Source of the DNA: a bacterium
GTDB taxonomy: Bacteria > UBA8248
NCBI GenBank assembly: GCA_965199855.1
Contig: OZ241326.1
Coordinates: forward strand, 352,001-416,000
DNA: 64,000 bases
Reading direction: 5' to 3'
The position numbers and the translations under genes were made by a program. Position 1 is the stretch's first letter; each line of letters opens with the position of its first letter. Below are positions 1-64,000 of this stretch, one piece after another. Below the pieces are notes generated by a model. That model did no database searches. It saw only the letters and a list, made by a program, of their open reading frames with translations, and was not told the DNA's origin.

Positions 1-894
1 GGACGGCAGGGTGTACTTGTCGAGAAAGGCGATGATCTTCGGATTCTCGGCCGCGAACTTCGCGGTCACCGACTTCGGCAGCTCCACCGACGGATAGGCG
101 GTCGCCTTCTTCGGGTCGCCCATGGCGCCCTCGCCGCCCTTCTTCACCGCCGTCACGTGCTTCATCATTTCGTCCCAGTCGGCCTTGTTCCACGCCGGCT
201 CCTCGAGCTTGACCAAGTCCAGCTGCCCCAGCAGCGGCGTCGGCGCCCAGTAGTAGGCGAGCACCGGCTTCTTCTTGATGTAGGCGCCCTTGATGGCCGC
301 CGCCAGCGCGCCGCCCGAGCCCGGACGGAAGTTCGTGTAGTGCTTCTCCAGCCCGTAGACGCGCATCTTCACCGTGTTGATGAGCTCGCAGGTCCAGCCC
401 GGGATGCAGTTCACGAAACGGCCCTTGGAGGGATTCTCGGGGTCCGTGAAAAGATGCTTGTACTTCGGAAGATCGAACACCGACTTGAGGCCCGGGTTCT
501 GCTTCTGGACGAAGCGCGGGATATACCAGCCCTGCTCGCTGTCCGGCGTATTGACGCTCAGCCGCTTGACCTTTCCGCTTTTCAGAGCGGCGTCGTATTG
601 CTCCTTGAGGTTCTCGTACCAGAGCTCCATGACCACGTCGTTCTTGCCCTTGTAGTGCGCCGCCATAATCGGCAGGGTGCCGCCGTAGGTCATCTTCACC
701 TCGCAGCCGTAGCCGTGCCGCAGGATGAAGGCGGTCACCTGGTCGTGGAAGTTCGCGCTGTCCCAGTTGAAGTCGCCGATGTGAACACGGCAGGCCGCCT
801 CCGCCCCGCGAGGCGAGGCGAGAGACGCGGCGGCGATGATGACGGCGAAAGCGGCTACCGCGAGCGCCCTGAACTTCATGGTCTTCGGCTTCAT
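1..894 (-). CDS. Glycine betaine/proline-type ABC substrate-binding protein (ProX/OpuAC family), copy 1; 3' end lies outside the window
   Basis: Absent from the ORF track because it runs off the window. Manual translation MKPKTMKFRALAVAAFAVII...; near-identical to 1034..2068 at offset 1189 nt. Confidence 0.85.
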   Translation of the reverse strand, partial: MKPKTMKFRALAVAAFAVIIAAASLASPRGAEAACRVHIGDFNWDSANFHDQVTAFILRHGYGCEVKMTYGGTLPIMAAHYKGKNDVVMELWYENLKEQYDAALKSGKVKRLSVNTPDSEQGWYIPRFVQKQNPGLKSVFDLPKYKHLFTDPENPSKGRFVNCIPGWTCELINTVKMRVYGLEKHYTNFRPGSGGALAAAIKGAYIKKKPVLAYYWAPTPLLGQLDLVKLEEPAWNKADWDEMMKHVTAVKKGGEGAMGDPKKATAYPSVELPKSVTAKFAAENPKIIAFLDKYTLPS

Positions 895-959
895 GGCTGA
901 TCCCCCGTTGCCGTGCGGGCGTATGAAAACGGACAGTCCTCTCCTCCAAGCGTCATGCG

Positions 960-987
960 ATTATACGCGGATCGGCGCGAAACGCAA
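960..987 (-). promoter_or_regulatory. Putative sigma70 promoter for SBP copy 1
   Basis: Minus strand TTGCGT-N16-TATAAT. Confidence 0.5.
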
Positions 988-1033
988 ACGCCCCCTTCTT
1001 CACGCGGGAGGAGAGGCGCCGCGCGGGGGCGGT

Positions 1034-2068
1034 TCAGGCGGCGGCGAGCGCCGCCTCTATCTTCTTCGCCACGTCGGCCGGCACCCACTTCTTCCACACC
1101 TTGTTGGTTTTGAGGAAGTGGATGGCGGTGGTCTTCGCGTCGCCGTTCGCTTCTTTCTCGAGATAGGCCAGCGCCTTCGAGACCACGCTGGACGGCAGGG
1201 TGTACTTGTCGAGAAAGGCGATGATCTTCGGATTCTCGGCCGCGAACTTCGCGGTCACCGACTTCGGCAGCTCCACCGACGGATAGGCGGTCGCCTTCTT
1301 CGGGTCGCCCATGGCGCCCTCGCCGCCCTTCTTCACCGCCGTCACGTGCTTCATCATTTCGTCCCAGTCGGCCTTGTTCCACGCCGGCTCCTCGAGCTTG
1401 ACCAAGTCCAGCTGCCCCAGCAGCGGCGTCGGCGCCCAGTAGTAGGCGAGCACCGGCTTCTTCTTGATGTAGGCGCCCTTGATGGCCGCCGCCAGCGCGC
1501 CGCCCGAGCCCGGACGGAAGTTCGTGTAGTGCTTCTCCAGCCCGTAGACGCGCATCTTCACCGTGTTGATGAGCTCGCAATACCAGCCCGGGATGCAGTT
1601 CACGAAACGGCCCTTGGAGGGATTCTCGGGGTCCGTGAAAAGATGCTTGTACTTGGGAAGATCGAACACCGACTTGAGGCCCGGGTTCTGCTTCTGGACG
1701 TAACGCGGGATGAACCAGCCCTGATCGCTGTCCGGCGTGTTGGCGCTCAGCAGCTTGATCTTGCCGCTCTTTCTGGCGGCCTCGTAGCCGTCCTTGATGT
1801 TGTCGTACCATACCTCCATGACCACGTCGTTCTTGCCCTTGTAGTGCGCCGCCATAATCGGCAGGGTGCCGCCGTAGGTCATCTTCACCTCGCAGCCGTA
1901 GCCGTGCCGCAGGATGAAGGCGGTCACCTGGTCGTGGAAGTTCGCGCTGTCCCAGTTGAAGTCGCCGATGTGAACACGGCAGGCCGCCTCCGCCCCGCGA
2001 GGCGAGGCGAGAGACGCGGCGGCGATGATGACGGCGAAAGCGGCAATCGCAAGAATTTTGAGTCTCAT
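1034..2068 (-). CDS. Glycine betaine/proline-type ABC substrate-binding protein, copy 2
   Basis: Signal peptide; NWDSA, MEVW, CIPGW and YYWAPT motifs typical of ProX-like SBPs. Confidence 0.88.
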   Translation of the reverse strand: MRLKILAIAAFAVIIAAASLASPRGAEAACRVHIGDFNWDSANFHDQVTAFILRHGYGCEVKMTYGGTLPIMAAHYKGKNDVVMEVWYDNIKDGYEAARKSGKIKLLSANTPDSDQGWFIPRYVQKQNPGLKSVFDLPKYKHLFTDPENPSKGRFVNCIPGWYCELINTVKMRVYGLEKHYTNFRPGSGGALAAAIKGAYIKKKPVLAYYWAPTPLLGQLDLVKLEEPAWNKADWDEMMKHVTAVKKGGEGAMGDPKKATAYPSVELPKSVTAKFAAENPKIIAFLDKYTLPSSVVSKALAYLEKEANGDAKTTAIHFLKTNKVWKKWVPADVAKKIEAALAAA

Positions 2069-2142
2069 GGCGGGTCTCCCGTCGCCGCGGGGGGCGCGCG
2101 GAAAGAAAGAAAAGGGAACCTCTCCTGTCCTCTGGCTGGAGC

Positions 2143-2171
2143 ATCTTACTGCAAATCGCCGGGAAGCGCAA
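2143..2171 (-). promoter_or_regulatory. Putative sigma70 promoter for SBP copy 2
   Basis: Minus strand TTGCGC-N17-TAAGAT. Confidence 0.45.
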
Positions 2172-2252
2172 ACCGCCGCCCCGATGCCGCCCGTTCATGC
2201 TACCATCGCCCCATCGCCCCATCGCCCTTCCGCCCGAGCGAGCGGCGCGCCC

Positions 2253-3308
2253 ATGCCCGAGATGAGACATGACCCGCTCCGCGGCGAATGGACGCTCATC
2301 GCGCCCGGCCGCCGCGCCCGGCCACGCCCCCCGCATTACGCGAACGCCACGCCCTCATCGGAGGATCCGTCCTGTCCCTTCTGCCCGGGAAACGAGAGCG
2401 AAACGCCGCCCGAGACCGGCGCAGTCAGGGACGAAGGAACGAGGGAGAACGCCTGGGGCTGGCGCGCCCGCTGCGTGCCGAACAAATACCCCGCCGTCGG
2501 CGAGGGCGAGCCTGCGCGGGAAGGGAAGGGCGCTTTCTCCTCTCTCAGGGGCGGGGGACGCCACGAAGTGCTGATCGATTCGCCGCGCCACGCGAAGGGG
2601 CTGGCCGATTTGAGCGACGCGCACGCGGGCGACGTCCTGCGCCTGCTCCGGCAAAGGGCGCGCGCGCTTGCGCGGGCGCCCGGCGTTCGCTCCGTCTGCG
2701 CCTTCAAGAACCACGGGGCGATGGCGGGGGCGTCCATCCTCCACTCGCACATCCAGATTCTCGCCCTTCCCGCCCGCGCGGGGGCGGAGGCGGCGGCGCG
2801 GCGGCGGGAGGCCGCCTTCCACCGCCACCGCGAGCGCAAAATCGCCCTTTTCGACCACGTGGCCGCCCGCGAGCTGGAGGCGGAAGCGAGGGTGGTGGAG
2901 GCGGGAGCGGAGGGCGCGGTCGCGTTCTGCCCCTGGGGGTCGCGCTTTCCCTATCTCGTCTGCATCGCGCCTTGGCCGTCGGAAGCCTCCTTCCAGGAGA
3001 GCGCGCCGGAGGCCATCGCGGCGGCGGGGCGCGCGCTGGCGCGAACGCTCAGACGCTACAAGAGGCTTCTGCGCGATCCGCCCGTCAACGTCTCTTTCTT
3101 CTTGGGAGCGGGAGGCGCGGACGAGGTCTCCTCCGCGCACCGCTGGCGCATCGAGCTCTTTCCCCGTCTGACGCCCCCGGCGGGACTCGAGACGGGTCTG
3201 GGGACGCACATAAACGAGGTCGCTCCGGAGCGCGCGGCCAAGGAACTGAGGAGCGCGGACGCCGCCTTCGAGGAAGACGGGGCGGCCGCCCCGCCAGGCG
3301 GGGGGTGA
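2253..3308 (+). CDS. galT: Galactose-1-phosphate uridylyltransferase-like (GalT/HIT) nucleotidyltransferase
   Basis: R.DPL.G.W..IA..R..RP, CPFCPGNE, NKYPA, GASILHSHIQ. Start set at ATG 2253. Confidence 0.85.
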   Translation: MPEMRHDPLRGEWTLIAPGRRARPRPPHYANATPSSEDPSCPFCPGNESETPPETGAVRDEGTRENAWGWRARCVPNKYPAVGEGEPAREGKGAFSSLRGGGRHEVLIDSPRHAKGLADLSDAHAGDVLRLLRQRARALARAPGVRSVCAFKNHGAMAGASILHSHIQILALPARAGAEAAARRREAAFHRHRERKIALFDHVAARELEAEARVVEAGAEGAVAFCPWGSRFPYLVCIAPWPSEASFQESAPEAIAAAGRALARTLRRYKRLLRDPPVNVSFFLGAGGADEVSSAHRWRIELFPRLTPPAGLETGLGTHINEVAPERAAKELRSADAAFEEDGAAAPPGGG

Positions 3309-3347
3309 TCGCAGGCTCGCCCGCGCGCCGTTTCGGCGCGGAGCCTC

Positions 3348-4106
3348 CTAATGCACGTATTGCCCGCCGTTCACGTCGAGCGTCACGCCCGTGATGTAGC
3401 CCGACCCCGGCGTGGAGAGATACCAGATCGCGTCCGCCACGTCCTCGGGCTCGCCCCCGAAGCCCACGGGAATGCCCGCCACGATGGCCGGCACGCGCTC
3501 CCCGTGCACGAGCCGGAAGCGCCTGGTGAGCGTCGCGCCCGGAGCCACGGCGTTCACCGTGACGCCGTGGGGGGCGAGCTCCACCGCGAGCCTCCGGGTG
3601 AAGCCCTGCATCGCGGACTTGGATGCGCTGTAGGCCAGCGAGATGCCCGGCAGGGCGTCGCGGGCGGAAATGGAGGATACGTTCACGATGCGGCCGTAGC
3701 CCGCCTTCTTCATCGGAGCGGCCGCCGCGCGGCTGGCGAGGTAGCAGCTCGTCAGGTTCCAGTCCATGATCTTTCGCCACTCCGCCTCGTCAAGGTCCTC
3801 GATGTCGGAAACCTCGACGAAGCCGCCCGCGCAGTTCACCAGAATGTCGAGGCGGCCCCACGCGGCGAGCGTCCGCGAGAAAAGACGGTCGACGTCCTCT
3901 TTTCTGGCGGCGTCGCCCGGAGAATAGATGGCCTCTCCGCGCTCGCCCAGCCTGGCGAGCGCCGCCGCGCCGCGCTCCCGGTCGCGCCCCATGACGGCGA
4001 CCTTCGCGCCCTCCCCGGCGAAGCGGAGCGCCGCCGCCAGGCCGATGCCGTCCGTCGCGCCCGTGACGACGGCGACGCGCTCTCTTATGGAGGATCGCTC
4101 ATGCAC
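3348..4106 (-). CDS. SDR family oxidoreductase (FabG-like)
   Basis: TGATDGIG, NCAG, YSASK, VNAVAPG, DVNGG. Confidence 0.9.
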   Translation of the reverse strand: MHERSSIRERVAVVTGATDGIGLAAALRFAGEGAKVAVMGRDRERGAAALARLGERGEAIYSPGDAARKEDVDRLFSRTLAAWGRLDILVNCAGGFVEVSDIEDLDEAEWRKIMDWNLTSCYLASRAAAAPMKKAGYGRIVNVSSISARDALPGISLAYSASKSAMQGFTRRLAVELAPHGVTVNAVAPGATLTRRFRLVHGERVPAIVAGIPVGFGGEPEDVADAIWYLSTPGSGYITGVTLDVNGGQYVH

Positions 4107-4118
4107 GGAAAAAACCCC

Positions 4119-4880
4119 CTAGTGCGCGTATCTGCCGCCGTTCACGTCGAGCGTCACGCCCGTCACGTAGCGCGCGCCGGGGCGGACGAGATACCACACG
4201 GCGTCGGCGACGTCGGCGGCCTCCGCCACGCGGCCCAGCGGAATCTTCGAGACGATCTCGGGCAGCCTCTCCCTGTGCAGGGCGGCCACGCGAGGGGAGA
4301 GCACCACGCTGGGCGCCACCGCGTTCACGGTGACACCATGGGGCGCGACCTCGACCGCCAGGCGCCTGCAGAAGCCGAACAGGCCGGCCTTCGCCGCGCT
4401 GTAGGCGAGGCCCGTCTCCAGAATGCCGTCGCGGCCCGAGAGGGAGGATACGTTCACGATGCGGCCGTAGCCCGCCTCTTTCATGGCGGGCGCGACTGCG
4501 CGCGAACAAAGGTAGGCGCTTTTCAGGTTCAGGTCCACGACGCTACGCCACGCGGCCTCGTCCAGATCCTCGAGGGCCGGATTGTCCACGAAGCCGCCCG
4601 CGCAGTTCACCAGAATGTCGAGGCGGCCCCACGCGGCCAGCGTCTCGCTCACCGCCGCCCGGATTTCATCCGCCGCCGTGGCGTCCGTCCTGATGAAGCG
4701 AACCTCCGCGCCCGCCTCGCTCGCGCGACTGGCGGCCGCTTCGCCCCCGGCCTCGTCCACGTCCAGCAGGGCGACCCGCGCGCCCTCCGCCGCGAGACGC
4801 TCGACGATGGCCGCGCCGATGCCCGCCGCCCCCGCCGTAACGACGGCCGCATGGCCCTGAATCGAGGATCTGTCTTCCAT
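4119..4880 (-). CDS. SDR family oxidoreductase, tandem paralog of 3348..4106
   Basis: TAGAAGIG, YSAAK; shares identical DNA blocks with its neighbour. Confidence 0.9.
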   Translation of the reverse strand: MEDRSSIQGHAAVVTAGAAGIGAAIVERLAAEGARVALLDVDEAGGEAAASRASEAGAEVRFIRTDATAADEIRAAVSETLAAWGRLDILVNCAGGFVDNPALEDLDEAAWRSVVDLNLKSAYLCSRAVAPAMKEAGYGRIVNVSSLSGRDGILETGLAYSAAKAGLFGFCRRLAVEVAPHGVTVNAVAPSVVLSPRVAALHRERLPEIVSKIPLGRVAEAADVADAVWYLVRPGARYVTGVTLDVNGGRYAH

Positions 4881-4922
4881 CCCGTCCGACGCCTCGTCCG
4901 CGAGCCGGCTCCCCGGCCGCCC

Positions 4923-5288
4923 CTATCCGGAGCCGCGAACCAGCAAAAGGCCCTCATAGACGAGCAGCGGCGCCGCGAGCGGCACCAGAATCAGCCACAG
5001 GGCGTTGTTCTCCAGGCCGCTGTCCGCCATCTTGGCCAGGTAATTGTAGGCGTAGAAATTCGCCAGCGCGCCGCCGAGGAGCGTCGTCGCCCGTCGATGC
5101 CATTCGGTTTCGCGCTTCGCCAGCCCGCGAACGCCGTCGAAGAGAACGACGGCGAAAGCCGCTATCACGAAGGCGTCGATCCAGTCGAAGAGCGGCTTGG
5201 CGGCCCTGGGATTGACGGCGAAGAAAAAATTGTTGAGCATCATCGCGATGGCGGCGGCCAGAACGAAGAACCCCTTTCGCGAGCGCAT
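4923..5288 (-). CDS. Small integral membrane protein (~4 TM), function unknown
   Basis: Four hydrophobic segments; GAGGGGGAG RBS-like run before ATG 5288. Confidence 0.65.
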   Translation of the reverse strand: MRSRKGFFVLAAAIAMMLNNFFFAVNPRAAKPLFDWIDAFVIAAFAVVLFDGVRGLAKRETEWHRRATTLLGGALANFYAYNYLAKMADSGLENNALWLILVPLAAPLLVYEGLLLVRGSG

Positions 5289-5378
5289 GTTTCTCCCCCT
5301 CGTGGTCACATGGTGAGGCGAGCCGGCCTTCCCGCGGGCCGCCGGGTGCGACAGCGCGCCGCCTCATCCCCGAAAGCG

Positions 5379-5975
5379 CTACCCCGCCCGCGCGGAGGCG
5401 AAATAGGTGTTGCCGTCGAAATCCCACCAGCGGGCGCGCCGAAAGCCCGCCTTTCGCAATTCGCCCAGCAACTCGGCGGGGCGAAAGCGCGCGCGAAGGG
5501 GCGGCCCCATGTCCATGGGCTTTCTGTGCCATTCGATCAGGACGAGCGAGCCTTTTTCCCGCGTCGCGCGGCGGGATTCCGCAAGCAGGGGCCCGGGGTC
5601 GGCCATCCCGTGAACCACGAACGCGAGAAGAGCGAGGTCCGCGCTCCCGTCGGGAAAGGGGACGCGGGGGTTTTCGCATCGCCTCGCCGTCAGGTTGGCG
5701 CGGCCGCGCTCCTTCGCCTGCGCCCGGACCTCCCGTATCATTACGGGCGAAGTGTCGCACGCGAGCACGCGCCCGTATTTTCCCACCACGCCGCAGGCGG
5801 GAAGCGAGAAATACCCGGGGCCGCAACCCACGTCCAGAAAACTCATGCCGCGCCCGAGGCCCAGGCCGCGCAGCGTCCTGGCGGGCGGCATGACGCGGCG
5901 TCTCTGGCGGGTGAGAAGCAGATGCCGCCTGCGGGCGGGAAACGTCCATTCCAGCCGCGGGGACGCGCCGCTCAA
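5379..5975 (-). CDS. Class I SAM-dependent methyltransferase
   Basis: FLDVGCGPGYF motif I and GPP...R tail. TTG start overlaps the upstream stop (TTGA). Confidence 0.85.
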   Translation of the reverse strand: MSGASPRLEWTFPARRRHLLLTRQRRRVMPPARTLRGLGLGRGMSFLDVGCGPGYFSLPACGVVGKYGRVLACDTSPVMIREVRAQAKERGRANLTARRCENPRVPFPDGSADLALLAFVVHGMADPGPLLAESRRATREKGSLVLIEWHRKPMDMGPPLRARFRPAELLGELRKAGFRRARWWDFDGNTYFASARAG

Positions 5976-7054
5976 GCCTCGTCCTCGAGGTAGCCGCTGA
6001 GCGCCTCGCGGATGAAGCCCTCCTCGCGCCCCTCCCGGATGAGCAGGAGCCCCTCCGCCAGGCACTCGAGCCTGCGCCGCTCCCGGTCGAGGCGGGTCTG
6101 GCCCTTTCGCGCCAGAAGCCTTTCCACGTCGTCTATCGCGGCGCCGTCGAGCCCCCATTTCAGCCCCATCTTGAGAAGAGGCTCCTGAATCCACTCGAGC
6201 CGCTCCTCTATCGCGCCGCTCCCCTCGCGGCCGGCGAGGCCCGCGAGCTCCACGCACAGGCCGATGATGTCCACCGCGGCCTGCGCCGACGGGGAGAAGC
6301 GGACGCCGGGCAGGCGCTCGTAGTCCGCCTCGCCCTCCGGCAGGAAGGCGACGAGCCGCGCCCGCGCCCGCTCCTCGCTCGCTCCCTCGAGTATCGCCAG
6401 CGCGCCCTCTATGGCGATCTCCTTGTTCCGCTCCATCGCGCCGAGGGCGGATTCTATCTGCCGCGCGAGGATCATCTCGGCCTCGTCGCAGGGTGCCTGA
6501 TCCGCCAGCATCCGCAGACCGGCGGCGAAAATTCCGTCCGGACTCCGCTCGAGCGCGGGCTCCAGGGAGAGCAGGCCGTGCCGCTCCGCGCGCGCGGCGA
6601 GGGCGGCGACCACCGAAACCGCCTGCCCGGCCGCGCTTTCGGGGGCGTGAAACGCGGCGATCTCCTCCTCCAGCGCCTGCTCCAGCGGGGGAATGGCGTC
6701 ATCGGCGGGGCCGTCGAATGTGATGTCGCCGTGCTCCTTCATGGCGTAGGCGGTTTCCATCAGCATCTGGCGCGCCTCGACCGCCTGGCCGTTCTCGTCC
6801 GCCTCGCTCCTCTTGATTTCCTCGCGGATGCGCGCCGCGTTCCTGGACGAGACGTTCCGCAGCACGCGCTCCACCACGCCCGCCTCCGCGTCCCGAAGCG
6901 CCAGGGCGAGAACCTCGAGGTCGAGCCGCTCGATGACGCGCCGCAGCGCGCGGCCGGACATCTCCGCGATGGGGGCGAGGTCGGGGTTCTCGCCGGGGGA
7001 GAAAAAGCGATGCCCGGGGGGCTCCTCCATCCAGCGATCGCGGTCAAGACTCAT
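5972..7054 (-). CDS. FliG C-terminal domain fused to two MotA-cytoplasmic-like repeats, no TM helices
   Basis: LALALRDA...RNVSSRNAARIREEI...HGDI is FliG_C-like. AERHGLLSLE...IEGALAILEG...LVAFLP and AGREGSGAIE...AEGLLLIREG...LSGYL are MotA-like. Confidence 0.7.
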   Translation of the reverse strand: MSLDRDRWMEEPPGHRFFSPGENPDLAPIAEMSGRALRRVIERLDLEVLALALRDAEAGVVERVLRNVSSRNAARIREEIKRSEADENGQAVEARQMLMETAYAMKEHGDITFDGPADDAIPPLEQALEEEIAAFHAPESAAGQAVSVVAALAARAERHGLLSLEPALERSPDGIFAAGLRMLADQAPCDEAEMILARQIESALGAMERNKEIAIEGALAILEGASEERARARLVAFLPEGEADYERLPGVRFSPSAQAAVDIIGLCVELAGLAGREGSGAIEERLEWIQEPLLKMGLKWGLDGAAIDDVERLLARKGQTRLDRERRRLECLAEGLLLIREGREEGFIREALSGYLEDEA

Positions 7055-7106
7055 CTTTTCGTCTCCAGGGCTCCCGGGAGCGGCGCGCGCCGGAGCGGCT
7101 TTCCCC

Positions 7107-8750
7107 TCAATTCTCCTCGGCCAGCTTCGGGGGCTGGACGGAGCGGTTCACGTAGAACTGCTGGGCGATGGAGAGCAGGTTGTTCACCAGCCAGTAAATC
7201 ACCAGGCCGACGGGCACGGGATAGAAGACGAACATGCCCGTGAAGATGATGGGCATGAACATCATCATCTTCGCCTGGGTGGGGTCGCCCGCCATGGGCG
7301 TCATCTTCTGCTGCAGGAACATCGACGCGCCCATGAGTATCGTATAGACGTGGTAGGGGTCCTGCACCGAGAGGTCCTGCACCCAGCCGAAGAAGGGCGC
7401 GTTGCGCAGCTCTATCGACACGAGAAGCGCCTCATACAGCCCGAAGAACACGGGAATCTGTATCAGCATGGGCAGGCAGCCCATCATCGGGTTGACCTTG
7501 TGCTCCTTGTAGAGGGACATGGTCTGCTCGTTCAGCTTCGTCTTGTCCTCCTTGTAGATCTCCCGAAGCTGCGCGATGCGCGGCTGGAGCTTCTGCATCT
7601 CCTTCATGTTGCGCATGCTGACGTGGGTGAGGGGATAAAAGACGATCTTCACCAGGATGGTCAGCAGGATGATGGCCACCCCCCAGTTGCCCGCCACGGC
7701 GTGCAGGGCGCGAAGAATCGACATGAGCGGCTTGGCGATGAAGGCGAACATTCCGTAGTCCAGAGAATCCTCCAGGCCGACGCCGAGCCTTTCGAGATGA
7801 TCCAGCGCCTTGGGGCCCGCGTAGACGTCGAAGGCCGCCTCGACCTCCCTTCCCCGCGAGAGGGGGACGATGGCGGCGTATTCGCTCAGGACGTCCGTCT
7901 GGCCGAGCAGGCGAACCTCCGCGCCGCCCGCCCCGCTTCGGGGGATGAGCGCCGCGATGAAGTGCTTCGACTGCAACGAGGTCCACTTGAGGCCCTCGCC
8001 GTGGGCGACGGGCTTTCCCTCCTCGGGATAGTCATAGACGATCTCCTTGCCCACGAAGCTCATCGGCCCCTCGATGACGCCGCCGTAGGTGTTGCCGTCG
8101 CTTCCGCCCACCCGCGGGCCCCAGACGACGCCGATGGCCTCTTCTCCCAAGGGGCGGGAAACCCGTATCCTGGTCTTCACGTTGTAGCTGTTGTACCTGA
8201 AGGCGAGCGTCTTCTCCGCCGAGAGGCCGTCCTCGCCCCGGTAGAGGAACCGCACCACCCCCTCGGGATTCGTCCTCGAGAGGGAGAGATCGCCGCCCTC
8301 GACCTGATAGGACGCCTCGTTCAGCCGCTGCGCCGTCCGCCCGCCCCAGAAGAAAAGAGGCCGCACGTCCGGGCGGCCCGCGGGCACGAGTTCGACGAAG
8401 CCCCTCTCGCCCTGCCTGTATTTGAGCAGGCGCGCGGAGAGAAAGCCCGCGCCCCGGCTCGTCAGCTCATACACCGCGTCGCCCACGTCCACGCGGACGC
8501 GGCGCTGCGGCGCGGAGGCGGTGGGAGCGGGAGCCGGGGACGCGGCGGAAGTCGCCGGCCCGACGGCGGGCGGCGACCTAAGGGGCGCGCTGGCCGCGCT
8601 CCCTCCCTTGCCGCGCTGGGCCGCGGCGCGCGCCTTGGCCGCCCGCTGCTTCTGGGCCTGCTCCTCCTCCATCGGCCTCACGACGAGGTATTGCCAGCCG
8701 ATCAGGATCGCCAGCGACAGGACGGCGGCGAGAATCGCGTTTTTTTCCAT
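7107..8750 (-). CDS. yidC: Membrane protein insertase YidC
   Basis: GNWGVAIILLT, NPMMGCLPMLIQIPVF, YWLVNN; canonical context. Confidence 0.97.
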   Translation of the reverse strand: MEKNAILAAVLSLAILIGWQYLVVRPMEEEQAQKQRAAKARAAAQRGKGGSAASAPLRSPPAVGPATSAASPAPAPTASAPQRRVRVDVGDAVYELTSRGAGFLSARLLKYRQGERGFVELVPAGRPDVRPLFFWGGRTAQRLNEASYQVEGGDLSLSRTNPEGVVRFLYRGEDGLSAEKTLAFRYNSYNVKTRIRVSRPLGEEAIGVVWGPRVGGSDGNTYGGVIEGPMSFVGKEIVYDYPEEGKPVAHGEGLKWTSLQSKHFIAALIPRSGAGGAEVRLLGQTDVLSEYAAIVPLSRGREVEAAFDVYAGPKALDHLERLGVGLEDSLDYGMFAFIAKPLMSILRALHAVAGNWGVAIILLTILVKIVFYPLTHVSMRNMKEMQKLQPRIAQLREIYKEDKTKLNEQTMSLYKEHKVNPMMGCLPMLIQIPVFFGLYEALLVSIELRNAPFFGWVQDLSVQDPYHVYTILMGASMFLQQKMTPMAGDPTQAKMMMFMPIIFTGMFVFYPVPVGLVIYWLVNNLLSIAQQFYVNRSVQPPKLAEEN

Positions 8751-8774
8751 CCGAGAGCGCCTCTGCCGGATTCA

Positions 8775-9062
8775 TCAGGGAACCGGATCGTTCCCCCCGG
8801 GGTGAAATGGATGGCAGCGCCCTATCCGGCGGGCGGTGAGCCACAAGGCCCGCGCGGGCGCGTGGCGGCGGAACGCCTCGAGCGCGTAGCAGGAGCAGGT
8901 GGGCGAAAAGCGGCAACTGCCCGGCAATACGGGAGACAAGACGAGCTGATACCCCCGAATCAGAATGGTCGCCAGCGCGCTCGCCGCCCGCGACGCGGGG
9001 CCGGCTTCTTCCCTACGGCGGCCCCGCTTCAGGGAAAGCGCCGCGGAATGCCCTTTCCACAT
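8775..9062 (-). CDS. yidD: Membrane protein insertion efficiency factor YidD
   Basis: [31 protein letters not shown]. Start uncertain. Confidence 0.92.
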
Positions 9063-9360
9063 CCTCTAGCCTCGCCTTCGCTATGGAACTCCTGGCCACG
9101 GCGACGACGTCCGTCCCCGGGGGCAGACGAGAGCCGCGGCGGCGAAACGCCTCTCGCAGGAGCCGCTTCGCCCGATTCCTCTCAACGGCGGCGCCCACCC
9201 GGCGCGACGCGATGACGCCCAGGCGCGCGCAACCCCCCGAGGGAGTGGACAGGATGTGAAGCGTGAAGTGCGGACACCTGCGCTTGCGCCCCTTCCCGAG
9301 GACGGCGGCGAATTCATGGGCCTTGCGAATCCGGCGCTCCGGCGGAAAGCCCTGGCTCAT
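9013..9360 (-). CDS. rnpA: Ribonuclease P protein component
   Basis: [25 protein letters not shown] (RNR motif). Start at ATG 9360. Confidence 0.95.
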
Positions 9361-9410
9361 CTCCGCCGTCCCTCCCGGTCGAGAACGAGGGGGCGGCGCG
9401 CCGCCCGGGG

Positions 9411-9551
9411 CTAGGAGGAAACGCCGAGACGCTTGCGGCGCTTGGCCCGACGCCGCCTGATGATCGCGCGGCCCCCGGTGGTCCTCATCCGCCGACGAAA
9501 CCCGTGCGTCTTCGCCCGCTTCCTTCTGTTCGGCTGATAGGTTCGCTTCAC
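9411..9551 (-). CDS. rpmH: 50S ribosomal protein L34
   Basis: Manual translation [46 protein letters not shown] (GTG start); too short for the ORF track. Confidence 0.97.
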
Positions 9552-9842
9552 GAAACGCTCCACATCCCGGCCCGAAAGGCCGGCTCCTCAAGACGCCGGC
9601 GCGCGACAGGGAAAACGCGCACCCGAAAAACCGGGCGTAAGATATCCGCCGGAGTCCCGATTGTCAAGAACCGACCGACGCCGCGCGGACGGACAAGAAA
9701 TCGCCCGTCCCGGAGAGGGCCCGGTTTCACTCCCCTCGCTCTCGCTTTTTCCCTAAAAAAACTTGGTTTTTGTTCGCGGCCACCGGAAAATCTGAAAAAA
9801 CACCTCTTTTCCCGTGAAAGGCGCTTGCCCCGGGCGCTGTTT

Positions 9843-9892
9843 TGTGGAAAACTCCCATCTTCGTCAGTCTCATGCCTCGCCCTTGTGGAAAA
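9843..9892. promoter_or_regulatory. Two DnaA boxes upstream of dnaA
   Basis: TGTGGAAAA at 9843 and 9884 (reverse complement TTTTCCACA). Confidence 0.7.
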
Positions 9893-9957
9893 CGCTCGCC
9901 GGCGCGTTGCCAGAGAACGCCTCGCCACGCGGCGGCCTTTGCCCATCGGTTCACGCC

Positions 9958-11277
9958 ATGACGAATCTGTGGCTTCGTTGCGCGGATAAAATCAGGGAAG
10001 AGGTATCCCCGAAAACGTTCGAGCGATGGTTCGCCGGCGTCGAGGAAGTGGACGCGAACGAATCCTCCCTGACGATCCAGGCACCCAACTCCTTCACGGC
10101 GGGAGCTCTGCGCTCACGCTATTGGGGCATCCTGACGGACATCCTCAAGCAGGAGGCCGGGCCGAACGTCGCGCTCGCGCTATTGGCCGGCAACGGCGCG
10201 AGCGAAAAGCGCGCGGAAGAAGGGCCGGCGGAGCGCGACCCCGCGCCCAAGCGCCCGGACTTCCTGAACCCCAGATACCACTTCGAGAATTTCGTGGTGG
10301 GCGCGTCGAACGAGCTCGCCCACGCCTGCGCCGCCCGCGTGGCGGACGGCATGGGCGCCACGCTCAACCCGCTTTTCATCTACGGCGGGGTGGGTCTCGG
10401 CAAAACACACCTGCTGCACGCCATTGCTCACCGCATTCTCAGCAAGCGTCCCGGAGCCCGCGTCTTCTACGCCTCGGCGGAGAGCTTCGTCAACGACCTC
10501 ATCTCCTCGATCAGGCGAAACCGCATGGCCGCGTTCAGAAACAAATACAGAAAAGTGGACGCGCTGATGATAGACGACATCCAGTTCATCGCGGGCAAGG
10601 AGCGAACCCAGGAGGAGTTCTTCTTCACCTTCAACTCCCTGCACGAAGCGAGAAAGCAGATCATCATCACGAGCGACAAAATGCCCAAGGACACGCCGGG
10701 CCTGGAGGAGCGTCTCCAGGCGCGCTTCGTGTGGGGGATGATGGCGGACATCGGCGCGCCCGACTTCGAGACCAAGGTGGCCATCCTCCAGAAAAAGGCG
10801 AGCGAGCAGGAGCTCTCCCTCCCCCGCGAGGTCGCCCACTACATCGCCGAGAAGGTTCGCTCCAACATCCGGGAGCTCGAGGGATGCCTCATCAAGCTCA
10901 ACTTTCACGTTTCCCTGCACGACATCGAGATTGACCTGCCGGTCGCGCAGGAGGTGCTGCGGAGCATCATCCGCGACCCCGCGCGCAACTCCTCGGTGGA
11001 CAACATCCAGAGAATCGTAGCCGCCCACTTCCAGGTGCGGGTCGCCGACCTCAAATCGAAAAACCGCTCGCGGTGCTTCGCGATTCCCCGGCAAATCGCC
11101 ATGTATCTGTCAAGAAAACTCACGCGAGCCTCGACCACGGACATCGGACGCCGCTTCGGCGGCAAGGATCATTCCACGGTCATTCACTCCACCAATAAAA
11201 TCGAGGAACTGCTCAAAACGGATCAGGCTCTCTCGGACGCCATCCAGGCCATCCGCCAGAAGATAGACCTCTCCTGA
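9958..11277 (+). CDS. dnaA: Chromosomal replication initiator DnaA
   Basis: NPLFIYGGVGLGKTHL, IDDIQF, RELEG, GGKDHSTV. Confidence 0.98.
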   Translation: MTNLWLRCADKIREEVSPKTFERWFAGVEEVDANESSLTIQAPNSFTAGALRSRYWGILTDILKQEAGPNVALALLAGNGASEKRAEEGPAERDPAPKRPDFLNPRYHFENFVVGASNELAHACAARVADGMGATLNPLFIYGGVGLGKTHLLHAIAHRILSKRPGARVFYASAESFVNDLISSIRRNRMAAFRNKYRKVDALMIDDIQFIAGKERTQEEFFFTFNSLHEARKQIIITSDKMPKDTPGLEERLQARFVWGMMADIGAPDFETKVAILQKKASEQELSLPREVAHYIAEKVRSNIRELEGCLIKLNFHVSLHDIEIDLPVAQEVLRSIIRDPARNSSVDNIQRIVAAHFQVRVADLKSKNRSRCFAIPRQIAMYLSRKLTRASTTDIGRRFGGKDHSTVIHSTNKIEELLKTDQALSDAIQAIRQKIDLS

Positions 11278-11512
11278 AAAGAAGTGGAAAGAGTTGTGGA
11301 CAACGGTGTTGAAACCCCGCGGCCTCGCCGCGCTCCATGGAAAAATGATGCGCGAAAAACGCTTGTCCACAACCGCGCCAACATGCCAGGTCTCGAAAAA
11401 GACGCTTTTTTTCAGCCTCGTATCCGGTTTTCCACAAATTCACGCTCCCTGTCACTACTATTTTCTGGATATTTTCCTGCATCCTAAAAGATCTGGTATC
11501 TGAGAATATCCC
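11278..11512. other. Replication origin oriC (DnaA boxes, basal unwinding element, AT-rich DUE)
   Basis: TGTGGACAA 11295, TTGTCCACA 11363, TTTTCCACA 11428 followed by AATTCACGC-TCCC-TGTCACTACTATTTT and an AT-rich tract. Confidence 0.85.
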
Positions 11513-15144
<3,632 letters not shown>

Positions 15145-15266
15145 CGCGCCCCTTCGCGGCGCGAGAGACTGATTTTCCTGCGTCCGCCTCGTCCCGCCCC
15201 CGTTCGATGTTTTGAACTTTGAGACGGCCGTCCCTTCGCGCCGTCGCCGGGAGAGTTTCCGAGAAA

Positions 15267-17696
15267 ATGGACGACCTTCGAGAAGTCAGCATCGAGCAGG
15301 AGATGAGCACCTCCTTCATGGACTACGCGATGAGCGTCATCATCGCGCGCGCCCTGCCCGACGTGCGGGACGGGCTGAAGCCCGTGCAGCGGCGCATCCT
15401 CACCACGCTGAACGACCTGGGCCTCGCCCACAACCGGCCGTTCCGAAAGTGCGCGAAGATAGCGGGGGACGTGAGCGGGAACTACCACCCCCACGGGGAG
15501 GCGGTGGTCTATCCGGCGCTGGCGCGCATGGCGCAGGACTTCTCCCTGCGGGGCCTCCTGGTGGACGGGCAGGGCAACTTCGGCTCCGTGGACGGCGACC
15601 CGCCCGCGGCCATGCGCTACACCGAGGCGCGGATGACACAGCTCGCCGAGAGCATGCTCGCCGACATCGAGAAGGACACCGTAGACTTCGTCCCCAACTA
15701 CGACAACACGCGCGCGGAGCCCTCCGTGCTTCCCGCCCGCGCTCCCAACCTGCTGCTGAACGGCTCGACGGGCATCGCCGTCGGCATGGCCACGAACATC
15801 CCGCCCCACAACCTGGGAGAGGTCTGCGACGCGCTCATCCATCTGCTGGAGAAGGGCGACGCCTCGACGGAGGAAATCCTCCGCAGGATGCCGGGCCCCG
15901 ACTTCCCCACGGCGGGCATCATCTACGGGCGCGCGGGCATCCGCGACTACTACGAGACGGGCCGCGGCTCGCTCCGGATACGCGCCAGGGCGATGGTGGA
16001 GGTCAACGCGCGGAGCGGCCGCCAGTCCATCGTGGTGACCGAGATTCCCTACGCGCTCAACAAGGCGCGGCTGATCGAAAAGATCGCGGACCTGGTGCGC
16101 GAGCAGAAGATCGCCGACATCGCCGACATCCGCGACGAGAGCGACAGGAGCGGGATGCGCATCGTCATCGACCTGAAGCGCGACGCCGTGGGCGGCGCGG
16201 TGCTGAACCAGCTCTACAAGCACACCCAGATGCAGACGAGCTTCGGCGTCATCCTCCTCGCGCTCGTGAACAACCAGCCGCGCGTGATGGGCTTGCGGGA
16301 GATGCTCTCCCATTTCCTGCGCTACCGCCGGGAGATCGTGCTCAGGCGGAGCCGCTTCGAGCTCGACAAGGCCGAGAAGCGGGCGCACGTCCTCGAGGGC
16401 TACCGCATCGCCCTCGACAATATCGAGGAGGTCATCCGGCTCATCCGGGGGAGCAAGACGCCCGAGGAGGCGCGCGAGGGCCTCGCGGGGAGCTTCGGCC
16501 TCTCCCGGCCGCAGGCCCAGGCGATCCTGGAGATGCGGCTTCAGCGCCTCACGGGCCTCGAGCGCGACAAGATAGAGGAGGAATACAAGGAGCTCCGGAA
16601 GGTCATCAAGCGCCTCCGCAAAGTGCTGGTGGATCAGGCTTTGCAGACCGCCATCATCAAGGAGGAGCTTCTCGAGGTGCGGGAGAAGTTCGCGGACGAG
16701 AGAAGAACGCAGATCGCGGACGAGACGAGCGAGATATCCCTCGAGGACATGATCGTCGAGGAGGACATGGCGGTCGCCATCTCCAATTCGGGATACATCA
16801 AGCGAAACGCCGTCAGCCTCTACCGCTCCCAGCGGCGCGGCGGCAAGGGCGTGATGGGCATGGGGACGAAGGAGGAGGATTTCGTCGAGCAGCTCTTCAT
16901 CGCCTCCACGCACGACTACATGCTGTTCTTCACCTCGCGCGGCCGCTGCCACTGGCTGAAGGTCCACGAGATTCCGCAGGCGGGCCGCGCCGCGCGCGGC
17001 AAGGCCGTCGTGAACGTGCTGCGCCTGGAGGCGGGCGAGGCCGTCTCCGCCGTCATGCCCGTCCGGCAGTTCGAGCCGGATCGCTACGTCATCATGGCGA
17101 CGAGGCGGGGCGTGCTCAAGAAGACGCAACTCGCGGCGTTCAGCCACCCGAGGACGGGCGGCATCATCGCGCTCCAGCTGGATGAGGGCGACGAGCTCAT
17201 CGGGGTGGGCCAGACGGACGGCGGCCTCGACGTGTTCATTGGAACGAGGGGCGGCAAGGCCATCCGCTTTCCCGAGAGCAAGGTTCGCGCCATGGGCAGG
17301 AGCGCGCGCGGCGTGCGCGGCATCGCCCTGGCGGAGGGGGACTACGTGGTCGGCATGGAGGTCGTCTCGCCGGGCAACGTCATCCTCACCGCCACCGAGC
17401 TCGGCTACGGCAAGCGCAGCCGGGTGGACGACTACCGGCTCACGAACCGGGGCGGCAAGGGGGTGATCAACATCAAGGTGACGGAGAAGAGCGGGCCGGT
17501 CGTCGGCGTCCGGCGCGTGACCGAGGACGACGAGTTCATGCTCATCACGACCGGGGGGCAGCTCATCCGCTCCCGCGTCCGGGACGTCTCCGTCATCGGG
17601 CGCGCCGCGCAGGGGGTCCGGCTGATCGGCGTCCGCGAGGGAGACCGCGTCGCGGCGCTCGCCCGCATCGAGGAGAACGGAAACGGCTCCCCGTAA
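15267..17696 (+). CDS. gyrA: DNA gyrase subunit A
   Basis: [23 protein letters not shown], GyrA-box QRRGGKG. Confidence 0.98.
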
Positions 17697-17819
17697 GAGA
17701 GATTGAAAACGACCTCCTCCGGGCGGGCGCGGGCGCGGAAATGGGGTATAATGCGCCCGACGACGCCCCGCGAGAGCGAGGAGGAAAACGAACCTCCCCG
17801 AAGAAGGAGAGACGCGCCC

Positions 17820-18308
17820 GTGAGAACAAAACGCTTCCTGCTCCCGGCGCTGGCCGCCGCGGCGTTGCTGGCCTCCGTCGCCGAAGCCCAGGTGCTGCCG
17901 CCCGTGCGAGAGCCGCCGCCCGCTCCCGCGCCCGAAGTCAGGCCCGCGCCTCCCCTGGCGCCTCCCGGCCAGCCCGTGGTGGGGCTTCCGGTACGGCGGC
18001 CCCTGGACCTCATCGCCACCATCACGCTGGCGACGGGCAAGACGGAGACCTTCGCCCGCGAGATCGACCGGCTCGAGATCATCACCGGGCCCGACGGCGC
18101 CATCGAGCTGATCCACCTGCTCCTGGTCGCCGACGGGGAGCGCAACACGCACGTCTGGTACAACTATGGACAGGTCGCCAAGCTGAGCTACCGCTTCGTC
18201 ACCCCCCAGGGCAGCTCGAAGGTATTCGTTCGCCTGCTGCGCGCCTCGCCGCCGACGAGAGAGCTCACGGAGAGGGTCGAGCCCCTGAGCCCCCTCGAGT
18301 TCCGCTAG
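17820..18308 (+). CDS. Exported hypothetical protein with Pro-rich N-terminus
   Basis: AAGGAG RBS, GTG start, signal peptide ending AEA-Q. Confidence 0.65.
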   Translation: MRTKRFLLPALAAAALLASVAEAQVLPPVREPPPAPAPEVRPAPPLAPPGQPVVGLPVRRPLDLIATITLATGKTETFAREIDRLEIITGPDGAIELIHLLLVADGERNTHVWYNYGQVAKLSYRFVTPQGSSKVFVRLLRASPPTRELTERVEPLSPLEFR

Positions 18309-18315
18309 GGCGCCG

Positions 18316-19215
18316 ATGAGCGCGAAGGGCTACGCGAATCCGCGCCTCGCCCTCGCCCCCGCGCAGCTCGCCGAGCGCATCGGCGGGCGCAAGGGCGACG
18401 ATCTCGTCATCATCGACGCCCGCCCGACGCCCGAGTTCTGCGCGGGCCACATCGAGGGCGCCGCGCACCTCGACCTGTATGGAATCTCGCTCAACGACAC
18501 AGGCCCCTCCGCGCTGGCCGCCTTCACCTGGATGCTCGCGTATCTCATGGAGATACGGGGCGTGGACTACGACAGGACGGTCGTGTTCTATCAGGAGAAC
18601 GCGGGGTTCCGCGCCGCGCGCGGATTCTGGTTTCTCGAGTATCTGGGCCATGAGGACGTCCACGTTCTGGACGGCGGCCTCAACGCGTGGAAAGCCGCCG
18701 GCCTGCCCGTCACGCGCGAGGCGTGGCCGATGGCGGGAGGGCCGTATGAAGCGGACGCGCGGGGCGAGAGGCGCATTCTGAGAACCTCGTTCGCCAGCCG
18801 CCTCAAGCCGCCCGAGGCGGGCCGCATCGCCACGGCCGACTACGTTCTCGGCCATCTGGACGATCCGGACGTCGTGATTCACGACACGCGCTCCGAGGGG
18901 GAGTATTTCGGCGAGAACGTCCGCGCCGCGCGCGGCGGCGCCGTTCCGGGCTCGGTTCACCTCGAGTGGTCGGAGGCTCTCGCCGCCGACGGGTCGCTCC
19001 GGCCGGCCTCCGAGCTCAGGGCGCTGCTCGAACCCCGGGGCCTGACGCCCGACAGGGAAATCGCGCCCCTGTGCCAGGGCGGCTACCGCTCGGCGCACGC
19101 CTATCTCGTCTATCGGTTGCTCGGCTACCCGAGAATCAGAAACTACCTGGGCTCCTGGAAGGAGTGGGGCGACAGGGAAGACCTCCCCATCGAGGTTCCC
19201 GGGCGAAGCGGATAG
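18316..19215 (+). CDS. Tandem-domain rhodanese / sulfurtransferase
   Basis: GHIEGA, VLDGGLNAW, active site CQGGYRS, NYLGSWKEW. Confidence 0.92.
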   Translation: MSAKGYANPRLALAPAQLAERIGGRKGDDLVIIDARPTPEFCAGHIEGAAHLDLYGISLNDTGPSALAAFTWMLAYLMEIRGVDYDRTVVFYQENAGFRAARGFWFLEYLGHEDVHVLDGGLNAWKAAGLPVTREAWPMAGGPYEADARGERRILRTSFASRLKPPEAGRIATADYVLGHLDDPDVVIHDTRSEGEYFGENVRAARGGAVPGSVHLEWSEALAADGSLRPASELRALLEPRGLTPDREIAPLCQGGYRSAHAYLVYRLLGYPRIRNYLGSWKEWGDREDLPIEVPGRSG

Positions 19216-19252
19216 AACCCCGCCCGCCCGCCGCCCTCGCCGACCCGCAAAC

Positions 19253-19919
19253 GGGGCGCATATATGCGCCCCCCACAAAACCGCCACCCTCCCCGCAGGG
19301 GACGCATTCACGCGCCGCGTTCGTAGAGGGCGTGCGCGATTCGCCTTCGTAGGGGCGGCTCGCGAGCCGCCCGTTTTGAAGGGAAGGGAATCAAACCCCT
19401 GGATTCCGGCCTTCGCCGGAATGACGGCGGACGGACGCGGGGCGGACAACCACAGGGGGTTGTCCCTACGGCGGGGCGCAAGAATGCGCCCCCTACGGGC
19501 GAGGGCGGCGAGGATTTCCCCTCCGGCGCGCGCCGCCGCAAAACCCGTCATTCCGGCGAAGGCCGGAATCCGGAACCGGGGCGCGCGGCGGCCAACGGGC
19601 GTTCCCGGCCAATCCATGCGCGGGTTCGCCTTCGTAGGGGCGGCCCCCTGTGGCCGCCCGTTGGGATGATCGTTCGCCGATCGGGTTCCGCCCCCGACGT
19701 GCAGGGACAGGTCGCGACCTGTCCCTACGGGATTTTCGCGCGGCGGCGGGACGGGAATCCGGCGAAGGACAACCACAGGGGGTTGTCCCTGCGATTGCCG
19801 CAATCGCCGCGCGCGGCGTCATCGCCGGCCCGCAACGGGGCGCAAGAATGGAAACGCTCCCGCGCTCACCTGCGAAACCGTCGCTATCTTCATCCGTAGG
19901 GGACGCATTCATGCGTCCC
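19253..19919. repeat. Mosaic cluster of REP-like extragenic palindromes
   Basis: GTAG/GCAG-footed hairpins at 19349, 19444, 19473, 19634, 19701, 19767 and 19896, plus an inverted pair of CCGTCATTCCGGCGAAGGCCGGAATCC at 19401-19427 and 19545-19571. Confidence 0.85.
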
Positions 19920-20079
19920 GCGTTTTTCCCGTCCCTGCGGGCCGCGCGGCGCTTCCCGCGAACGCGCGCCGCGCCTGCTGGATTATTTTCCCGCGCTGTG
20001 GCATTTGCATGGCGCGGCGTTCTTTCATCCGCGCGCCCCGCCCGGCGAACCGGCGCGGGCGGCGAGGGAGGCTGGGCGC

Positions 20080-21510
20080 ATGGACGGCCACCACGGCGAA
20101 AGGGAGACCATCGTCGCGCTCTCCACGCCCCCCGGACGCGGCGCCATCGCCATCGTCCGCCTGAGCGGAGGGGAGTCGCTCCCGATTCTCGAGCGGATTT
20201 TCGCGCCCCGGAAAAAGAGAAGCGCCTTCCCCGCGCGGCGGCCCGTGCTGGGGCGCTTCGTGGAGGCGGGCGAGGCGTTCGACGAGGGGGTGGCGTTGTT
20301 TCACCCGGGCCCCGGCTCCTCCACCGGCGAGGACGTGGTCGAGATGCACTGCCACGGCGGCCCCGCCATCTCGCGCGCCATCCTGCGCCTGGCGCGGGAG
20401 GCGGGGGCGAGGACCGCCCTGCCCGGCGAGTTCACCCGTCGCGCCTTTCTGGAGGGGAAAATCGACCTGCTCCAGGCGGAAGCGGTGGCGGATCTGGTGA
20501 TGGCGCAGACCCAGCGGGCGGCGCGCGCCGCCCTCCATCACCTGGACGGGCGGCTTTCCTCGGCGCTCGAGGCGGCCTGGGAGAAAATCGTGGAGGCGGG
20601 CGCGCACGTCGAGGCGGCGATAGACTTTCCCGACGAGTTCGAGCCGGGGGCGGGTCCCTCGGTTTCGGGCGCGCCCATGGGCGGCGCCGGCCTCGCGCGC
20701 CTTTTCGCGGAGATAGAGGGGGCGCTGGCGAGGCTTCTGGCGAGCTACCGCTCCGGCAGGATTCTCCGGGAGGGGGCGCGGGCGGCCATTCTCGGAAGGC
20801 CCAACGCCGGAAAGTCCACCCTGCTGAACGAGATGCTGGGCGCCGAGCGCGCCATCACGAGCGAGATTCCCGGCACCACGCGGGACACGGTGGAGGAGGT
20901 CTGCGAGGTGGGCGGCGCACCGGTGCGGCTCATCGACACGGCGGGTCTCAGGGAGGCGGGCGATCCGGTCGAGCGCGAGGGGACGGCGCGGGCGCGAAGG
21001 GCGGCGGAGGGCGCGGACGTCTGCCTCATGGTGATGGACGCCGCGCGCGGGCGGGAGGAGGCGGCCTGGGCGGCGCGGGAGGCGCGCTCCCTGAAATGCC
21101 ATAATATATTTATATTCAATAAGTTGGATAAAATATCCCCCGAGGAGGGAGAGGAGGTGCGCGCCTTTTTGCGCGAGGTCGCGCCTGAGGCCGGCGAGCC
21201 CGTTTTCGTCTCCGCGCTGACGGGCGAGGGGCTGCCCGCGCTGCGAGAGGCGATGGCGCGCGCCCTGATGAACGGGGATGGTCTCCGGGGCGGCGAGGCG
21301 CTCCTCACGCGGGAGCGGCACCACGGGGAAATCTCCCGGTGCCTGGAGGCGGTGCGGCTCGCCGGGGCGGGCGCGCGGGAGGCGGCCTCGCCCGAGCTGG
21401 TGGCGGTTCACCTGAACGAGGCGCAGTCCGCCCTCTCCGGGCTTTTGGGGAAGGATTACGGAGAGGCGCTGCTGGACAGGATTTTCTCCACCTTCTGCAT
21501 CGGAAAGTAG
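20080..21510 (+). CDS. mnmE: tRNA modification GTPase MnmE
   Basis: [33 protein letters not shown]-terminal FCIGK. Confidence 0.97.
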
Positions 21511-21562
21511 GGGCGCGCGGGCGGGCTTCGCCTCGTTCGCGCGGAATTCGGGAGGCTTCGGC

Positions 21563-23491
21563 TTGGGCGGTCGTTATGACGTCATCGTCGTGGGCGGCGG
21601 ACACGCCGGCTGCGAGGCGGCGCTCGCCGCCGCGCGCATGGGCGCCCGCGCCCTGATGCTCACGATGAACCTCGACACCGTGGGCCTCATGTCGTGCAAT
21701 CCGGCGATAGGCGGGCTGGCCAAGGGCGTTCTGGTGCGCGAGGTGGACGCCCTGGGCGGCGAGATGGCGCGCGCCATCGACGCCACGGGGATTCAGTTCC
21801 GGATGCTCAACACGAAGAAGGGCCCCGCCGTGCAGGCCCTGCGCGCCCAGGCGGACAAGCAGCGATACCGCGCCTGGATGAAGCAGGCGGTCGAAAGCCA
21901 GGAGAACCTCCATCTCAAGCAGGGCATGGCGCAGAGGCTTCTCGTGAAGAACGGGGCGATAGCGGGCCTTCGCGATCACTTCGGGGAGGTTTATGAATGC
22001 GCCGCGCTCGTCCTCACGCCGGGCACCTTCGCGCGCGGCCTTCTCCACTACGGGGCGCGGAAGGTGGAGGGCGGGCGCGCCGGCGAGGGCGCGGCGAACG
22101 AGCTGACCGCCCAGCTCCTCTCCCTCGGCTTCTCGATGGGGCGGATGAAGACGGGGACGCCCCCCAGGATAGACGCGCGATCCATCGACTTCGGGCGGCT
22201 CGCCGTCCAGCCCGGAGACGAGCCGCCCCTTCCGTTCTCCTACCGGACGCCCGCCATCGAGCGGGAGCAGACGCCCTGCTGGATCGCCTGGACGAACCCG
22301 CGGACGCACGGAATCATCCGGGAGAACATCGACCGCGCGCCGATGTACAACGGGCAGATCGAAGCCGTCGGCGTCCGGTATTGTCCGAGCATCGAGGACA
22401 AGATCATGCGGTTCGAGGGCAAGAGGGAGCACCAGATATTCCTGGAGCCCGAAGGCCGGGAGACCCGCGAGATTTACGTGAACGGGCTCTCCACCAGCCT
22501 GCCGGTGGACGTGCAGACGCGGATGCTGAGGACGATAGAGGGCCTGGAGAAGGTCGAGATGATGCGCCCCGGCTACGCGGTGGAATACGACTACGCGGCG
22601 CCGACCGAGCTCGACGCGAGCCTGATGACGAAGAGGACGCCCGGGCTGTTTCACGCCGGCCAGATGAACGGGACGACCGGCTACGAGGAGGCCGCGGCCC
22701 AGGGAATCATCGCCGGCGTCAACGCCGCGCGGCGGGCGGGCGGCGGCGACCCCGTCGTTCTTGGGCGGGAGGAGGCGTACGTCGGCGTTCTGATTGACGA
22801 TCTCACCACCAGGGGAACGGCCGAGCCCTACCGGATGTTCACTAGCCGCGCCGAGCACAGGCTGAGGCTGCGGCACGACAACGCGGATTTCCGGCTCATG
22901 GAGCTGGGCCATCGCGTGGGCTCCCTGGACGGGGCGGCCTTCCGCGCCTTTCGGGCGAGGGCGAAGCGGGCGCGCGAGGCCATCGCCTACGCGGAGAGGA
23001 CGATGGCGCGACCGACGCCCGGGGTTCGGAGCGTTCTGGAGGCGGCGGGCTCCCGCGTGCTCAGGAAGCCGGCGTCCCTGGGCGACATTCTCCGCAGGCC
23101 GGAGGCCGGGCCGGAGCTGGCGGCGCGCGTTGACGCCGTGAACGGGGGCCGCTTTCGGGCGATCTGGGAAGGACTCGGAAGGGAATCCCGGCGATACGTT
23201 CTGGCGGAAATCAAATACAGGGAGTATTTCGAGCGCGAGCATCGGCAGGTCGCCCACCTGAGAATGGCCGACCGGGTGACGATACCCGAGGACATCTCCT
23301 ACGCCGGGGTGAGCCACCTCACCGCCGAGGTGAGGCAGAGGCTCGAGCGGATACGCCCCCGGACGCTCGGGCAGGCGAGCCGCATTTCGGGCGTGACGCC
23401 GGCCGCGATCGCCGTGCTGGAAGTCCACCTCCGAAAGCGAAGCGGGGAATCCGGTCGCCGGGAGCGCGTTCCCGTCCGCGATGACGAATAG
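21563..23491 (+). CDS. mnmG: tRNA uridine modification enzyme MnmG (GidA)
   Basis: [39 protein letters not shown]. Confidence 0.98.
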
Positions 23492-23581
23492 CCCGAGATA
23501 ATCGCCCCCCCCTCGCCGTCGGCGCGGTCCCTCCGAATACGGGAAGCCCCCCCCCTCGCCGGGAGCAAAAACCTCTCGAAT

Positions 23582-23597
23582 TGTTCCACGTGGAACA
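23582..23597. promoter_or_regulatory. parS site 1
   Basis: Perfect palindrome TGTTCCACGTGGAACA. Confidence 0.95.
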
Positions 23598-23650
23598 TTT
23601 TGCCGTCCCGGGGGAGCCGTTCGGCGGAATCCCTCCCGAAAGCTCCGAAT

Positions 23651-23666
23651 TGTTCCACGTGGAACA
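23651..23666. promoter_or_regulatory. parS site 2
   Basis: Perfect palindrome TGTTCCACGTGGAACA. Confidence 0.95.
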
Positions 23667-23733
23667 TTCGTCGAACGTTCGCCGCCGGAAAACAGGGGCC
23701 GGCGCGCGTCTGGTATGCTGTCGCCACAAATTT

Positions 23734-23749
23734 TGTTCCACGTGGAACT
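23734..23749. promoter_or_regulatory. parS site 3
   Basis: TGTTCCACGTGGAACT (1 mismatch). Confidence 0.9.
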
Positions 23750-23825
23750 TTTTGTTGAATTTTTCCGGGCGATGTGAGAGCCTTTGAACGCTGGCTTTTC
23801 TTTCGCCTCGCCCTGAAAGCGGGAT

Positions 23826-24665
23826 ATGGAAACGGCGCTCAGCGAGGCGGCCCCGATGATCGGCCGGAATTCCGATGCGGGCGAGGACGCCTGCAGGGTC
23901 GTTGCCGTCGTGAACCAGAAGGGGGGCGTCGGCAAGACGACGACGGCGGTGAACCTGGCGGCCTGCCTCGCCGTGGCGAATGAGCCGACCCTGCTGGTCG
24001 ATCTGGATCCGCAGTCGAACGCGACGAGCAATTTCGCTTTATTTTCGCAATCTTCCGCCCTTTACAGCGCTCTGGTTCTGGACGGATCGATTGATGATGA
24101 ATCCTTGCAAAAGACTGAAATAAAAGGGCTTTGCGTTCTGCCCTCCTCCATCGATCTGGCGGGGGCGGAGGTGGAGCTCGCGGGGTTGCCGGAACGGGAG
24201 AATCGCCTGCGGAAGGCGCTCGCGCCGATGCGGCGGCGGTTTCGCTACGTATTCATCGACTGCCCGCCCTCGCTCGGCTTTCTCACCCTGAACGGCCTGC
24301 GGGCGGCGGACGAGGTGCTGATACCCATCCAGGCGGAATACTTCGCGCTCGAGGGTCTGGCGCGGCTGATGAAGACGGTGGAGCGGGCGCGGCGAAGCCT
24401 GCATCCCGCCTTGAGGGTGGGCGGAATCCTGCTGACCATGTATGATTCGAGAACGAATCTCTCGCGTCAGGTGCGGGAGGATTTGAGGTCCCACCTGCCG
24501 GAGCTGACCTATCGGGTCGTGATTCCGAGGAGCGTGCGGCTGGCGGAGGCGCCGAGCCACGGAAAGCCGGTGATCGCCTATGACATCTCCTCGCCGGGCG
24601 CCCAGGCGTATCTCGCCCTGGCGAGCGAGTTTCTGGCGCGCTCGAAGGAGGGGAAGAGGGGCTGA
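23826..24665 (+). CDS. parA: Chromosome partitioning ATPase ParA/Soj
   Basis: NQKGGVGKTTT, DLDPQ, DCPPSLG, LAEAPSHG. Confidence 0.96.
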   Translation: METALSEAAPMIGRNSDAGEDACRVVAVVNQKGGVGKTTTAVNLAACLAVANEPTLLVDLDPQSNATSNFALFSQSSALYSALVLDGSIDDESLQKTEIKGLCVLPSSIDLAGAEVELAGLPERENRLRKALAPMRRRFRYVFIDCPPSLGFLTLNGLRAADEVLIPIQAEYFALEGLARLMKTVERARRSLHPALRVGGILLTMYDSRTNLSRQVREDLRSHLPELTYRVVIPRSVRLAEAPSHGKPVIAYDISSPGAQAYLALASEFLARSKEGKRG

Positions 24666-24667
24666 GG

Positions 24668-25588
24668 ATGGCGACCGCGAGAAAGAGAGGACTCGGCAGG
24701 GGGCTGGACGCGCTTCTCTCCCCCGGCGAGGCGGAAGCGCCTGCGGAGGCGGCGGCGTCCCCGCGCGCCGCGGAGGAGGGAGAAGTTCTGGTTCGTCTCT
24801 CGCCGGACAGCCTCGCCCCCGGCGTTCACCAGCCCCGGGTCGATTTCGACGAGGAGGATCTCTTCGAGCTCGCCGAGTCCGTCAGGCGGCACGGGGTGAT
24901 TCAGCCCATCCTGGCGCGGCGAACCGAGGGCGGCGGATACGAGATCGTGGCGGGGGAGAGGCGCTGGCGCGCCGCGCGCCTGGCCGCCGTCGATGAGATT
25001 CCCGCCATCCTGGTGGACGCCGCGGGGGACGAGGCGCTCGAGCTGGCGATCGTCGAGAACGTCCAGCGCGCGGATTTGAACCCGATGGAGGCGGCGGCCG
25101 CCTACGCGAACATGATGGAGCGCCTCGCCCTGACGCAGGAGGAGGTCGCCGCGCGCCTGGGCAAGGAGCGCGCGACGGTGGCGAACTGCGTCCGGCTTCT
25201 GCGGCTGCCCCCCTCCGTTCAGGAGAGCGTGGCCGCCGGCCTGCTCTCCATGGGACACGCGAAGGCGCTCCTCTCGCTGCGGACGCGGGAGGAGATGGCG
25301 AGCCACGGCGAGGAGGCCGTCCGCAAGAGGCTCTCCGTGCGCCAGCTCGAGCGGCGCCTGCGAAGGGCGCTCCCGGGCGAGAGCCGGGAGGAGGCGGCGG
25401 CCGGGAGCGCCGGACGCCGGGGCGGGCCCTCGGGGCCGCAGGCGCTCTATCTCCGAGAGGCGGCGGATCGGCTCAGGGGCGCGCTGGGCGCGAAGGTTTC
25501 GATTTTGGGGGACGAGAACAAGGGGACGATTGAAATCGAGTATTATTCGACCGAGACGCTCGAGGGGCTGATTCAGCGGATTTGCTGA
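24668..25588 (+). CDS. parB: Chromosome partitioning protein ParB
   Basis: GLGRGLDALL, GERRWRA, ENVQRADL, HTH. Confidence 0.96.
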   Translation: MATARKRGLGRGLDALLSPGEAEAPAEAAASPRAAEEGEVLVRLSPDSLAPGVHQPRVDFDEEDLFELAESVRRHGVIQPILARRTEGGGYEIVAGERRWRAARLAAVDEIPAILVDAAGDEALELAIVENVQRADLNPMEAAAAYANMMERLALTQEEVAARLGKERATVANCVRLLRLPPSVQESVAAGLLSMGHAKALLSLRTREEMASHGEEAVRKRLSVRQLERRLRRALPGESREEAAAGSAGRRGGPSGPQALYLREAADRLRGALGAKVSILGDENKGTIEIEYYSTETLEGLIQRIC

Positions 25589-25628
25589 AGCCGGGCTTCT
25601 CCCCTGGGGCCAAGGCGGGGGTCTGCGG

Positions 25629-26045
25629 ATGGCGAAAAACTACGAGAAAAGCATTCGGGCCTTTCTGGGAGAAGGCACGGAGTTCAAGGGCGTCATCTCC
25701 TTCGAGGGGACCGTGCGCGTGGACGGCGCCCTGGAGGGCGAGGTCGCCACGGAGGACACCTTCATCATCGGCCCGGCGGCGCGGGTGACGGCGCGCATCA
25801 CGGCCGGCGTCGTCATCATCATGGGCCGGCTGGACGGGAAGGTCGAGGCGAAGCAGAAGTGCGAGGTCCGCGTCGGCGCCCACGTGCGCGGCGACATCCT
25901 CACGCCGAGCATCTACATCGAGGAGGGCGCCGTGTTCGAGGGCGCCTGCCGCATGACGGGCGGCGAGCCGAAGGAAAAGGAAGCCGAAAGGCCCCCCGAG
26001 GCCCCGGCCGCGCCGGAGGACGAGGAGGACGGCCGCGCGTCCTGA
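25629..26045 (+). CDS. Bactofilin (polymer-forming cytoskeletal protein)
   Basis: LGEGTEFKG..SFEGTVRVDG, GDI.T..I.IEEGAVFEG.C.M. Confidence 0.92.
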   Translation: MAKNYEKSIRAFLGEGTEFKGVISFEGTVRVDGALEGEVATEDTFIIGPAARVTARITAGVVIIMGRLDGKVEAKQKCEVRVGAHVRGDILTPSIYIEEGAVFEGACRMTGGEPKEKEAERPPEAPAAPEDEEDGRAS

Positions 26046-26091
26046 GGCGCGGGGCGCGGCGCGAGGCTTTCAGGAAGGGGCGCATACCGCG

Positions 26092-26358
26092 ATGGAGGGA
26101 GGCCGCTCGGTTTTCGGCGCGATCGTCGGGTTCTTCTTCTGGCTCGGCATCGCCTGGTATTTCTACCATCGGGACTTCGCGGGCGCCTTCCGGCTCGTCC
26201 TCGCCGGGTGCGCGCTATACGGCCTCTGGCTTCTGATCTCGCGGCTTCGCTCCGCGCGCGCGGGGCGGCCCCGCGCGGGGGAGGAGGCCGGCGCGCCGCC
26301 CGCCTCCGATTTTCCGGATTACGACTTCGAGAACGTGAAGCCGAAGGATTTTGAATGA
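26092..26358 (+). CDS. Small 2-TM membrane protein
   Basis: Two hydrophobic helices and an acidic tail; operon position. Confidence 0.6.
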   Translation: MEGGRSVFGAIVGFFFWLGIAWYFYHRDFAGAFRLVLAGCALYGLWLLISRLRSARAGRPRAGEEAGAPPASDFPDYDFENVKPKDFE

Positions 26359-26428
26359 GGCCGGCCCGCCCCGGCTCCCAAGGCCCGCCCGCGGGCGCAG
26401 GCTCCTCCCCCGTGAACGGAAGGGCGAC

Positions 26429-27289
26429 ATGAAATTTCTGGCGGCGGCGGCGCAGATCGGCCCCACCCTGGGGAATCTCGAGGCGAACCGGGAGCTGCTG
26501 GTCAGGGAGGTGGCAAGGGCGGAGAGGAGAGGGGTCGATCTCCTCGTCTTCCCCGAGCTTTCGCTGACGGGCTACTTCCTCAAGGACATGGTGCCCGAAG
26601 TGGCGCTCCGGCGCGGGGACGCACGCATGAGGGAGATCGCCGCCCTCAGCCGCGGCGTCTCCCTGGTGGTCGGCTTCATCGAGGAATCCGCCGGGCACGG
26701 GTTCTTCAACGCCGCCGCCTATTTCGAGGGCGGCAGGCTCCTGCACGTTCACCGCAAGGTCTATCTGCCGACCTACGGGCTGTTCGACGAGAACCGCTAC
26801 GTGGGCAGGGGCGAGAAGGTTCGCGCCTTCGACACCCGCTTCGGGCGCGCGGCCATCCTCATCTGCGAGGACGCCTGGCACCCGAGCCTGGCGGGAATCG
26901 CCTCGCTGGACGGGGCGGATCTGCTCATCGTTCCCGCCGCCAGCCCTGCGCGCGGCGTCGGCAGGAGAGGCGGGAGGGGCGGCCTCGCCATCCAGCGCGT
27001 CTGGCGCGCCCTGACGGGAACCTACGCCGCCTCCTACAACCAGCACGTCATTTTCAGCAACCGGGTCGGCTACGAGGACGGCGTGAACTTCTGGGGCGGC
27101 TCGGAGATCCTCTCGCCCGCAGGCGAGCCGCTCGCCCGGGCGGGGCGGACGAAGGCGCAGCTGCTCCTCTCTCGGGTGGACGCGGCGAACGTGAGGCGCG
27201 CGCGAATCTCCTCCCCCACGGTGCGGGACGAGGACATGCGCCTCACCCTGCGCGAGCTTCGCCGCATTCAGAAAGAGCGGGAGAAGTGA
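26429..27289 (+). CDS. Nitrilase-family amidohydrolase, probable glutaminase partner of NadE
   Basis: E-K-C triad in FPELSL, HRKVYLP and ICEDAWH; lies near nadE. Confidence 0.85.
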   Translation: MKFLAAAAQIGPTLGNLEANRELLVREVARAERRGVDLLVFPELSLTGYFLKDMVPEVALRRGDARMREIAALSRGVSLVVGFIEESAGHGFFNAAAYFEGGRLLHVHRKVYLPTYGLFDENRYVGRGEKVRAFDTRFGRAAILICEDAWHPSLAGIASLDGADLLIVPAASPARGVGRRGGRGGLAIQRVWRALTGTYAASYNQHVIFSNRVGYEDGVNFWGGSEILSPAGEPLARAGRTKAQLLLSRVDAANVRRARISSPTVRDEDMRLTLRELRRIQKEREK

Positions 27290-27364
27290 GCTTCCGGAAG
27301 CGTCCCTGTCCCCTCGGCGAGAGCCTTCGCGGGCGAGGCGGAAGCCGCGCCGGCTTTCGCGTCC

Positions 27365-28144
27365 CTATTCGCCGCGCCATTCGGTTCGGGAGGGCAGCGC
27401 GCCGCCCCGGAAGTTGAACAGCGCGGCCGGTGCCCCGCCCGCGTTGTGAACCGTGTGCCAGACGCCGCCGGGGACGTGAACGAGGTCGCCCGCGGACGCC
27501 TCGATGGTCTCCTCCTCCACGATGAAGTTCATGCGCCCTTCCAGCACGAGCGTCGCCTCGTCCATCTCCCGCTGATGGCGGTGGACGCGGGGCTTGGCCC
27601 CCGGCGGAAACGAGACCACCTGGCATTCGAGATATTCCGTGGAGAAGGCGCGCCTGAGTCCCTTCTCCCTCGCCCTTTCGGGGTCGAACGGGGCGGCGAG
27701 CGCGTCCACCGATCCCTTGACGCAAGGGACGGGCGGCGACAGCCGGTTTTCGACGGATTCGGGGTCCGGATTCGGGGGCGGCTCGCCCTCCGGCAGGAGA
27801 AAGCCCGAGGGCATCCTGCCTCCCCGGAAGTTGAATTCCACGAGTTCGCCGCGGCCCGTGTTCTTCATGTGGTGCATGGCGCCGCGCGGGTTGAGCAGAA
27901 CGGCGCCCTCCCCGACGTCGAAGGCCACCCCGTCGCTGTGAATCAGCCCGCTTCCGCGCCAGATGAGATAGCCCTCGTCCATCTCCTCGTGGTGGGCGTG
28001 GTAGGGGGGATAGGCGCCCGGCGGCAGAACGATGGCGCGCACTTCGAGGCGCGGCGTGTCGATGCAGCGGGGCGAGCCCTTCTCTCTCGCCTCTTCCTCG
28101 TCATACGTCCATTTCAGGCTTTCGACGTTTCCCACGTAAGGCAC
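27365..28144 (-). CDS. Bicupin protein
   Basis: Two cupin repeats, YHAHHEEMDE...MHHMKN...NFRGG and VHRHQREMDE...WHTVHN...NFRGG. GTG start chosen after GGGAG. Confidence 0.8.
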   Translation of the reverse strand: MPYVGNVESLKWTYDEEEAREKGSPRCIDTPRLEVRAIVLPPGAYPPYHAHHEEMDEGYLIWRGSGLIHSDGVAFDVGEGAVLLNPRGAMHHMKNTGRGELVEFNFRGGRMPSGFLLPEGEPPPNPDPESVENRLSPPVPCVKGSVDALAAPFDPERAREKGLRRAFSTEYLECQVVSFPPGAKPRVHRHQREMDEATLVLEGRMNFIVEEETIEASAGDLVHVPGGVWHTVHNAGGAPAALFNFRGGALPSRTEWRGE

Positions 28145-28296
28145 GCGCGGCTCCCGGATGATCGGGTGGGGGGCAGAAGAAGGGTATCCCCGGCGCCGCG
28201 CCGGGTCAACGGGCGGGAGCCGTTGCGCGCGAAGTCCGCCGGGGGCATGATGGAGGCGGCGCGCGGCGGGGGCGCTTTTCACGAGGGAGGTCCGGC

Positions 28297-29148
28297 TTGT
28301 CGAACGAGGAGCTCATCCCGAGCGTGATGGCCGAGCTCGAGCTGGACGCCGGGCTCGCCGTCGGCCTGCTCGCCGGCTTCATCCGGGACGAGGTCTCCAA
28401 GGTGGGCGTGCGGAGGCTGGTTCTGGGCCTCTCGGGCGGAATCGACAGCGCGCTCTCGGCGTTTCTGGCGGCGCGCGCCATGGGGCCGGAGAACGTCACG
28501 GGCGTCATCATGCCCTACCGGCTCTCGAACCCCCAAAGCGAGGCGGACGCGCGCGCCGTGGCCGCCGCCTGCGGCATCCGGATCGAGGCGGTGGACATCT
28601 CCCCCCAGGTGGATGCGTATTTCGAGCGCTTCGCCGACGCCGGCAACCTGCGCCGGGGCAACAAGATGGCGCGCGAGCGCATGACGATTCTCTACGATCA
28701 CTCGGCCATGCTGGGCGCCCTGGTCGTGGGCACGAGCAACAAGACGGAGCTCCTCCTCGGCTACGGCACCCTGTTCGGGGACATGGCGAGCGCGGTGAAC
28801 CCCATCGGCGACCTGTTCAAGACCCAGGTGCGCCAGCTCTCGCGCTTCGTGGGCGTGCCGGCGCGGGTGGTGGACAAGGCGCCGAGCGCCGACCTGTGGG
28901 CGGGACAGACCGACGAGCAGGAGCTCGGCTGCAGCTACGAGGAGGCCGACGCCGTTCTGTATCGGATGATAGACTGCCGCTACGCGCCCGGGGAGCTGAC
29001 GGCCGAGGGGTTCTCCCCCGAGCTCATAGACGGCATCCGGCGGCTGGTTCAGCGCAGCCAGTACAAGCGGCGCCCGCCCCTGATCGCCAAACTCAGCCAG
29101 CGGACGATCGACCGGGATTTCCGCTACGCCAGGGACTGGGGGCTCTAG
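28297..29148 (+). CDS. nadE: NAD+ synthetase (synthetase domain only)
   Basis: [38 protein letters not shown]. Confidence 0.95.
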
Positions 29149-29284
29149 TCCCGCCCGCCCTTGATGCGGGTTCGGAACTATGGCAGGATGAGCGCCTGAA
29201 CTCCGCGTCATCTTTCGTTTTTCCCGGACATGCGCCGGAGGCGCGTGATTTTTTTCATCCTCGAGGCTTCGGGGAGGGAGCGCG

Positions 29285-29743
29285 GTGGCGTCGCTGAGGA
29301 AAGGAGCCCGGGCGCCCGCCTTCGCCCTGCGCGACGCGCTCGGCAAGGTTCACCGGCTTTCCGGCTACAGGGGGCGCAGGGTCGTCCTCTACTTCTACCC
29401 GAGGGACGACACCCCCGGGTGCGCGGCCGAGGCGCGGGACTTCAACAGGGAGCTGGCGAAGATTCAGAAGAAGAACGCCGTCGTCATCGGCGTGAGCCCC
29501 GACAACGAGGTGAGCCACAAGAAGTTCGCGGAGAAGCTGAATCTGGGCTTCACCCTGCTGGCGGACCCGGACGGCCTGATTTCCTCGAAATACGGCGCCT
29601 ACGGCGAAAAGACGCTGTTCGGCAGAAAGTTCAACGGCATTTTCCGCACCACCTACATCATCGACGAGAAGGGCGTCATCGAGAAGGTCTTCGGGAACGT
29701 GAAGGTGGACGGACACGCGAAGGCCGTGCTCAAGGCGCTCTAG
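29285..29743 (+). CDS. bcp: Peroxiredoxin Bcp/PrxQ (1-Cys type)
   Basis: LYFYPRDDTPGCAAEA. Confidence 0.93.
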   Translation: MASLRKGARAPAFALRDALGKVHRLSGYRGRRVVLYFYPRDDTPGCAAEARDFNRELAKIQKKNAVVIGVSPDNEVSHKKFAEKLNLGFTLLADPDGLISSKYGAYGEKTLFGRKFNGIFRTTYIIDEKGVIEKVFGNVKVDGHAKAVLKAL

Positions 29744-29905
29744 GCGGCCCTTCGCGCCTCATGGCGGTTTTTTTGGTGCGTGGGCGCGGGGCTTTCCCGG
29801 GAGTTTTCTGACGAAAACGCGGGTTGCGAGGCTCTCGCGGGAGGGCGGGCGCCTGGCGGCGCGTTGCGCGCCGCGGGCGTGAAGCGAAAGAAGATTGGAG
29901 GCGAC

Positions 29906-30376
29906 ATGACGATTCGACCGAAGGAGCTGCCGGAGACCACCGAGAACTGGGCGGAGGCCGACTTCAAGGGCCACGCGAAGAGCGTCGTCACCGTCAAGGG
30001 CGGCCACACCATGGTCGTGGACGAACCCAGGCGGCTGGGCGGCTCGGATGAGGGCCCCTCGCCCACGGGCTACCTCGTGACGTCGCTCGCGGGCTGCACC
30101 GCGGTGATTCTGGAGAGGTGCGCGAAGGAGGCGAAGCTGGAGATAGGCTCCCTGAAGGTGAAGTCCACCATCGTCTATAGTCCCAGAGGCATCGCGGGTC
30201 AGGAGGGATACCGCTCGAACCCCAGCGAGGCCCGGAGCGAAATCTGGCTCGAGGTCGAGGCGAGCGACGAGCAGGTGGAGGCGCTCAAGGCGGACTATTT
30301 CCGCAGATGCCCCGTCTATAACCTCTTCAGGGCGAGCGGCTGCGCCATGAAGGACGTCTGGCGCGTCAACGAATAG
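29906..30376 (+). CDS. OsmC/Ohr-like protein
   Basis: DEP..LGG.D.GPSP, LAGC, RCPV; GGAGG RBS. Confidence 0.85.
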   Translation: MTIRPKELPETTENWAEADFKGHAKSVVTVKGGHTMVVDEPRRLGGSDEGPSPTGYLVTSLAGCTAVILERCAKEAKLEIGSLKVKSTIVYSPRGIAGQEGYRSNPSEARSEIWLEVEASDEQVEALKADYFRRCPVYNLFRASGCAMKDVWRVNE

Positions 30377-30474
30377 GCTCCGCCCCCGGGCCGGCGGCCC
30401 GCGCCCCCGGCGCGAGAGGTCGATTTCCTCCCCGAGCGGCGGAGAAGGCGGGAGGCTTCGGCCTGGCGCGCGCC

Positions 30475-30867
30475 TTATTTTTCTCCCGGACGCAGAACGC
30501 TGTTCGCCTTCTCGCCCTCGGGCGCGAAGGAGAGCGCGTCCAGGCTCGGGCGCGCGGGGCTTCTCACCAGGAGGATCTCCACAGGCCCCTCCAGCGCCAG
30601 AATTTCATGGACGTGTCCGGGCGGGAACCGGAGCAGATCCCCCGGCGCCGCCTCGAGAATCTCGCCTTCCACGGCGGCGCGAATCCTCCCCTTGAGAAGA
30701 TAGAGGAACTGCTCGTCCCGGTGATGGTGCGGGCTGGAATGCGCGCGCTCCTCCATGCGGAAATACCCGATGGTGGCGCGCTCGCCGTCCACCCACGCGG
30801 CGTTCGCGGACACGTAGTCGGCGGCCTTTTCCTGATCCTGGCCGGCGAAATCCCTGTAGATCGGCAT
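30475..30867 (-). CDS. Cupin domain protein
   Basis: SPHHHRDEQ..Y.LKG, FPPGHVHE. Start MPIYRD. Confidence 0.8.
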   Translation of the reverse strand: MPIYRDFAGQDQEKAADYVSANAAWVDGERATIGYFRMEERAHSSPHHHRDEQFLYLLKGRIRAAVEGEILEAAPGDLLRFPPGHVHEILALEGPVEILLVRSPARPSLDALSFAPEGEKANSVLRPGEK

Positions 30868-31033
30868 GAGGCGGGCTCCTGTCGGGGGCGCGGGAAGTCC
30901 GGGGGCGCCGCGAGGCGGCGCGCCGGGGCATTCTAGCGCATCGGACTCGCAATATCCCCTTCGCCCGTGTATATTCCGTTCGGAATCTCTGGCCGCTTTC
31001 TTCGCGCGCGAAACTTCGGACGATGAGGACGCC

Positions 31034-32065
31034 GTGAGCGAGCCTCCCCTGGATGCGTTCGAGTATTTCTTCGGGAAGGAATGGTCGGACGGCCTGCCCG
31101 TCGTCCCCCCGACCCCGGAGCGCGTGGAGGCGATGCTGGCGGGGGCGCGGCGCGACCCGGACGAGGTGATAGGCGAGGTTCCCCCGCTGCTGGGGCGGGC
31201 GGACGTTCGCGCCGTCGCCGTCCACGCCGTCATGGCCGGATGCAGGCCGGAGTATATGCCCGTTCTCATCGCAGCGATGGAGGCGATTCTCGAGGAGAGG
31301 TTCAACGTGGGCGGGGTGCAGGCGACGCTCTCCTGCGCGGCGCCCCTGCTGATCGTGAACGGCCCCCGCGCCGCGGAGATCGGGCTGAGCGGCGGGCTCG
31401 GCTGCTTCGGCCCGGGCAATCGCGCGAACGCGACCATCGGCCGCGCGGTCCGCCTCCTGCTCCTCAACGCGGGCGGGGGCATACCGGGGATCACCTCGAT
31501 GAGCACCTTCTCCCAGCCGGGAAGGTTCACGTTCTGCATCGCCGAGAACGAGGCGGAAAGCCCCTGGCCGTCGCTCGCGGAGACGAAGGGCTTCGGCGCG
31601 GAGGAGAACGTCGTCACCGCGGTGAACGTGGAGGGCCCCTGCATGGCGTGGGACGACGCGAGCGGCGAGCCCGGGCGGATGCTTCCCTCCATCGCGGACG
31701 CCATGTCGCATCTGGGCGCGTGGAACTGCTGGGCCGACACCGATCTGGTGGTCGCGATGAGTCCCCAGCATGCGGCGATTTGCGCCGAAAAGGACTGGTC
31801 GAAGGAGGACGTTCACCGACGCCTTTGCGAAATCGCGGGCCGGACGGTGGGCGAGCTCAAGAGGGGCGGCCATTTCCGGGAAAACCGCGTCGGGAGCTTT
31901 CCGTTCCCCGTCGCGCTGGACGACGACGATGCGTTCGTGCCGACGATCAAGGACGCCGATCGGCTCTTCCTGATCGTGGCGGGCGGGGTTCCGGGGCCGA
32001 TGACGGCCGTCCTGCACGGCTGGAACGGGAGCAGCCGCTCCGTCTCCCGCGCCTTCGGGGCCTGA
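31034..32065 (+). CDS. Uncharacterised 'WSDGLPVVPPT' family protein, paralog A
   Basis: WSDGLPVVPPT, AVMAGC, IVNGP, RANATIGRA, ENE.ESPW, IVAGG. Confidence 0.85.
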   Translation: MSEPPLDAFEYFFGKEWSDGLPVVPPTPERVEAMLAGARRDPDEVIGEVPPLLGRADVRAVAVHAVMAGCRPEYMPVLIAAMEAILEERFNVGGVQATLSCAAPLLIVNGPRAAEIGLSGGLGCFGPGNRANATIGRAVRLLLLNAGGGIPGITSMSTFSQPGRFTFCIAENEAESPWPSLAETKGFGAEENVVTAVNVEGPCMAWDDASGEPGRMLPSIADAMSHLGAWNCWADTDLVVAMSPQHAAICAEKDWSKEDVHRRLCEIAGRTVGELKRGGHFRENRVGSFPFPVALDDDDAFVPTIKDADRLFLIVAGGVPGPMTAVLHGWNGSSRSVSRAFGA

Positions 32066-32097
32066 GCCGTCCGCATCGCGCGGCGAGGAGAAAGGCG

Positions 32098-33126
32098 TTG
32101 AGCGATTCGCCGGATGAATTCGAATTCTTTCTGGAAAAGCCCTGGTCGGACGGTCTGCCCGTCGTCACGCCCTCGGAGGAGCGCGTCGAGCGGATGCTCT
32201 CGGGCGCGCGAAGAGGCCCGGAGGAGGCGATAGGCCCCGTCCCCCCCGCCATGGGCGAGGCCACCGTCCGCAGCGTGGCGGTTCACGCGGTCATGGCGGG
32301 CTGCAAGCCGGCGTATCTGCCCGTCGTCCTGGGCGCCGTCTCCCTCATGCTGCGGGAGGAGTTCAACGTGAACGGCGTGCAGGGGACGATGCACGGCGTG
32401 GCGCCCCTGATGATCGTGAACGGCCCCTACGCGGAGGAGATCGGCGTTCACGGGGGCAACGGCTGCTTCGGCCCCGGCTTTCGCGCCAACGCGACCATCG
32501 GCCGCGCCATTCGCCTGATTCTGATGAACCTGGGCGGCGGCATCCCGGGCGTCTCCTCGATGACGATTTTCGGCACGCCGCTACGCTACACCGCGTGCGT
32601 CGCGGAAAACGCGGAGTTTCACCCCTGGGCGCCGCTCGCCTGCTCCAGGGGATACGGGGCGGAGGAGAACGTGATCACGATGGCGATGGTGGAAAGCCCG
32701 CGCCTCACCTTCGACGACGTGAGCGAGGAGCCGGGGCGCCTGCTGCGGGGAATCGCGGACGCCATGACGGGCCTGGGCTCCTGGAACATGCACGCGCCCA
32801 GAACCGACATGGTGGTCGCCCTGAACCCCCAGCACGCGAAAATCTGCGCGGACGGCGGCCTCGGACGCGAGGAGGTTCACCGGCGGCTTTGCGCGCTGGC
32901 CGGCCGCCGGGTGAAGGAGCTCAGGCGCGGCGGCAACTGGCGGCGCGAGCGCGCCCTGGCCATGCCGATCGACGTCGATCCCGACGATGGGGAGTTCTTC
33001 GTTCCCGTCATCAAGGATCCGCGCGACCTGCACCTCATCGTCGCGGGCGGCTGGGGTTCGGGAAGCGCCGTCTGCCACGGGTGGAGCGGCGGAAGCCGCG
33101 CCGTTCACGGGACGTATGAGGTTTGA
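32098..33126 (+). CDS. 'WSDGLPVVPPT' family protein, paralog B
   Basis: Same motifs; TTG start after AGGAG. It is the 3' part of track ORF 31081..33126. Confidence 0.85.
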   Translation: MSDSPDEFEFFLEKPWSDGLPVVTPSEERVERMLSGARRGPEEAIGPVPPAMGEATVRSVAVHAVMAGCKPAYLPVVLGAVSLMLREEFNVNGVQGTMHGVAPLMIVNGPYAEEIGVHGGNGCFGPGFRANATIGRAIRLILMNLGGGIPGVSSMTIFGTPLRYTACVAENAEFHPWAPLACSRGYGAEENVITMAMVESPRLTFDDVSEEPGRLLRGIADAMTGLGSWNMHAPRTDMVVALNPQHAKICADGGLGREEVHRRLCALAGRRVKELRRGGNWRRERALAMPIDVDPDDGEFFVPVIKDPRDLHLIVAGGWGSGSAVCHGWSGGSRAVHGTYEV

Positions 33127-33168
33127 CCCCGGAGTCGGCCGCGAGGAGCGAAGCGGCGGGGCGCGCCC

Positions 33169-34185
33169 ATGGATGAGTTCGAGTTCTTCTTCGGGAAGCC
33201 CTGGTCGGACGGCCTGCCCGTCGTTCCCCCCACCCCGGAGCGGGTGGCCGCCATGCTCGCCGGCGCGCGGCTGGAAGCCTCCGAAGTCGTCGGCCGCGTG
33301 CCGCCCCTCATGGAGGAGGCGAGCGTGGAGGCGGTCGCTGTCCACGCCGTCATGGCGGGGTGCGCGCCCCCGTTTCTGCCCGTCGTGGTCGCCGGCCTCC
33401 GCGCCGTTCTCGCCCCGGCGCTCAATCTGAACGGGGTGCAGGGGACGATGCACGGCGCCGCCCCCCTGCTCATCGTGAACGGCCCCTACGCGAGGGAAAT
33501 CGGCCTGCACGGCGGCGCGGGGTGCTTCGGCCCCGGCTTTCGGGCGAACGCGGCCATCGGCCGCGCGATTCGCCTGATTCTGATGAACCTGGGCGGGGGC
33601 GTTCCCGTCTCCGCCTCGATGAGCACCTTCGGCTCGCCCGCCCGATACGCCTTCTGCGTCGCCGAGAACGAGGCGGAAAGTCCCTGGGCGCCGCTCTCCG
33701 CCGGGAGGGGGTTTCGGGAGGAAGAGGACGTCGTGACGGCCGTCATGGCCGAGGCGCCCCAGGGCTACATCGACGACCGCTCGAAGGAGCCGGAGGCCCT
33801 CTTCGTGGGGCTGGCCGACAAAATCTCCACCCTGGGGTCGCTGAACATCTGGCTGAAGACCCAAGTCGCCGTCGCCATGGGCCCCGATCACGCGCGTATG
33901 TGCGCGGCCGCGGGGATGGGCAAGGAGGACGTTCGCCGCAGAATCATCGAGCTGGCGCGCAGACCCCTGGGCGAGCTCAGGCGCTCGGGCTACTGGCGCG
34001 AGGAGCTGCCCGCCGGATGGCCGCTCGACGCCGACCCGCGCGATGATTCGTTCCCGGTTCCGGCGATCAAGGACGCGGACGATCTCATCCTCATCGTGGC
34101 CGGCGGGACCCCCGGGCCGGTGACGGCCGTCATGCCCGGCTGGGTGGACGGAAGCGAGGCGGTCTCGGTTTCCTATCGGCCGTAA
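33169..34185 (+). CDS. 'WSDGLPVVPPT' family protein, paralog C
   Basis: Same motifs. Confidence 0.85.
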   Translation: MDEFEFFFGKPWSDGLPVVPPTPERVAAMLAGARLEASEVVGRVPPLMEEASVEAVAVHAVMAGCAPPFLPVVVAGLRAVLAPALNLNGVQGTMHGAAPLLIVNGPYAREIGLHGGAGCFGPGFRANAAIGRAIRLILMNLGGGVPVSASMSTFGSPARYAFCVAENEAESPWAPLSAGRGFREEEDVVTAVMAEAPQGYIDDRSKEPEALFVGLADKISTLGSLNIWLKTQVAVAMGPDHARMCAAAGMGKEDVRRRIIELARRPLGELRRSGYWREELPAGWPLDADPRDDSFPVPAIKDADDLILIVAGGTPGPVTAVMPGWVDGSEAVSVSYRP

Positions 34186-34238
34186 GCCCCGCCGGGGCGC
34201 GGCATCTTGGCCGCGGGCGGGCTTCGGAGGAGGCGCGC

Positions 34239-35258
34239 ATGGACGAATTCGAGTTTTTCTTCGACAAGGAATGGTCGGACGGCCTGCCCGTCGTGCCGCC
34301 CACGGAGGCGCGAATCGCCTCGATGCTTTCGGGGACGAGGAGAGAGCCGGAGGAGGTTCTCGGCCGCGTCGCCCCCGCGGGGGGCGAGCTCAGCGTCCGG
34401 GGCGCGGCCGTCCACGCCGTGATGGCGGGCTGCAGGCCCGAATACATGCCGGTGCTGCTCGCCGGGCTGGAGGCGCTTCTCGACGAGCGCTTCAACGTGA
34501 ACCTGATTCAGGCCACGACGAGCGCGGGCGCGCCCTTTCTGCTGGTCAACGGCCCCTACGCGCGCGAGATAGGGATGCGCGGCGGGGCGGGCTGCATGGG
34601 CCCCGGCTTTCGCGCGAACCTCACCATCGGGCGCGCCGCGCGGCTCGTCATGATGAACGTGGGCGGCGGCGTCCCCGGCGTCACCTGCCTCGGCGGCTTC
34701 GGCGGCCCCTGGCGCAGCTCGTTCTGCCTCATGGAGAACGAGGAGGAATCCCCCTGGGAGTCCTACGCGGAGGCGAAGGGGTTTTCGCGCGAGGACAACG
34801 TGGCGACCATGATTCCCCTCGAGGGCCCCGCGCAGGTGTGGGACGACGCGAGCCGGACCCCCGACCGCCTGCTCGTCGCCGTCGCCGACATGATGTCCGC
34901 CCTGGGCGCGCCCAACGTGTATCGGCAGGCGGACATGGCGGTCGTCCTGGGCGCGCAGCACGCGCGCCTTTGCGCGGAGGCGGGGCTTTCGCGCGCCGAG
35001 GTTCACCGCAGGCTGATGGAGACGGCCGGGCGCCGCGTGGGGGAGATCAGGCGCGGCGGCATCTGGCGCGGCGCGGAGGGGGCGAGCCGCTGGCCGTTTC
35101 CCGTGGACGTGTCGGATGACGACTTCTTCGTGCCCGCCGTGGGCGATCCCGACGACCTGCACCTCATCGTCGCCGGAAGCCCGGGTTCGCCCTCGAGCAT
35201 GGTCATGCACGGCATCACCGTCGCCTGCCGCGCCGTGAGCAGGAAGTTCGAGGCGTGA
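34239..35258 (+). CDS. 'WSDGLPVVPPT' family protein, paralog D
   Basis: Same motifs; GGAGGAGG RBS. Confidence 0.85.
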   Translation: MDEFEFFFDKEWSDGLPVVPPTEARIASMLSGTRREPEEVLGRVAPAGGELSVRGAAVHAVMAGCRPEYMPVLLAGLEALLDERFNVNLIQATTSAGAPFLLVNGPYAREIGMRGGAGCMGPGFRANLTIGRAARLVMMNVGGGVPGVTCLGGFGGPWRSSFCLMENEEESPWESYAEAKGFSREDNVATMIPLEGPAQVWDDASRTPDRLLVAVADMMSALGAPNVYRQADMAVVLGAQHARLCAEAGLSRAEVHRRLMETAGRRVGEIRRGGIWRGAEGASRWPFPVDVSDDDFFVPAVGDPDDLHLIVAGSPGSPSSMVMHGITVACRAVSRKFEA

Positions 35259-35260
35259 GG

Positions 35261-36208
35261 CTAATATCCCCCTGAAGGCTTCGCCTTGTTTGCGCTGAAG
35301 TCGAGCAGATAGGTCTCATCGTCTATCTTGAAGAACGTCACATCCGTTCTTCCATGCTTCTCCAGATGCTCTTTTGTTACATACTCTCCCGAGGGCACTC
35401 CCAGCCGCTTTCGGAGATACGCGCCAAGCAGGCTGTTGTCTCTGGTGGTATGAAGTCCTTTTCCGCTGTCCTGCGCCCGAACGAAAATAAAAGCCTCGCC
35501 GTCGTCCGTATGGACGGTAAAAGGCGCATGGCGTTCGGGGAAGAAATCGCCGTCTCCTATCCTGACGGGAATGTTGATGTAAGCCTGGTTTTTGTTTCGT
35601 CCCCGGCGCTGTCCCCAGTTGACGCCTGATCTCTTGGGCGTCTCTTTGGTCTTGCTGTCGAGCAAGGACAGCGTGACTTCCTCAAGGCCCCTCGCTTCTT
35701 TCTGGGCGATGCTTTGGGATATGAGCATCCGTCTGCGTATGCTGGATTCCCTGCAGTCCGTAGTGTGCTTGAGCGCGCGCTCATAAAACTGATTCGCCCC
35801 AGCCGGATCGGAAGAAGCCATCCCCTCGATCTGATTTCCCCCGAACCCCGCCATGGTGTAGTTCGCCGAGCCGCAGAAGGCGCTCTCGGGCTCGCCTTTG
35901 TCATTCAGCCATACATACGATTTGACGTGGACGGGATTTCCCCGCGTCACGTATCGGCACTGAAATTCGATCCCGCCCTGGGGGGCGTCAGCCAGTTTGC
36001 GAAACGCGGAATGCTGCGCCTCCTGCATTCCATACGCGACGGTCATTCCCACGATAAGATCGATGGAAACCTCAAGATTTTCTTTGCGCAGATGCTCCAT
36101 GTGGCTATCCGCCATTCCCGCGGTGGCGAATCCGCTGACAATGCGCAATTTGCGAAACTTGCGGGCCGGCTCCAGCAGAACGCGCTGAAGCAGGCTGTTG
36201 CTGATCAC
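35261..36208 (-). CDS. PLD-family restriction endonuclease (NgoFVII-like)
   Basis: IVSGFAT, HVKSY (HxK), GSANYT, SGVNWGQR; overlaps the C5-MTase; lower GC. Confidence 0.8.
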   Translation of the reverse strand: MISNSLLQRVLLEPARKFRKLRIVSGFATAGMADSHMEHLRKENLEVSIDLIVGMTVAYGMQEAQHSAFRKLADAPQGGIEFQCRYVTRGNPVHVKSYVWLNDKGEPESAFCGSANYTMAGFGGNQIEGMASSDPAGANQFYERALKHTTDCRESSIRRRMLISQSIAQKEARGLEEVTLSLLDSKTKETPKRSGVNWGQRRGRNKNQAYINIPVRIGDGDFFPERHAPFTVHTDDGEAFIFVRAQDSGKGLHTTRDNSLLGAYLRKRLGVPSGEYVTKEHLEKHGRTDVTFFKIDDETYLLDFSANKAKPSGGY

Positions 36209-37215
36209 AGGGAACGCCTGGAGACGTGATGCCTGACGAGCGCGTCAAGAACGCCCCGGAAAATAACTTCCGCGCCCCTTGGAGGAACGGCCATTCCGAT
36301 TTGTCTGCGGACGGATTCCTTGCCGCCCCGGAAAACGAAGTCGTCGGGAAAAGTCTGGAGGCGGGCGCGCTCCCTGTTCGTCAATGCGCGGTTCTCTTTC
36401 CAGTGGTAGATGTGGGTTCCGCCGCCGCCCGAGCCCGTCACGGTGTAGCTTGGCGCGTCGGGCTTCAGCCGCTTGTATATCTGGCTTATTTTTGCGCCTT
36501 TGACGCGCAACTTCAGATGCTCCGGCAATTCGGCGGTAAAGGCGTTTTCTCCCGGGCGGATGTATCTCAGCCGCTCGACCACGTTCTTCGATTGTCTGGT
36601 CAGCTCGTTGTTGGGAGCGGTCGCGGGAATTTTCGAGAGCGCGCGTTCAGCCGCCACGGGCTTTTTCTTGTGGGTTGGAGCGGGATGCCTGAAATGCCGG
36701 ATATCCAGATCCTTGCGAAAGCCGACGATGATAATCCTGTGGCGGGTTTGCGGGACGCCGTATTCCTCAAAGCGGTACGTGTGGGGAAACAGGCGGTATC
36801 CCGCTTTTTCCAGCGACTCGAGGATGGTGTTGAAATCTCGCTTCCCTCCGCTTGACTTGATGCCGTTCACGTTCTCCGCAACAAAGAAGGAGGGCTGTTT
36901 GATCTCGAGCGCCTTCACCCCCCAGGCGTAAAGCCCCCCGTATCGCCCGGATATGCCCTGCCGCTCTCCCACCACGCTGAAGTCGTTGCACGGGAAGCCG
37001 AACACCAGTCCATCGATGTCGGGCATCTTCTCCAAATCGATCTCGGCGACATCCCCGCATATCACCGATGGTATGGGGACGTTTCCTCTGAGCGTCCGGC
37101 AGGCGTCCTCGTCGTTGTCGTTCGCCCAGACGCAGGAAAATCCCGCCCTGTGCGCTCCGAGCGCCATGCCGCCTGCGCCGGAGAACAATTCAGCTATTCT
37201 ATAGGGCCTGTTCAT
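36205..37215 (-). CDS. dcm: DNA (cytosine-5) methyltransferase
   Basis: LFSGAGG, GFPC, ENV, Q.R.R, RERARLQTFPD. Confidence 0.95.
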   Translation of the reverse strand: MNRPYRIAELFSGAGGMALGAHRAGFSCVWANDNDEDACRTLRGNVPIPSVICGDVAEIDLEKMPDIDGLVFGFPCNDFSVVGERQGISGRYGGLYAWGVKALEIKQPSFFVAENVNGIKSSGGKRDFNTILESLEKAGYRLFPHTYRFEEYGVPQTRHRIIIVGFRKDLDIRHFRHPAPTHKKKPVAAERALSKIPATAPNNELTRQSKNVVERLRYIRPGENAFTAELPEHLKLRVKGAKISQIYKRLKPDAPSYTVTGSGGGGTHIYHWKENRALTNRERARLQTFPDDFVFRGGKESVRRQIGMAVPPRGAEVIFRGVLDALVRHHVSRRSL

Positions 37216-37654
37216 TTTTTCGTCTTGAATCGCCGGGCGCCCACTCCTCGGATTCTCTGATTTTTCTCGCGAGTTTCGTGATCTTCCGGGGCTCCGCTTC
37301 GCACTCCCATAGGACGAAAACCCTCCATCCCATCTTCTTCAGGATAACACGGACTTTCTGGAAGCGATCGATGTTTCTCTTCAGTTTGGGGCGCCAATAG
37401 TCCTGGTTCGATTTTGGCATTGCGGCCCTCTTGCAGCCCTTGTGCTGATGCCAGAAGCATCCGTGAATGAATACGATCGCCCGATGCTTCTTCAAGACAA
37501 TGTCGGGGCTGCCGGGAATATCCTTTTGGTGCAGACGAAATCGAAGCCCCCGTCGATGGAGTCCCGAGCGAACGGAAATCTCGGGCTTCGTATTCTTTGA
37601 GCGAATCCTGGACATAATCCGGCTTCGCTCTTCCTTGGTGAATGCGTCGGCCAC
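37199..37654 (-). CDS. vsr: Very short patch repair endonuclease
   Basis: D.F...RS.IMSRIRSKNTKPE, PG.PD, HGCFWHQH, WECE. Confidence 0.95.
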   Translation of the reverse strand: MADAFTKEERSRIMSRIRSKNTKPEISVRSGLHRRGLRFRLHQKDIPGSPDIVLKKHRAIVFIHGCFWHQHKGCKRAAMPKSNQDYWRPKLKRNIDRFQKVRVILKKMGWRVFVLWECEAEPRKITKLARKIRESEEWAPGDSRRKNEQAL

Positions 37655-37719
37655 GGAAATCTTCGCCTCCAGGGGCCCGCGCGTTCTTGAATGCCCCGCC
37701 CCCTCCGATCCACGCCGGG

Positions 37720-39969
37720 CTACCCGCCCCTTTTCTCCCTCATCGCCCGGCAGACGCGCTCGGGGGTGATGGGCAGGTCGCGGACCTCCGCGCCGATGGC
37801 GTCGTTGATCGCAAGCGCCACGGCGGCGGGGGCGTTGTTGCAGGGGGGCTCGCCCACGCCGCGCGCCCCGTAGGGCCCCGCCCCCTCGCCGCATTCGAGG
37901 ACGACGGATTCAACCTCGCCGATGTCGGACGACGTGGGGATGAGATACTCGTGGAAGCTCTGGGAGCGGCAGTCTCCCTCGACCATGGTGATTTCCTCGT
38001 GCAGCGCGTAGCCGATGCCCATTACCGCCCCGCCCTCGAACTGCCCCTCCACGCTCACGGGGTTGAGGGCGCGCCCCACGTCGTGGGCGGCCACGTGCTT
38101 CAGGAGGTTCACCTCGCCGGTCTCCGCGTCCACCTCCACCTCGCTGGCGTGGACGCCGAAGGTGTAGTCCGACCAGCCGCCCATGCCGTTCAGGTAGCGC
38201 CCGGGGTTCTCGTAGTCGTGTCCCGGCATGTTGTAGCCGTGCGTGCAGTGGAGCGATTCGCCCATCCTCTTCGCCTCGCCGGCCGCGGCGCCTATCCCGA
38301 TTCTCCGCTCGGGCGCGGAGGCCACCCACGCCTCGCCGCCGCCCATGCGCACGTCCTCCTCCGCCGCCTCCAGCAGGGAGGCCGCGCCCCTCGTCGCCGC
38401 CTTGCGGACCTCCTCGGCCGCCAGCCGGACGGCCTGCCCCGCCATGAGGGTCTGGCGCGAGCCGGCGGTGATGCCCGAGAGCGGCGTGGTGGCGGAATCG
38501 GAGAGGCGGGTGGAGACCTGATCGAGCCTGAGCCCCAGCGCCTCGGCGGTGATGCTCTGGAGCGTGGCGCCCTGGCCCGCGCCGATGTCCGGCGCGCTCA
38601 CGCGGACGACGGCGCTTCCGTCGGGCTCGAGGTGAACCGCCGCGTTCGCGTCGTCGTGCGGCCTTCCGTAGCCGGTGATGTTCGCCGCCGCCGCCCGGCC
38701 GACCCGCTTGCCCGGGCGCGGCTTCGAGGGTTCGCCCAGGGCGCGGAAGGCGCCCTCCAGGCACCCCTCCAGGTTCGGCTCGTAGGGGATCTTCTGGCCG
38801 GTGGGCAGCGCCTGCCCCTTCTGGATGAAGTTCTTCCGCCGCAGCTCGTATTTGTCCATGCCGAGGGCGTCGGCGACCAGGTTCATCTGGTTCTCGTAGG
38901 CGAAGCAGACCTGGTTCGAGCCGACGCCGCGCATGGCGTTGGTGATGGGGTTGTTGGTGAGGTAGCCGTGGGCGCGAATCGCCGCGTTGGGCACGTCGTA
39001 GGGCCCCGCGGCGATGCACATGGCGCCCAGGAGGAACAGGTTGGACTTGTAGGGGTAGGCGCCCGCGTCGCCCACGATGTCCGCCTGCACGGCCAGGATT
39101 TTCCCGTCTTTCGCCGCCGCCGTCCTGTAGTTCATGTAGAAGGGGTGCTTCTTCGAGGTGTTGCGGATGCCCTCCTCCCGGCCGAGAACCATCACGGCGG
39201 GCCGCCGCGTCAGCCAGGTGAGCAGCGCCAGATAGGGCTCGACGGTCAGCATCCCCTTGGCGCCGAAGCCGCCGCCGACGTAGGTTCCGAGGTGGCGGAC
39301 GCGGCTGTGGGGAATCCCCAGAATCGCCGCGACGGCGCGGTAGTATTCGATGAGCTGCGTGCCTACGCGGATGGTGAGGACGCCGTCCTCCTCCATCCAG
39401 GAGGTGCCGGAGGCGGGCTCCAGAAAGGCGTGCTCGGCGAGCTGGGTGGTGTAGGTCTTCTCGACCACCGCGTCGGCTTCGGCGAACGCGGCCTCCGGGT
39501 CGCCGCGGCGCACCTCGAAGTCGCAGGCCTGGCGCTTCTCCGCGCTCGCCTCGTCGTGGCGCGTCGTCCACACCCCCTCCTGCGCGTCTATCTCCACCTC
39601 GATGGCCGCGATGGCGGCGTCGAGCGCCTCCCTCGTTTCCGCGCCCACGACGGCGAGGGCGTCTCCCGTGAATTCGATCCTGTCCTCCACCAGCACCGGC
39701 TGATGCGGCAGGCCCGGCGAGCCGGAGCCGAACCGCGCGTTCTGGCCGGGGATGTCCTTCGCGGTCAGGACGGCGGCGACGCCGGGAATTTTCTCGGCCG
39801 CCGAGGCGTCGAGCCTCCTCAGGCGGCCCACGGGGACGGGCGTGAACAGGACGCCGCACTGAAGGGCGTTCGCGGGCGCCGCGTCCTCGCCGTAGGGCAT
39901 GGAGCCGTCCGCCTTCGGGATGGAGTCGTACCGGACGTTCGGCTTGCCGATGATGTCGTAGTCAGCCAT
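37720..39969 (-). CDS. Xanthine dehydrogenase/aldehyde oxidoreductase-family molybdopterin-binding subunit
   Basis: HAFLEP, VGGGFGAK, AMRGVG, GQG, NP..VEGQ.EGG, GVGEPP. Confidence 0.92.
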   Translation of the reverse strand: MADYDIIGKPNVRYDSIPKADGSMPYGEDAAPANALQCGVLFTPVPVGRLRRLDASAAEKIPGVAAVLTAKDIPGQNARFGSGSPGLPHQPVLVEDRIEFTGDALAVVGAETREALDAAIAAIEVEIDAQEGVWTTRHDEASAEKRQACDFEVRRGDPEAAFAEADAVVEKTYTTQLAEHAFLEPASGTSWMEEDGVLTIRVGTQLIEYYRAVAAILGIPHSRVRHLGTYVGGGFGAKGMLTVEPYLALLTWLTRRPAVMVLGREEGIRNTSKKHPFYMNYRTAAAKDGKILAVQADIVGDAGAYPYKSNLFLLGAMCIAAGPYDVPNAAIRAHGYLTNNPITNAMRGVGSNQVCFAYENQMNLVADALGMDKYELRRKNFIQKGQALPTGQKIPYEPNLEGCLEGAFRALGEPSKPRPGKRVGRAAAANITGYGRPHDDANAAVHLEPDGSAVVRVSAPDIGAGQGATLQSITAEALGLRLDQVSTRLSDSATTPLSGITAGSRQTLMAGQAVRLAAEEVRKAATRGAASLLEAAEEDVRMGGGEAWVASAPERRIGIGAAAGEAKRMGESLHCTHGYNMPGHDYENPGRYLNGMGGWSDYTFGVHASEVEVDAETGEVNLLKHVAAHDVGRALNPVSVEGQFEGGAVMGIGYALHEEITMVEGDCRSQSFHEYLIPTSSDIGEVESVVLECGEGAGPYGARGVGEPPCNNAPAAVALAINDAIGAEVRDLPITPERVCRAMREKRGG

Positions 39970-40170
39970 CTGCTCGCTCCTTGAAGATGAAGAGGGCATT
40001 CGCGGGATCGGGCCTGATCTTGCCAGAATTCGGCGAGGGCGGGAAGCGGGGCGGCTTCGTCCGCGCCTCGCGCGGGCGCGGTTCCGCCTTCGGGCGGCGT
40101 GGACAAGGGCGCGGTTCGCGGGCTATGATTCGCGGGCCTTTTGAGTTCACCCATTCTATTGGAGAGCGCC

Positions 40171-40701
40171 ATGGCGAACGATATGGGATTCATCGACCCC
40201 ACGGCGGGCGGCTCGGCCGCGAAGGTCGAACCCGCGCCCCGCCCCGCCGACCTTTCCGGCAAGGTGGTGGGGCTCCTCGACAACACGAAGGAGCAGGCGG
40301 ACATCATCCTGGACGCCCTGGGGGGCGCGCTTCGCGAGCGATACGACGTGGCGAAAGTCGTCTCGATGCGCAAGGAGCACTACTCGAAGCCCGCCACGGA
40401 CGAGATGATCGAGGAAATGTCCCGGGAGGTGGACGTGGCGATAGCCGCGCTCGGGGGCTGAGGCTCCTGCACGTTGTGCAGTGTGCACGACACGGTGGAA
40501 TTCGAGAAGCGGGGCGTTCCTTCGACCACCATCATCACCGAGGCGTTCAGGAACGCGGCGGACTTCCAGTTCCGGGGCAAGGGCATGGAGGGACACCCCT
40601 ACGTTCAGCTGCCCCACCCGGTCAGCAATCTCCGGCCCGACGAGATGCGCGAGACGACGCTGAGGTTCGTCGAGGAAGTCGCGAGCCATCTGAAGGGCTG
40701 A
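40171..40701 (+). CDS. UGSC-family selenoprotein (in-frame UGA at 40459-40461 read as Sec)
   Basis: Track ORFs 40141..40461 and 40474..40701 are in one frame and join as ...ALGG-U-GSCTLCSVHD..; SECIS-like hairpin follows. Confidence 0.85.
40473..40491 (+). promoter_or_regulatory. Putative bacterial SECIS hairpin
   Basis: GTTGTGCA-GTG-TGCACGAC; G-initiated loop ~20 nt after the UGA. Confidence 0.65.
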
Positions 40702-40744
40702 GGCGAGGCGGGGGGCGGGAAGGCGTTTTCCGGGAGGGGCGCGC

Positions 40745-41527
40745 GTGCGCGGGTTCGAGACGATAGGCTATGAGGAGAAAGACGGGCTGGCGGTCGTCAG
40801 GCTCGACCGCCCGGAGAGCCTGAACGCGATCAGCTCGAAGATGGCCGAGGAGTTCGTGGAGCTGGCGGAAGCGCTGGCCGGGGCGCGGCGGACGCGCGTG
40901 GTCGTTCTCACCGGAGCGGGGCGCGCCTTCAGCACGGGTCGGGACCTGAAGGAGAGCGCGACCCACTCGAAGGAGACGGCCGACCGCTACCAGCGCGACG
41001 TGATGGCGACGACGACGCTTTGGGAGCGCCTGCCCATGCCCACCATCGCCGCCGTCAACGGCCATGCGTTCGGCTGGGGGGTGGAGATCACCCTGGCCTG
41101 CGACATCCGGCTCGCCGCGGAGGAGGCGACCCTGTGCCTGCCGGAGTGCAGCCTGGGCATCTTTCCCGGAGCGGGCGGCGTGGTGAGGCTTCAGCGCATC
41201 ATGCCGGCCGGCCAGGCGAAGGAGCTGGTCTTCACGAGCAGGCGCGTCGACGGAAAGGAGGCCGAGCGCATCGGTCTGGCGAACAGGGCGCATCCGCTCG
41301 CCGACCTCATGGCCGAGGCCATGGCGACGGCGGAGAAGATAAGGGACAACGGCCCCCTGGGGGTTCGCGGCGCGAAGAAGGTGATCGACCAGACGCTCGA
41401 CATGCCGCTCGCCCAGGCCGTCGAGTTCTCCAACGCCCTGCGGCTGCCGCTCAACCAAACCAGGGATTTCGCCGAGGCGCTGGCGGCCTTCAGGGAGAAG
41501 AGAAAGCCCGTTTTCACGGGGGAGTAG
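40745..41527 (+). CDS. Enoyl-CoA hydratase/isomerase
   Basis: AFSTGRDL, GWGVEITLACD, LPECSLGIFPG, C-terminal FREKRKPVFTG. Confidence 0.92.
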   Translation: MRGFETIGYEEKDGLAVVRLDRPESLNAISSKMAEEFVELAEALAGARRTRVVVLTGAGRAFSTGRDLKESATHSKETADRYQRDVMATTTLWERLPMPTIAAVNGHAFGWGVEITLACDIRLAAEEATLCLPECSLGIFPGAGGVVRLQRIMPAGQAKELVFTSRRVDGKEAERIGLANRAHPLADLMAEAMATAEKIRDNGPLGVRGAKKVIDQTLDMPLAQAVEFSNALRLPLNQTRDFAEALAAFREKRKPVFTGE

Positions 41528-41603
41528 AAGTGCCGGCCGCCTCGCCCGGAACGGCCGGGGCCCCTCCTCCCGGCGCGCGGGCTTTTTCCGGGGGCGGCGC
41601 GGC

Positions 41604-42305
41604 ATGAGCGGGGGTATCCTCGTCACGCGGGTGGAATCGGGCGTCGCGCGCCTCACCCTCCATCGGCCCGAGGCGCGAAATGCGTTCAACACGCCGCTCA
41701 TGGAGGCCATGCGCGCGGCGATGGCCGAGGTCGGGCGCAGGCGCGGCGTCAGGGCTCTCGTCGTCACGGGCGCGGGCGAGGCCTTCTCCGCGGGGCGCGA
41801 CCTCAAGGAGAGCGCGCGTCACACGCCGGAGCAGGCGGCGCGGTTCATGGCGCTGGGCGAGAGGTGGAGCGCGGCGCTTCGGGAGTTTCCCGTTCCCACG
41901 ATCGCGGCGGTGAACGGGCCCGCCTTCGGGTGGGGGATGGTCCTGATGCTCTCCTGCGACCTTCGCCTCGCGGCGGAGGGCGCCGTCCTGGGGTATCCCG
42001 AAGCCGCGCTGGGGGTGTTTCCGGGCGGGGACGCGACCGTTCGCCTGACGCGGCAGATCTCCGTTCCCGCCGCGAAGGAGCTGACGCTCACCGGGAGAAG
42101 GTTTGACGCGCGGGAGGGATATCGCCTGGGACTGGTGAATCGCGTCGCGCCCGGAGAGAGCCTGCTGGTGGAGGCCCGCGCCCTGGGCGAGGCGATCGCG
42201 CGGCGCTCGCCCGAAGAACTGAGGGCGATGAAGGCGGAGTTTCTGAAAGTCGAGGCGATGCCGCGCTTCGGGCTTCTGTCGGCGGCGGAGAGAATCGGGC
42301 GGTGA
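41604..42305 (+). CDS. Enoyl-CoA hydratase/isomerase paralog (short, one catalytic Glu)
   Basis: AFSAGRDL, GWGMVLMLSCD, YPEAALGVFPG. Confidence 0.88.
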   Translation: MSGGILVTRVESGVARLTLHRPEARNAFNTPLMEAMRAAMAEVGRRRGVRALVVTGAGEAFSAGRDLKESARHTPEQAARFMALGERWSAALREFPVPTIAAVNGPAFGWGMVLMLSCDLRLAAEGAVLGYPEAALGVFPGGDATVRLTRQISVPAAKELTLTGRRFDAREGYRLGLVNRVAPGESLLVEARALGEAIARRSPEELRAMKAEFLKVEAMPRFGLLSAAERIGR

Positions 42306-42324
42306 GGGCGCGGGAGGGGGTTCG

Positions 42325-43521
42325 ATGGAATTCACGCTGAGCGAAGAGCAGACCAGAATCCGGCAGATCGCCAGAAAATTCTCCTACGAGGAGCTGGCGC
42401 CGGTCGCTCCCGAGCGGGACAGGATTCAGGACTGGGAGGAGCGGATGCCGTGGGATCTCACGGAGAAGGCGAGCGCCCTGGGCCTCCGGCAGCTGCCCTA
42501 CCCCAGGGAATACGGCGGCATGGGCGCGGACGTGCTTTCGTGCTGTCTGGCGGGGGAGGAGCTCGCCGTGGGCGATCTGGGCTTCGCGGTGAACCTGGAT
42601 CAGACCTGGAAGCTCTCCCACATCTTGGAGAAGGTGGACCCCGGGATACGCGACCCCTGGATGAAGCGCCTGTGCGAGGAGCCGAGGTTCCTGGTGGCGA
42701 TCTCCATGACGGAAGAGGGAGCGGGAACCGACCATCAGGGATATTACGACGATCCCTCCATCGCCCTTTACGCGCGCGCGGAGAAGAAGGGCGGCAAGTG
42801 GATCGTCAACGGGAAGAAGCGCTACATCAGCAACGGCCCCGTGGCCTCGCTGTACGTTCTGGCGGCGCGAACCGACCTCGCCAAAAGCCTGCGCGAGAGC
42901 CTCACAGGCTTCCTCGTTCCCCGGGACGCCCCCGGCGTCTCGATCGGCCGCGTGCACGAGAAAATCGGCCAGCGCCTCTCCATGAACTCGGAGATATTCT
43001 ACGAGAACGTCGAGGTTCCGGAGAGCCACGTGATCCTGGGCGAGGGGAACATGTTCGAGATCAGGGGCAACCTCCTGGCGATGGGAAAGCCCGAAGCCGC
43101 CGCCACGGCCCTGGGCGTCGGACGCGCCGCCTTCGAGAAGGCGCTCGCCTACGGCCGCGAGCGCGTCCAGGGCGGCAGGCCCATCGCGCGGCATCAGGCG
43201 ATAGAGACCATGCTCGCCGACATGGCGATGAGCCTGGACGTCGCGCGCACCTACATCTGGCGCACCGCCTGGGCGGTGGATCACCAGAAGCCCTACGACT
43301 TCACCCAGGGGTGGAAGTGCAAGGTTTTCGCCTCGGAGGCCGCCTTCGAGTGCGCGCGTCTGGGGATGGAGATATTCGGCGGGGCGGGCGTCATGCGGGA
43401 CGCGCCCATGGAGAAATACCTCCGCGACGCCAGCACCTTCCTGCATTCGGACGGCACGAACCAGATATTGAGGCTGAGGACGGCGCAGGCGTACGTGAAC
43501 GGGGCGGCGACGGCGTTCTAG
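42325..43521 (+). CDS. Acyl-CoA dehydrogenase family flavoprotein
   Basis: MTE.GAGTD, NGKKRYISNG, RVQGGRPI, FGGAG, SDGTNQI. Confidence 0.92.
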   Translation: MEFTLSEEQTRIRQIARKFSYEELAPVAPERDRIQDWEERMPWDLTEKASALGLRQLPYPREYGGMGADVLSCCLAGEELAVGDLGFAVNLDQTWKLSHILEKVDPGIRDPWMKRLCEEPRFLVAISMTEEGAGTDHQGYYDDPSIALYARAEKKGGKWIVNGKKRYISNGPVASLYVLAARTDLAKSLRESLTGFLVPRDAPGVSIGRVHEKIGQRLSMNSEIFYENVEVPESHVILGEGNMFEIRGNLLAMGKPEAAATALGVGRAAFEKALAYGRERVQGGRPIARHQAIETMLADMAMSLDVARTYIWRTAWAVDHQKPYDFTQGWKCKVFASEAAFECARLGMEIFGGAGVMRDAPMEKYLRDASTFLHSDGTNQILRLRTAQAYVNGAATAF

Positions 43522-43546
43522 CGGAACGACGGGGAGGCCGGGCGGA

Positions 43547-44101
43547 ATGACGCGCCGGCGGGACGCGATGCGGCAGGGCGGGCTGTTCCGGGAAGGCGGA
43601 GAGGCGCTCCGGGAGGACGCCGCGCGCTGGCTGGCGAGGGTGCGCGCGGAGTTTCGCGTTTTCGTCTCGGAGGCGGGCGTCTCGGAAATCAGGATGCTGA
43701 ACGGCGTGGAGAAGCCCCGGGCGGCGCCGCGCGCGCGGGGAGAATCGTCGCCGCTCATCCGCCGGGCCGTCAGGCAGATAGAAGAATACCTGGAGGGGGC
43801 GCGGACGCGCTTCGACCTCAGGACGGACCTCTCCTCCCTCACGCCGTTCACGGCGAGGGTTTTGCGGGAGACGGAGAAGATTCCCTACGGGCGGACGCGC
43901 TCCTACGGATGGGTGGCGAAGCGGATCGGCGCTCCCAGGGCCGCGCGCGCCGTCGGTCAGGCGCTGCATGGAAATCCCGCGCCGCTCGTCATACCCTGAC
44001 ACCGCGTCATCGCGGGCTCGGGCGAGCTCGGCGGCTTCGCCAGCGGCCTCTCGCTGAAGGCGGCGCTCCTCGCCCACGAGAGGCGCCGCCGGGCCCGATG
44101 A
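43547..44101 (+). CDS. ogt: Methylated-DNA--protein-cysteine methyltransferase, selenocysteine form (UGA at 43997-43999)
   Basis: IPYG.[47 protein letters not shown]. The reading frame continues with the canonical Ogt C-terminus to TGA 44101. Confidence 0.88.
44013..44030 (+). promoter_or_regulatory. Putative bacterial SECIS hairpin
   Basis: CGGGCTC-GGGC-GAGCTCG; G-initiated loop ~20 nt after the UGA. Confidence 0.65.
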
Positions 44102-44140
44102 CGCGCGCCCGCGCTTAGCGAACGCGCAGGAGGAGGGAGC

Positions 44141-44722
44141 ATGTCCGAACGCATGAGCGAGTTTATCGGCCAGGTGCGCGAGATCGCGCGCGCGGGAGGC
44201 TCCGAGGGGGAAATCACCGCCCGGGTGGCGGCGCGCCTCGAGCCGATTCTCGAGGAGCCGCGCCTGCTGAGCGAGGAGCAGCTGCTGGTGAAGAGCCGCG
44301 GCTTCACGCTCAACCGGATTCACGTCGAGCCGGACGAGAGCTTCTCCGTCGGCGCAGGGATATGGGACGTGGGTCAGACCACCCCGATTCACGATCACGG
44401 CACCTGGGGGGTGATAGGCATCTACCGCGGGGTGGAGAGCGAGGAGAGCTTCCTGCGCGAGGGCGCGCGCGAGAGCGGCGCCCGCGTCCGACTCACCCCG
44501 AAGGGGAGGCGCCTGGCCGGGCCCGGCGAGGTGTTCGTCTGCTGCTCGCGGGATGAGGACGCGCACCGCGTCAGCTGCGCCTCGGCGGAGCCCGTGGTGG
44601 GAATCCACGTCTATGGCGGGAATCTCGCCAACATCCCGCGCTTCAGGTATGACGAGGAGACCGGCGAGGCGCGGCCGTTTCAGACCGGCTGGGACTACGC
44701 GAGGACTTCGGCCGACTCGTAA
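44141..44722 (+). CDS. Cysteine/thiol dioxygenase-family cupin
   Basis: W..GQTTPIHDHGTWG, AHRV, IHVYGG (3-His site). Confidence 0.85.
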   Translation: MSERMSEFIGQVREIARAGGSEGEITARVAARLEPILEEPRLLSEEQLLVKSRGFTLNRIHVEPDESFSVGAGIWDVGQTTPIHDHGTWGVIGIYRGVESEESFLREGARESGARVRLTPKGRRLAGPGEVFVCCSRDEDAHRVSCASAEPVVGIHVYGGNLANIPRFRYDEETGEARPFQTGWDYARTSADS

Positions 44723-44757
44723 AAAGAGGGCGGCTGCGAATCTCCGGCGCGCGCCGC

Positions 44758-45462
44758 CTACCAGGGCATGGGCTTCCGCTCCTGGAAGTAGCCTCCGGTG
44801 GGGCCGTCCTCCGGCAGCAGGGCGAGCCACGCGGGCGTGTCCGCCCCTTCGTCGATGGATTTCGCGGCGCCCCTGCCGCCCATGTCGGTTCTCACCCACC
44901 CCGGATGGCAGCAGTTCACCAGCACCCCGCTTCCGCGGAATTCGTCCGCGAGAATCCGCGTCATCGCGTTCAGCGCGGTCTTGGAGATTCGATACGCGGG
45001 CGAGCCTCCCCCCATGCCGGCGAGGGAGCCCATGCCGCTCGATACGTTCACGATTCTGCCCGCCGCGCTTTTCCTGAGGAGCGGGGCGAGGGTCTGGCAA
45101 AGCATGAGGGGGCCGTAGAGGTTGGTCTCCATCATCTCGCGCATGATCTCGACGGGGACGTCCAGTCCTTTCATCCCCGCGTCCAGGCGGATGGCCGCGT
45201 TGTTGATCAGGATGTCCAGCCGGCCAAATTCCTTGGTCAGGAACTCGCCCAGGGCGTCGATGGCGCGCGGATCGGCCGCGTCCAGAGGATGAAAGGCGAC
45301 CTCCAGCCCCTCTTTTTCCAGCTTCGCCCCGGCGGCTTCGCCCCGGGAGGCGTCGCGCGCCGTCAGGATGACGCGGACGCCCCTCTTCGCCAGCGCGCGG
45401 CATATCCCGAAGCCGATGCCTTTGTTGCCGCCCGTCACGACGGCGATTTTCTCATCGGGCAA
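44758..45462 (-). CDS. SDR oxidoreductase (carbonyl reductase-like)
   Basis: TGGNKGIG, NNA, YRISK, HPGWVRTDMGG. Confidence 0.92.
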   Translation of the reverse strand: MPDEKIAVVTGGNKGIGFGICRALAKRGVRVILTARDASRGEAAGAKLEKEGLEVAFHPLDAADPRAIDALGEFLTKEFGRLDILINNAAIRLDAGMKGLDVPVEIMREMMETNLYGPLMLCQTLAPLLRKSAAGRIVNVSSGMGSLAGMGGGSPAYRISKTALNAMTRILADEFRGSGVLVNCCHPGWVRTDMGGRGAAKSIDEGADTPAWLALLPEDGPTGGYFQERKPMPW

Positions 45463-45582
45463 CTCTCGCCTCCTCTCCTCGGCGCGCGCGCCTTCGGCCG
45501 CCGACCCGTTCGGGCGGGGATTCTGGAATCGCCCCCGCCGGCTATTGTATCATGGCGCGGAATTTTCCCGCGCCCCGCCTGA

Positions 45583-46308
45583 ATGCGAGACGGAAAGAGA
45601 CGATTGGGCCCCATTCACCTGCTCCTCTTCGACGTGGACGGAACGCTGCTCCTGAGCGGCGGGGCGGGCGCGGCGGCGCTGAACGCGGCTTTCGCGCGCC
45701 TCCACGGCGTCCCGAACGCGATGCGCCGCGTTGAGCCGCACGGAAAAACGGACGAGCTCATCGTCCGGGAGATGTTTCGCTCCCGCCTCGGGCGTCCCGG
45801 AAGCGGGCGCGAGGTGGAGGCGCTCCTGCGGGAATACGCGGAGATTCTGCCGGAGACGGTGCGGGAGTCCGGGAACTTTCGCCTGATGCCGGGAATCCCC
45901 GGCCTGCTCGCGCGGCTGGAAGGCCGCGAGGACGTTCTCATGGGGCTGGGGACGGGCAACATCGAGGAGGGCGCGCGGCTCAAGCTCGCGCGCGGCAGGC
46001 TGAACCGGTTTTTCTCGTTCGGCGGCTTCGGCTGCGATTCCGCGGACAGGGCGGAGCTGCTGGAGGCGGGATTCCGGCGCGGCGAGGAGGTGATGAAGAG
46101 GAAGTTTCCGCGCGAGCCGATTCGCCGCTGGGTGATAGGCGACACGCGGCGCGACGTGTCGGCGGGCCGCGCCTGCGGCGCGAGGACGATGGCCGTGGCC
46201 ACCGGCGGCGATTCGCTTTACGGGCTGGCGGAGGCGCGGCCGGATTTTCTTTTCGCCACCCTGGAGGAGAAGGAGAGGTTCTGTGCGATTCTCGACGCCG
46301 GCGGCTAG
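45583..46308 (+). CDS. HAD family hydrolase
   Basis: FDVDGTL, TGN, IGDT..D. Confidence 0.9.
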   Translation: MRDGKRRLGPIHLLLFDVDGTLLLSGGAGAAALNAAFARLHGVPNAMRRVEPHGKTDELIVREMFRSRLGRPGSGREVEALLREYAEILPETVRESGNFRLMPGIPGLLARLEGREDVLMGLGTGNIEEGARLKLARGRLNRFFSFGGFGCDSADRAELLEAGFRRGEEVMKRKFPREPIRRWVIGDTRRDVSAGRACGARTMAVATGGDSLYGLAEARPDFLFATLEEKERFCAILDAGG

Positions 46309-46311
46309 GGG

Positions 46312-46992
46312 ATGAAGGAGTCTTCCCGTCCGGCCGCGCCGGAGGAAGTCGCCCGCGCGTATCGGCGAATCCCCGAATGGACCCGGGACGAGCTCGCCGG
46401 CCTGTCCGCGGCGCAGCTGGACAGAACGGGCGCGGAGGAATGGGCGCGCTGGTCTCCGAGAAGGCAGCTCAGCCACATGGCCTACGTCACGACGCGGTGG
46501 TTCATGGTTCTCTACGGCGCGGCGGGCCTGCCGTGGCGGCCCGTGGACATGAGCCAGTTCGCCTCCTTCATCAACTCGAGGGAGGACGACCGCCGCTTCT
46601 CGGTGGCGCGGTATTCGGATGTGGAGTGGCTGCATCTGCGCTTCGCCGAGGCGTGCGGGGCGGCGGCGGAGCGAATCGAGAACCGGGAGGCGGAGAGCGC
46701 GGAGGCGTCTCTCCTGTTCGTTTTCACGGACGCCTCCGTCGTGGGCGCGACCGGGGAGCGCGCCGTCGATTTGTGGAATCGCTGCGTGAGGCGCCATCCG
46801 GATGGATTCGAGGCCGACCCCGACCACGCCCATGCCTTCCGGCTGACGCCCCTGGCGGCGCTGCGGCACGCGCTCTGGGACGATTTGATTCACCTGCGCT
46901 CCATCCGGCTTCACCGGGAGGCGATGGGCCTCCCGCCCGTCCATCCCGACGCCCCCCCGGGCGGCTACGCCTCCGCCTATCCGGTCTCCTGA
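46312..46992 (+). CDS. DinB/YfiT-like protein
   Basis: WSPRRQLSH...LRHALWDDLIHL (His triad spacing). Confidence 0.7.
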   Translation: MKESSRPAAPEEVARAYRRIPEWTRDELAGLSAAQLDRTGAEEWARWSPRRQLSHMAYVTTRWFMVLYGAAGLPWRPVDMSQFASFINSREDDRRFSVARYSDVEWLHLRFAEACGAAAERIENREAESAEASLLFVFTDASVVGATGERAVDLWNRCVRRHPDGFEADPDHAHAFRLTPLAALRHALWDDLIHLRSIRLHREAMGLPPVHPDAPPGGYASAYPVS

Positions 46993-47495
46993 TGGGAGGC
47001 GGCCGCCCGTCCCGGACGCATCTTCTCTTCTGGCTTTCGTTCGCCTCCTTCGCCCTCGCCGCGCTCGCCCTTCTGTTTTTCTCCGAGCCGCTGTTTCTCC
47101 GCGAAACCGGCGCGAAGGCCTCCCTGACGGCGGAGGCGAGGAAGTGGAGGGGCGCGCCCCGGGCGGCGATCATGAAAAGCGCGGGCGAGGCGCTCGCGCG
47201 GTATCTGGGCGCCTCGAGGCGCGTCAGCCGCGCCGTCGTTCGCGTTTCGGAGGCGACCTCTGATAGATTGTCCATCGAGGTCCGGCTGCCGTGGGCGGAG
47301 GTGAGCGCCAGGAAAAGAAGACAGAGAGCCGGGCTGGCGTGCCGTCTCGGCGCGGATATGCTCGAAGCCGCGGGGGCGAGGGACGCGAGCCTCCTCGTGA
47401 GCCTCCGCCGGACGCGAAAAGACGCGTCGGCCAGCGATCCCGCGGGCGCGATGGCGTATTCCCCGAAAAGCGGGAAATGCGAGTGGAAGGAATAG
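46992..47495 (+). CDS. Membrane-anchored hypothetical protein
   Basis: N-terminal TM helix; start overlaps the upstream stop (TGATG). Confidence 0.6.
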   Translation: MGGGRPSRTHLLFWLSFASFALAALALLFFSEPLFLRETGAKASLTAEARKWRGAPRAAIMKSAGEALARYLGASRRVSRAVVRVSEATSDRLSIEVRLPWAEVSARKRRQRAGLACRLGADMLEAAGARDASLLVSLRRTRKDASASDPAGAMAYSPKSGKCEWKE

Positions 47496-47541
47496 TTCGT
47501 TCGGACGCGCCGGCCGCCCCCCGGGCGGAAAGGAGCGATTC

Positions 47542-48444
47542 ATGGCGCTTGAGACCGTCGCCATCCTCAGCCCGGGAGACATGGGCCACGCGGTGGGCCG
47601 CGCGCTGGGTTCGCATGGGGTGGAGGCGATCTCCTGCCTCTCGAACCGCAGCGAGCGCACGAGGCGTCTGGCCGCCGAAGGGGGCGTGCGCGACTGCCCG
47701 ACGATGGCGGAGACGCTCGAGCGCGCGGACGTGGTTTTGTCCATCGTGCCGCCGGGCCTGGCCGTCCGGGCGGCGGAAGAGGCGGCCGGAGCCATGAGGG
47801 CTTCGGGCTTTCACCCGCCCTACGCGGACTGCAACGCCGTCTCGCCGGAGACGGCGCGCGCCATCGCGCGGAGAATTTCGGACGCCGGGGCGGACTTCGT
47901 CGACGGGGGCATCCTGGGGCCTCCGCCGGGCGCGGGGCGGAGCGCGACCAGGCTCTACTTCAGCGGGGAGCGCGCGGGGCTGCTCTCGGAGCTGGACGGC
48001 AAGGGCGTCGCCGTTCGCCTGCTCGGGGAGGAGATCGGCCGCGCCTCCGGCCTCAAGATGTGCTACGCCGCCCTCACGAAGGGAACCCACGCCCTTCAGA
48101 CCGCCGTCCTGACCCTGGCGGAGGCGCTCGGCCTGGGCGAGGAGGCGTGCCGCGAGTTCCGGGAGAGCCAGGAGGCTTCCTGGGGGCAGATGGCCGCGAG
48201 CGCCCCGCGCCTTCCCGTCGTGGCGTGGCGCTACGTGGACGAGATGCGGCAGATCGCGCGGACGTTCGAGGCGGCGGGCGTCACCCCGATGTTTCACCGC
48301 GGCGCGGCGGAGGTGTACTCCCATCTCGCGGCGACGCCCCTGGCGGAGCAGACGCCGGAGGCGATGGACGGGAGCCTCTCGCCGCGGCGGGCGGCCGCCG
48401 CGTATGCGGAGCGCCTGCCGATGAAGACGGAGGAGGGCGGATGA
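47542..48444 (+). CDS. NAD(P)-dependent oxidoreductase, 6PGD/beta-hydroxyacid dehydrogenase-like (DUF1932 type)
   Basis: SPGDMG, DCNAVSP, VDGGILG, ASGLKMCYA..TKG, AWRYVDEM. Confidence 0.85.
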   Translation: MALETVAILSPGDMGHAVGRALGSHGVEAISCLSNRSERTRRLAAEGGVRDCPTMAETLERADVVLSIVPPGLAVRAAEEAAGAMRASGFHPPYADCNAVSPETARAIARRISDAGADFVDGGILGPPPGAGRSATRLYFSGERAGLLSELDGKGVAVRLLGEEIGRASGLKMCYAALTKGTHALQTAVLTLAEALGLGEEACREFRESQEASWGQMAASAPRLPVVAWRYVDEMRQIARTFEAAGVTPMFHRGAAEVYSHLAATPLAEQTPEAMDGSLSPRRAAAAYAERLPMKTEEGG

Positions 48445-49130
48445 TTCGGGGAGGCGAGGCGGGGGACGACCTTTCCGCCCCGGGGCTTCGCGCATTCCCG
48501 GAATATGAAAGCCTGGCGGATTCGTTTCGGGCGGAGACCGAAGGGTTGCCCGAGGCGCTGTGGGAGTGGAGGCTGCCGGAGAAGAGCTGGGGCGCCTGGT
48601 CGATAAGGGAGCAGGTGAGCCACGCGGCGTGGATACCCTATCTTTTCTTCCTGGAGTTCTGGCCGCCCGTTCTGTATCCGGACGCCCTGCCGCGCGACAA
48701 ATCCCTGGCGGATACGGGCGGGGCGGACAGGATGCTCGACCCCGCGCGGTTCCCTGGAGCGTCCGCCGCGCTCGCCGCCCTGGATGACGCATGCGCCCTG
48801 TGCCGGGAGATTCTCTCGAACGAGACGCTGGCGACGCTGAGAGAGAAGGAACTGCCCAGGAAATACTCCCCGGAGAGGAAGTGGGCGAACGGCGAGCGGG
48901 TGATGGACTATCTTCAAAATCTCGTTTTGCCCGCCCACGAGCGGGGCTTTCGCAGGGACGAGGACGATCCGCATCTTTACTACCAGACGCTCGAATGCTC
49001 GTTTCGCCACATCCTCTGGGAGGCGCATGTCCACTTGATCACCATTCAGGAGTTCAAGCGGGTCAAGGGGCTGCCGGTCCGCGCCAGCGTCCCCAGAGAC
49101 GGATACGCCGCGCGGCTCGCATGGGAGTAG
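48441..49130 (+). CDS. DinB/YfiT-like protein, paralog of 46312..46992
   Basis: WSIREQVSH...FRHILWEAHVHL; ATGA coupling to the upstream gene. Confidence 0.7.
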   Translation: MIRGGEAGDDLSAPGLRAFPEYESLADSFRAETEGLPEALWEWRLPEKSWGAWSIREQVSHAAWIPYLFFLEFWPPVLYPDALPRDKSLADTGGADRMLDPARFPGASAALAALDDACALCREILSNETLATLREKELPRKYSPERKWANGERVMDYLQNLVLPAHERGFRRDEDDPHLYYQTLECSFRHILWEAHVHLITIQEFKRVKGLPVRASVPRDGYAARLAWE

Positions 49131-49407
49131 AGGCGCCCGCTTCCTTGGGCGGGGCTTTCGCCGCCCTGAGACTCAAACCCTCGCCTGGTCGAAGCGGGAG
49201 AGCGCTCATGGAGGCTCCTCCACGGGGAATCGGCGCGTTGCGGGAGTATTTCTTGCGGCGAGGATATCGGCCGGGCGTCCGCGTCGCCCGGTCGTGGTCG
49301 GCAGGACGGGCCGGTGGCGGATCGCCCGCCGGGTCGGGCCGCGCGAATCGCGCGCGGCGGGGCGCCTGATGCGGAGCGTTTTCGGAACGGGGTTCCAGGG
49401 CCAGGGG

Positions 49408-50187
49408 TCAGGCGTCGGACCGGGGATATACCTCGATGCAGGGAAACACCTTTTCCGCGTTTTCCTTGAGTCCGAAGAATACGGGGCCTTCGGCCTTGCG
49501 GCCGTCCGCGAGCCGCCGCAGGTCGAGGGCGCGGCCGTCCGGGTGATGCGCGCCGCCGCCCACCTCGCTCAATACCGCCAGGGGGCCGAGGATGTCCCAT
49601 ATCCGGGGCCCGTCCACCAGCGCCGCGATGACGCCCCCGGCGGCCGCGTAGGCCACGTGCGCGGAGGCGCTTCCGTAGGCGGCGGACTTTCCCGGGTAGT
49701 CCAGCCTGTAGAAGCGCTTTCGGGAGGAGGGGCCGAGCATCACGGTCTGGTTGGTGATCTCCATCTCCTCCAGGGGCGGAAGCGCCCGCCCGCTTCGCGT
49801 GGCGCCCTCGCCTTCGAGGGCGAGGAACATCTCGTCCGCCACGGGCATGTAGAACCCCCCGGCGAGGGGCCTCCCCTCCTCCATGACGCCCAGGGAGACG
49901 CCCCAGACGGGCAGACCGTTCAGAAACGGGTTCGTTCCGTCGATGGGGTCGACCGCCCAGAGGCGCGAGCCTTCGCGGGAGGGCGCCTCTCCGCCCCCGA
50001 GCTCCTCTCCGATGACGCCGTCGTCTGGAAATGACGCTCTCAGGCGGGAGACGATGAATTTCTCCACCTCGAAGTCGGCCTCGCTCACCAGGCTCCTGTC
50101 CTGCTTCCGGACGCCCTTGGCGCCGTCCGCGAACGAGAGGGCCAGCCTGCCGGCCTCCCGAAGGGTTTTTTCGATGAAGTCGATCAC
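49408..50187 (-). CDS. Inositol monophosphatase family protein
   Basis: VSEAD, GEE, VDPIDGT, WD. Confidence 0.9.
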   Translation of the reverse strand: MIDFIEKTLREAGRLALSFADGAKGVRKQDRSLVSEADFEVEKFIVSRLRASFPDDGVIGEELGGGEAPSREGSRLWAVDPIDGTNPFLNGLPVWGVSLGVMEEGRPLAGGFYMPVADEMFLALEGEGATRSGRALPPLEEMEITNQTVMLGPSSRKRFYRLDYPGKSAAYGSASAHVAYAAAGGVIAALVDGPRIWDILGPLAVLSEVGGGAHHPDGRALDLRRLADGRKAEGPVFFGLKENAEKVFPCIEVYPRSDA

Positions 50188-50341
50188 GGGTGCGCCTCGG
50201 GCTCCGGCGGGGCTGAGCGTCTGTAAATCGTTCGGAAATCAGCCTATCTTGCGGCGGGAGAAGTTTCCAGCCGCCCGGGGGAAGCCGCCCGGCGGACGCG
50301 CCGGGGCGTTCGCTTCGCCCTGATCGGGACGGGACGCGCGC

Positions 50342-51733
50342 ATGGCTCGCTCGCGGGCGAAGGCCGCCGGAAAATACGACTACACGAAGGGCTCCATCGG
50401 GCGCGGGCTGCTTCGCCTGGCCGCTCCCTCGTGCCTGGAGCCGATAGCCTGGAACGCCGACACGCTGGTCGAGATTTTCTGGGTGGGGCGGCTGGGGCCG
50501 GAATATCTGGCCGCCGTTTCCCTGAGCTTCATGATCATCTTCTTTTTTCGCGCGGTCGGCTTCGGCATACGAATCGCGGGAAGCGCCCTGGTCGCCCAGA
50601 GGGTCGGGGCGGGGGACGCCGGTCGGGCGAGCCGCGCGGCGGGCCAGGCGCTCCTGTTGGCGGGGGCGTATTACGTCCTCATCAGCGCGCTGGGCTGGCT
50701 CTGCGCCCCGCATCTGCTCGGTCTTCTCACCCCGGACGCCGTCGTCGCGCGCGTGGGAGCGGACTATCTGCGGGCCTCGTTTCTCGCCTTCGCGTTCGTG
50801 GACGGAATCTTCACGGCGTCGCATCAGCTGAAGGCGGCCGGCGAACCCGGAAAGTCCCTGATCGCCCTCGGAGTTTCGACGCTGGCGGCGGTCGCCCTCA
50901 TCCCGCTCCTCGTTTTCGGCCCGGGGCCGCTTCCCGCGCTGGGGCTGCCCGGGGCGGCCTTCGGCATCGGCGCGGGCCGCGCGATCGGGCTTTGCGTCGC
51001 CTTGTGGATTCTGGCCTCGGGGCGCTCCCGCCTCCGCGTCGGGTGGGCGCACCTCAGGCCCCATCCGCCGACGATTCGGCGCATCGCTTCGCTGGGCTGG
51101 CCCGCGGCGGCGCAGAACATGATCGAGCGCGGCGCCCTTCTCGTCCTGCTGAAGCTGCTCGCGCTGTTCGGGCCGGTGGCGCTGGCCGCGTGGTCGATCG
51201 GGAACCGGCTGGGGACGGTCTCCCGCCTGCCGGGCTTCGGCGTCCAGTCCGCCGTGCGGACGATGGTGGGCCAGAACGTGGGCGCCGGCCTCCCGGAGCG
51301 GGCGCGAAGAAGCGTTCACCTCGCCATGGCCGGCCTGTGCGTCGTCATGTGCGGGGTTACGCTTCTCCTGTATTTCTACGCCGAGGAAATTGTTTTACTC
51401 TTCGGAATGCGGGGCGAGGGAATCGGCGTCGGCGCCGCCTGCGTCCGCATTCTCTCGGTCGGGACGCTGTTCGAGGCCGTCAGGCGGATGCTCGCGGGCG
51501 CGTTTCAGGGAGCGGCGAACACGAAGCCCCCGATGATCGTGGAGGCCTTCACCAGGTGGGGCCTCCAGCTGCCGCTCGCGTATTTCGCCGCCCTGCCCCT
51601 GGGATACGGCGCCGCCGGCGTGTGGGGGGCGATGACGATGAGTCACCTGGCGGGCGGCGCGTGCCTGCTCGTCTGGTTCCTCCTCTGGAGCCGCAGAAAG
51701 GGAATCGGCTCGCACGCGGAGGCGAGGCGCTGA
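50342..51733 (+). CDS. MATE family efflux transporter
   Basis: ~12 TM; D..WVGRLG...LAAV, GQNVGA. Confidence 0.9.
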   Translation: MARSRAKAAGKYDYTKGSIGRGLLRLAAPSCLEPIAWNADTLVEIFWVGRLGPEYLAAVSLSFMIIFFFRAVGFGIRIAGSALVAQRVGAGDAGRASRAAGQALLLAGAYYVLISALGWLCAPHLLGLLTPDAVVARVGADYLRASFLAFAFVDGIFTASHQLKAAGEPGKSLIALGVSTLAAVALIPLLVFGPGPLPALGLPGAAFGIGAGRAIGLCVALWILASGRSRLRVGWAHLRPHPPTIRRIASLGWPAAAQNMIERGALLVLLKLLALFGPVALAAWSIGNRLGTVSRLPGFGVQSAVRTMVGQNVGAGLPERARRSVHLAMAGLCVVMCGVTLLLYFYAEEIVLLFGMRGEGIGVGAACVRILSVGTLFEAVRRMLAGAFQGAANTKPPMIVEAFTRWGLQLPLAYFAALPLGYGAAGVWGAMTMSHLAGGACLLVWFLLWSRRKGIGSHAEARR

Positions 51734-51863
51734 CGGACGGGGGAGGCGAAAGAGCGGAAAGCCGTGCTTCCCGCGCGCGGGCAGAGAGGCCGGCCCGCCG
51801 CGCCCGTCCGGATCGCTTCGGCGCGGGCTCGCGGCCCCGAAAGACGCGAAAGCGGGAGATTCC

Positions 51864-54230
51864 ATGAACCGCAGACTCGGCTGCGCTTTTCTTGTTCTGG
51901 CGACGTGGCTTCTCGCCGCGCCTCCCGCGCGGGCGGCGGCGCCCGCCTCCTCCGAGGCGGCGGAGGCGGCGGATTGGGCCATCGTCCTGCGCGAGGCGGC
52001 GCAGTACCTTCAGGGCGGCGAGAGAACCCCCGGCCTCACCCGGGGGCATTTGTCCCTGGTGCGGCGGATTCGCTCGCGGGCGAACGACGCCAAGGCCAGG
52101 CTCCGGGAGGAGCTTCGCCTCTCCGGGAAACTGCTCGGCGCCCTCGGGCCCCCGCCGTCTGAGGGCGGCGCGCCCGAAGCGAGGGAGATAGCCGGGAAAA
52201 GGGAGCGCTACGGCCGCCGAATCGCGGCCGCGCGCGCCCGCGTCGCCGAGGCCGACCTGGCGATTGTCCGCGCGGGGGAGCTGGAGGAGGCCCTCTCCGC
52301 CGCGAGGCGCGAGCAGCTTCTGGAGGACATCTACCGGCGCGCGCCCATCCCCGTCTCGCCGGGCGTGATCATCAAGGGCGCGCCGGAGCTGACGGCCGCG
52401 CTCGGGCGCGTTCTGCGCTCTCCGCTGGACTGGGGCGCGGGGCTGCCCGCCGGCGCCGCCGCCTCCGAGCTGCTGCCGGGAGTCGTGGTTCTGATTCTGG
52501 GGGCGGCGCTGGGGTGGGGCATACGGCGCAGCGCGCTGGATCTGTTCGGGCGCGACCCCGGCGTTTCGGAGCCCGCATACGCGCGCCGGCTCGGCGCCGC
52601 CCTCGCGCAGGGAGCGGGCGGCGCCGCGCGTCCGGGCGCGGCCCTGGCGGTGCTTTATCTGTGGACCACCCGCCCCGGCGCCCTGGCGAGCGGCCTCTTC
52701 GCCGAGGCGTTCGCCTCCTTTCTCGTCTCCGCGCTACTCTTTTGTCTGGCGGCGGCGTTCGCGAGGGCGCTTCTCGCCCCCGATCAGCCGGTCTGGCGGC
52801 TCACGGCGCAGTCCCCGGAAAGCGCCCGAAGCGCGCATCGCCTGATTCTCGCTCTGGCGGCCGTCTTTTTCATCGACATGTTTTTCTCAAGCCTCGGAAT
52901 CGGGAAGGAAGGCTCCGCCGAGTCGGGCGCCCTCTACGGCGCGGCGTTCGGCGCCCTGGAGGGCTGGCTTCTCATCCGGCTGGGGCGGGCGGAGCTCTGG
53001 CGGGCGGAGGGGGCCGCGGAGGGCGAAGCCCCGCCGGAGAGCAGGGCGTGGCGGCTCGCGCGCCGCGCCGCGAGAATCCTCGCCGCGCTCGGCGTGGCGG
53101 TGCTGCTCGCAGGCTACGTCGCCTTCGGCAAGCGGCTCCTCGACAATCTCGTTCTGACGAGTCTTCTCGTCGCGCTCCTGGCGCTGCTGCGCGAGCTCGC
53201 GCGCGAGGCGGCGTCCTGGGCCGCGCGGTCCGGCTTCGTGCGGGAGAAGCTGCACGTCCCTCCCCGCGCGATGGAGGCGCTTCGCTCCTGGGAGCGGGCC
53301 CTCGCCGCGCCGCTCGTCCTCGCCGCGGGCGTCCTCGTCATTCTGCCCGTCTGGGGGGTGCCGCGGGACGACCTCGTTCGCTGGACCCTCCACGGGCTTT
53401 CCGGCTTCCACGTGGGCAGCATCCGCGTCTCGGTCGTCGATATCGCCTCGGCGATCCTCGTGTTCTTCCTCGCCATGGCGGGGGCGCGGTTTCTGCAGAG
53501 GCAGCTGTCCGAGCGCCTGCTGGGGCAGATGCGCCTGCCCCCCGGCATACGCGACTCCCTGAACGCGGGGCTGGGCTACGCGGGCGTCATCCTCGCCGCG
53601 CTGCTGAGCGTCTCGGTGACGGGCATCGACCTCTCGAACCTCGCCCTGCTCGCCAGCGCGCTCTCGGTGGGCATCGGCTTCGGGCTGCAGACCGTCGTCA
53701 ACAACTTCGTCTCCGGCCTCATCCTCCTGGTCGAGCGGCCCATCAAGATCGGCGACTGGGTCCGCGTGGGCGACAGCGAGGGCATCGTGAAGCGGATACA
53801 GTTCCGCGCGACGGAGCTCGAAACCTGGCGGCGCGCCTCGGTCATCATCCCCAACGCGGAGATTCTCTCGACCTCGGTCGTCAACCTGACGCATCGGGAC
53901 GACTACGGGCGCGCGGAGGTCGAAATCGGAGCGGCGTACGGCTCCGACGCGGCGAAGGTTCGGGAGATTCTGCTGGACGCGGCCGCCGGCAACGAGCGGG
54001 TGAGCGAGCGTCCCGCGCCCTGGGTCGCGTTTCGGGACTTCGGCGCGAGCAGCCTGGACTTCAAGCTCTACTGCTACACCTCGAACGTGATGGGCCGGCT
54101 CCAGGTCGAGAGCGACCTGCGGTTCGAGATCGAGCGCCGCTTCCGGGAGGAGGGCATCGAGATTCCCTTCCCGCAGCGGGTGGTCCACCTCGCGTCCCCG
54201 GAGGAAGGAGGCCGGGAAGAGGGGGCGTGA
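51864..54230 (+). CDS. Large MscS/MscK-like mechanosensitive channel
   Basis: ALSVGIGFGLQ..VNNFVSG, ERPIKIGD, IEIPFPQR. Confidence 0.93.
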   Translation: MNRRLGCAFLVLATWLLAAPPARAAAPASSEAAEAADWAIVLREAAQYLQGGERTPGLTRGHLSLVRRIRSRANDAKARLREELRLSGKLLGALGPPPSEGGAPEAREIAGKRERYGRRIAAARARVAEADLAIVRAGELEEALSAARREQLLEDIYRRAPIPVSPGVIIKGAPELTAALGRVLRSPLDWGAGLPAGAAASELLPGVVVLILGAALGWGIRRSALDLFGRDPGVSEPAYARRLGAALAQGAGGAARPGAALAVLYLWTTRPGALASGLFAEAFASFLVSALLFCLAAAFARALLAPDQPVWRLTAQSPESARSAHRLILALAAVFFIDMFFSSLGIGKEGSAESGALYGAAFGALEGWLLIRLGRAELWRAEGAAEGEAPPESRAWRLARRAARILAALGVAVLLAGYVAFGKRLLDNLVLTSLLVALLALLRELAREAASWAARSGFVREKLHVPPRAMEALRSWERALAAPLVLAAGVLVILPVWGVPRDDLVRWTLHGLSGFHVGSIRVSVVDIASAILVFFLAMAGARFLQRQLSERLLGQMRLPPGIRDSLNAGLGYAGVILAALLSVSVTGIDLSNLALLASALSVGIGFGLQTVVNNFVSGLILLVERPIKIGDWVRVGDSEGIVKRIQFRATELETWRRASVIIPNAEILSTSVVNLTHRDDYGRAEVEIGAAYGSDAAKVREILLDAAAGNERVSERPAPWVAFRDFGASSLDFKLYCYTSNVMGRLQVESDLRFEIERRFREEGIEIPFPQRVVHLASPEEGGREEGA

Positions 54231-54232
54231 GC

Positions 54233-55249
54233 CTACCTGTAGGTGTAGGGCCTGGGCGCGGGCCTCTGGCCGATTCTGTTCCGCATCACCCCGAGCGGCC
54301 CCATGTCGATTTCGACGACGTCGCCCGGCTGAATCCAGCGGTCGATCTCCATGCCGCATCCTCCGGGGACGGTGCCCGAGCCGAGCAGGTCTCCCGTGAG
54401 GAGATTCTCGTCGCGCGCGGTGTAGGCGATCATCTGCTCGAAGGTCCAATACATCTCGCCGGGCGTGGTCTCCACCCACGTCTCTCCGTTCACCCGCGCG
54501 GCCATGGGAATGCTCCTCGGGTCGCCGATCTCGTCGGGCGTGGCGATCCAGGGGCCGAAGCTCCAGCACCAGTCCTTGCTTTTGTAGGGCCCGGTTCCCA
54601 TGGCCATTTCGCCCCCCTGCGCGTCCCGCGCGCTCCAGTCGTTCAGTATCGCGTAGCCGAAGATGTGCCGGCCCGCGTCTTCTTCCGCGACGTCGCGGCC
54701 CGGGACGCCGACCACGCAGCAGAACTCGAGCTCGAAGTCCATCTTTTCGGTGAAGCTGGGCCAGGGAACCTCCTCTTCGGGCCCGGCCATGTGGGCGCAG
54801 CTCGCCTTGAAGGCGAGGGGGCGGTCGTACCACGTTTGGGGAATTTCGAGGCGCATCGCCGCGAAGGTTTTCTTGAGGTGGCGCTCGAAGCCCGCGAAGC
54901 CCCGGATGAGCGGGGGGCGCCTTATCGGCGCGAGAAGCCGCGCCTCGTCCGGCGCGTAGATGACGCGCTCCCCGCGGGGGCCCGCCGCGTCTCCGCGCTC
55001 GAGGGCGAATGCGAGCGCCTCCGCGGCCGCTTCGAGGCCGCTTGGGCCCGACGCCGCGAACGCCAGCATGTCCGGGGGAATCAGGGCGTCCGCCATGGCC
55101 TGGGGGCGCGAGGAGCCGCGCTGGCTGAATTCCGCCGCCGCGGCGAAGTTCAAATCGACGTATCGGAGCGCGCCGCCCTCGGACACCACGGCCCCCAGCC
55201 GCTCGAACGGGCCGACCGGCGTTCGGACTTCAAAGGAGCAAAGCTTCAT
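54233..55249 (-). CDS. Fumarylacetoacetate hydrolase family protein
   Basis: DFELE, NDWSARD, K.KD, GDLLGSGT. Confidence 0.92.
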   Translation of the reverse strand: MKLCSFEVRTPVGPFERLGAVVSEGGALRYVDLNFAAAAEFSQRGSSRPQAMADALIPPDMLAFAASGPSGLEAAAEALAFALERGDAAGPRGERVIYAPDEARLLAPIRRPPLIRGFAGFERHLKKTFAAMRLEIPQTWYDRPLAFKASCAHMAGPEEEVPWPSFTEKMDFELEFCCVVGVPGRDVAEEDAGRHIFGYAILNDWSARDAQGGEMAMGTGPYKSKDWCWSFGPWIATPDEIGDPRSIPMAARVNGETWVETTPGEMYWTFEQMIAYTARDENLLTGDLLGSGTVPGGCGMEIDRWIQPGDVVEIDMGPLGVMRNRIGQRPAPRPYTYR

Positions 55250-55318
55250 GGCGTCTCTCCGTGGTCGGGGGAATCCGGGCCGCGCGCGCCTTGAGAAGCG
55301 AGCCGCGGGGGCGCGCCG

Positions 55319-55840
55319 CTACAGGTCAACCTTGTCCCTTTCGTCCGTTTCGGGAAAGGGCCCCTCCTTGATTTCGATGAGCTTCGAGTCGTCTTCGAGA
55401 AACTCGACCTCGTGTCCTTCGTACATCAGGATGAGGTCGTCCCGGCGCAGAATCGCGTCGCCCAGATGCTCCCCTTCCTTCGTGAACACGCCGATCCGCG
55501 CGCTGCCCCGCTGGCACAGGAGAATCTGGTGCCGCGTGGCGTTCGCGCACCGCTCCTCCACCACGTGGTAGTGCGCCTTGGTGATGGCGCCCCTGGGCCT
55601 GTTCAGGACGATGATTTGCAGGGGAATCGCGTCGTCCGTCACGTGGGCCTTGGTGTTGCGCTCTGCCTCGACGTCCTGGCCGGCGTATGCGGCGCGGACG
55701 TGCTCCCGCGCCTCCTCGGTGTCCAGATAGGGGGGAAACCGGGCGTAGTCGTCGAAGTCTCCCTTGACGTGGACGGCGATCATCCGCCCGTCGTCGGCCT
55801 TGTAGTAGTCCACGCTTTCGGAATCGATCTCCAGGGACAT
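55319..55840 (-). CDS. Cupin-like hypothetical protein
   Basis: AHYH, GHEVEFLED..LIEIKEGP; GAGGAGGAG RBS before ATG 55840. Confidence 0.7.
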   Translation of the reverse strand: MSLEIDSESVDYYKADDGRMIAVHVKGDFDDYARFPPYLDTEEAREHVRAAYAGQDVEAERNTKAHVTDDAIPLQIIVLNRPRGAITKAHYHVVEERCANATRHQILLCQRGSARIGVFTKEGEHLGDAILRRDDLILMYEGHEVEFLEDDSKLIEIKEGPFPETDERDKVDL

Positions 55841-56017
55841 CGCGCTCCTCCTCGAATGCGGCCGAAGCGGGAAAAGGCGCCTGCGCAGCGGCGTCTTCAG
55901 GTTCGCTTTCTGCTTCTTCTTTCTCCTTTCCGCTGCTGATATTTCACGCTGACGGCGCCCGTGAACGCCTCGAAGAAGCACTTGATGTTCAATTCTGCTT
56001 CAAGAGCCCGGAAGCTC

Positions 56018-57520
56018 TCATCCGAAAGCTCGGGCAAATCCCTTCTTTCGCACAGCCGGCGAGCGAGCCTTCGCCCTTTCCGACAACGGAAAATCCTTGA
56101 TGAACGACTTCGCGTAGGAAAACCAGCCGTTCCTGTACGGACGGGACGCCAGGGCGATATACCACTCCATGAACGGGCTGTTCAATTCCTCGAGCAGATC
56201 GTCCAGGCTGACGCCCGGATGCGGTTTTACGCAGTAGCCGCCGTAGAACAGGGAATCGGCGTCATCGCAGTATTGAAAATCGGGCTTCGGGTTCATGCCG
56301 GAGGTCAATATCTTTTTCCCAAACCCCTTGACGATGGATACGTCCCTGCCGAAGCCGTGCCACCTGTCGGGGGGAAACGCGCCCTTGTCTCTGCCCAGCA
56401 GCCTCTTCCTGTGCCTGAGCAGCCATTCGTAAGCCTTTGGAAATCGCCCTTCAAATTCATCCTCCGGCAGCAGTTTTCCGTTTTCATAAGGGTATATCAC
56501 TACGCGGTTCACGGCGTCTTTTCCCTTCTTCATGGCGGAGGCTTTGTAGATTCGCCTCACCGCCTTTGGCTCAAGGTCGACGGCTCCTTCGGGAAGGACG
56601 AACACGTCATCGGCGAGAGTCTGGACGCCTACGTGAATGTCGGCGATATCCGACAGCTTCAGGGAGCTTCTACGGCGGAGCGCCGTTCTGTCGGCTTTCG
56701 ACATCGCCCGCCATTTCTCATCCGTCAAATGGACGCGATACCCGTTGCGCCATTCCGGCGCCCCGTTCGTTATGGAAACGCATTTTTCCACGTTTGCGAC
56801 CCTGGAAGGCTTCGCGTCTTTTTCTATGGCCGCAATGGTGGTGTATGTCGTGGCGTTCTGGAAAACCTGATGCCGTCCAAAATCGAACAGGGCGGATATG
56901 CGGTGATTGCGCCGCAGATGCTCGCGAAAAGCCTTGCCGGAATCACTCGTCATCCAGCTGCTGGGCGTAATGAATGCCATCTTGCCCCGGCTTTTCAGAA
57001 GCCGGAGACCCATATCGAAAAAGAGCAGGTATAAATCGCAGGCGCCCCGCATGAAGTTCCACGAGCCGTTTTTTATCTTGTCGCGCCTGTCTTTCTCCAG
57101 GCGCTGGACGCGAACGTAGGGAGGGTTCCCGACGACGTAGTCGAATCTTCCGATCCACCGCTCCCATGAGGGAGCGTCTATGGCGTCTATGCGGCGCAGA
57201 TTCCACGCGACCGGCCCCAGGCGGTTTTTGTCGATCACCGCATCGAGGCGCTTCCTGCATTCATCGAGAGCCGTTCCGTCAATGTCGAACCCGGTTAGAC
57301 TGTTCAGCGTCCGGTAATGCCCGCCCCTGTTTTTTCCGGCCTGCTTAATCCGTCGGCAAACGCGCTCCGCGAGAGGGACGAGAAACTCCCCGTCTCCGCA
57401 CGCCGGATCGCAAATGCGCACGTCGGCGAGAGCGCCTCCCGGACACGCGTCCAGCATCAGATCCACAATGGGTCTCGGCGTATAGACTACGCCGAAATGC
57501 TTCTTGGGATTGGCGGCCAT
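56018..57520 (-). CDS. N6-adenine DNA methyltransferase (gamma class, TaqI/Eco57I-like), apparently orphan
   Basis: VYTP, DPACGDG, GNPPY, DLY..F; lower GC than its flanks. Confidence 0.9.
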   Translation of the reverse strand: MAANPKKHFGVVYTPRPIVDLMLDACPGGALADVRICDPACGDGEFLVPLAERVCRRIKQAGKNRGGHYRTLNSLTGFDIDGTALDECRKRLDAVIDKNRLGPVAWNLRRIDAIDAPSWERWIGRFDYVVGNPPYVRVQRLEKDRRDKIKNGSWNFMRGACDLYLLFFDMGLRLLKSRGKMAFITPSSWMTSDSGKAFREHLRRNHRISALFDFGRHQVFQNATTYTTIAAIEKDAKPSRVANVEKCVSITNGAPEWRNGYRVHLTDEKWRAMSKADRTALRRRSSLKLSDIADIHVGVQTLADDVFVLPEGAVDLEPKAVRRIYKASAMKKGKDAVNRVVIYPYENGKLLPEDEFEGRFPKAYEWLLRHRKRLLGRDKGAFPPDRWHGFGRDVSIVKGFGKKILTSGMNPKPDFQYCDDADSLFYGGYCVKPHPGVSLDDLLEELNSPFMEWYIALASRPYRNGWFSYAKSFIKDFPLSERAKARSPAVRKKGFARAFG

Positions 57521-57651
57521 CGCGCACTCAGATCCTCGCATCGCGGCCTTCCGCCGACTGCGGGGCCGGGCAGGGACACGATACGATCAATCGGCTCCGT
57601 TCCGCAATTTCCCTCGCCTTGCCGGAAGGCGCATTCGTCAACGTAGCGCCC

Positions 57652-58536
57652 TCACGAATCCGCGCCTACGATCTTCATGTGGAAATCGAGCGGCGGCGCG
57701 GCGCGGACGAGCGCGCTGGTGGAGATGTAGTCCACGCCCGTCCGCGCGACGCCTGCGAGGTCGCTCGCGCCGACGCCGGAGGCCTCGAGCTCGTAGGGCT
57801 TTCCCGTCCGGGAGGCGCGCCCGGCCGCCCGCGCGAGGGAGACGGCCTCCCGCAGCGCGTCCGGGCTCATGTTGTCGAGCAGGATCATGTGGACGCGCCC
57901 GTCCTCGATGACTTCTTCGACCTGCGCCGGATTCTGCGTCTCGATCTGGATGTCCGTCATGTAGCGGCGGCCGAAATGCCTGTCGATGGCGGCGGGGATG
58001 GAGCCCGCGGCGGCGATGTCGTTGTCCTTGATGAGCTCGCCGTCGAAGAGTCCCAGGCGGTGGTTTCGTCCGCCGCCCGCGCGAACCGCGTATTTCTCGA
58101 AATAGCGAAGCCCCGGCCGGTTCTTTCTCGTATCGACGAGCCCCTTGAAGGCTTCGGGCGGATCGCCCAGGCGCGCCAGCGCGTCGGCCGTGTGCGTGGC
58201 GATTTCCGAGACGTGCGAGAGGAGGTTGAGCGCGGTGCGCTCCGCCTTCAGGATGGTCTGCGCGTGGCCGCGGACGCGCGCCAGCAGGTCGCCCCCGGCA
58301 ACCCTCGCGCCTTCCTTTTTCAGCCACTCGACTTCGGGCGGGCGGCTCGCGCCGAGCGCGAGCAGGCCCTGCGTCTCCTCCAGCGCGAGGAGGAAGAACG
58401 GGGCGCCCGCGAGAACGGCGTCGCTTTTCGAGCGCAACTCGGCCGCGCGCCAGGGGTCGCTTCCGGCGTCGTAGTGGAGGGGCGCGCTCCCGAAGTCCTC
58501 CAGGAGCCATTCGCGGATTTTCGAGCGGATGTCCAT
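57652..58536 (-). CDS. nadC: Quinolinate phosphoribosyltransferase
   Basis: AERTALN, DTRK.RPGLR, NHRLGL.D, IKDN, LLDNM, EASG. Confidence 0.93.
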   Translation of the reverse strand: MDIRSKIREWLLEDFGSAPLHYDAGSDPWRAAELRSKSDAVLAGAPFFLLALEETQGLLALGASRPPEVEWLKKEGARVAGGDLLARVRGHAQTILKAERTALNLLSHVSEIATHTADALARLGDPPEAFKGLVDTRKNRPGLRYFEKYAVRAGGGRNHRLGLFDGELIKDNDIAAAGSIPAAIDRHFGRRYMTDIQIETQNPAQVEEVIEDGRVHMILLDNMSPDALREAVSLARAAGRASRTGKPYELEASGVGASDLAGVARTGVDYISTSALVRAAPPLDFHMKIVGADS

Positions 58537-58561
58537 GCGCGTCGGGCGGGGCGGATTCGCG

Positions 58562-59674
58562 CTAGACGATTTCGAGCATCCGCTCGATGGGGACGCGCGC
58601 GCGCCGGGCGAGCTCCGGGTCCACGGTGATTTCGTGCTTCATGTCGCGCAGGCACTCGCGCAGACCCCGCAGGGTGTTCTGCTTCATGTAGGCGCAGAGC
58701 GCCTCCCGGCTCGCGGGAATGAGCGTCTTCTCCGGAACCGCCCTGGACATGGGATGGAGGTTTCCCACCTCGGTGGCCACGATGACCTCGGAGTGCGGAA
58801 CCTCCTCGACCAGCTTGATCATGCCCTGGGTGGAGCGGAACTGGAGCATGTCCTCGGGCACGAGGCCGTCGCTCACCTGGCGCATGCAGGCGCTGGTGCA
58901 GCCGCATTCGGGATGCACCACGGTGATGGCCTCCGGGTGTAGCCGCTGCTGCTCCCGGACGTGGTGCGGGCGAATTCTCTCGTGGACGTGGCACGCGCCC
59001 ATCATCAGATGGAGGCGGTCCAGGGAGTGTCCCTCCCTCTCCAGCAGCTTGGCCGCGTAGAAGCCCAGGAACACGTCGGGCAGGAAGAGGATGGGCTGAT
59101 CCGGCGCGGAATTCTCGAGGACGTGGAGGGTGACCTTGCCCGCGTTGGCGGACGCGCAGCAGTAGTCGCTCTCCGCCTTCACCTCCAGATAGGTGTTGAC
59201 GTAGCTGATGACGACGCCCCCGGGATGCGCCTTTTTCCATTCGCGGATTTTGCCGGCGTCGGCGTGGGCGGCGAGGGAGCAGAGCGCGTCGAGGCTGGGC
59301 GCCAGGACGGTCTGATGCGGCTTTTTGAGGGCGGCCAGAATCTGGTTCATGAACAGCACGGACGGCTCGACCAGGAGGTCCGCGTCCGAGGCGGCGCCCC
59401 GCCGCGCCAGAAACAGCGAATCGCCGATGACGTCGGATACGTCCTGAATGTCCCTGGGCACGTAGTTGTGCGCCAGGACGAGCGCGTTTTTCTCTTTCTT
59501 GAGGCGGCGGATCTCGCCCTGGAGAAACTCGCGCTCCTCCTGCGGGACGTTTTCCGGGTGCGCGTCCTCGGGGATTTCGGGAACGGCGATGGAGGGCCCG
59601 AGGTCGGTTTGATCCATCAGGGCGATGGCTTCTCTCGCCGGAAGGATGTCGCCCGCGTCAACGTCCGCGATCAT
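58562..59674 (-). CDS. nadA: Quinolinate synthase
   Basis: LAHNY, GDSL, CSLA, YVNT, CHVH, HPEC, CAYMK. Confidence 0.95.
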   Translation of the reverse strand: MIADVDAGDILPAREAIALMDQTDLGPSIAVPEIPEDAHPENVPQEEREFLQGEIRRLKKEKNALVLAHNYVPRDIQDVSDVIGDSLFLARRGAASDADLLVEPSVLFMNQILAALKKPHQTVLAPSLDALCSLAAHADAGKIREWKKAHPGGVVISYVNTYLEVKAESDYCCASANAGKVTLHVLENSAPDQPILFLPDVFLGFYAAKLLEREGHSLDRLHLMMGACHVHERIRPHHVREQQRLHPEAITVVHPECGCTSACMRQVSDGLVPEDMLQFRSTQGMIKLVEEVPHSEVIVATEVGNLHPMSRAVPEKTLIPASREALCAYMKQNTLRGLRECLRDMKHEITVDPELARRARVPIERMLEIV

Positions 59675-59901
59675 TTCGGGCTCCGTCAGGGGCGGCGGCG
59701 CTTCGCGCCTTCGCCTTGCTTGCGCAAAAAATCACAAGCAGGGGCGAAAAAGAGGGAATCTGGTTGAATCGACATTCGCGCTCCCGGGAAACAAGGCGCC
59801 AAGCGGTTCATGGGCTTTTCGCGCTCCCCCTTCGTTCCCCTATTATTCCACGCCTTCGGGTTCCAGGCAAAACGGAAATACGGAAAAAACATGATTTTTT
59901 C

Positions 59902-59930
59902 TTGCCGATCCGCGCTCTTTTTGCTAGGTT
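59902..59930 (+). promoter_or_regulatory. Putative sigma70 promoter
   Basis: TTGCCG-N17-TAGGTT with extended -10 TG and an AT-rich upstream region. Confidence 0.55.
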
Positions 59931-59936
59931 GCGTCG

Positions 59937-60046
59937 TCAGGGCATTTTTCAGGGATTATTGACGGGGGGCGAGCGGCGCGGCTCACCCTCGGTCAGCCGG
60001 ATCGAATCGCGGGTCGCCGGGCGAGACGACCCGCTTTTGTTTATTT
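59937..60046 (+). ncRNA. Candidate ~110-nt small RNA or attenuator leader
   Basis: Lies between the putative promoter and an intrinsic terminator; contains a long imperfect hairpin at 59960-59995. No family recognised. Confidence 0.4.
60009..60046 (+). terminator. Intrinsic terminator
   Basis: GCGGGTCG-N10-CGACCCGC followed by TTTTGTTTATTT. Confidence 0.75.
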
Positions 60047-60114
60047 GAAGCGGCGCGGCGCCTCCGACCGGGCGCGCCTCATGCGATGGAGCCGGCCGCT
60101 TTGGAGAGTTCGCC

Positions 60115-60297
60115 ATGACCCGCGGCGTGGTCTGGTTGCTGGGCGCGCTGGCCCTGTCGGGTCTTCTGATTTTCGCGCTGAACGGAATCTGCTCGAAACC
60201 GTTGATTTTTCCGAGGCTGAGCGGATATTTTTGCCCCAGGCCCCTGCCGGAATCCATGACGCCGCGCCCCGCGTCCGAGGGGGCGGAGCGGCGATGA
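60115..60297 (+). CDS. Small single-TM protein
   Basis: GGAG RBS, hydrophobic N-terminus, two Cys; short. Confidence 0.45.
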   Translation: MTRGVVWLLGALALSGLLIFALNGICSKPLIFPRLSGYFCPRPLPESMTPRPASEGAERR

Positions 60298-60337
60298 GAG
60301 GCGATCGACGCCGGGGATTTTTCAGAAAGGTGAGGAT

Positions 60338-61744
60338 ATGACGGACTCAGATTCTCTCGTCACGGACGCCGTCGTCGAGTTCGTCCTCGGGACGGAATAC
60401 GAGGACGTTCCCGAAGACGTGCGGGTCATCATGCGCCGCTGCTTCGTGGACGGCGCCGGCCTGATGGTCGCGGGCTCCACGGAGGAGAGCGGCCGCATCA
60501 TCCAGAACTACCTCCGGGAGATCGGCGGGGAGCCGGAGGCGCGGGTGTTCGGCACCTCCATGGTGGCGCCCGCGCACCTCGCCGCCCTGGCGAACGGCGT
60601 CGCGGGCCACGCGATGGATTATGACGACACGCAGCTCAGCAGCTATCCGGATCGCGTCTATGGCCTGCTGACGCACCCCACGTGTCCGGTGATGCCGGCG
60701 GCTTTCGCCCTCGCCGAGGCGCTGGGCGCGACGGGACAGGAGCTGCTCGCCGCCTTCGCGCTCGGCTTCGAGGTGGAGTGCAAGGTGGCGGAGGCGATTC
60801 GGCCGGATCACTACGTCAAGGGCTTTCATTCCACGGGAACCATAGGCGCCATCGGGGCGGCGACCGCCGCGGCGAAGCTGATGGGGCTGGACGAGTGCCA
60901 GCTGCGCATGTGCTACGGCATCGTCTGTTCGGAGAGCGCGGGCCTTCGGGCGAATTTCGGAACCATGACGAAGCCCTACCACTGCGGCCGCGCGGCGGAA
61001 AACGGCGTCGTGGCCGCGCGGCTGGCGGCCGGCGGCTATTCGGCCGATCCCGCGATATTCGACGGGCGGTGGGGTTTTTTCCAGATCATGGGCGGCGGCC
61101 GAGACGAGGATCACATCGTCGGAAAGCTCGGCGCCCCCTGGTCGGCGGTCGATCCGGGTGTCTCGATCAAGCCCTACCCCTGCGGCTCCCTCTCGCACCC
61201 CGCCATGGACGCCGCCAGGGACCTGATTCTCGAAAACGACGTCCGGCCCGAACAGGTCAGGGAGCTGCGCTTCGGCACCACCTCGCGCGTGCTGGAGCCT
61301 CTGCGCTACGCCGAGCCGCAAAACGAGCTCGAGGCGAAATTCTCCTTGCAGTTCGGCTTCGCCGCCCTTCTGCTGGAGCGCGCGGCCGGCATCGCCCAAT
61401 ACAGGGACGAGGTCGTCAGGCGGCCCGACGTCGTGGAGATGATGAAGAAGGTGCGCGCCTTCATGGACGAGGACATCGAGGCGCAGGGCTACGCCCTCAT
61501 TCGCGGCAGGGTGGAGATAGAGCTCGAGGACGGGACCGTGCACGAGAAGATGTCGGAAATTTCCCGGGGGACGCCCCAGCGGCCCATGGACCGGGAGGAG
61601 CTTTTCGGGAAGTTCACCGAATGCGCGGGGCTGGCGTATGAGAGCGATCAAATCGCCCTGATCGAGGCGATGCTCTACAAAATCGACACGCTCGAGAACA
61701 TTCACGGCCTCATCGAGCTGCTCGGCGAGAAAATGGAGGCGTGA
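60338..61744 (+). CDS. MmgE/PrpD family protein
   Basis: AGHAMDYDD, HP, GFHSTG, GTMTKP.H.G, KPYPC, KFS. Confidence 0.92.
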   Translation: MTDSDSLVTDAVVEFVLGTEYEDVPEDVRVIMRRCFVDGAGLMVAGSTEESGRIIQNYLREIGGEPEARVFGTSMVAPAHLAALANGVAGHAMDYDDTQLSSYPDRVYGLLTHPTCPVMPAAFALAEALGATGQELLAAFALGFEVECKVAEAIRPDHYVKGFHSTGTIGAIGAATAAAKLMGLDECQLRMCYGIVCSESAGLRANFGTMTKPYHCGRAAENGVVAARLAAGGYSADPAIFDGRWGFFQIMGGGRDEDHIVGKLGAPWSAVDPGVSIKPYPCGSLSHPAMDAARDLILENDVRPEQVRELRFGTTSRVLEPLRYAEPQNELEAKFSLQFGFAALLLERAAGIAQYRDEVVRRPDVVEMMKKVRAFMDEDIEAQGYALIRGRVEIELEDGTVHEKMSEISRGTPQRPMDREELFGKFTECAGLAYESDQIALIEAMLYKIDTLENIHGLIELLGEKMEA

Positions 61745-61789
61745 GGATTCCTCCCCCGCCCGAGGGCGCGCGGCGCGCTCGTCGGGCGG

Positions 61790-62200
61790 ATGACGCGGGA
61801 GAATACATTGGGCTTTCATCGCTGGCGGGACATTCCCGAGACCCCGCACCTCCGCAAGGGAACCATGCGCCGTGCGGCCGCGCTGGAGGGGCTGACGATG
61901 CAGCGCGGCGAGATGGCGCCCGACGCGGCCTTCGATGAGCGAACGATGCACCGCCACCCGGAGGATCAGTTCATCGTCGTGCTGGAGGGCAGACTGAGGA
62001 TGCGCGTCGGCGAGGAGGAGGAATGGCTGGAGCCCGGCGGCTTCGCGGCCATTCCGGGCGGCGCGTTCCACAGCGCGACGGGCGTGGGGCCCGAGGGGGC
62101 GGCATACATCGAGGTTCTCGCCTCGGGGCGCATCGACTATCTGCCGGGCTACGTGGGCGAGTCGAAAAACGAGTTCCTGCGCGAGCGGGAGCGCGGCTGA
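61790..62200 (+). CDS. Cupin domain protein
   Basis: MHRHPEDQ, IPGGAFHS. Confidence 0.8.
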   Translation: MTRENTLGFHRWRDIPETPHLRKGTMRRAAALEGLTMQRGEMAPDAAFDERTMHRHPEDQFIVVLEGRLRMRVGEEEEWLEPGGFAAIPGGAFHSATGVGPEGAAYIEVLASGRIDYLPGYVGESKNEFLRERERG

Positions 62201-62601
62201 TGGGGCGGGAGGCGGGGAGGATTTTCCTCGTTTGCGATGATTTGATGTTCTCCGCCGGCGTCCGGGAGGCGGCCGCCGCCGAGGGCGCCGCGCTGGAGAT
62301 CATCGACTCGGAGGAGAAGTTCGAGGAGGCGCTCGAAAGGCTTCGCCCGACGCTGTTCCTGGCGGACCTGCATCACCGGCGGCTGGGCGGCGAGGAGGCG
62401 GGCGAACTCGTCAGGAAACTGAGGGCGGACGAACGGACCAGGGACGCCTTCGCCGTCGCCTGGGGCAAGCACACCGAGCCCGGACTGCTCAGGTCGGCGG
62501 GGCGGGCGGGGTTCGACCGGGTGATGCCGCGCTCCCTGTTCGTGGAGGAAATGCCGGAAATCGTCCGGCGGGCGGCGGCGCGGACGCGGGCGGGCGCGTG
62601 A
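62200..62601 (+). CDS. Stand-alone atypical receiver-domain protein
   Basis: LVCDDLMF, FLADL, GFDRVMPRS (canonical KP absent); TGATG coupling. Confidence 0.7.
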   Translation: MGREAGRIFLVCDDLMFSAGVREAAAAEGAALEIIDSEEKFEEALERLRPTLFLADLHHRRLGGEEAGELVRKLRADERTRDAFAVAWGKHTEPGLLRSAGRAGFDRVMPRSLFVEEMPEIVRRAAARTRAGA

Positions 62602-62921
62602 CGCGAAGCCGGGAAGGGGAGAGGCCCAACCCCGAGCCGCGCGAGGGTTCTCTCGTCTGGTGGGCGCGCGTCCCGACCCCGGAGCAGAATTACCTCCAGG
62701 CCGTCCTGGAAGGCTACGACGATCTGGGATACTGCCAGACGTTCGGCTCCCGCGCCGGGAAAGGCGGGAGCGGCGAATCTGCCTCGCTCGTTCGGCTCAC
62801 GTCATCCGTCGACGCGGAGGCGCGGATGCGGGCGCTTCTCGAAGCTCTCTCCCGTGAAATCCATCTTGAACTGCCCGGCTCCGCGCCTTCGTTCGACGCC
62901 TCGGAGCAGCCTGAGCCGTAA
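62598..62921 (+). CDS. Small conserved protein (DUF4911-like)
   Basis: YLQAVLEGYDDLG..T motif. Confidence 0.6.
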   Translation: MTRSREGERPNPEPREGSLVWWARVPTPEQNYLQAVLEGYDDLGYCQTFGSRAGKGGSGESASLVRLTSSVDAEARMRALLEALSREIHLELPGSAPSFDASEQPEP

Positions 62922-62973
62922 GGGACGTCCGAACGGCGGGGCGCTCTCCCGCGCCGGCGCGGAAAAGAACAGA

Positions 62974-63807
62974 ATGCCGCATGATCGTTTCCCGCTTTCT
63001 TCGGTAGTTTCCGCGATCCTGCTGGTCCTGGGGCTTTGGGCGGACGCTCCCGCCGCGGAGCGCCTGAAGCTGGCGACCACGACGAGCACGGAGAACTCCG
63101 GCCTGCTCGATAGGCTGCATCCGGCGTTCGAGAGAAGGCGCGGCGTCCGCGTGCATGCGATAGCCGTGGGCACGGGAAAGGCGCTCAGGCTGGGGCGAAA
63201 CGGCGACGTGGACGTCGTGCTCGTTCACGCGAGGAAGGCGGAGGAGCTCTTCGTGGCGCGAGGCTACGGCGTCCGCAGAAGATCCGTCATGTATAACGAC
63301 TTCGTGATCGTGGGCCCGGCTTCGGACCCCGCCGGGGTGTCGGGCGTGTTCGACGCGGTCGAGGCTTTGCGCAGGATCAGGAATTCGGGAAGTCTCTGGT
63401 TCAGCCGGGGGGACGATTCCGGAACGCACAGGAAGGAGATGCAGCTGTGGGAGAAGGCCGGCGTCGGCGCGTTCGGCCCTTGGTATCGCGCCCTGGGCCA
63501 GGGAATGGGCAGGACGCTGATGGCGGCGGACGAGAAGGGCGCATACGCGATTACGGACAGGGGCACCTACATCGCCCTCGCCGCGAAGGGGAGAATTTCC
63601 CTCGAGATTCAGGGGCCGAGAGGAAAGCGCCTGCACAACCCCTACAGCGCGATCGCCGTGAACCCCGAGCGGCATCCGCACGTGAAGTTCGGCCTGGCGG
63701 TGAAATACATCGATTTTCTCACCTCCGCCGAGGGTCAGCGAATCATCCGCGATTTCCGGCTGATGGGGCGGCCCCTCTTCTATCCGGACGCGAAAGAGGC
63801 GCGCTGA
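62974..63807 (+). CDS. tupA: Tungstate ABC transporter substrate-binding protein
   Basis: LATTTSTENSGLL, VGTGKAL, SRGDDSGTH, DRGT. Confidence 0.93.
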   Translation: MPHDRFPLSSVVSAILLVLGLWADAPAAERLKLATTTSTENSGLLDRLHPAFERRRGVRVHAIAVGTGKALRLGRNGDVDVVLVHARKAEELFVARGYGVRRRSVMYNDFVIVGPASDPAGVSGVFDAVEALRRIRNSGSLWFSRGDDSGTHRKEMQLWEKAGVGAFGPWYRALGQGMGRTLMAADEKGAYAITDRGTYIALAAKGRISLEIQGPRGKRLHNPYSAIAVNPERHPHVKFGLAVKYIDFLTSAEGQRIIRDFRLMGRPLFYPDAKEAR

Positions 63808-63832
63808 GGGATTCTCCGGGAGGGCAGGCGTC

Positions 63833-64000
63833 TTGGAATATCTGCTCGAGGGGTTCGCCGATGGATTGATGCGGGCGCTCCAGGCGGACCCCCAGGTCAT
63901 GCGCGCCGCATGGGTCACCGTCAAGATAGGGTTCGCGGCCACGATTCTGGCGTCTTTCCTGGGCCTTCCCGCCGGCTTTTTGCTGGCGACGGCGCGCTTT
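63833..64000 (+). CDS. tupB: Tungstate ABC transporter permease, 5' part
   Basis: MEYLLEGF...ADPQV...ILASFLGLPAGFLLATARF directly after tupA; truncated by the window end. Confidence 0.8.
   Translation, partial: MEYLLEGFADGLMRALQADPQVMRAAWVTVKIGFAATILASFLGLPAGFLLATARF

Follow-up and report, generated by a model that had tools for sequence, protein, structure and literature searches.

A soluble protein joining a FliG torque domain to two MotA-like repeats, encoded behind yidC and belonging to a wider, apparently undescribed family

To our knowledge, the contact between MotA and FliG is known only as a transient, force-bearing step of a membrane motor. The locus described here raises the question of what this contact could do when both of its surfaces are carried by one soluble chain. 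Solving the contact is reported to have needed an artificial fusion (PMC11302681, in the part available). The gene lies in a window of 64,000 nucleotides, the whole stretch of DNA analysed, where the initial annotation, made from the letters of the sequence, had proposed a FliG torque domain followed by two MotA-like repeats devoid of transmembrane (TM) segments. Pfam, NCBIfam and alignment with MotA bore out both the architecture and the homologies. The feature holds up as real and conserved, seems not to have been described before, and belongs to a wider family. In the following, F denotes the FliG torque domain and M a repeat made of the MotA cytoplasmic loop spliced to the C-terminal tail.

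5972..7054, minus strand: gene for the soluble FliG_CC-M-M protein (open reading frame, codon pattern, AlphaFold2 model)
6710..6985, minus strand: F domain, residues 24-115, the helical C-terminal FliG torque domain only (Pfam; structure matches to 1lkv and 4fhr)
6809..6856, minus strand: torque helix, residues 67-82 (offset of 210 to Salmonella FliG; ungapped alignment with T. maritima FliG)
6335..6649, minus strand: repeat M1, residues 136-240, MotA cytoplasmic loop plus tail, with E165 as E98 equivalent and E157 at the R90 position
5981..6295, minus strand: repeat M2, residues 254-358, a more degenerate motif, with G275 at the R90 position, R276 adjacent and E283 at the E98 position

The open reading frame starts with ATG and encodes 360 amino acids. 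Its GC3 is 0.90, its codon pattern resembles that of its neighbours, and the nucleotide differences from five orthologues are concentrated at third codon positions (48/33/133 by codon position against the orthologue L002). Judged against these orthologues, the gene is under purifying selection, and the reading frame looks like a real gene. The plus-strand frame is open too, but family matches and codon pattern are all on the minus strand, and a wrong strand or shadow frame was discarded, as was pseudogene status. The maximal Kyte-Doolittle value over 19 residues is 1.51, against a median of 2.28 and a minimum of 1.64 in 53 MotA proteins. By hydropathy the protein has no TM helices, MotA's TM1 and TM2 being absent besides TM3 and TM4; a membrane protein with overlooked helices was ruled out by hydropathy, MotA alignment and motif spacing. 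No PADLOC family was matched at E 0.01, and neither a glycosyltransferase nor a PilZ domain gave a Pfam match at E up to 1.

Pfam PF01706 (FliG_C) matches residues 29-112 with E 8.4e-12 (45.8 bits, the cut-off being 23.3), covering model positions 24-107 only, and the NCBIfam FliG model TIGR00207 gives 33.7 bits against a cut-off of 226.7. The model of residues 24-115 superimposes on 1lkv with Z 14.9 and an rmsd of 1.7 Å over 92 aligned residues, which correspond to T. maritima FliG 236-327, and on 4fhr with Z 15.2 and rmsd 1.4. None of the N, M and ARM_C parts of FliG was found in the protein. The ARM_C segment, used by FliG for C-ring swaps, comprises residues 198-233 (PMC11302681, in the part available), and since F begins after it, F is the stator-facing part of FliG only. 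The resemblance to FliG_C noticed earlier for residues ~25-113 is thereby confirmed, and the alternative then named, an MgtE-like or other ARM fold, was rejected, as MgtE reached Z 5.8 against 14.9 for FliG and MgtE_N gave no Pfam match. The charged torque helix is likewise present, the segment quoted at the time lying at residues 67-80, with R71, E78 and E79 corresponding to R281, D288 and D289 of FliG; among 29 close relatives, R71 is conserved in 28, E78 in 26 and E79 in 27.

The two repeats, of 105 residues each, have an identity of 32/100, and their Smith-Waterman score of 108 was equalled by 0 of 2000 shuffles (mean 31.4, sd 5.8). Alignment with real MotA resolves each repeat into residues ~70-140 joined to ~215-250, a deletion of 75 residues relative to MotA. 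The D(G) and E(G) motifs are 31 residues apart in the query protein. Of 227 repeat domains, 61 of them from the close family, 213 have a spacing of 31-33, against 106 in 49 of the 50 MotA proteins having both motifs (57 scanned). Since the short spacing recurs in this way, the TM deletion is precise and shared rather than the decay of one genome. Six NCBIfam MotA/PomA/MotP models match the protein piecewise, all far below their whole-protein cut-offs: the MotA equivalog score is 50.4 bits against a cut-off of 340, and PRK08124, far below its equivalog cut-off, matches in three stretches with E 1.4e-13. The family profile matches MotA of 8UCS with E 1.6e-27, and the M domain has no Pfam model of its own. 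Alignment, spacing and hydropathy thus agree with the two ~100-residue loop-tail repeats without TM3/TM4 that had been described from the sequence, and their likeness to MotA is found both in profiles and in the structural model (Z 14.6, rmsd 5.4).

The helices that lead into TM3 and out of TM4 are antiparallel in MotA. The AlphaFold2 model of the full-length protein (pLDDT 87.8, pTM 0.82) and that of M1 by itself both give the spliced segment as a single helix of 34 residues, through which the hydrophobic pattern is continuous.

6389..6490, minus strand: splice helix of M1, residues 189-222, a single 34-residue helix predicted to span the TM3/TM4 deletion
6035..6136, minus strand: splice helix of M2, residues 307-340 (AlphaFold2 model)

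The two-repeat model (residues 137-360) aligns to MotA ~69-250 over 140-158 residues, more than the size of one repeat, with Z 9.2-15.0. The M1-only model aligns only as far as MotA residue 206-212 and never reaches the tail; its Z of 5.3-5.7 is at the level of unrelated proteins, the top match being a CsoR-type repressor tied with MotA, and it has no structural match at Z ≥8. From these alignment ranges we infer a swapped pair, in which the front half of M1 and the tail of M2 would build one MotA-like head and the reverse halves the other. The pTM of 0.82, reached though the repeat pair makes up no more than about 65% of the chain, suggests a fixed predicted placement of F relative to the pair. 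For helical bundles, Z values below or near 13 may be generic, and at E 0.001 neither the full-length nor the M1-only model had a Foldseek match; the homology therefore rests mainly on sequence. The structural comparison that the initial annotation had proposed stood in part: MotA and FliG rank first in Foldseek, though below significance, and FliG gives Z 14.9, but nothing reaches E 0.001. ExbB/TolQ proteins gave Z 4.5-5.2 against the 9.2-15.0 of MotA/PomA.

The positions corresponding to R90 and E98 were read from the alignment with B. subtilis MotA, whose aligned positions we take to equal R90 and E98 of the E. coli numbering. In the motor, R90 pairs with D288-D289 and E98 with R281 (PMC12505986, in the part available). 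Neither repeat of the query protein has an arginine at the R90 position, where E157 (M1) and G275 (M2, with R276 beside it) are found, and both have a glutamate at the E98 position (E165 and E283). Across 30 close relatives, the E98 position is acidic in all 30 for M1 and in 13 for M2, the R90 position is arginine in 5 and 8, respectively, and the arginine adjacent to it in M2 is kept in 28. Retention of the acid in M1 and of the arginine in M2 could reflect a division of labour or the decay of one head.

In the proteins with one F and one M, the pairs are better preserved. Those with F first (27) carry R/K at the R90 position in 23, E/D at the E98 position in 23 and R at the R281 position in 21, and those with M first (30) carry R/K in 30, E/D in 28 and R/K in 24. 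Among the charged positions of M in these 57 proteins, the R90 and E98 equivalents rank second and third in conservation (0.84 and 0.79), and the most conserved columns are mainly glycines and positions of the hydrophobic core. Four of the 57 have no basic residue at R90, and all four have no acid at D288/D289 either (Fisher p 0.006, uncorrected); this co-loss ranked third among 147 charge-pair tests and comprises 3 independent pairs (sign test p 0.25). No association was found in the single-F single-M proteins between loss of R281 and of E98 (p 1.0). Hence, as judged by alignment, the charges of the torque pairs are mostly kept across the family, but the query protein no longer has the R90 equivalent.

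A phmmer search of 1.84 billion representatives gave 132 matches, of which 126 remained once 6 members or fragments of the close family were removed. Full M and F share a chain in 101 of these, 5 have M only, 17 F only and 3 a partial M; the share of joint proteins is biased upward, as the query held both domains. F comes first in 57 of the 101 and M first in 44, and because of this the F-M pairing can be said to survive reordering. The commonest domain orders are MF (30 proteins), FM (27), FMM (25), MMF (7) and MMMF (4). M-only forms are also represented by P0200, P0202 and Atlas clusters of 140-192 amino acids without Pfam match. Two relatives, P0054 and P0071, have multiple repeats and also keep FliG_M; two others, P0035 and P0036, consist of five soluble MotA-like repeats followed by two FliG_C, five being the number of MotA subunits in the stator. 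The FM linker has 31 residues without break in 25 of 27 proteins, whereas the MF linker has 33 residues in 26 of 30 and contains glycine in 24 of 30; MF proteins with glycine linkers may fold back on themselves. The query linker is of the 31-residue FM type, though its M1 linker contains glycine.

Named extra domains were found by Pfam in only 13 of 127 proteins scanned: ECF sigma (2), AraC (4), LRR (5), SpoIIE (1) and DnaB_C (1). At least eight further proteins (P0045, P0053, P0055, P0076, P0092, P0103, P0114, P0151) share before F-M an N-terminal domain of about 85 amino acids, unnamed and without Pfam match. The presence of the same pair on gene regulators suggests that the motor contact has been put to new use as a regulatory module. 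In P0098 and P0145 a full-length MotA, TM segments included, is naturally fused to FliG_C, plausibly a precursor or sister form of the soluble family; P0165 is another such fusion, and in all three the MotA is divergent, its TM3/TM4 segment being present but altered. In a quick tree computed under LG+G4 from 102 columns of 121 M domains, with many forks left open and with 23 close relatives and the multi-repeat proteins excluded, M1 and M2 are starred sisters within P0058 and within P0042. Tandem M pairs therefore have more than one origin, which would be expected were single-M proteins homodimers. The few records that label the Atlas look-alikes assign them to Spirochaetota, Bacillota and Thermodesulfobacteriota, and the top cluster may be that of the query itself. 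In the Atlas, clusters with 51-83 members bear an automatic name that ignores the M domain and implies no studied function, and two relatives are labelled MotA components in one source. A second-round profile search returned mostly canonical FliG and added three new domain-fusion relatives and two fragments of the close family, and most of what a region search with an MF protein brought up was canonical MotA, which served as controls. The 30 of 148 records listed from a plasmid collection included FliG matches and a single canonical MotA (L027), but no full-length relative. L027 (NZ_CP154629.1) is a 2.63-Mb Acetoanaerobium noterae 'plasmid' with canonical motA and 4 annotated features, and it may be a chromosome.

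The close family comprises 30 proteins of 46-99% identity, taken from 8000 candidates, and all 20 close homologues that were aligned match both the MotA and the FliG models. Its 26 loci lie in GTDB genomes titled Nitrospinota, Nitrospinaceae, Tectomicrobia or 'bacterium', hosts which we take to be the GTDB class UBA8248; one further genome, titled Methylococcaceae, has the same gene order. The surroundings in the window involve the following neighbours.

7107..8750, minus strand: yidC, upstream neighbour on the same strand, with a 53-base gap
9639..9667, minus strand: putative sigma-70-like promoter upstream of rpmH-rnpA-yidD-yidC (consensus match, 10/12)
20005-21510: mnmE

The 53-base gap holds no terminator-like site, and yidC and the gene are probably on the same transcript. 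The gene follows yidC in 25 of the 26 loci (the contig of the remaining one starts within the gene), immediately in 22 of them. In the three more divergent loci two genes intervene (L020:2600-3717, L021:3400-4514, L022:5600-6740), which by eye presumably resemble a DsbA-like thioredoxin and a DoxX/MauE-like membrane protein. The downstream genes, in the window and in the 26 loci, encode a methyltransferase or dehydrogenase. The frame is intact in 24 of the 26 loci, L024 being frameshifted near residue 196 and L026 cut by the contig end. As had been noted from the sequence, the gene occupies the place behind yidC usually held by jag and mnmE: mnmE lies at a distance, and no jag match was seen in the window. 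This place is lineage-specific synteny without discernible functional clue.

No gene for a flagellar stator or rotor protein (MotA, FliG) was found in the flanks of the 26 loci. Within the window, MotA and FliG profiles match only the 5972-7054 gene, and no flagellar family was found among 116 open reading frames in 7107-64000 (beyond 14 kb, those of at least 150 amino acids) or, by Pfam, among 6 on the other side of the gene, in accordance with what had been stated beforehand. A table of genomes lists FliO for 1 of 4 of class UBA8248, two of the three without FliO being over 94% complete, and FliO is present in about 95% of genomes with FliPQR (PMC12248157, in the part available). The accessible text of PMC10839748 and of PMC9531527 contains nothing on the motility of this class.

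Of the two functions suggested in the initial annotation, a motor clutch or decoy and a non-flagellar reuse of the torque interface, the latter appears better supported by the sequences. It is favoured by the regulator fusions (ECF sigma, AraC, SpoIIE), by the absence of stator and rotor genes from the 26 flanks and by the single FliO among four tabulated genomes; the clutch or decoy is disfavoured also because the modelled swapped pair differs from the pincer and the query protein has no R90 arginine. We tentatively propose, at somewhat less than even probability, that the protein is a non-motor, energy-free, self-docked interaction or switch module. A MotA lost its TM helices, with loop spliced to tail, and is joined to F, a step read directly in the sequences. 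The splice is predicted to yield one long helix, a single M being an open half, and two M halves would pair in swapped fashion into MotA-like heads, both halves being in one chain in the query protein. The retained torque charges might then let F dock back onto one head, which would close the module, and a partner or signal could compete for the F-head contact and open the module, this last being the weakest step. In relatives, opening may gate the fused ECF sigma, AraC or phosphatase domain, and the stand-alone query protein, with one F and two heads, might serve as adaptor or sink for such a partner.

Torque charges retained in proteins without a channel seem to count for an interaction module. 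M-only proteins (5 of 126, P0200, P0202 and the Atlas clusters) were counted against it, as was the observation that the close family, as aligned, has mostly lost the R90 equivalent yet keeps the acids. The motor FliG is reported to require two side-by-side MotA heads (PMC11302681, in the part available). The modelled swapped pair would not offer such heads, which counts against the module docking F; the 1:2 ratio of F to M matches the pincer of 8UCS, whereas the modelled geometry probably does not. A bolder extension, possible but doubtful, would make the torque interface a portable signalling module, in which a swapped soluble MotA head and a tethered FliG torque helix would open and close to control ECF sigma factors, AraC proteins and phosphatases in several phyla, non-flagellated hosts included, and would descend from natural MotA-FliG fusions.

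A clutch or decoy acting by mimicry, in which a free M head would bind FliG of the C-ring or F would bind real stators and uncouple torque, is unlikely in our estimate, although several observations fit it: the interface charges kept across the family, the FliG_M retained in P0054 and P0071, the five repeats of two relatives, the FliO of one class-UBA8248 genome, Atlas look-alikes mostly from Spirochaetota and Bacillota, phyla with many flagellated members (few cluster members having taxa), and the precedent of soluble clutches or brakes at the MotA-FliG interface (EpsE, YcgR). It is at odds with the missing flagellar linkage in 26 loci and with a gene intact in 24 of them though 3 of 4 tabulated genomes, presumably of the same lineage, are without FliO. 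Moreover, the query protein lacks the R90 equivalent, a mimic would not need to carry both halves on the same chain, since these would then tend to engage one another, and the sigma and AraC fusions are left unexplained. The swapped geometry unlike the pincer, the M-only proteins and the predominance of glycine and hydrophobic core among the most conserved columns would equally suit a purely structural role, with M as a dimerisation or scaffold domain or small-ligand sensor, F as a passive helical cap and the torque contact not re-formed; AraC proteins, too, commonly dimerise or sense through a second domain. This reading is distinctly unlikely, given the rank of the R90 and E98 equivalents among conserved charges and the company of F with M in either order.

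YcgR is reported to bind both MotA and FliG (PMC10140304, in the part available), and a one-chain copy of both surfaces is the shape expected of a bait for c-di-GMP brakes, which would capture PilZ effectors (YcgR, MotI) and relay the c-di-GMP state to transcription, in agreement with the regulator fusions; the window, however, showed neither a PilZ nor a cyclic-nucleotide gene, and we regard the bait as very unlikely. Most improbable of all is a YidC-linked helper for membrane-protein assembly (e.g. of ExbB/TolQ-type motors) or a decaying flagellar relic. The yidC gene upstream in 25 of 26 loci and the frameshift of L024 point that way, but two genes separate yidC from the gene in three loci, identical synteny holds for the unrelated downstream dehydrogenases, and purifying selection and intact frames speak against a relic.

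Compared with known systems, M is homologous to the cytoplasmic loop and C-terminal tail of MotA/PomA (8UCS, 6YSF, 6YSL, 8BRD; TGI4 type), which have four TM helices including the channel helices TM3/TM4, all missing from the query protein. It differs further by its tandem repeats, predicted swapped pairing and changed R90 position, with the E98 glutamate retained, and by having no MotB neighbour, whereas a MotA-type gene has its B-subunit gene directly downstream (PMC12505986, in the part available). With FliG it shares the fold of F (rmsd 1.4-1.7 Å) and the R281/D288/D289 charges, and not the N, M and ARM_C parts or a place in a flagellar cluster. ExbB/TolQ-type transporters are membrane channels, with which neither the TM helices nor more than a low Z is shared. 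MotI and EpsE are soluble proteins that concern the MotA-FliG interface, as is YcgR (PMC10140304, in the part available), but all three are glycosyltransferase-like or PilZ proteins, whereas the query protein is a copy of the interface itself. The engineered fusion of 8UCS likewise tethers FliG_C to MotA cytoplasmic domains, but it is membrane-bound and pentameric with side-by-side heads (PMC11302681, in the part available), whereas the query protein is soluble and probably swapped; P0098 and P0145 mirror that construct in nature. The query protein would work most like a tethered MotA-FliG_C contact and is a member of none of the MotA, FliG, ExbB/TolQ or known clutch families; its parts are known and its function is a proposed one.

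The initial annotation knew of no characterised protein of this architecture, and in the open literature, searched mainly at abstract level, no description of a protein with FliG_C and soluble MotA repeats was found. The words 'fusion', 'fused' and 'soluble' do not occur in the accessible part of the MotAB evolution paper, FliG is not mentioned in the text or one supplement of the ECF classification paper, and the accessible part of PMC12943098 does not mention such a protein. A natural soluble form of the contact, kept under selection and combined anew with regulators, would define a domain that has no model and passes under the names 'FliG' and 'MotA', labels by which flagellar genes in genomes can be overcounted. 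It would also be a further instance of motor components exapted for signalling, or else a new clutch of the mimicry type. The family would offer small soluble proteins for direct measurement of rotor-stator affinity and charge pairing and, if the signalling-module reading holds, a soluble one-chain model of the torque contact.

Several minor observations were made in the window, in which Rfam gave 0 matches. A near-identical copy of the OpuAC-type substrate-binding gene at 1034-2068 (minus strand) stands in tandem with it at the start of the window, with 97% identity over 856 bases, window 1-855 matching 190-1044 of the next copy (1190-2044); L001 likewise has an extended match. What is presumably rpmH (L34) lies at 9411-9551 (minus strand), below the size of the listed reading frames, and was found in the minus-strand translation. 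The recF gene comes immediately after dnaA, without an intervening dnaN (9814-12628), as in the related loci reaching that far, save that L001 has about 2.3 kb inserted. The genes mnmE, mnmG, parA and parB lie at 20005-25588, across the origin after gyrA, instead of after yidC. A DNA cytosine methyltransferase gene adjoins a Vsr endonuclease gene (36205-37894), and a separate adenine methyltransferase gene is found at 56018-57541, which suggests restriction-modification loci.
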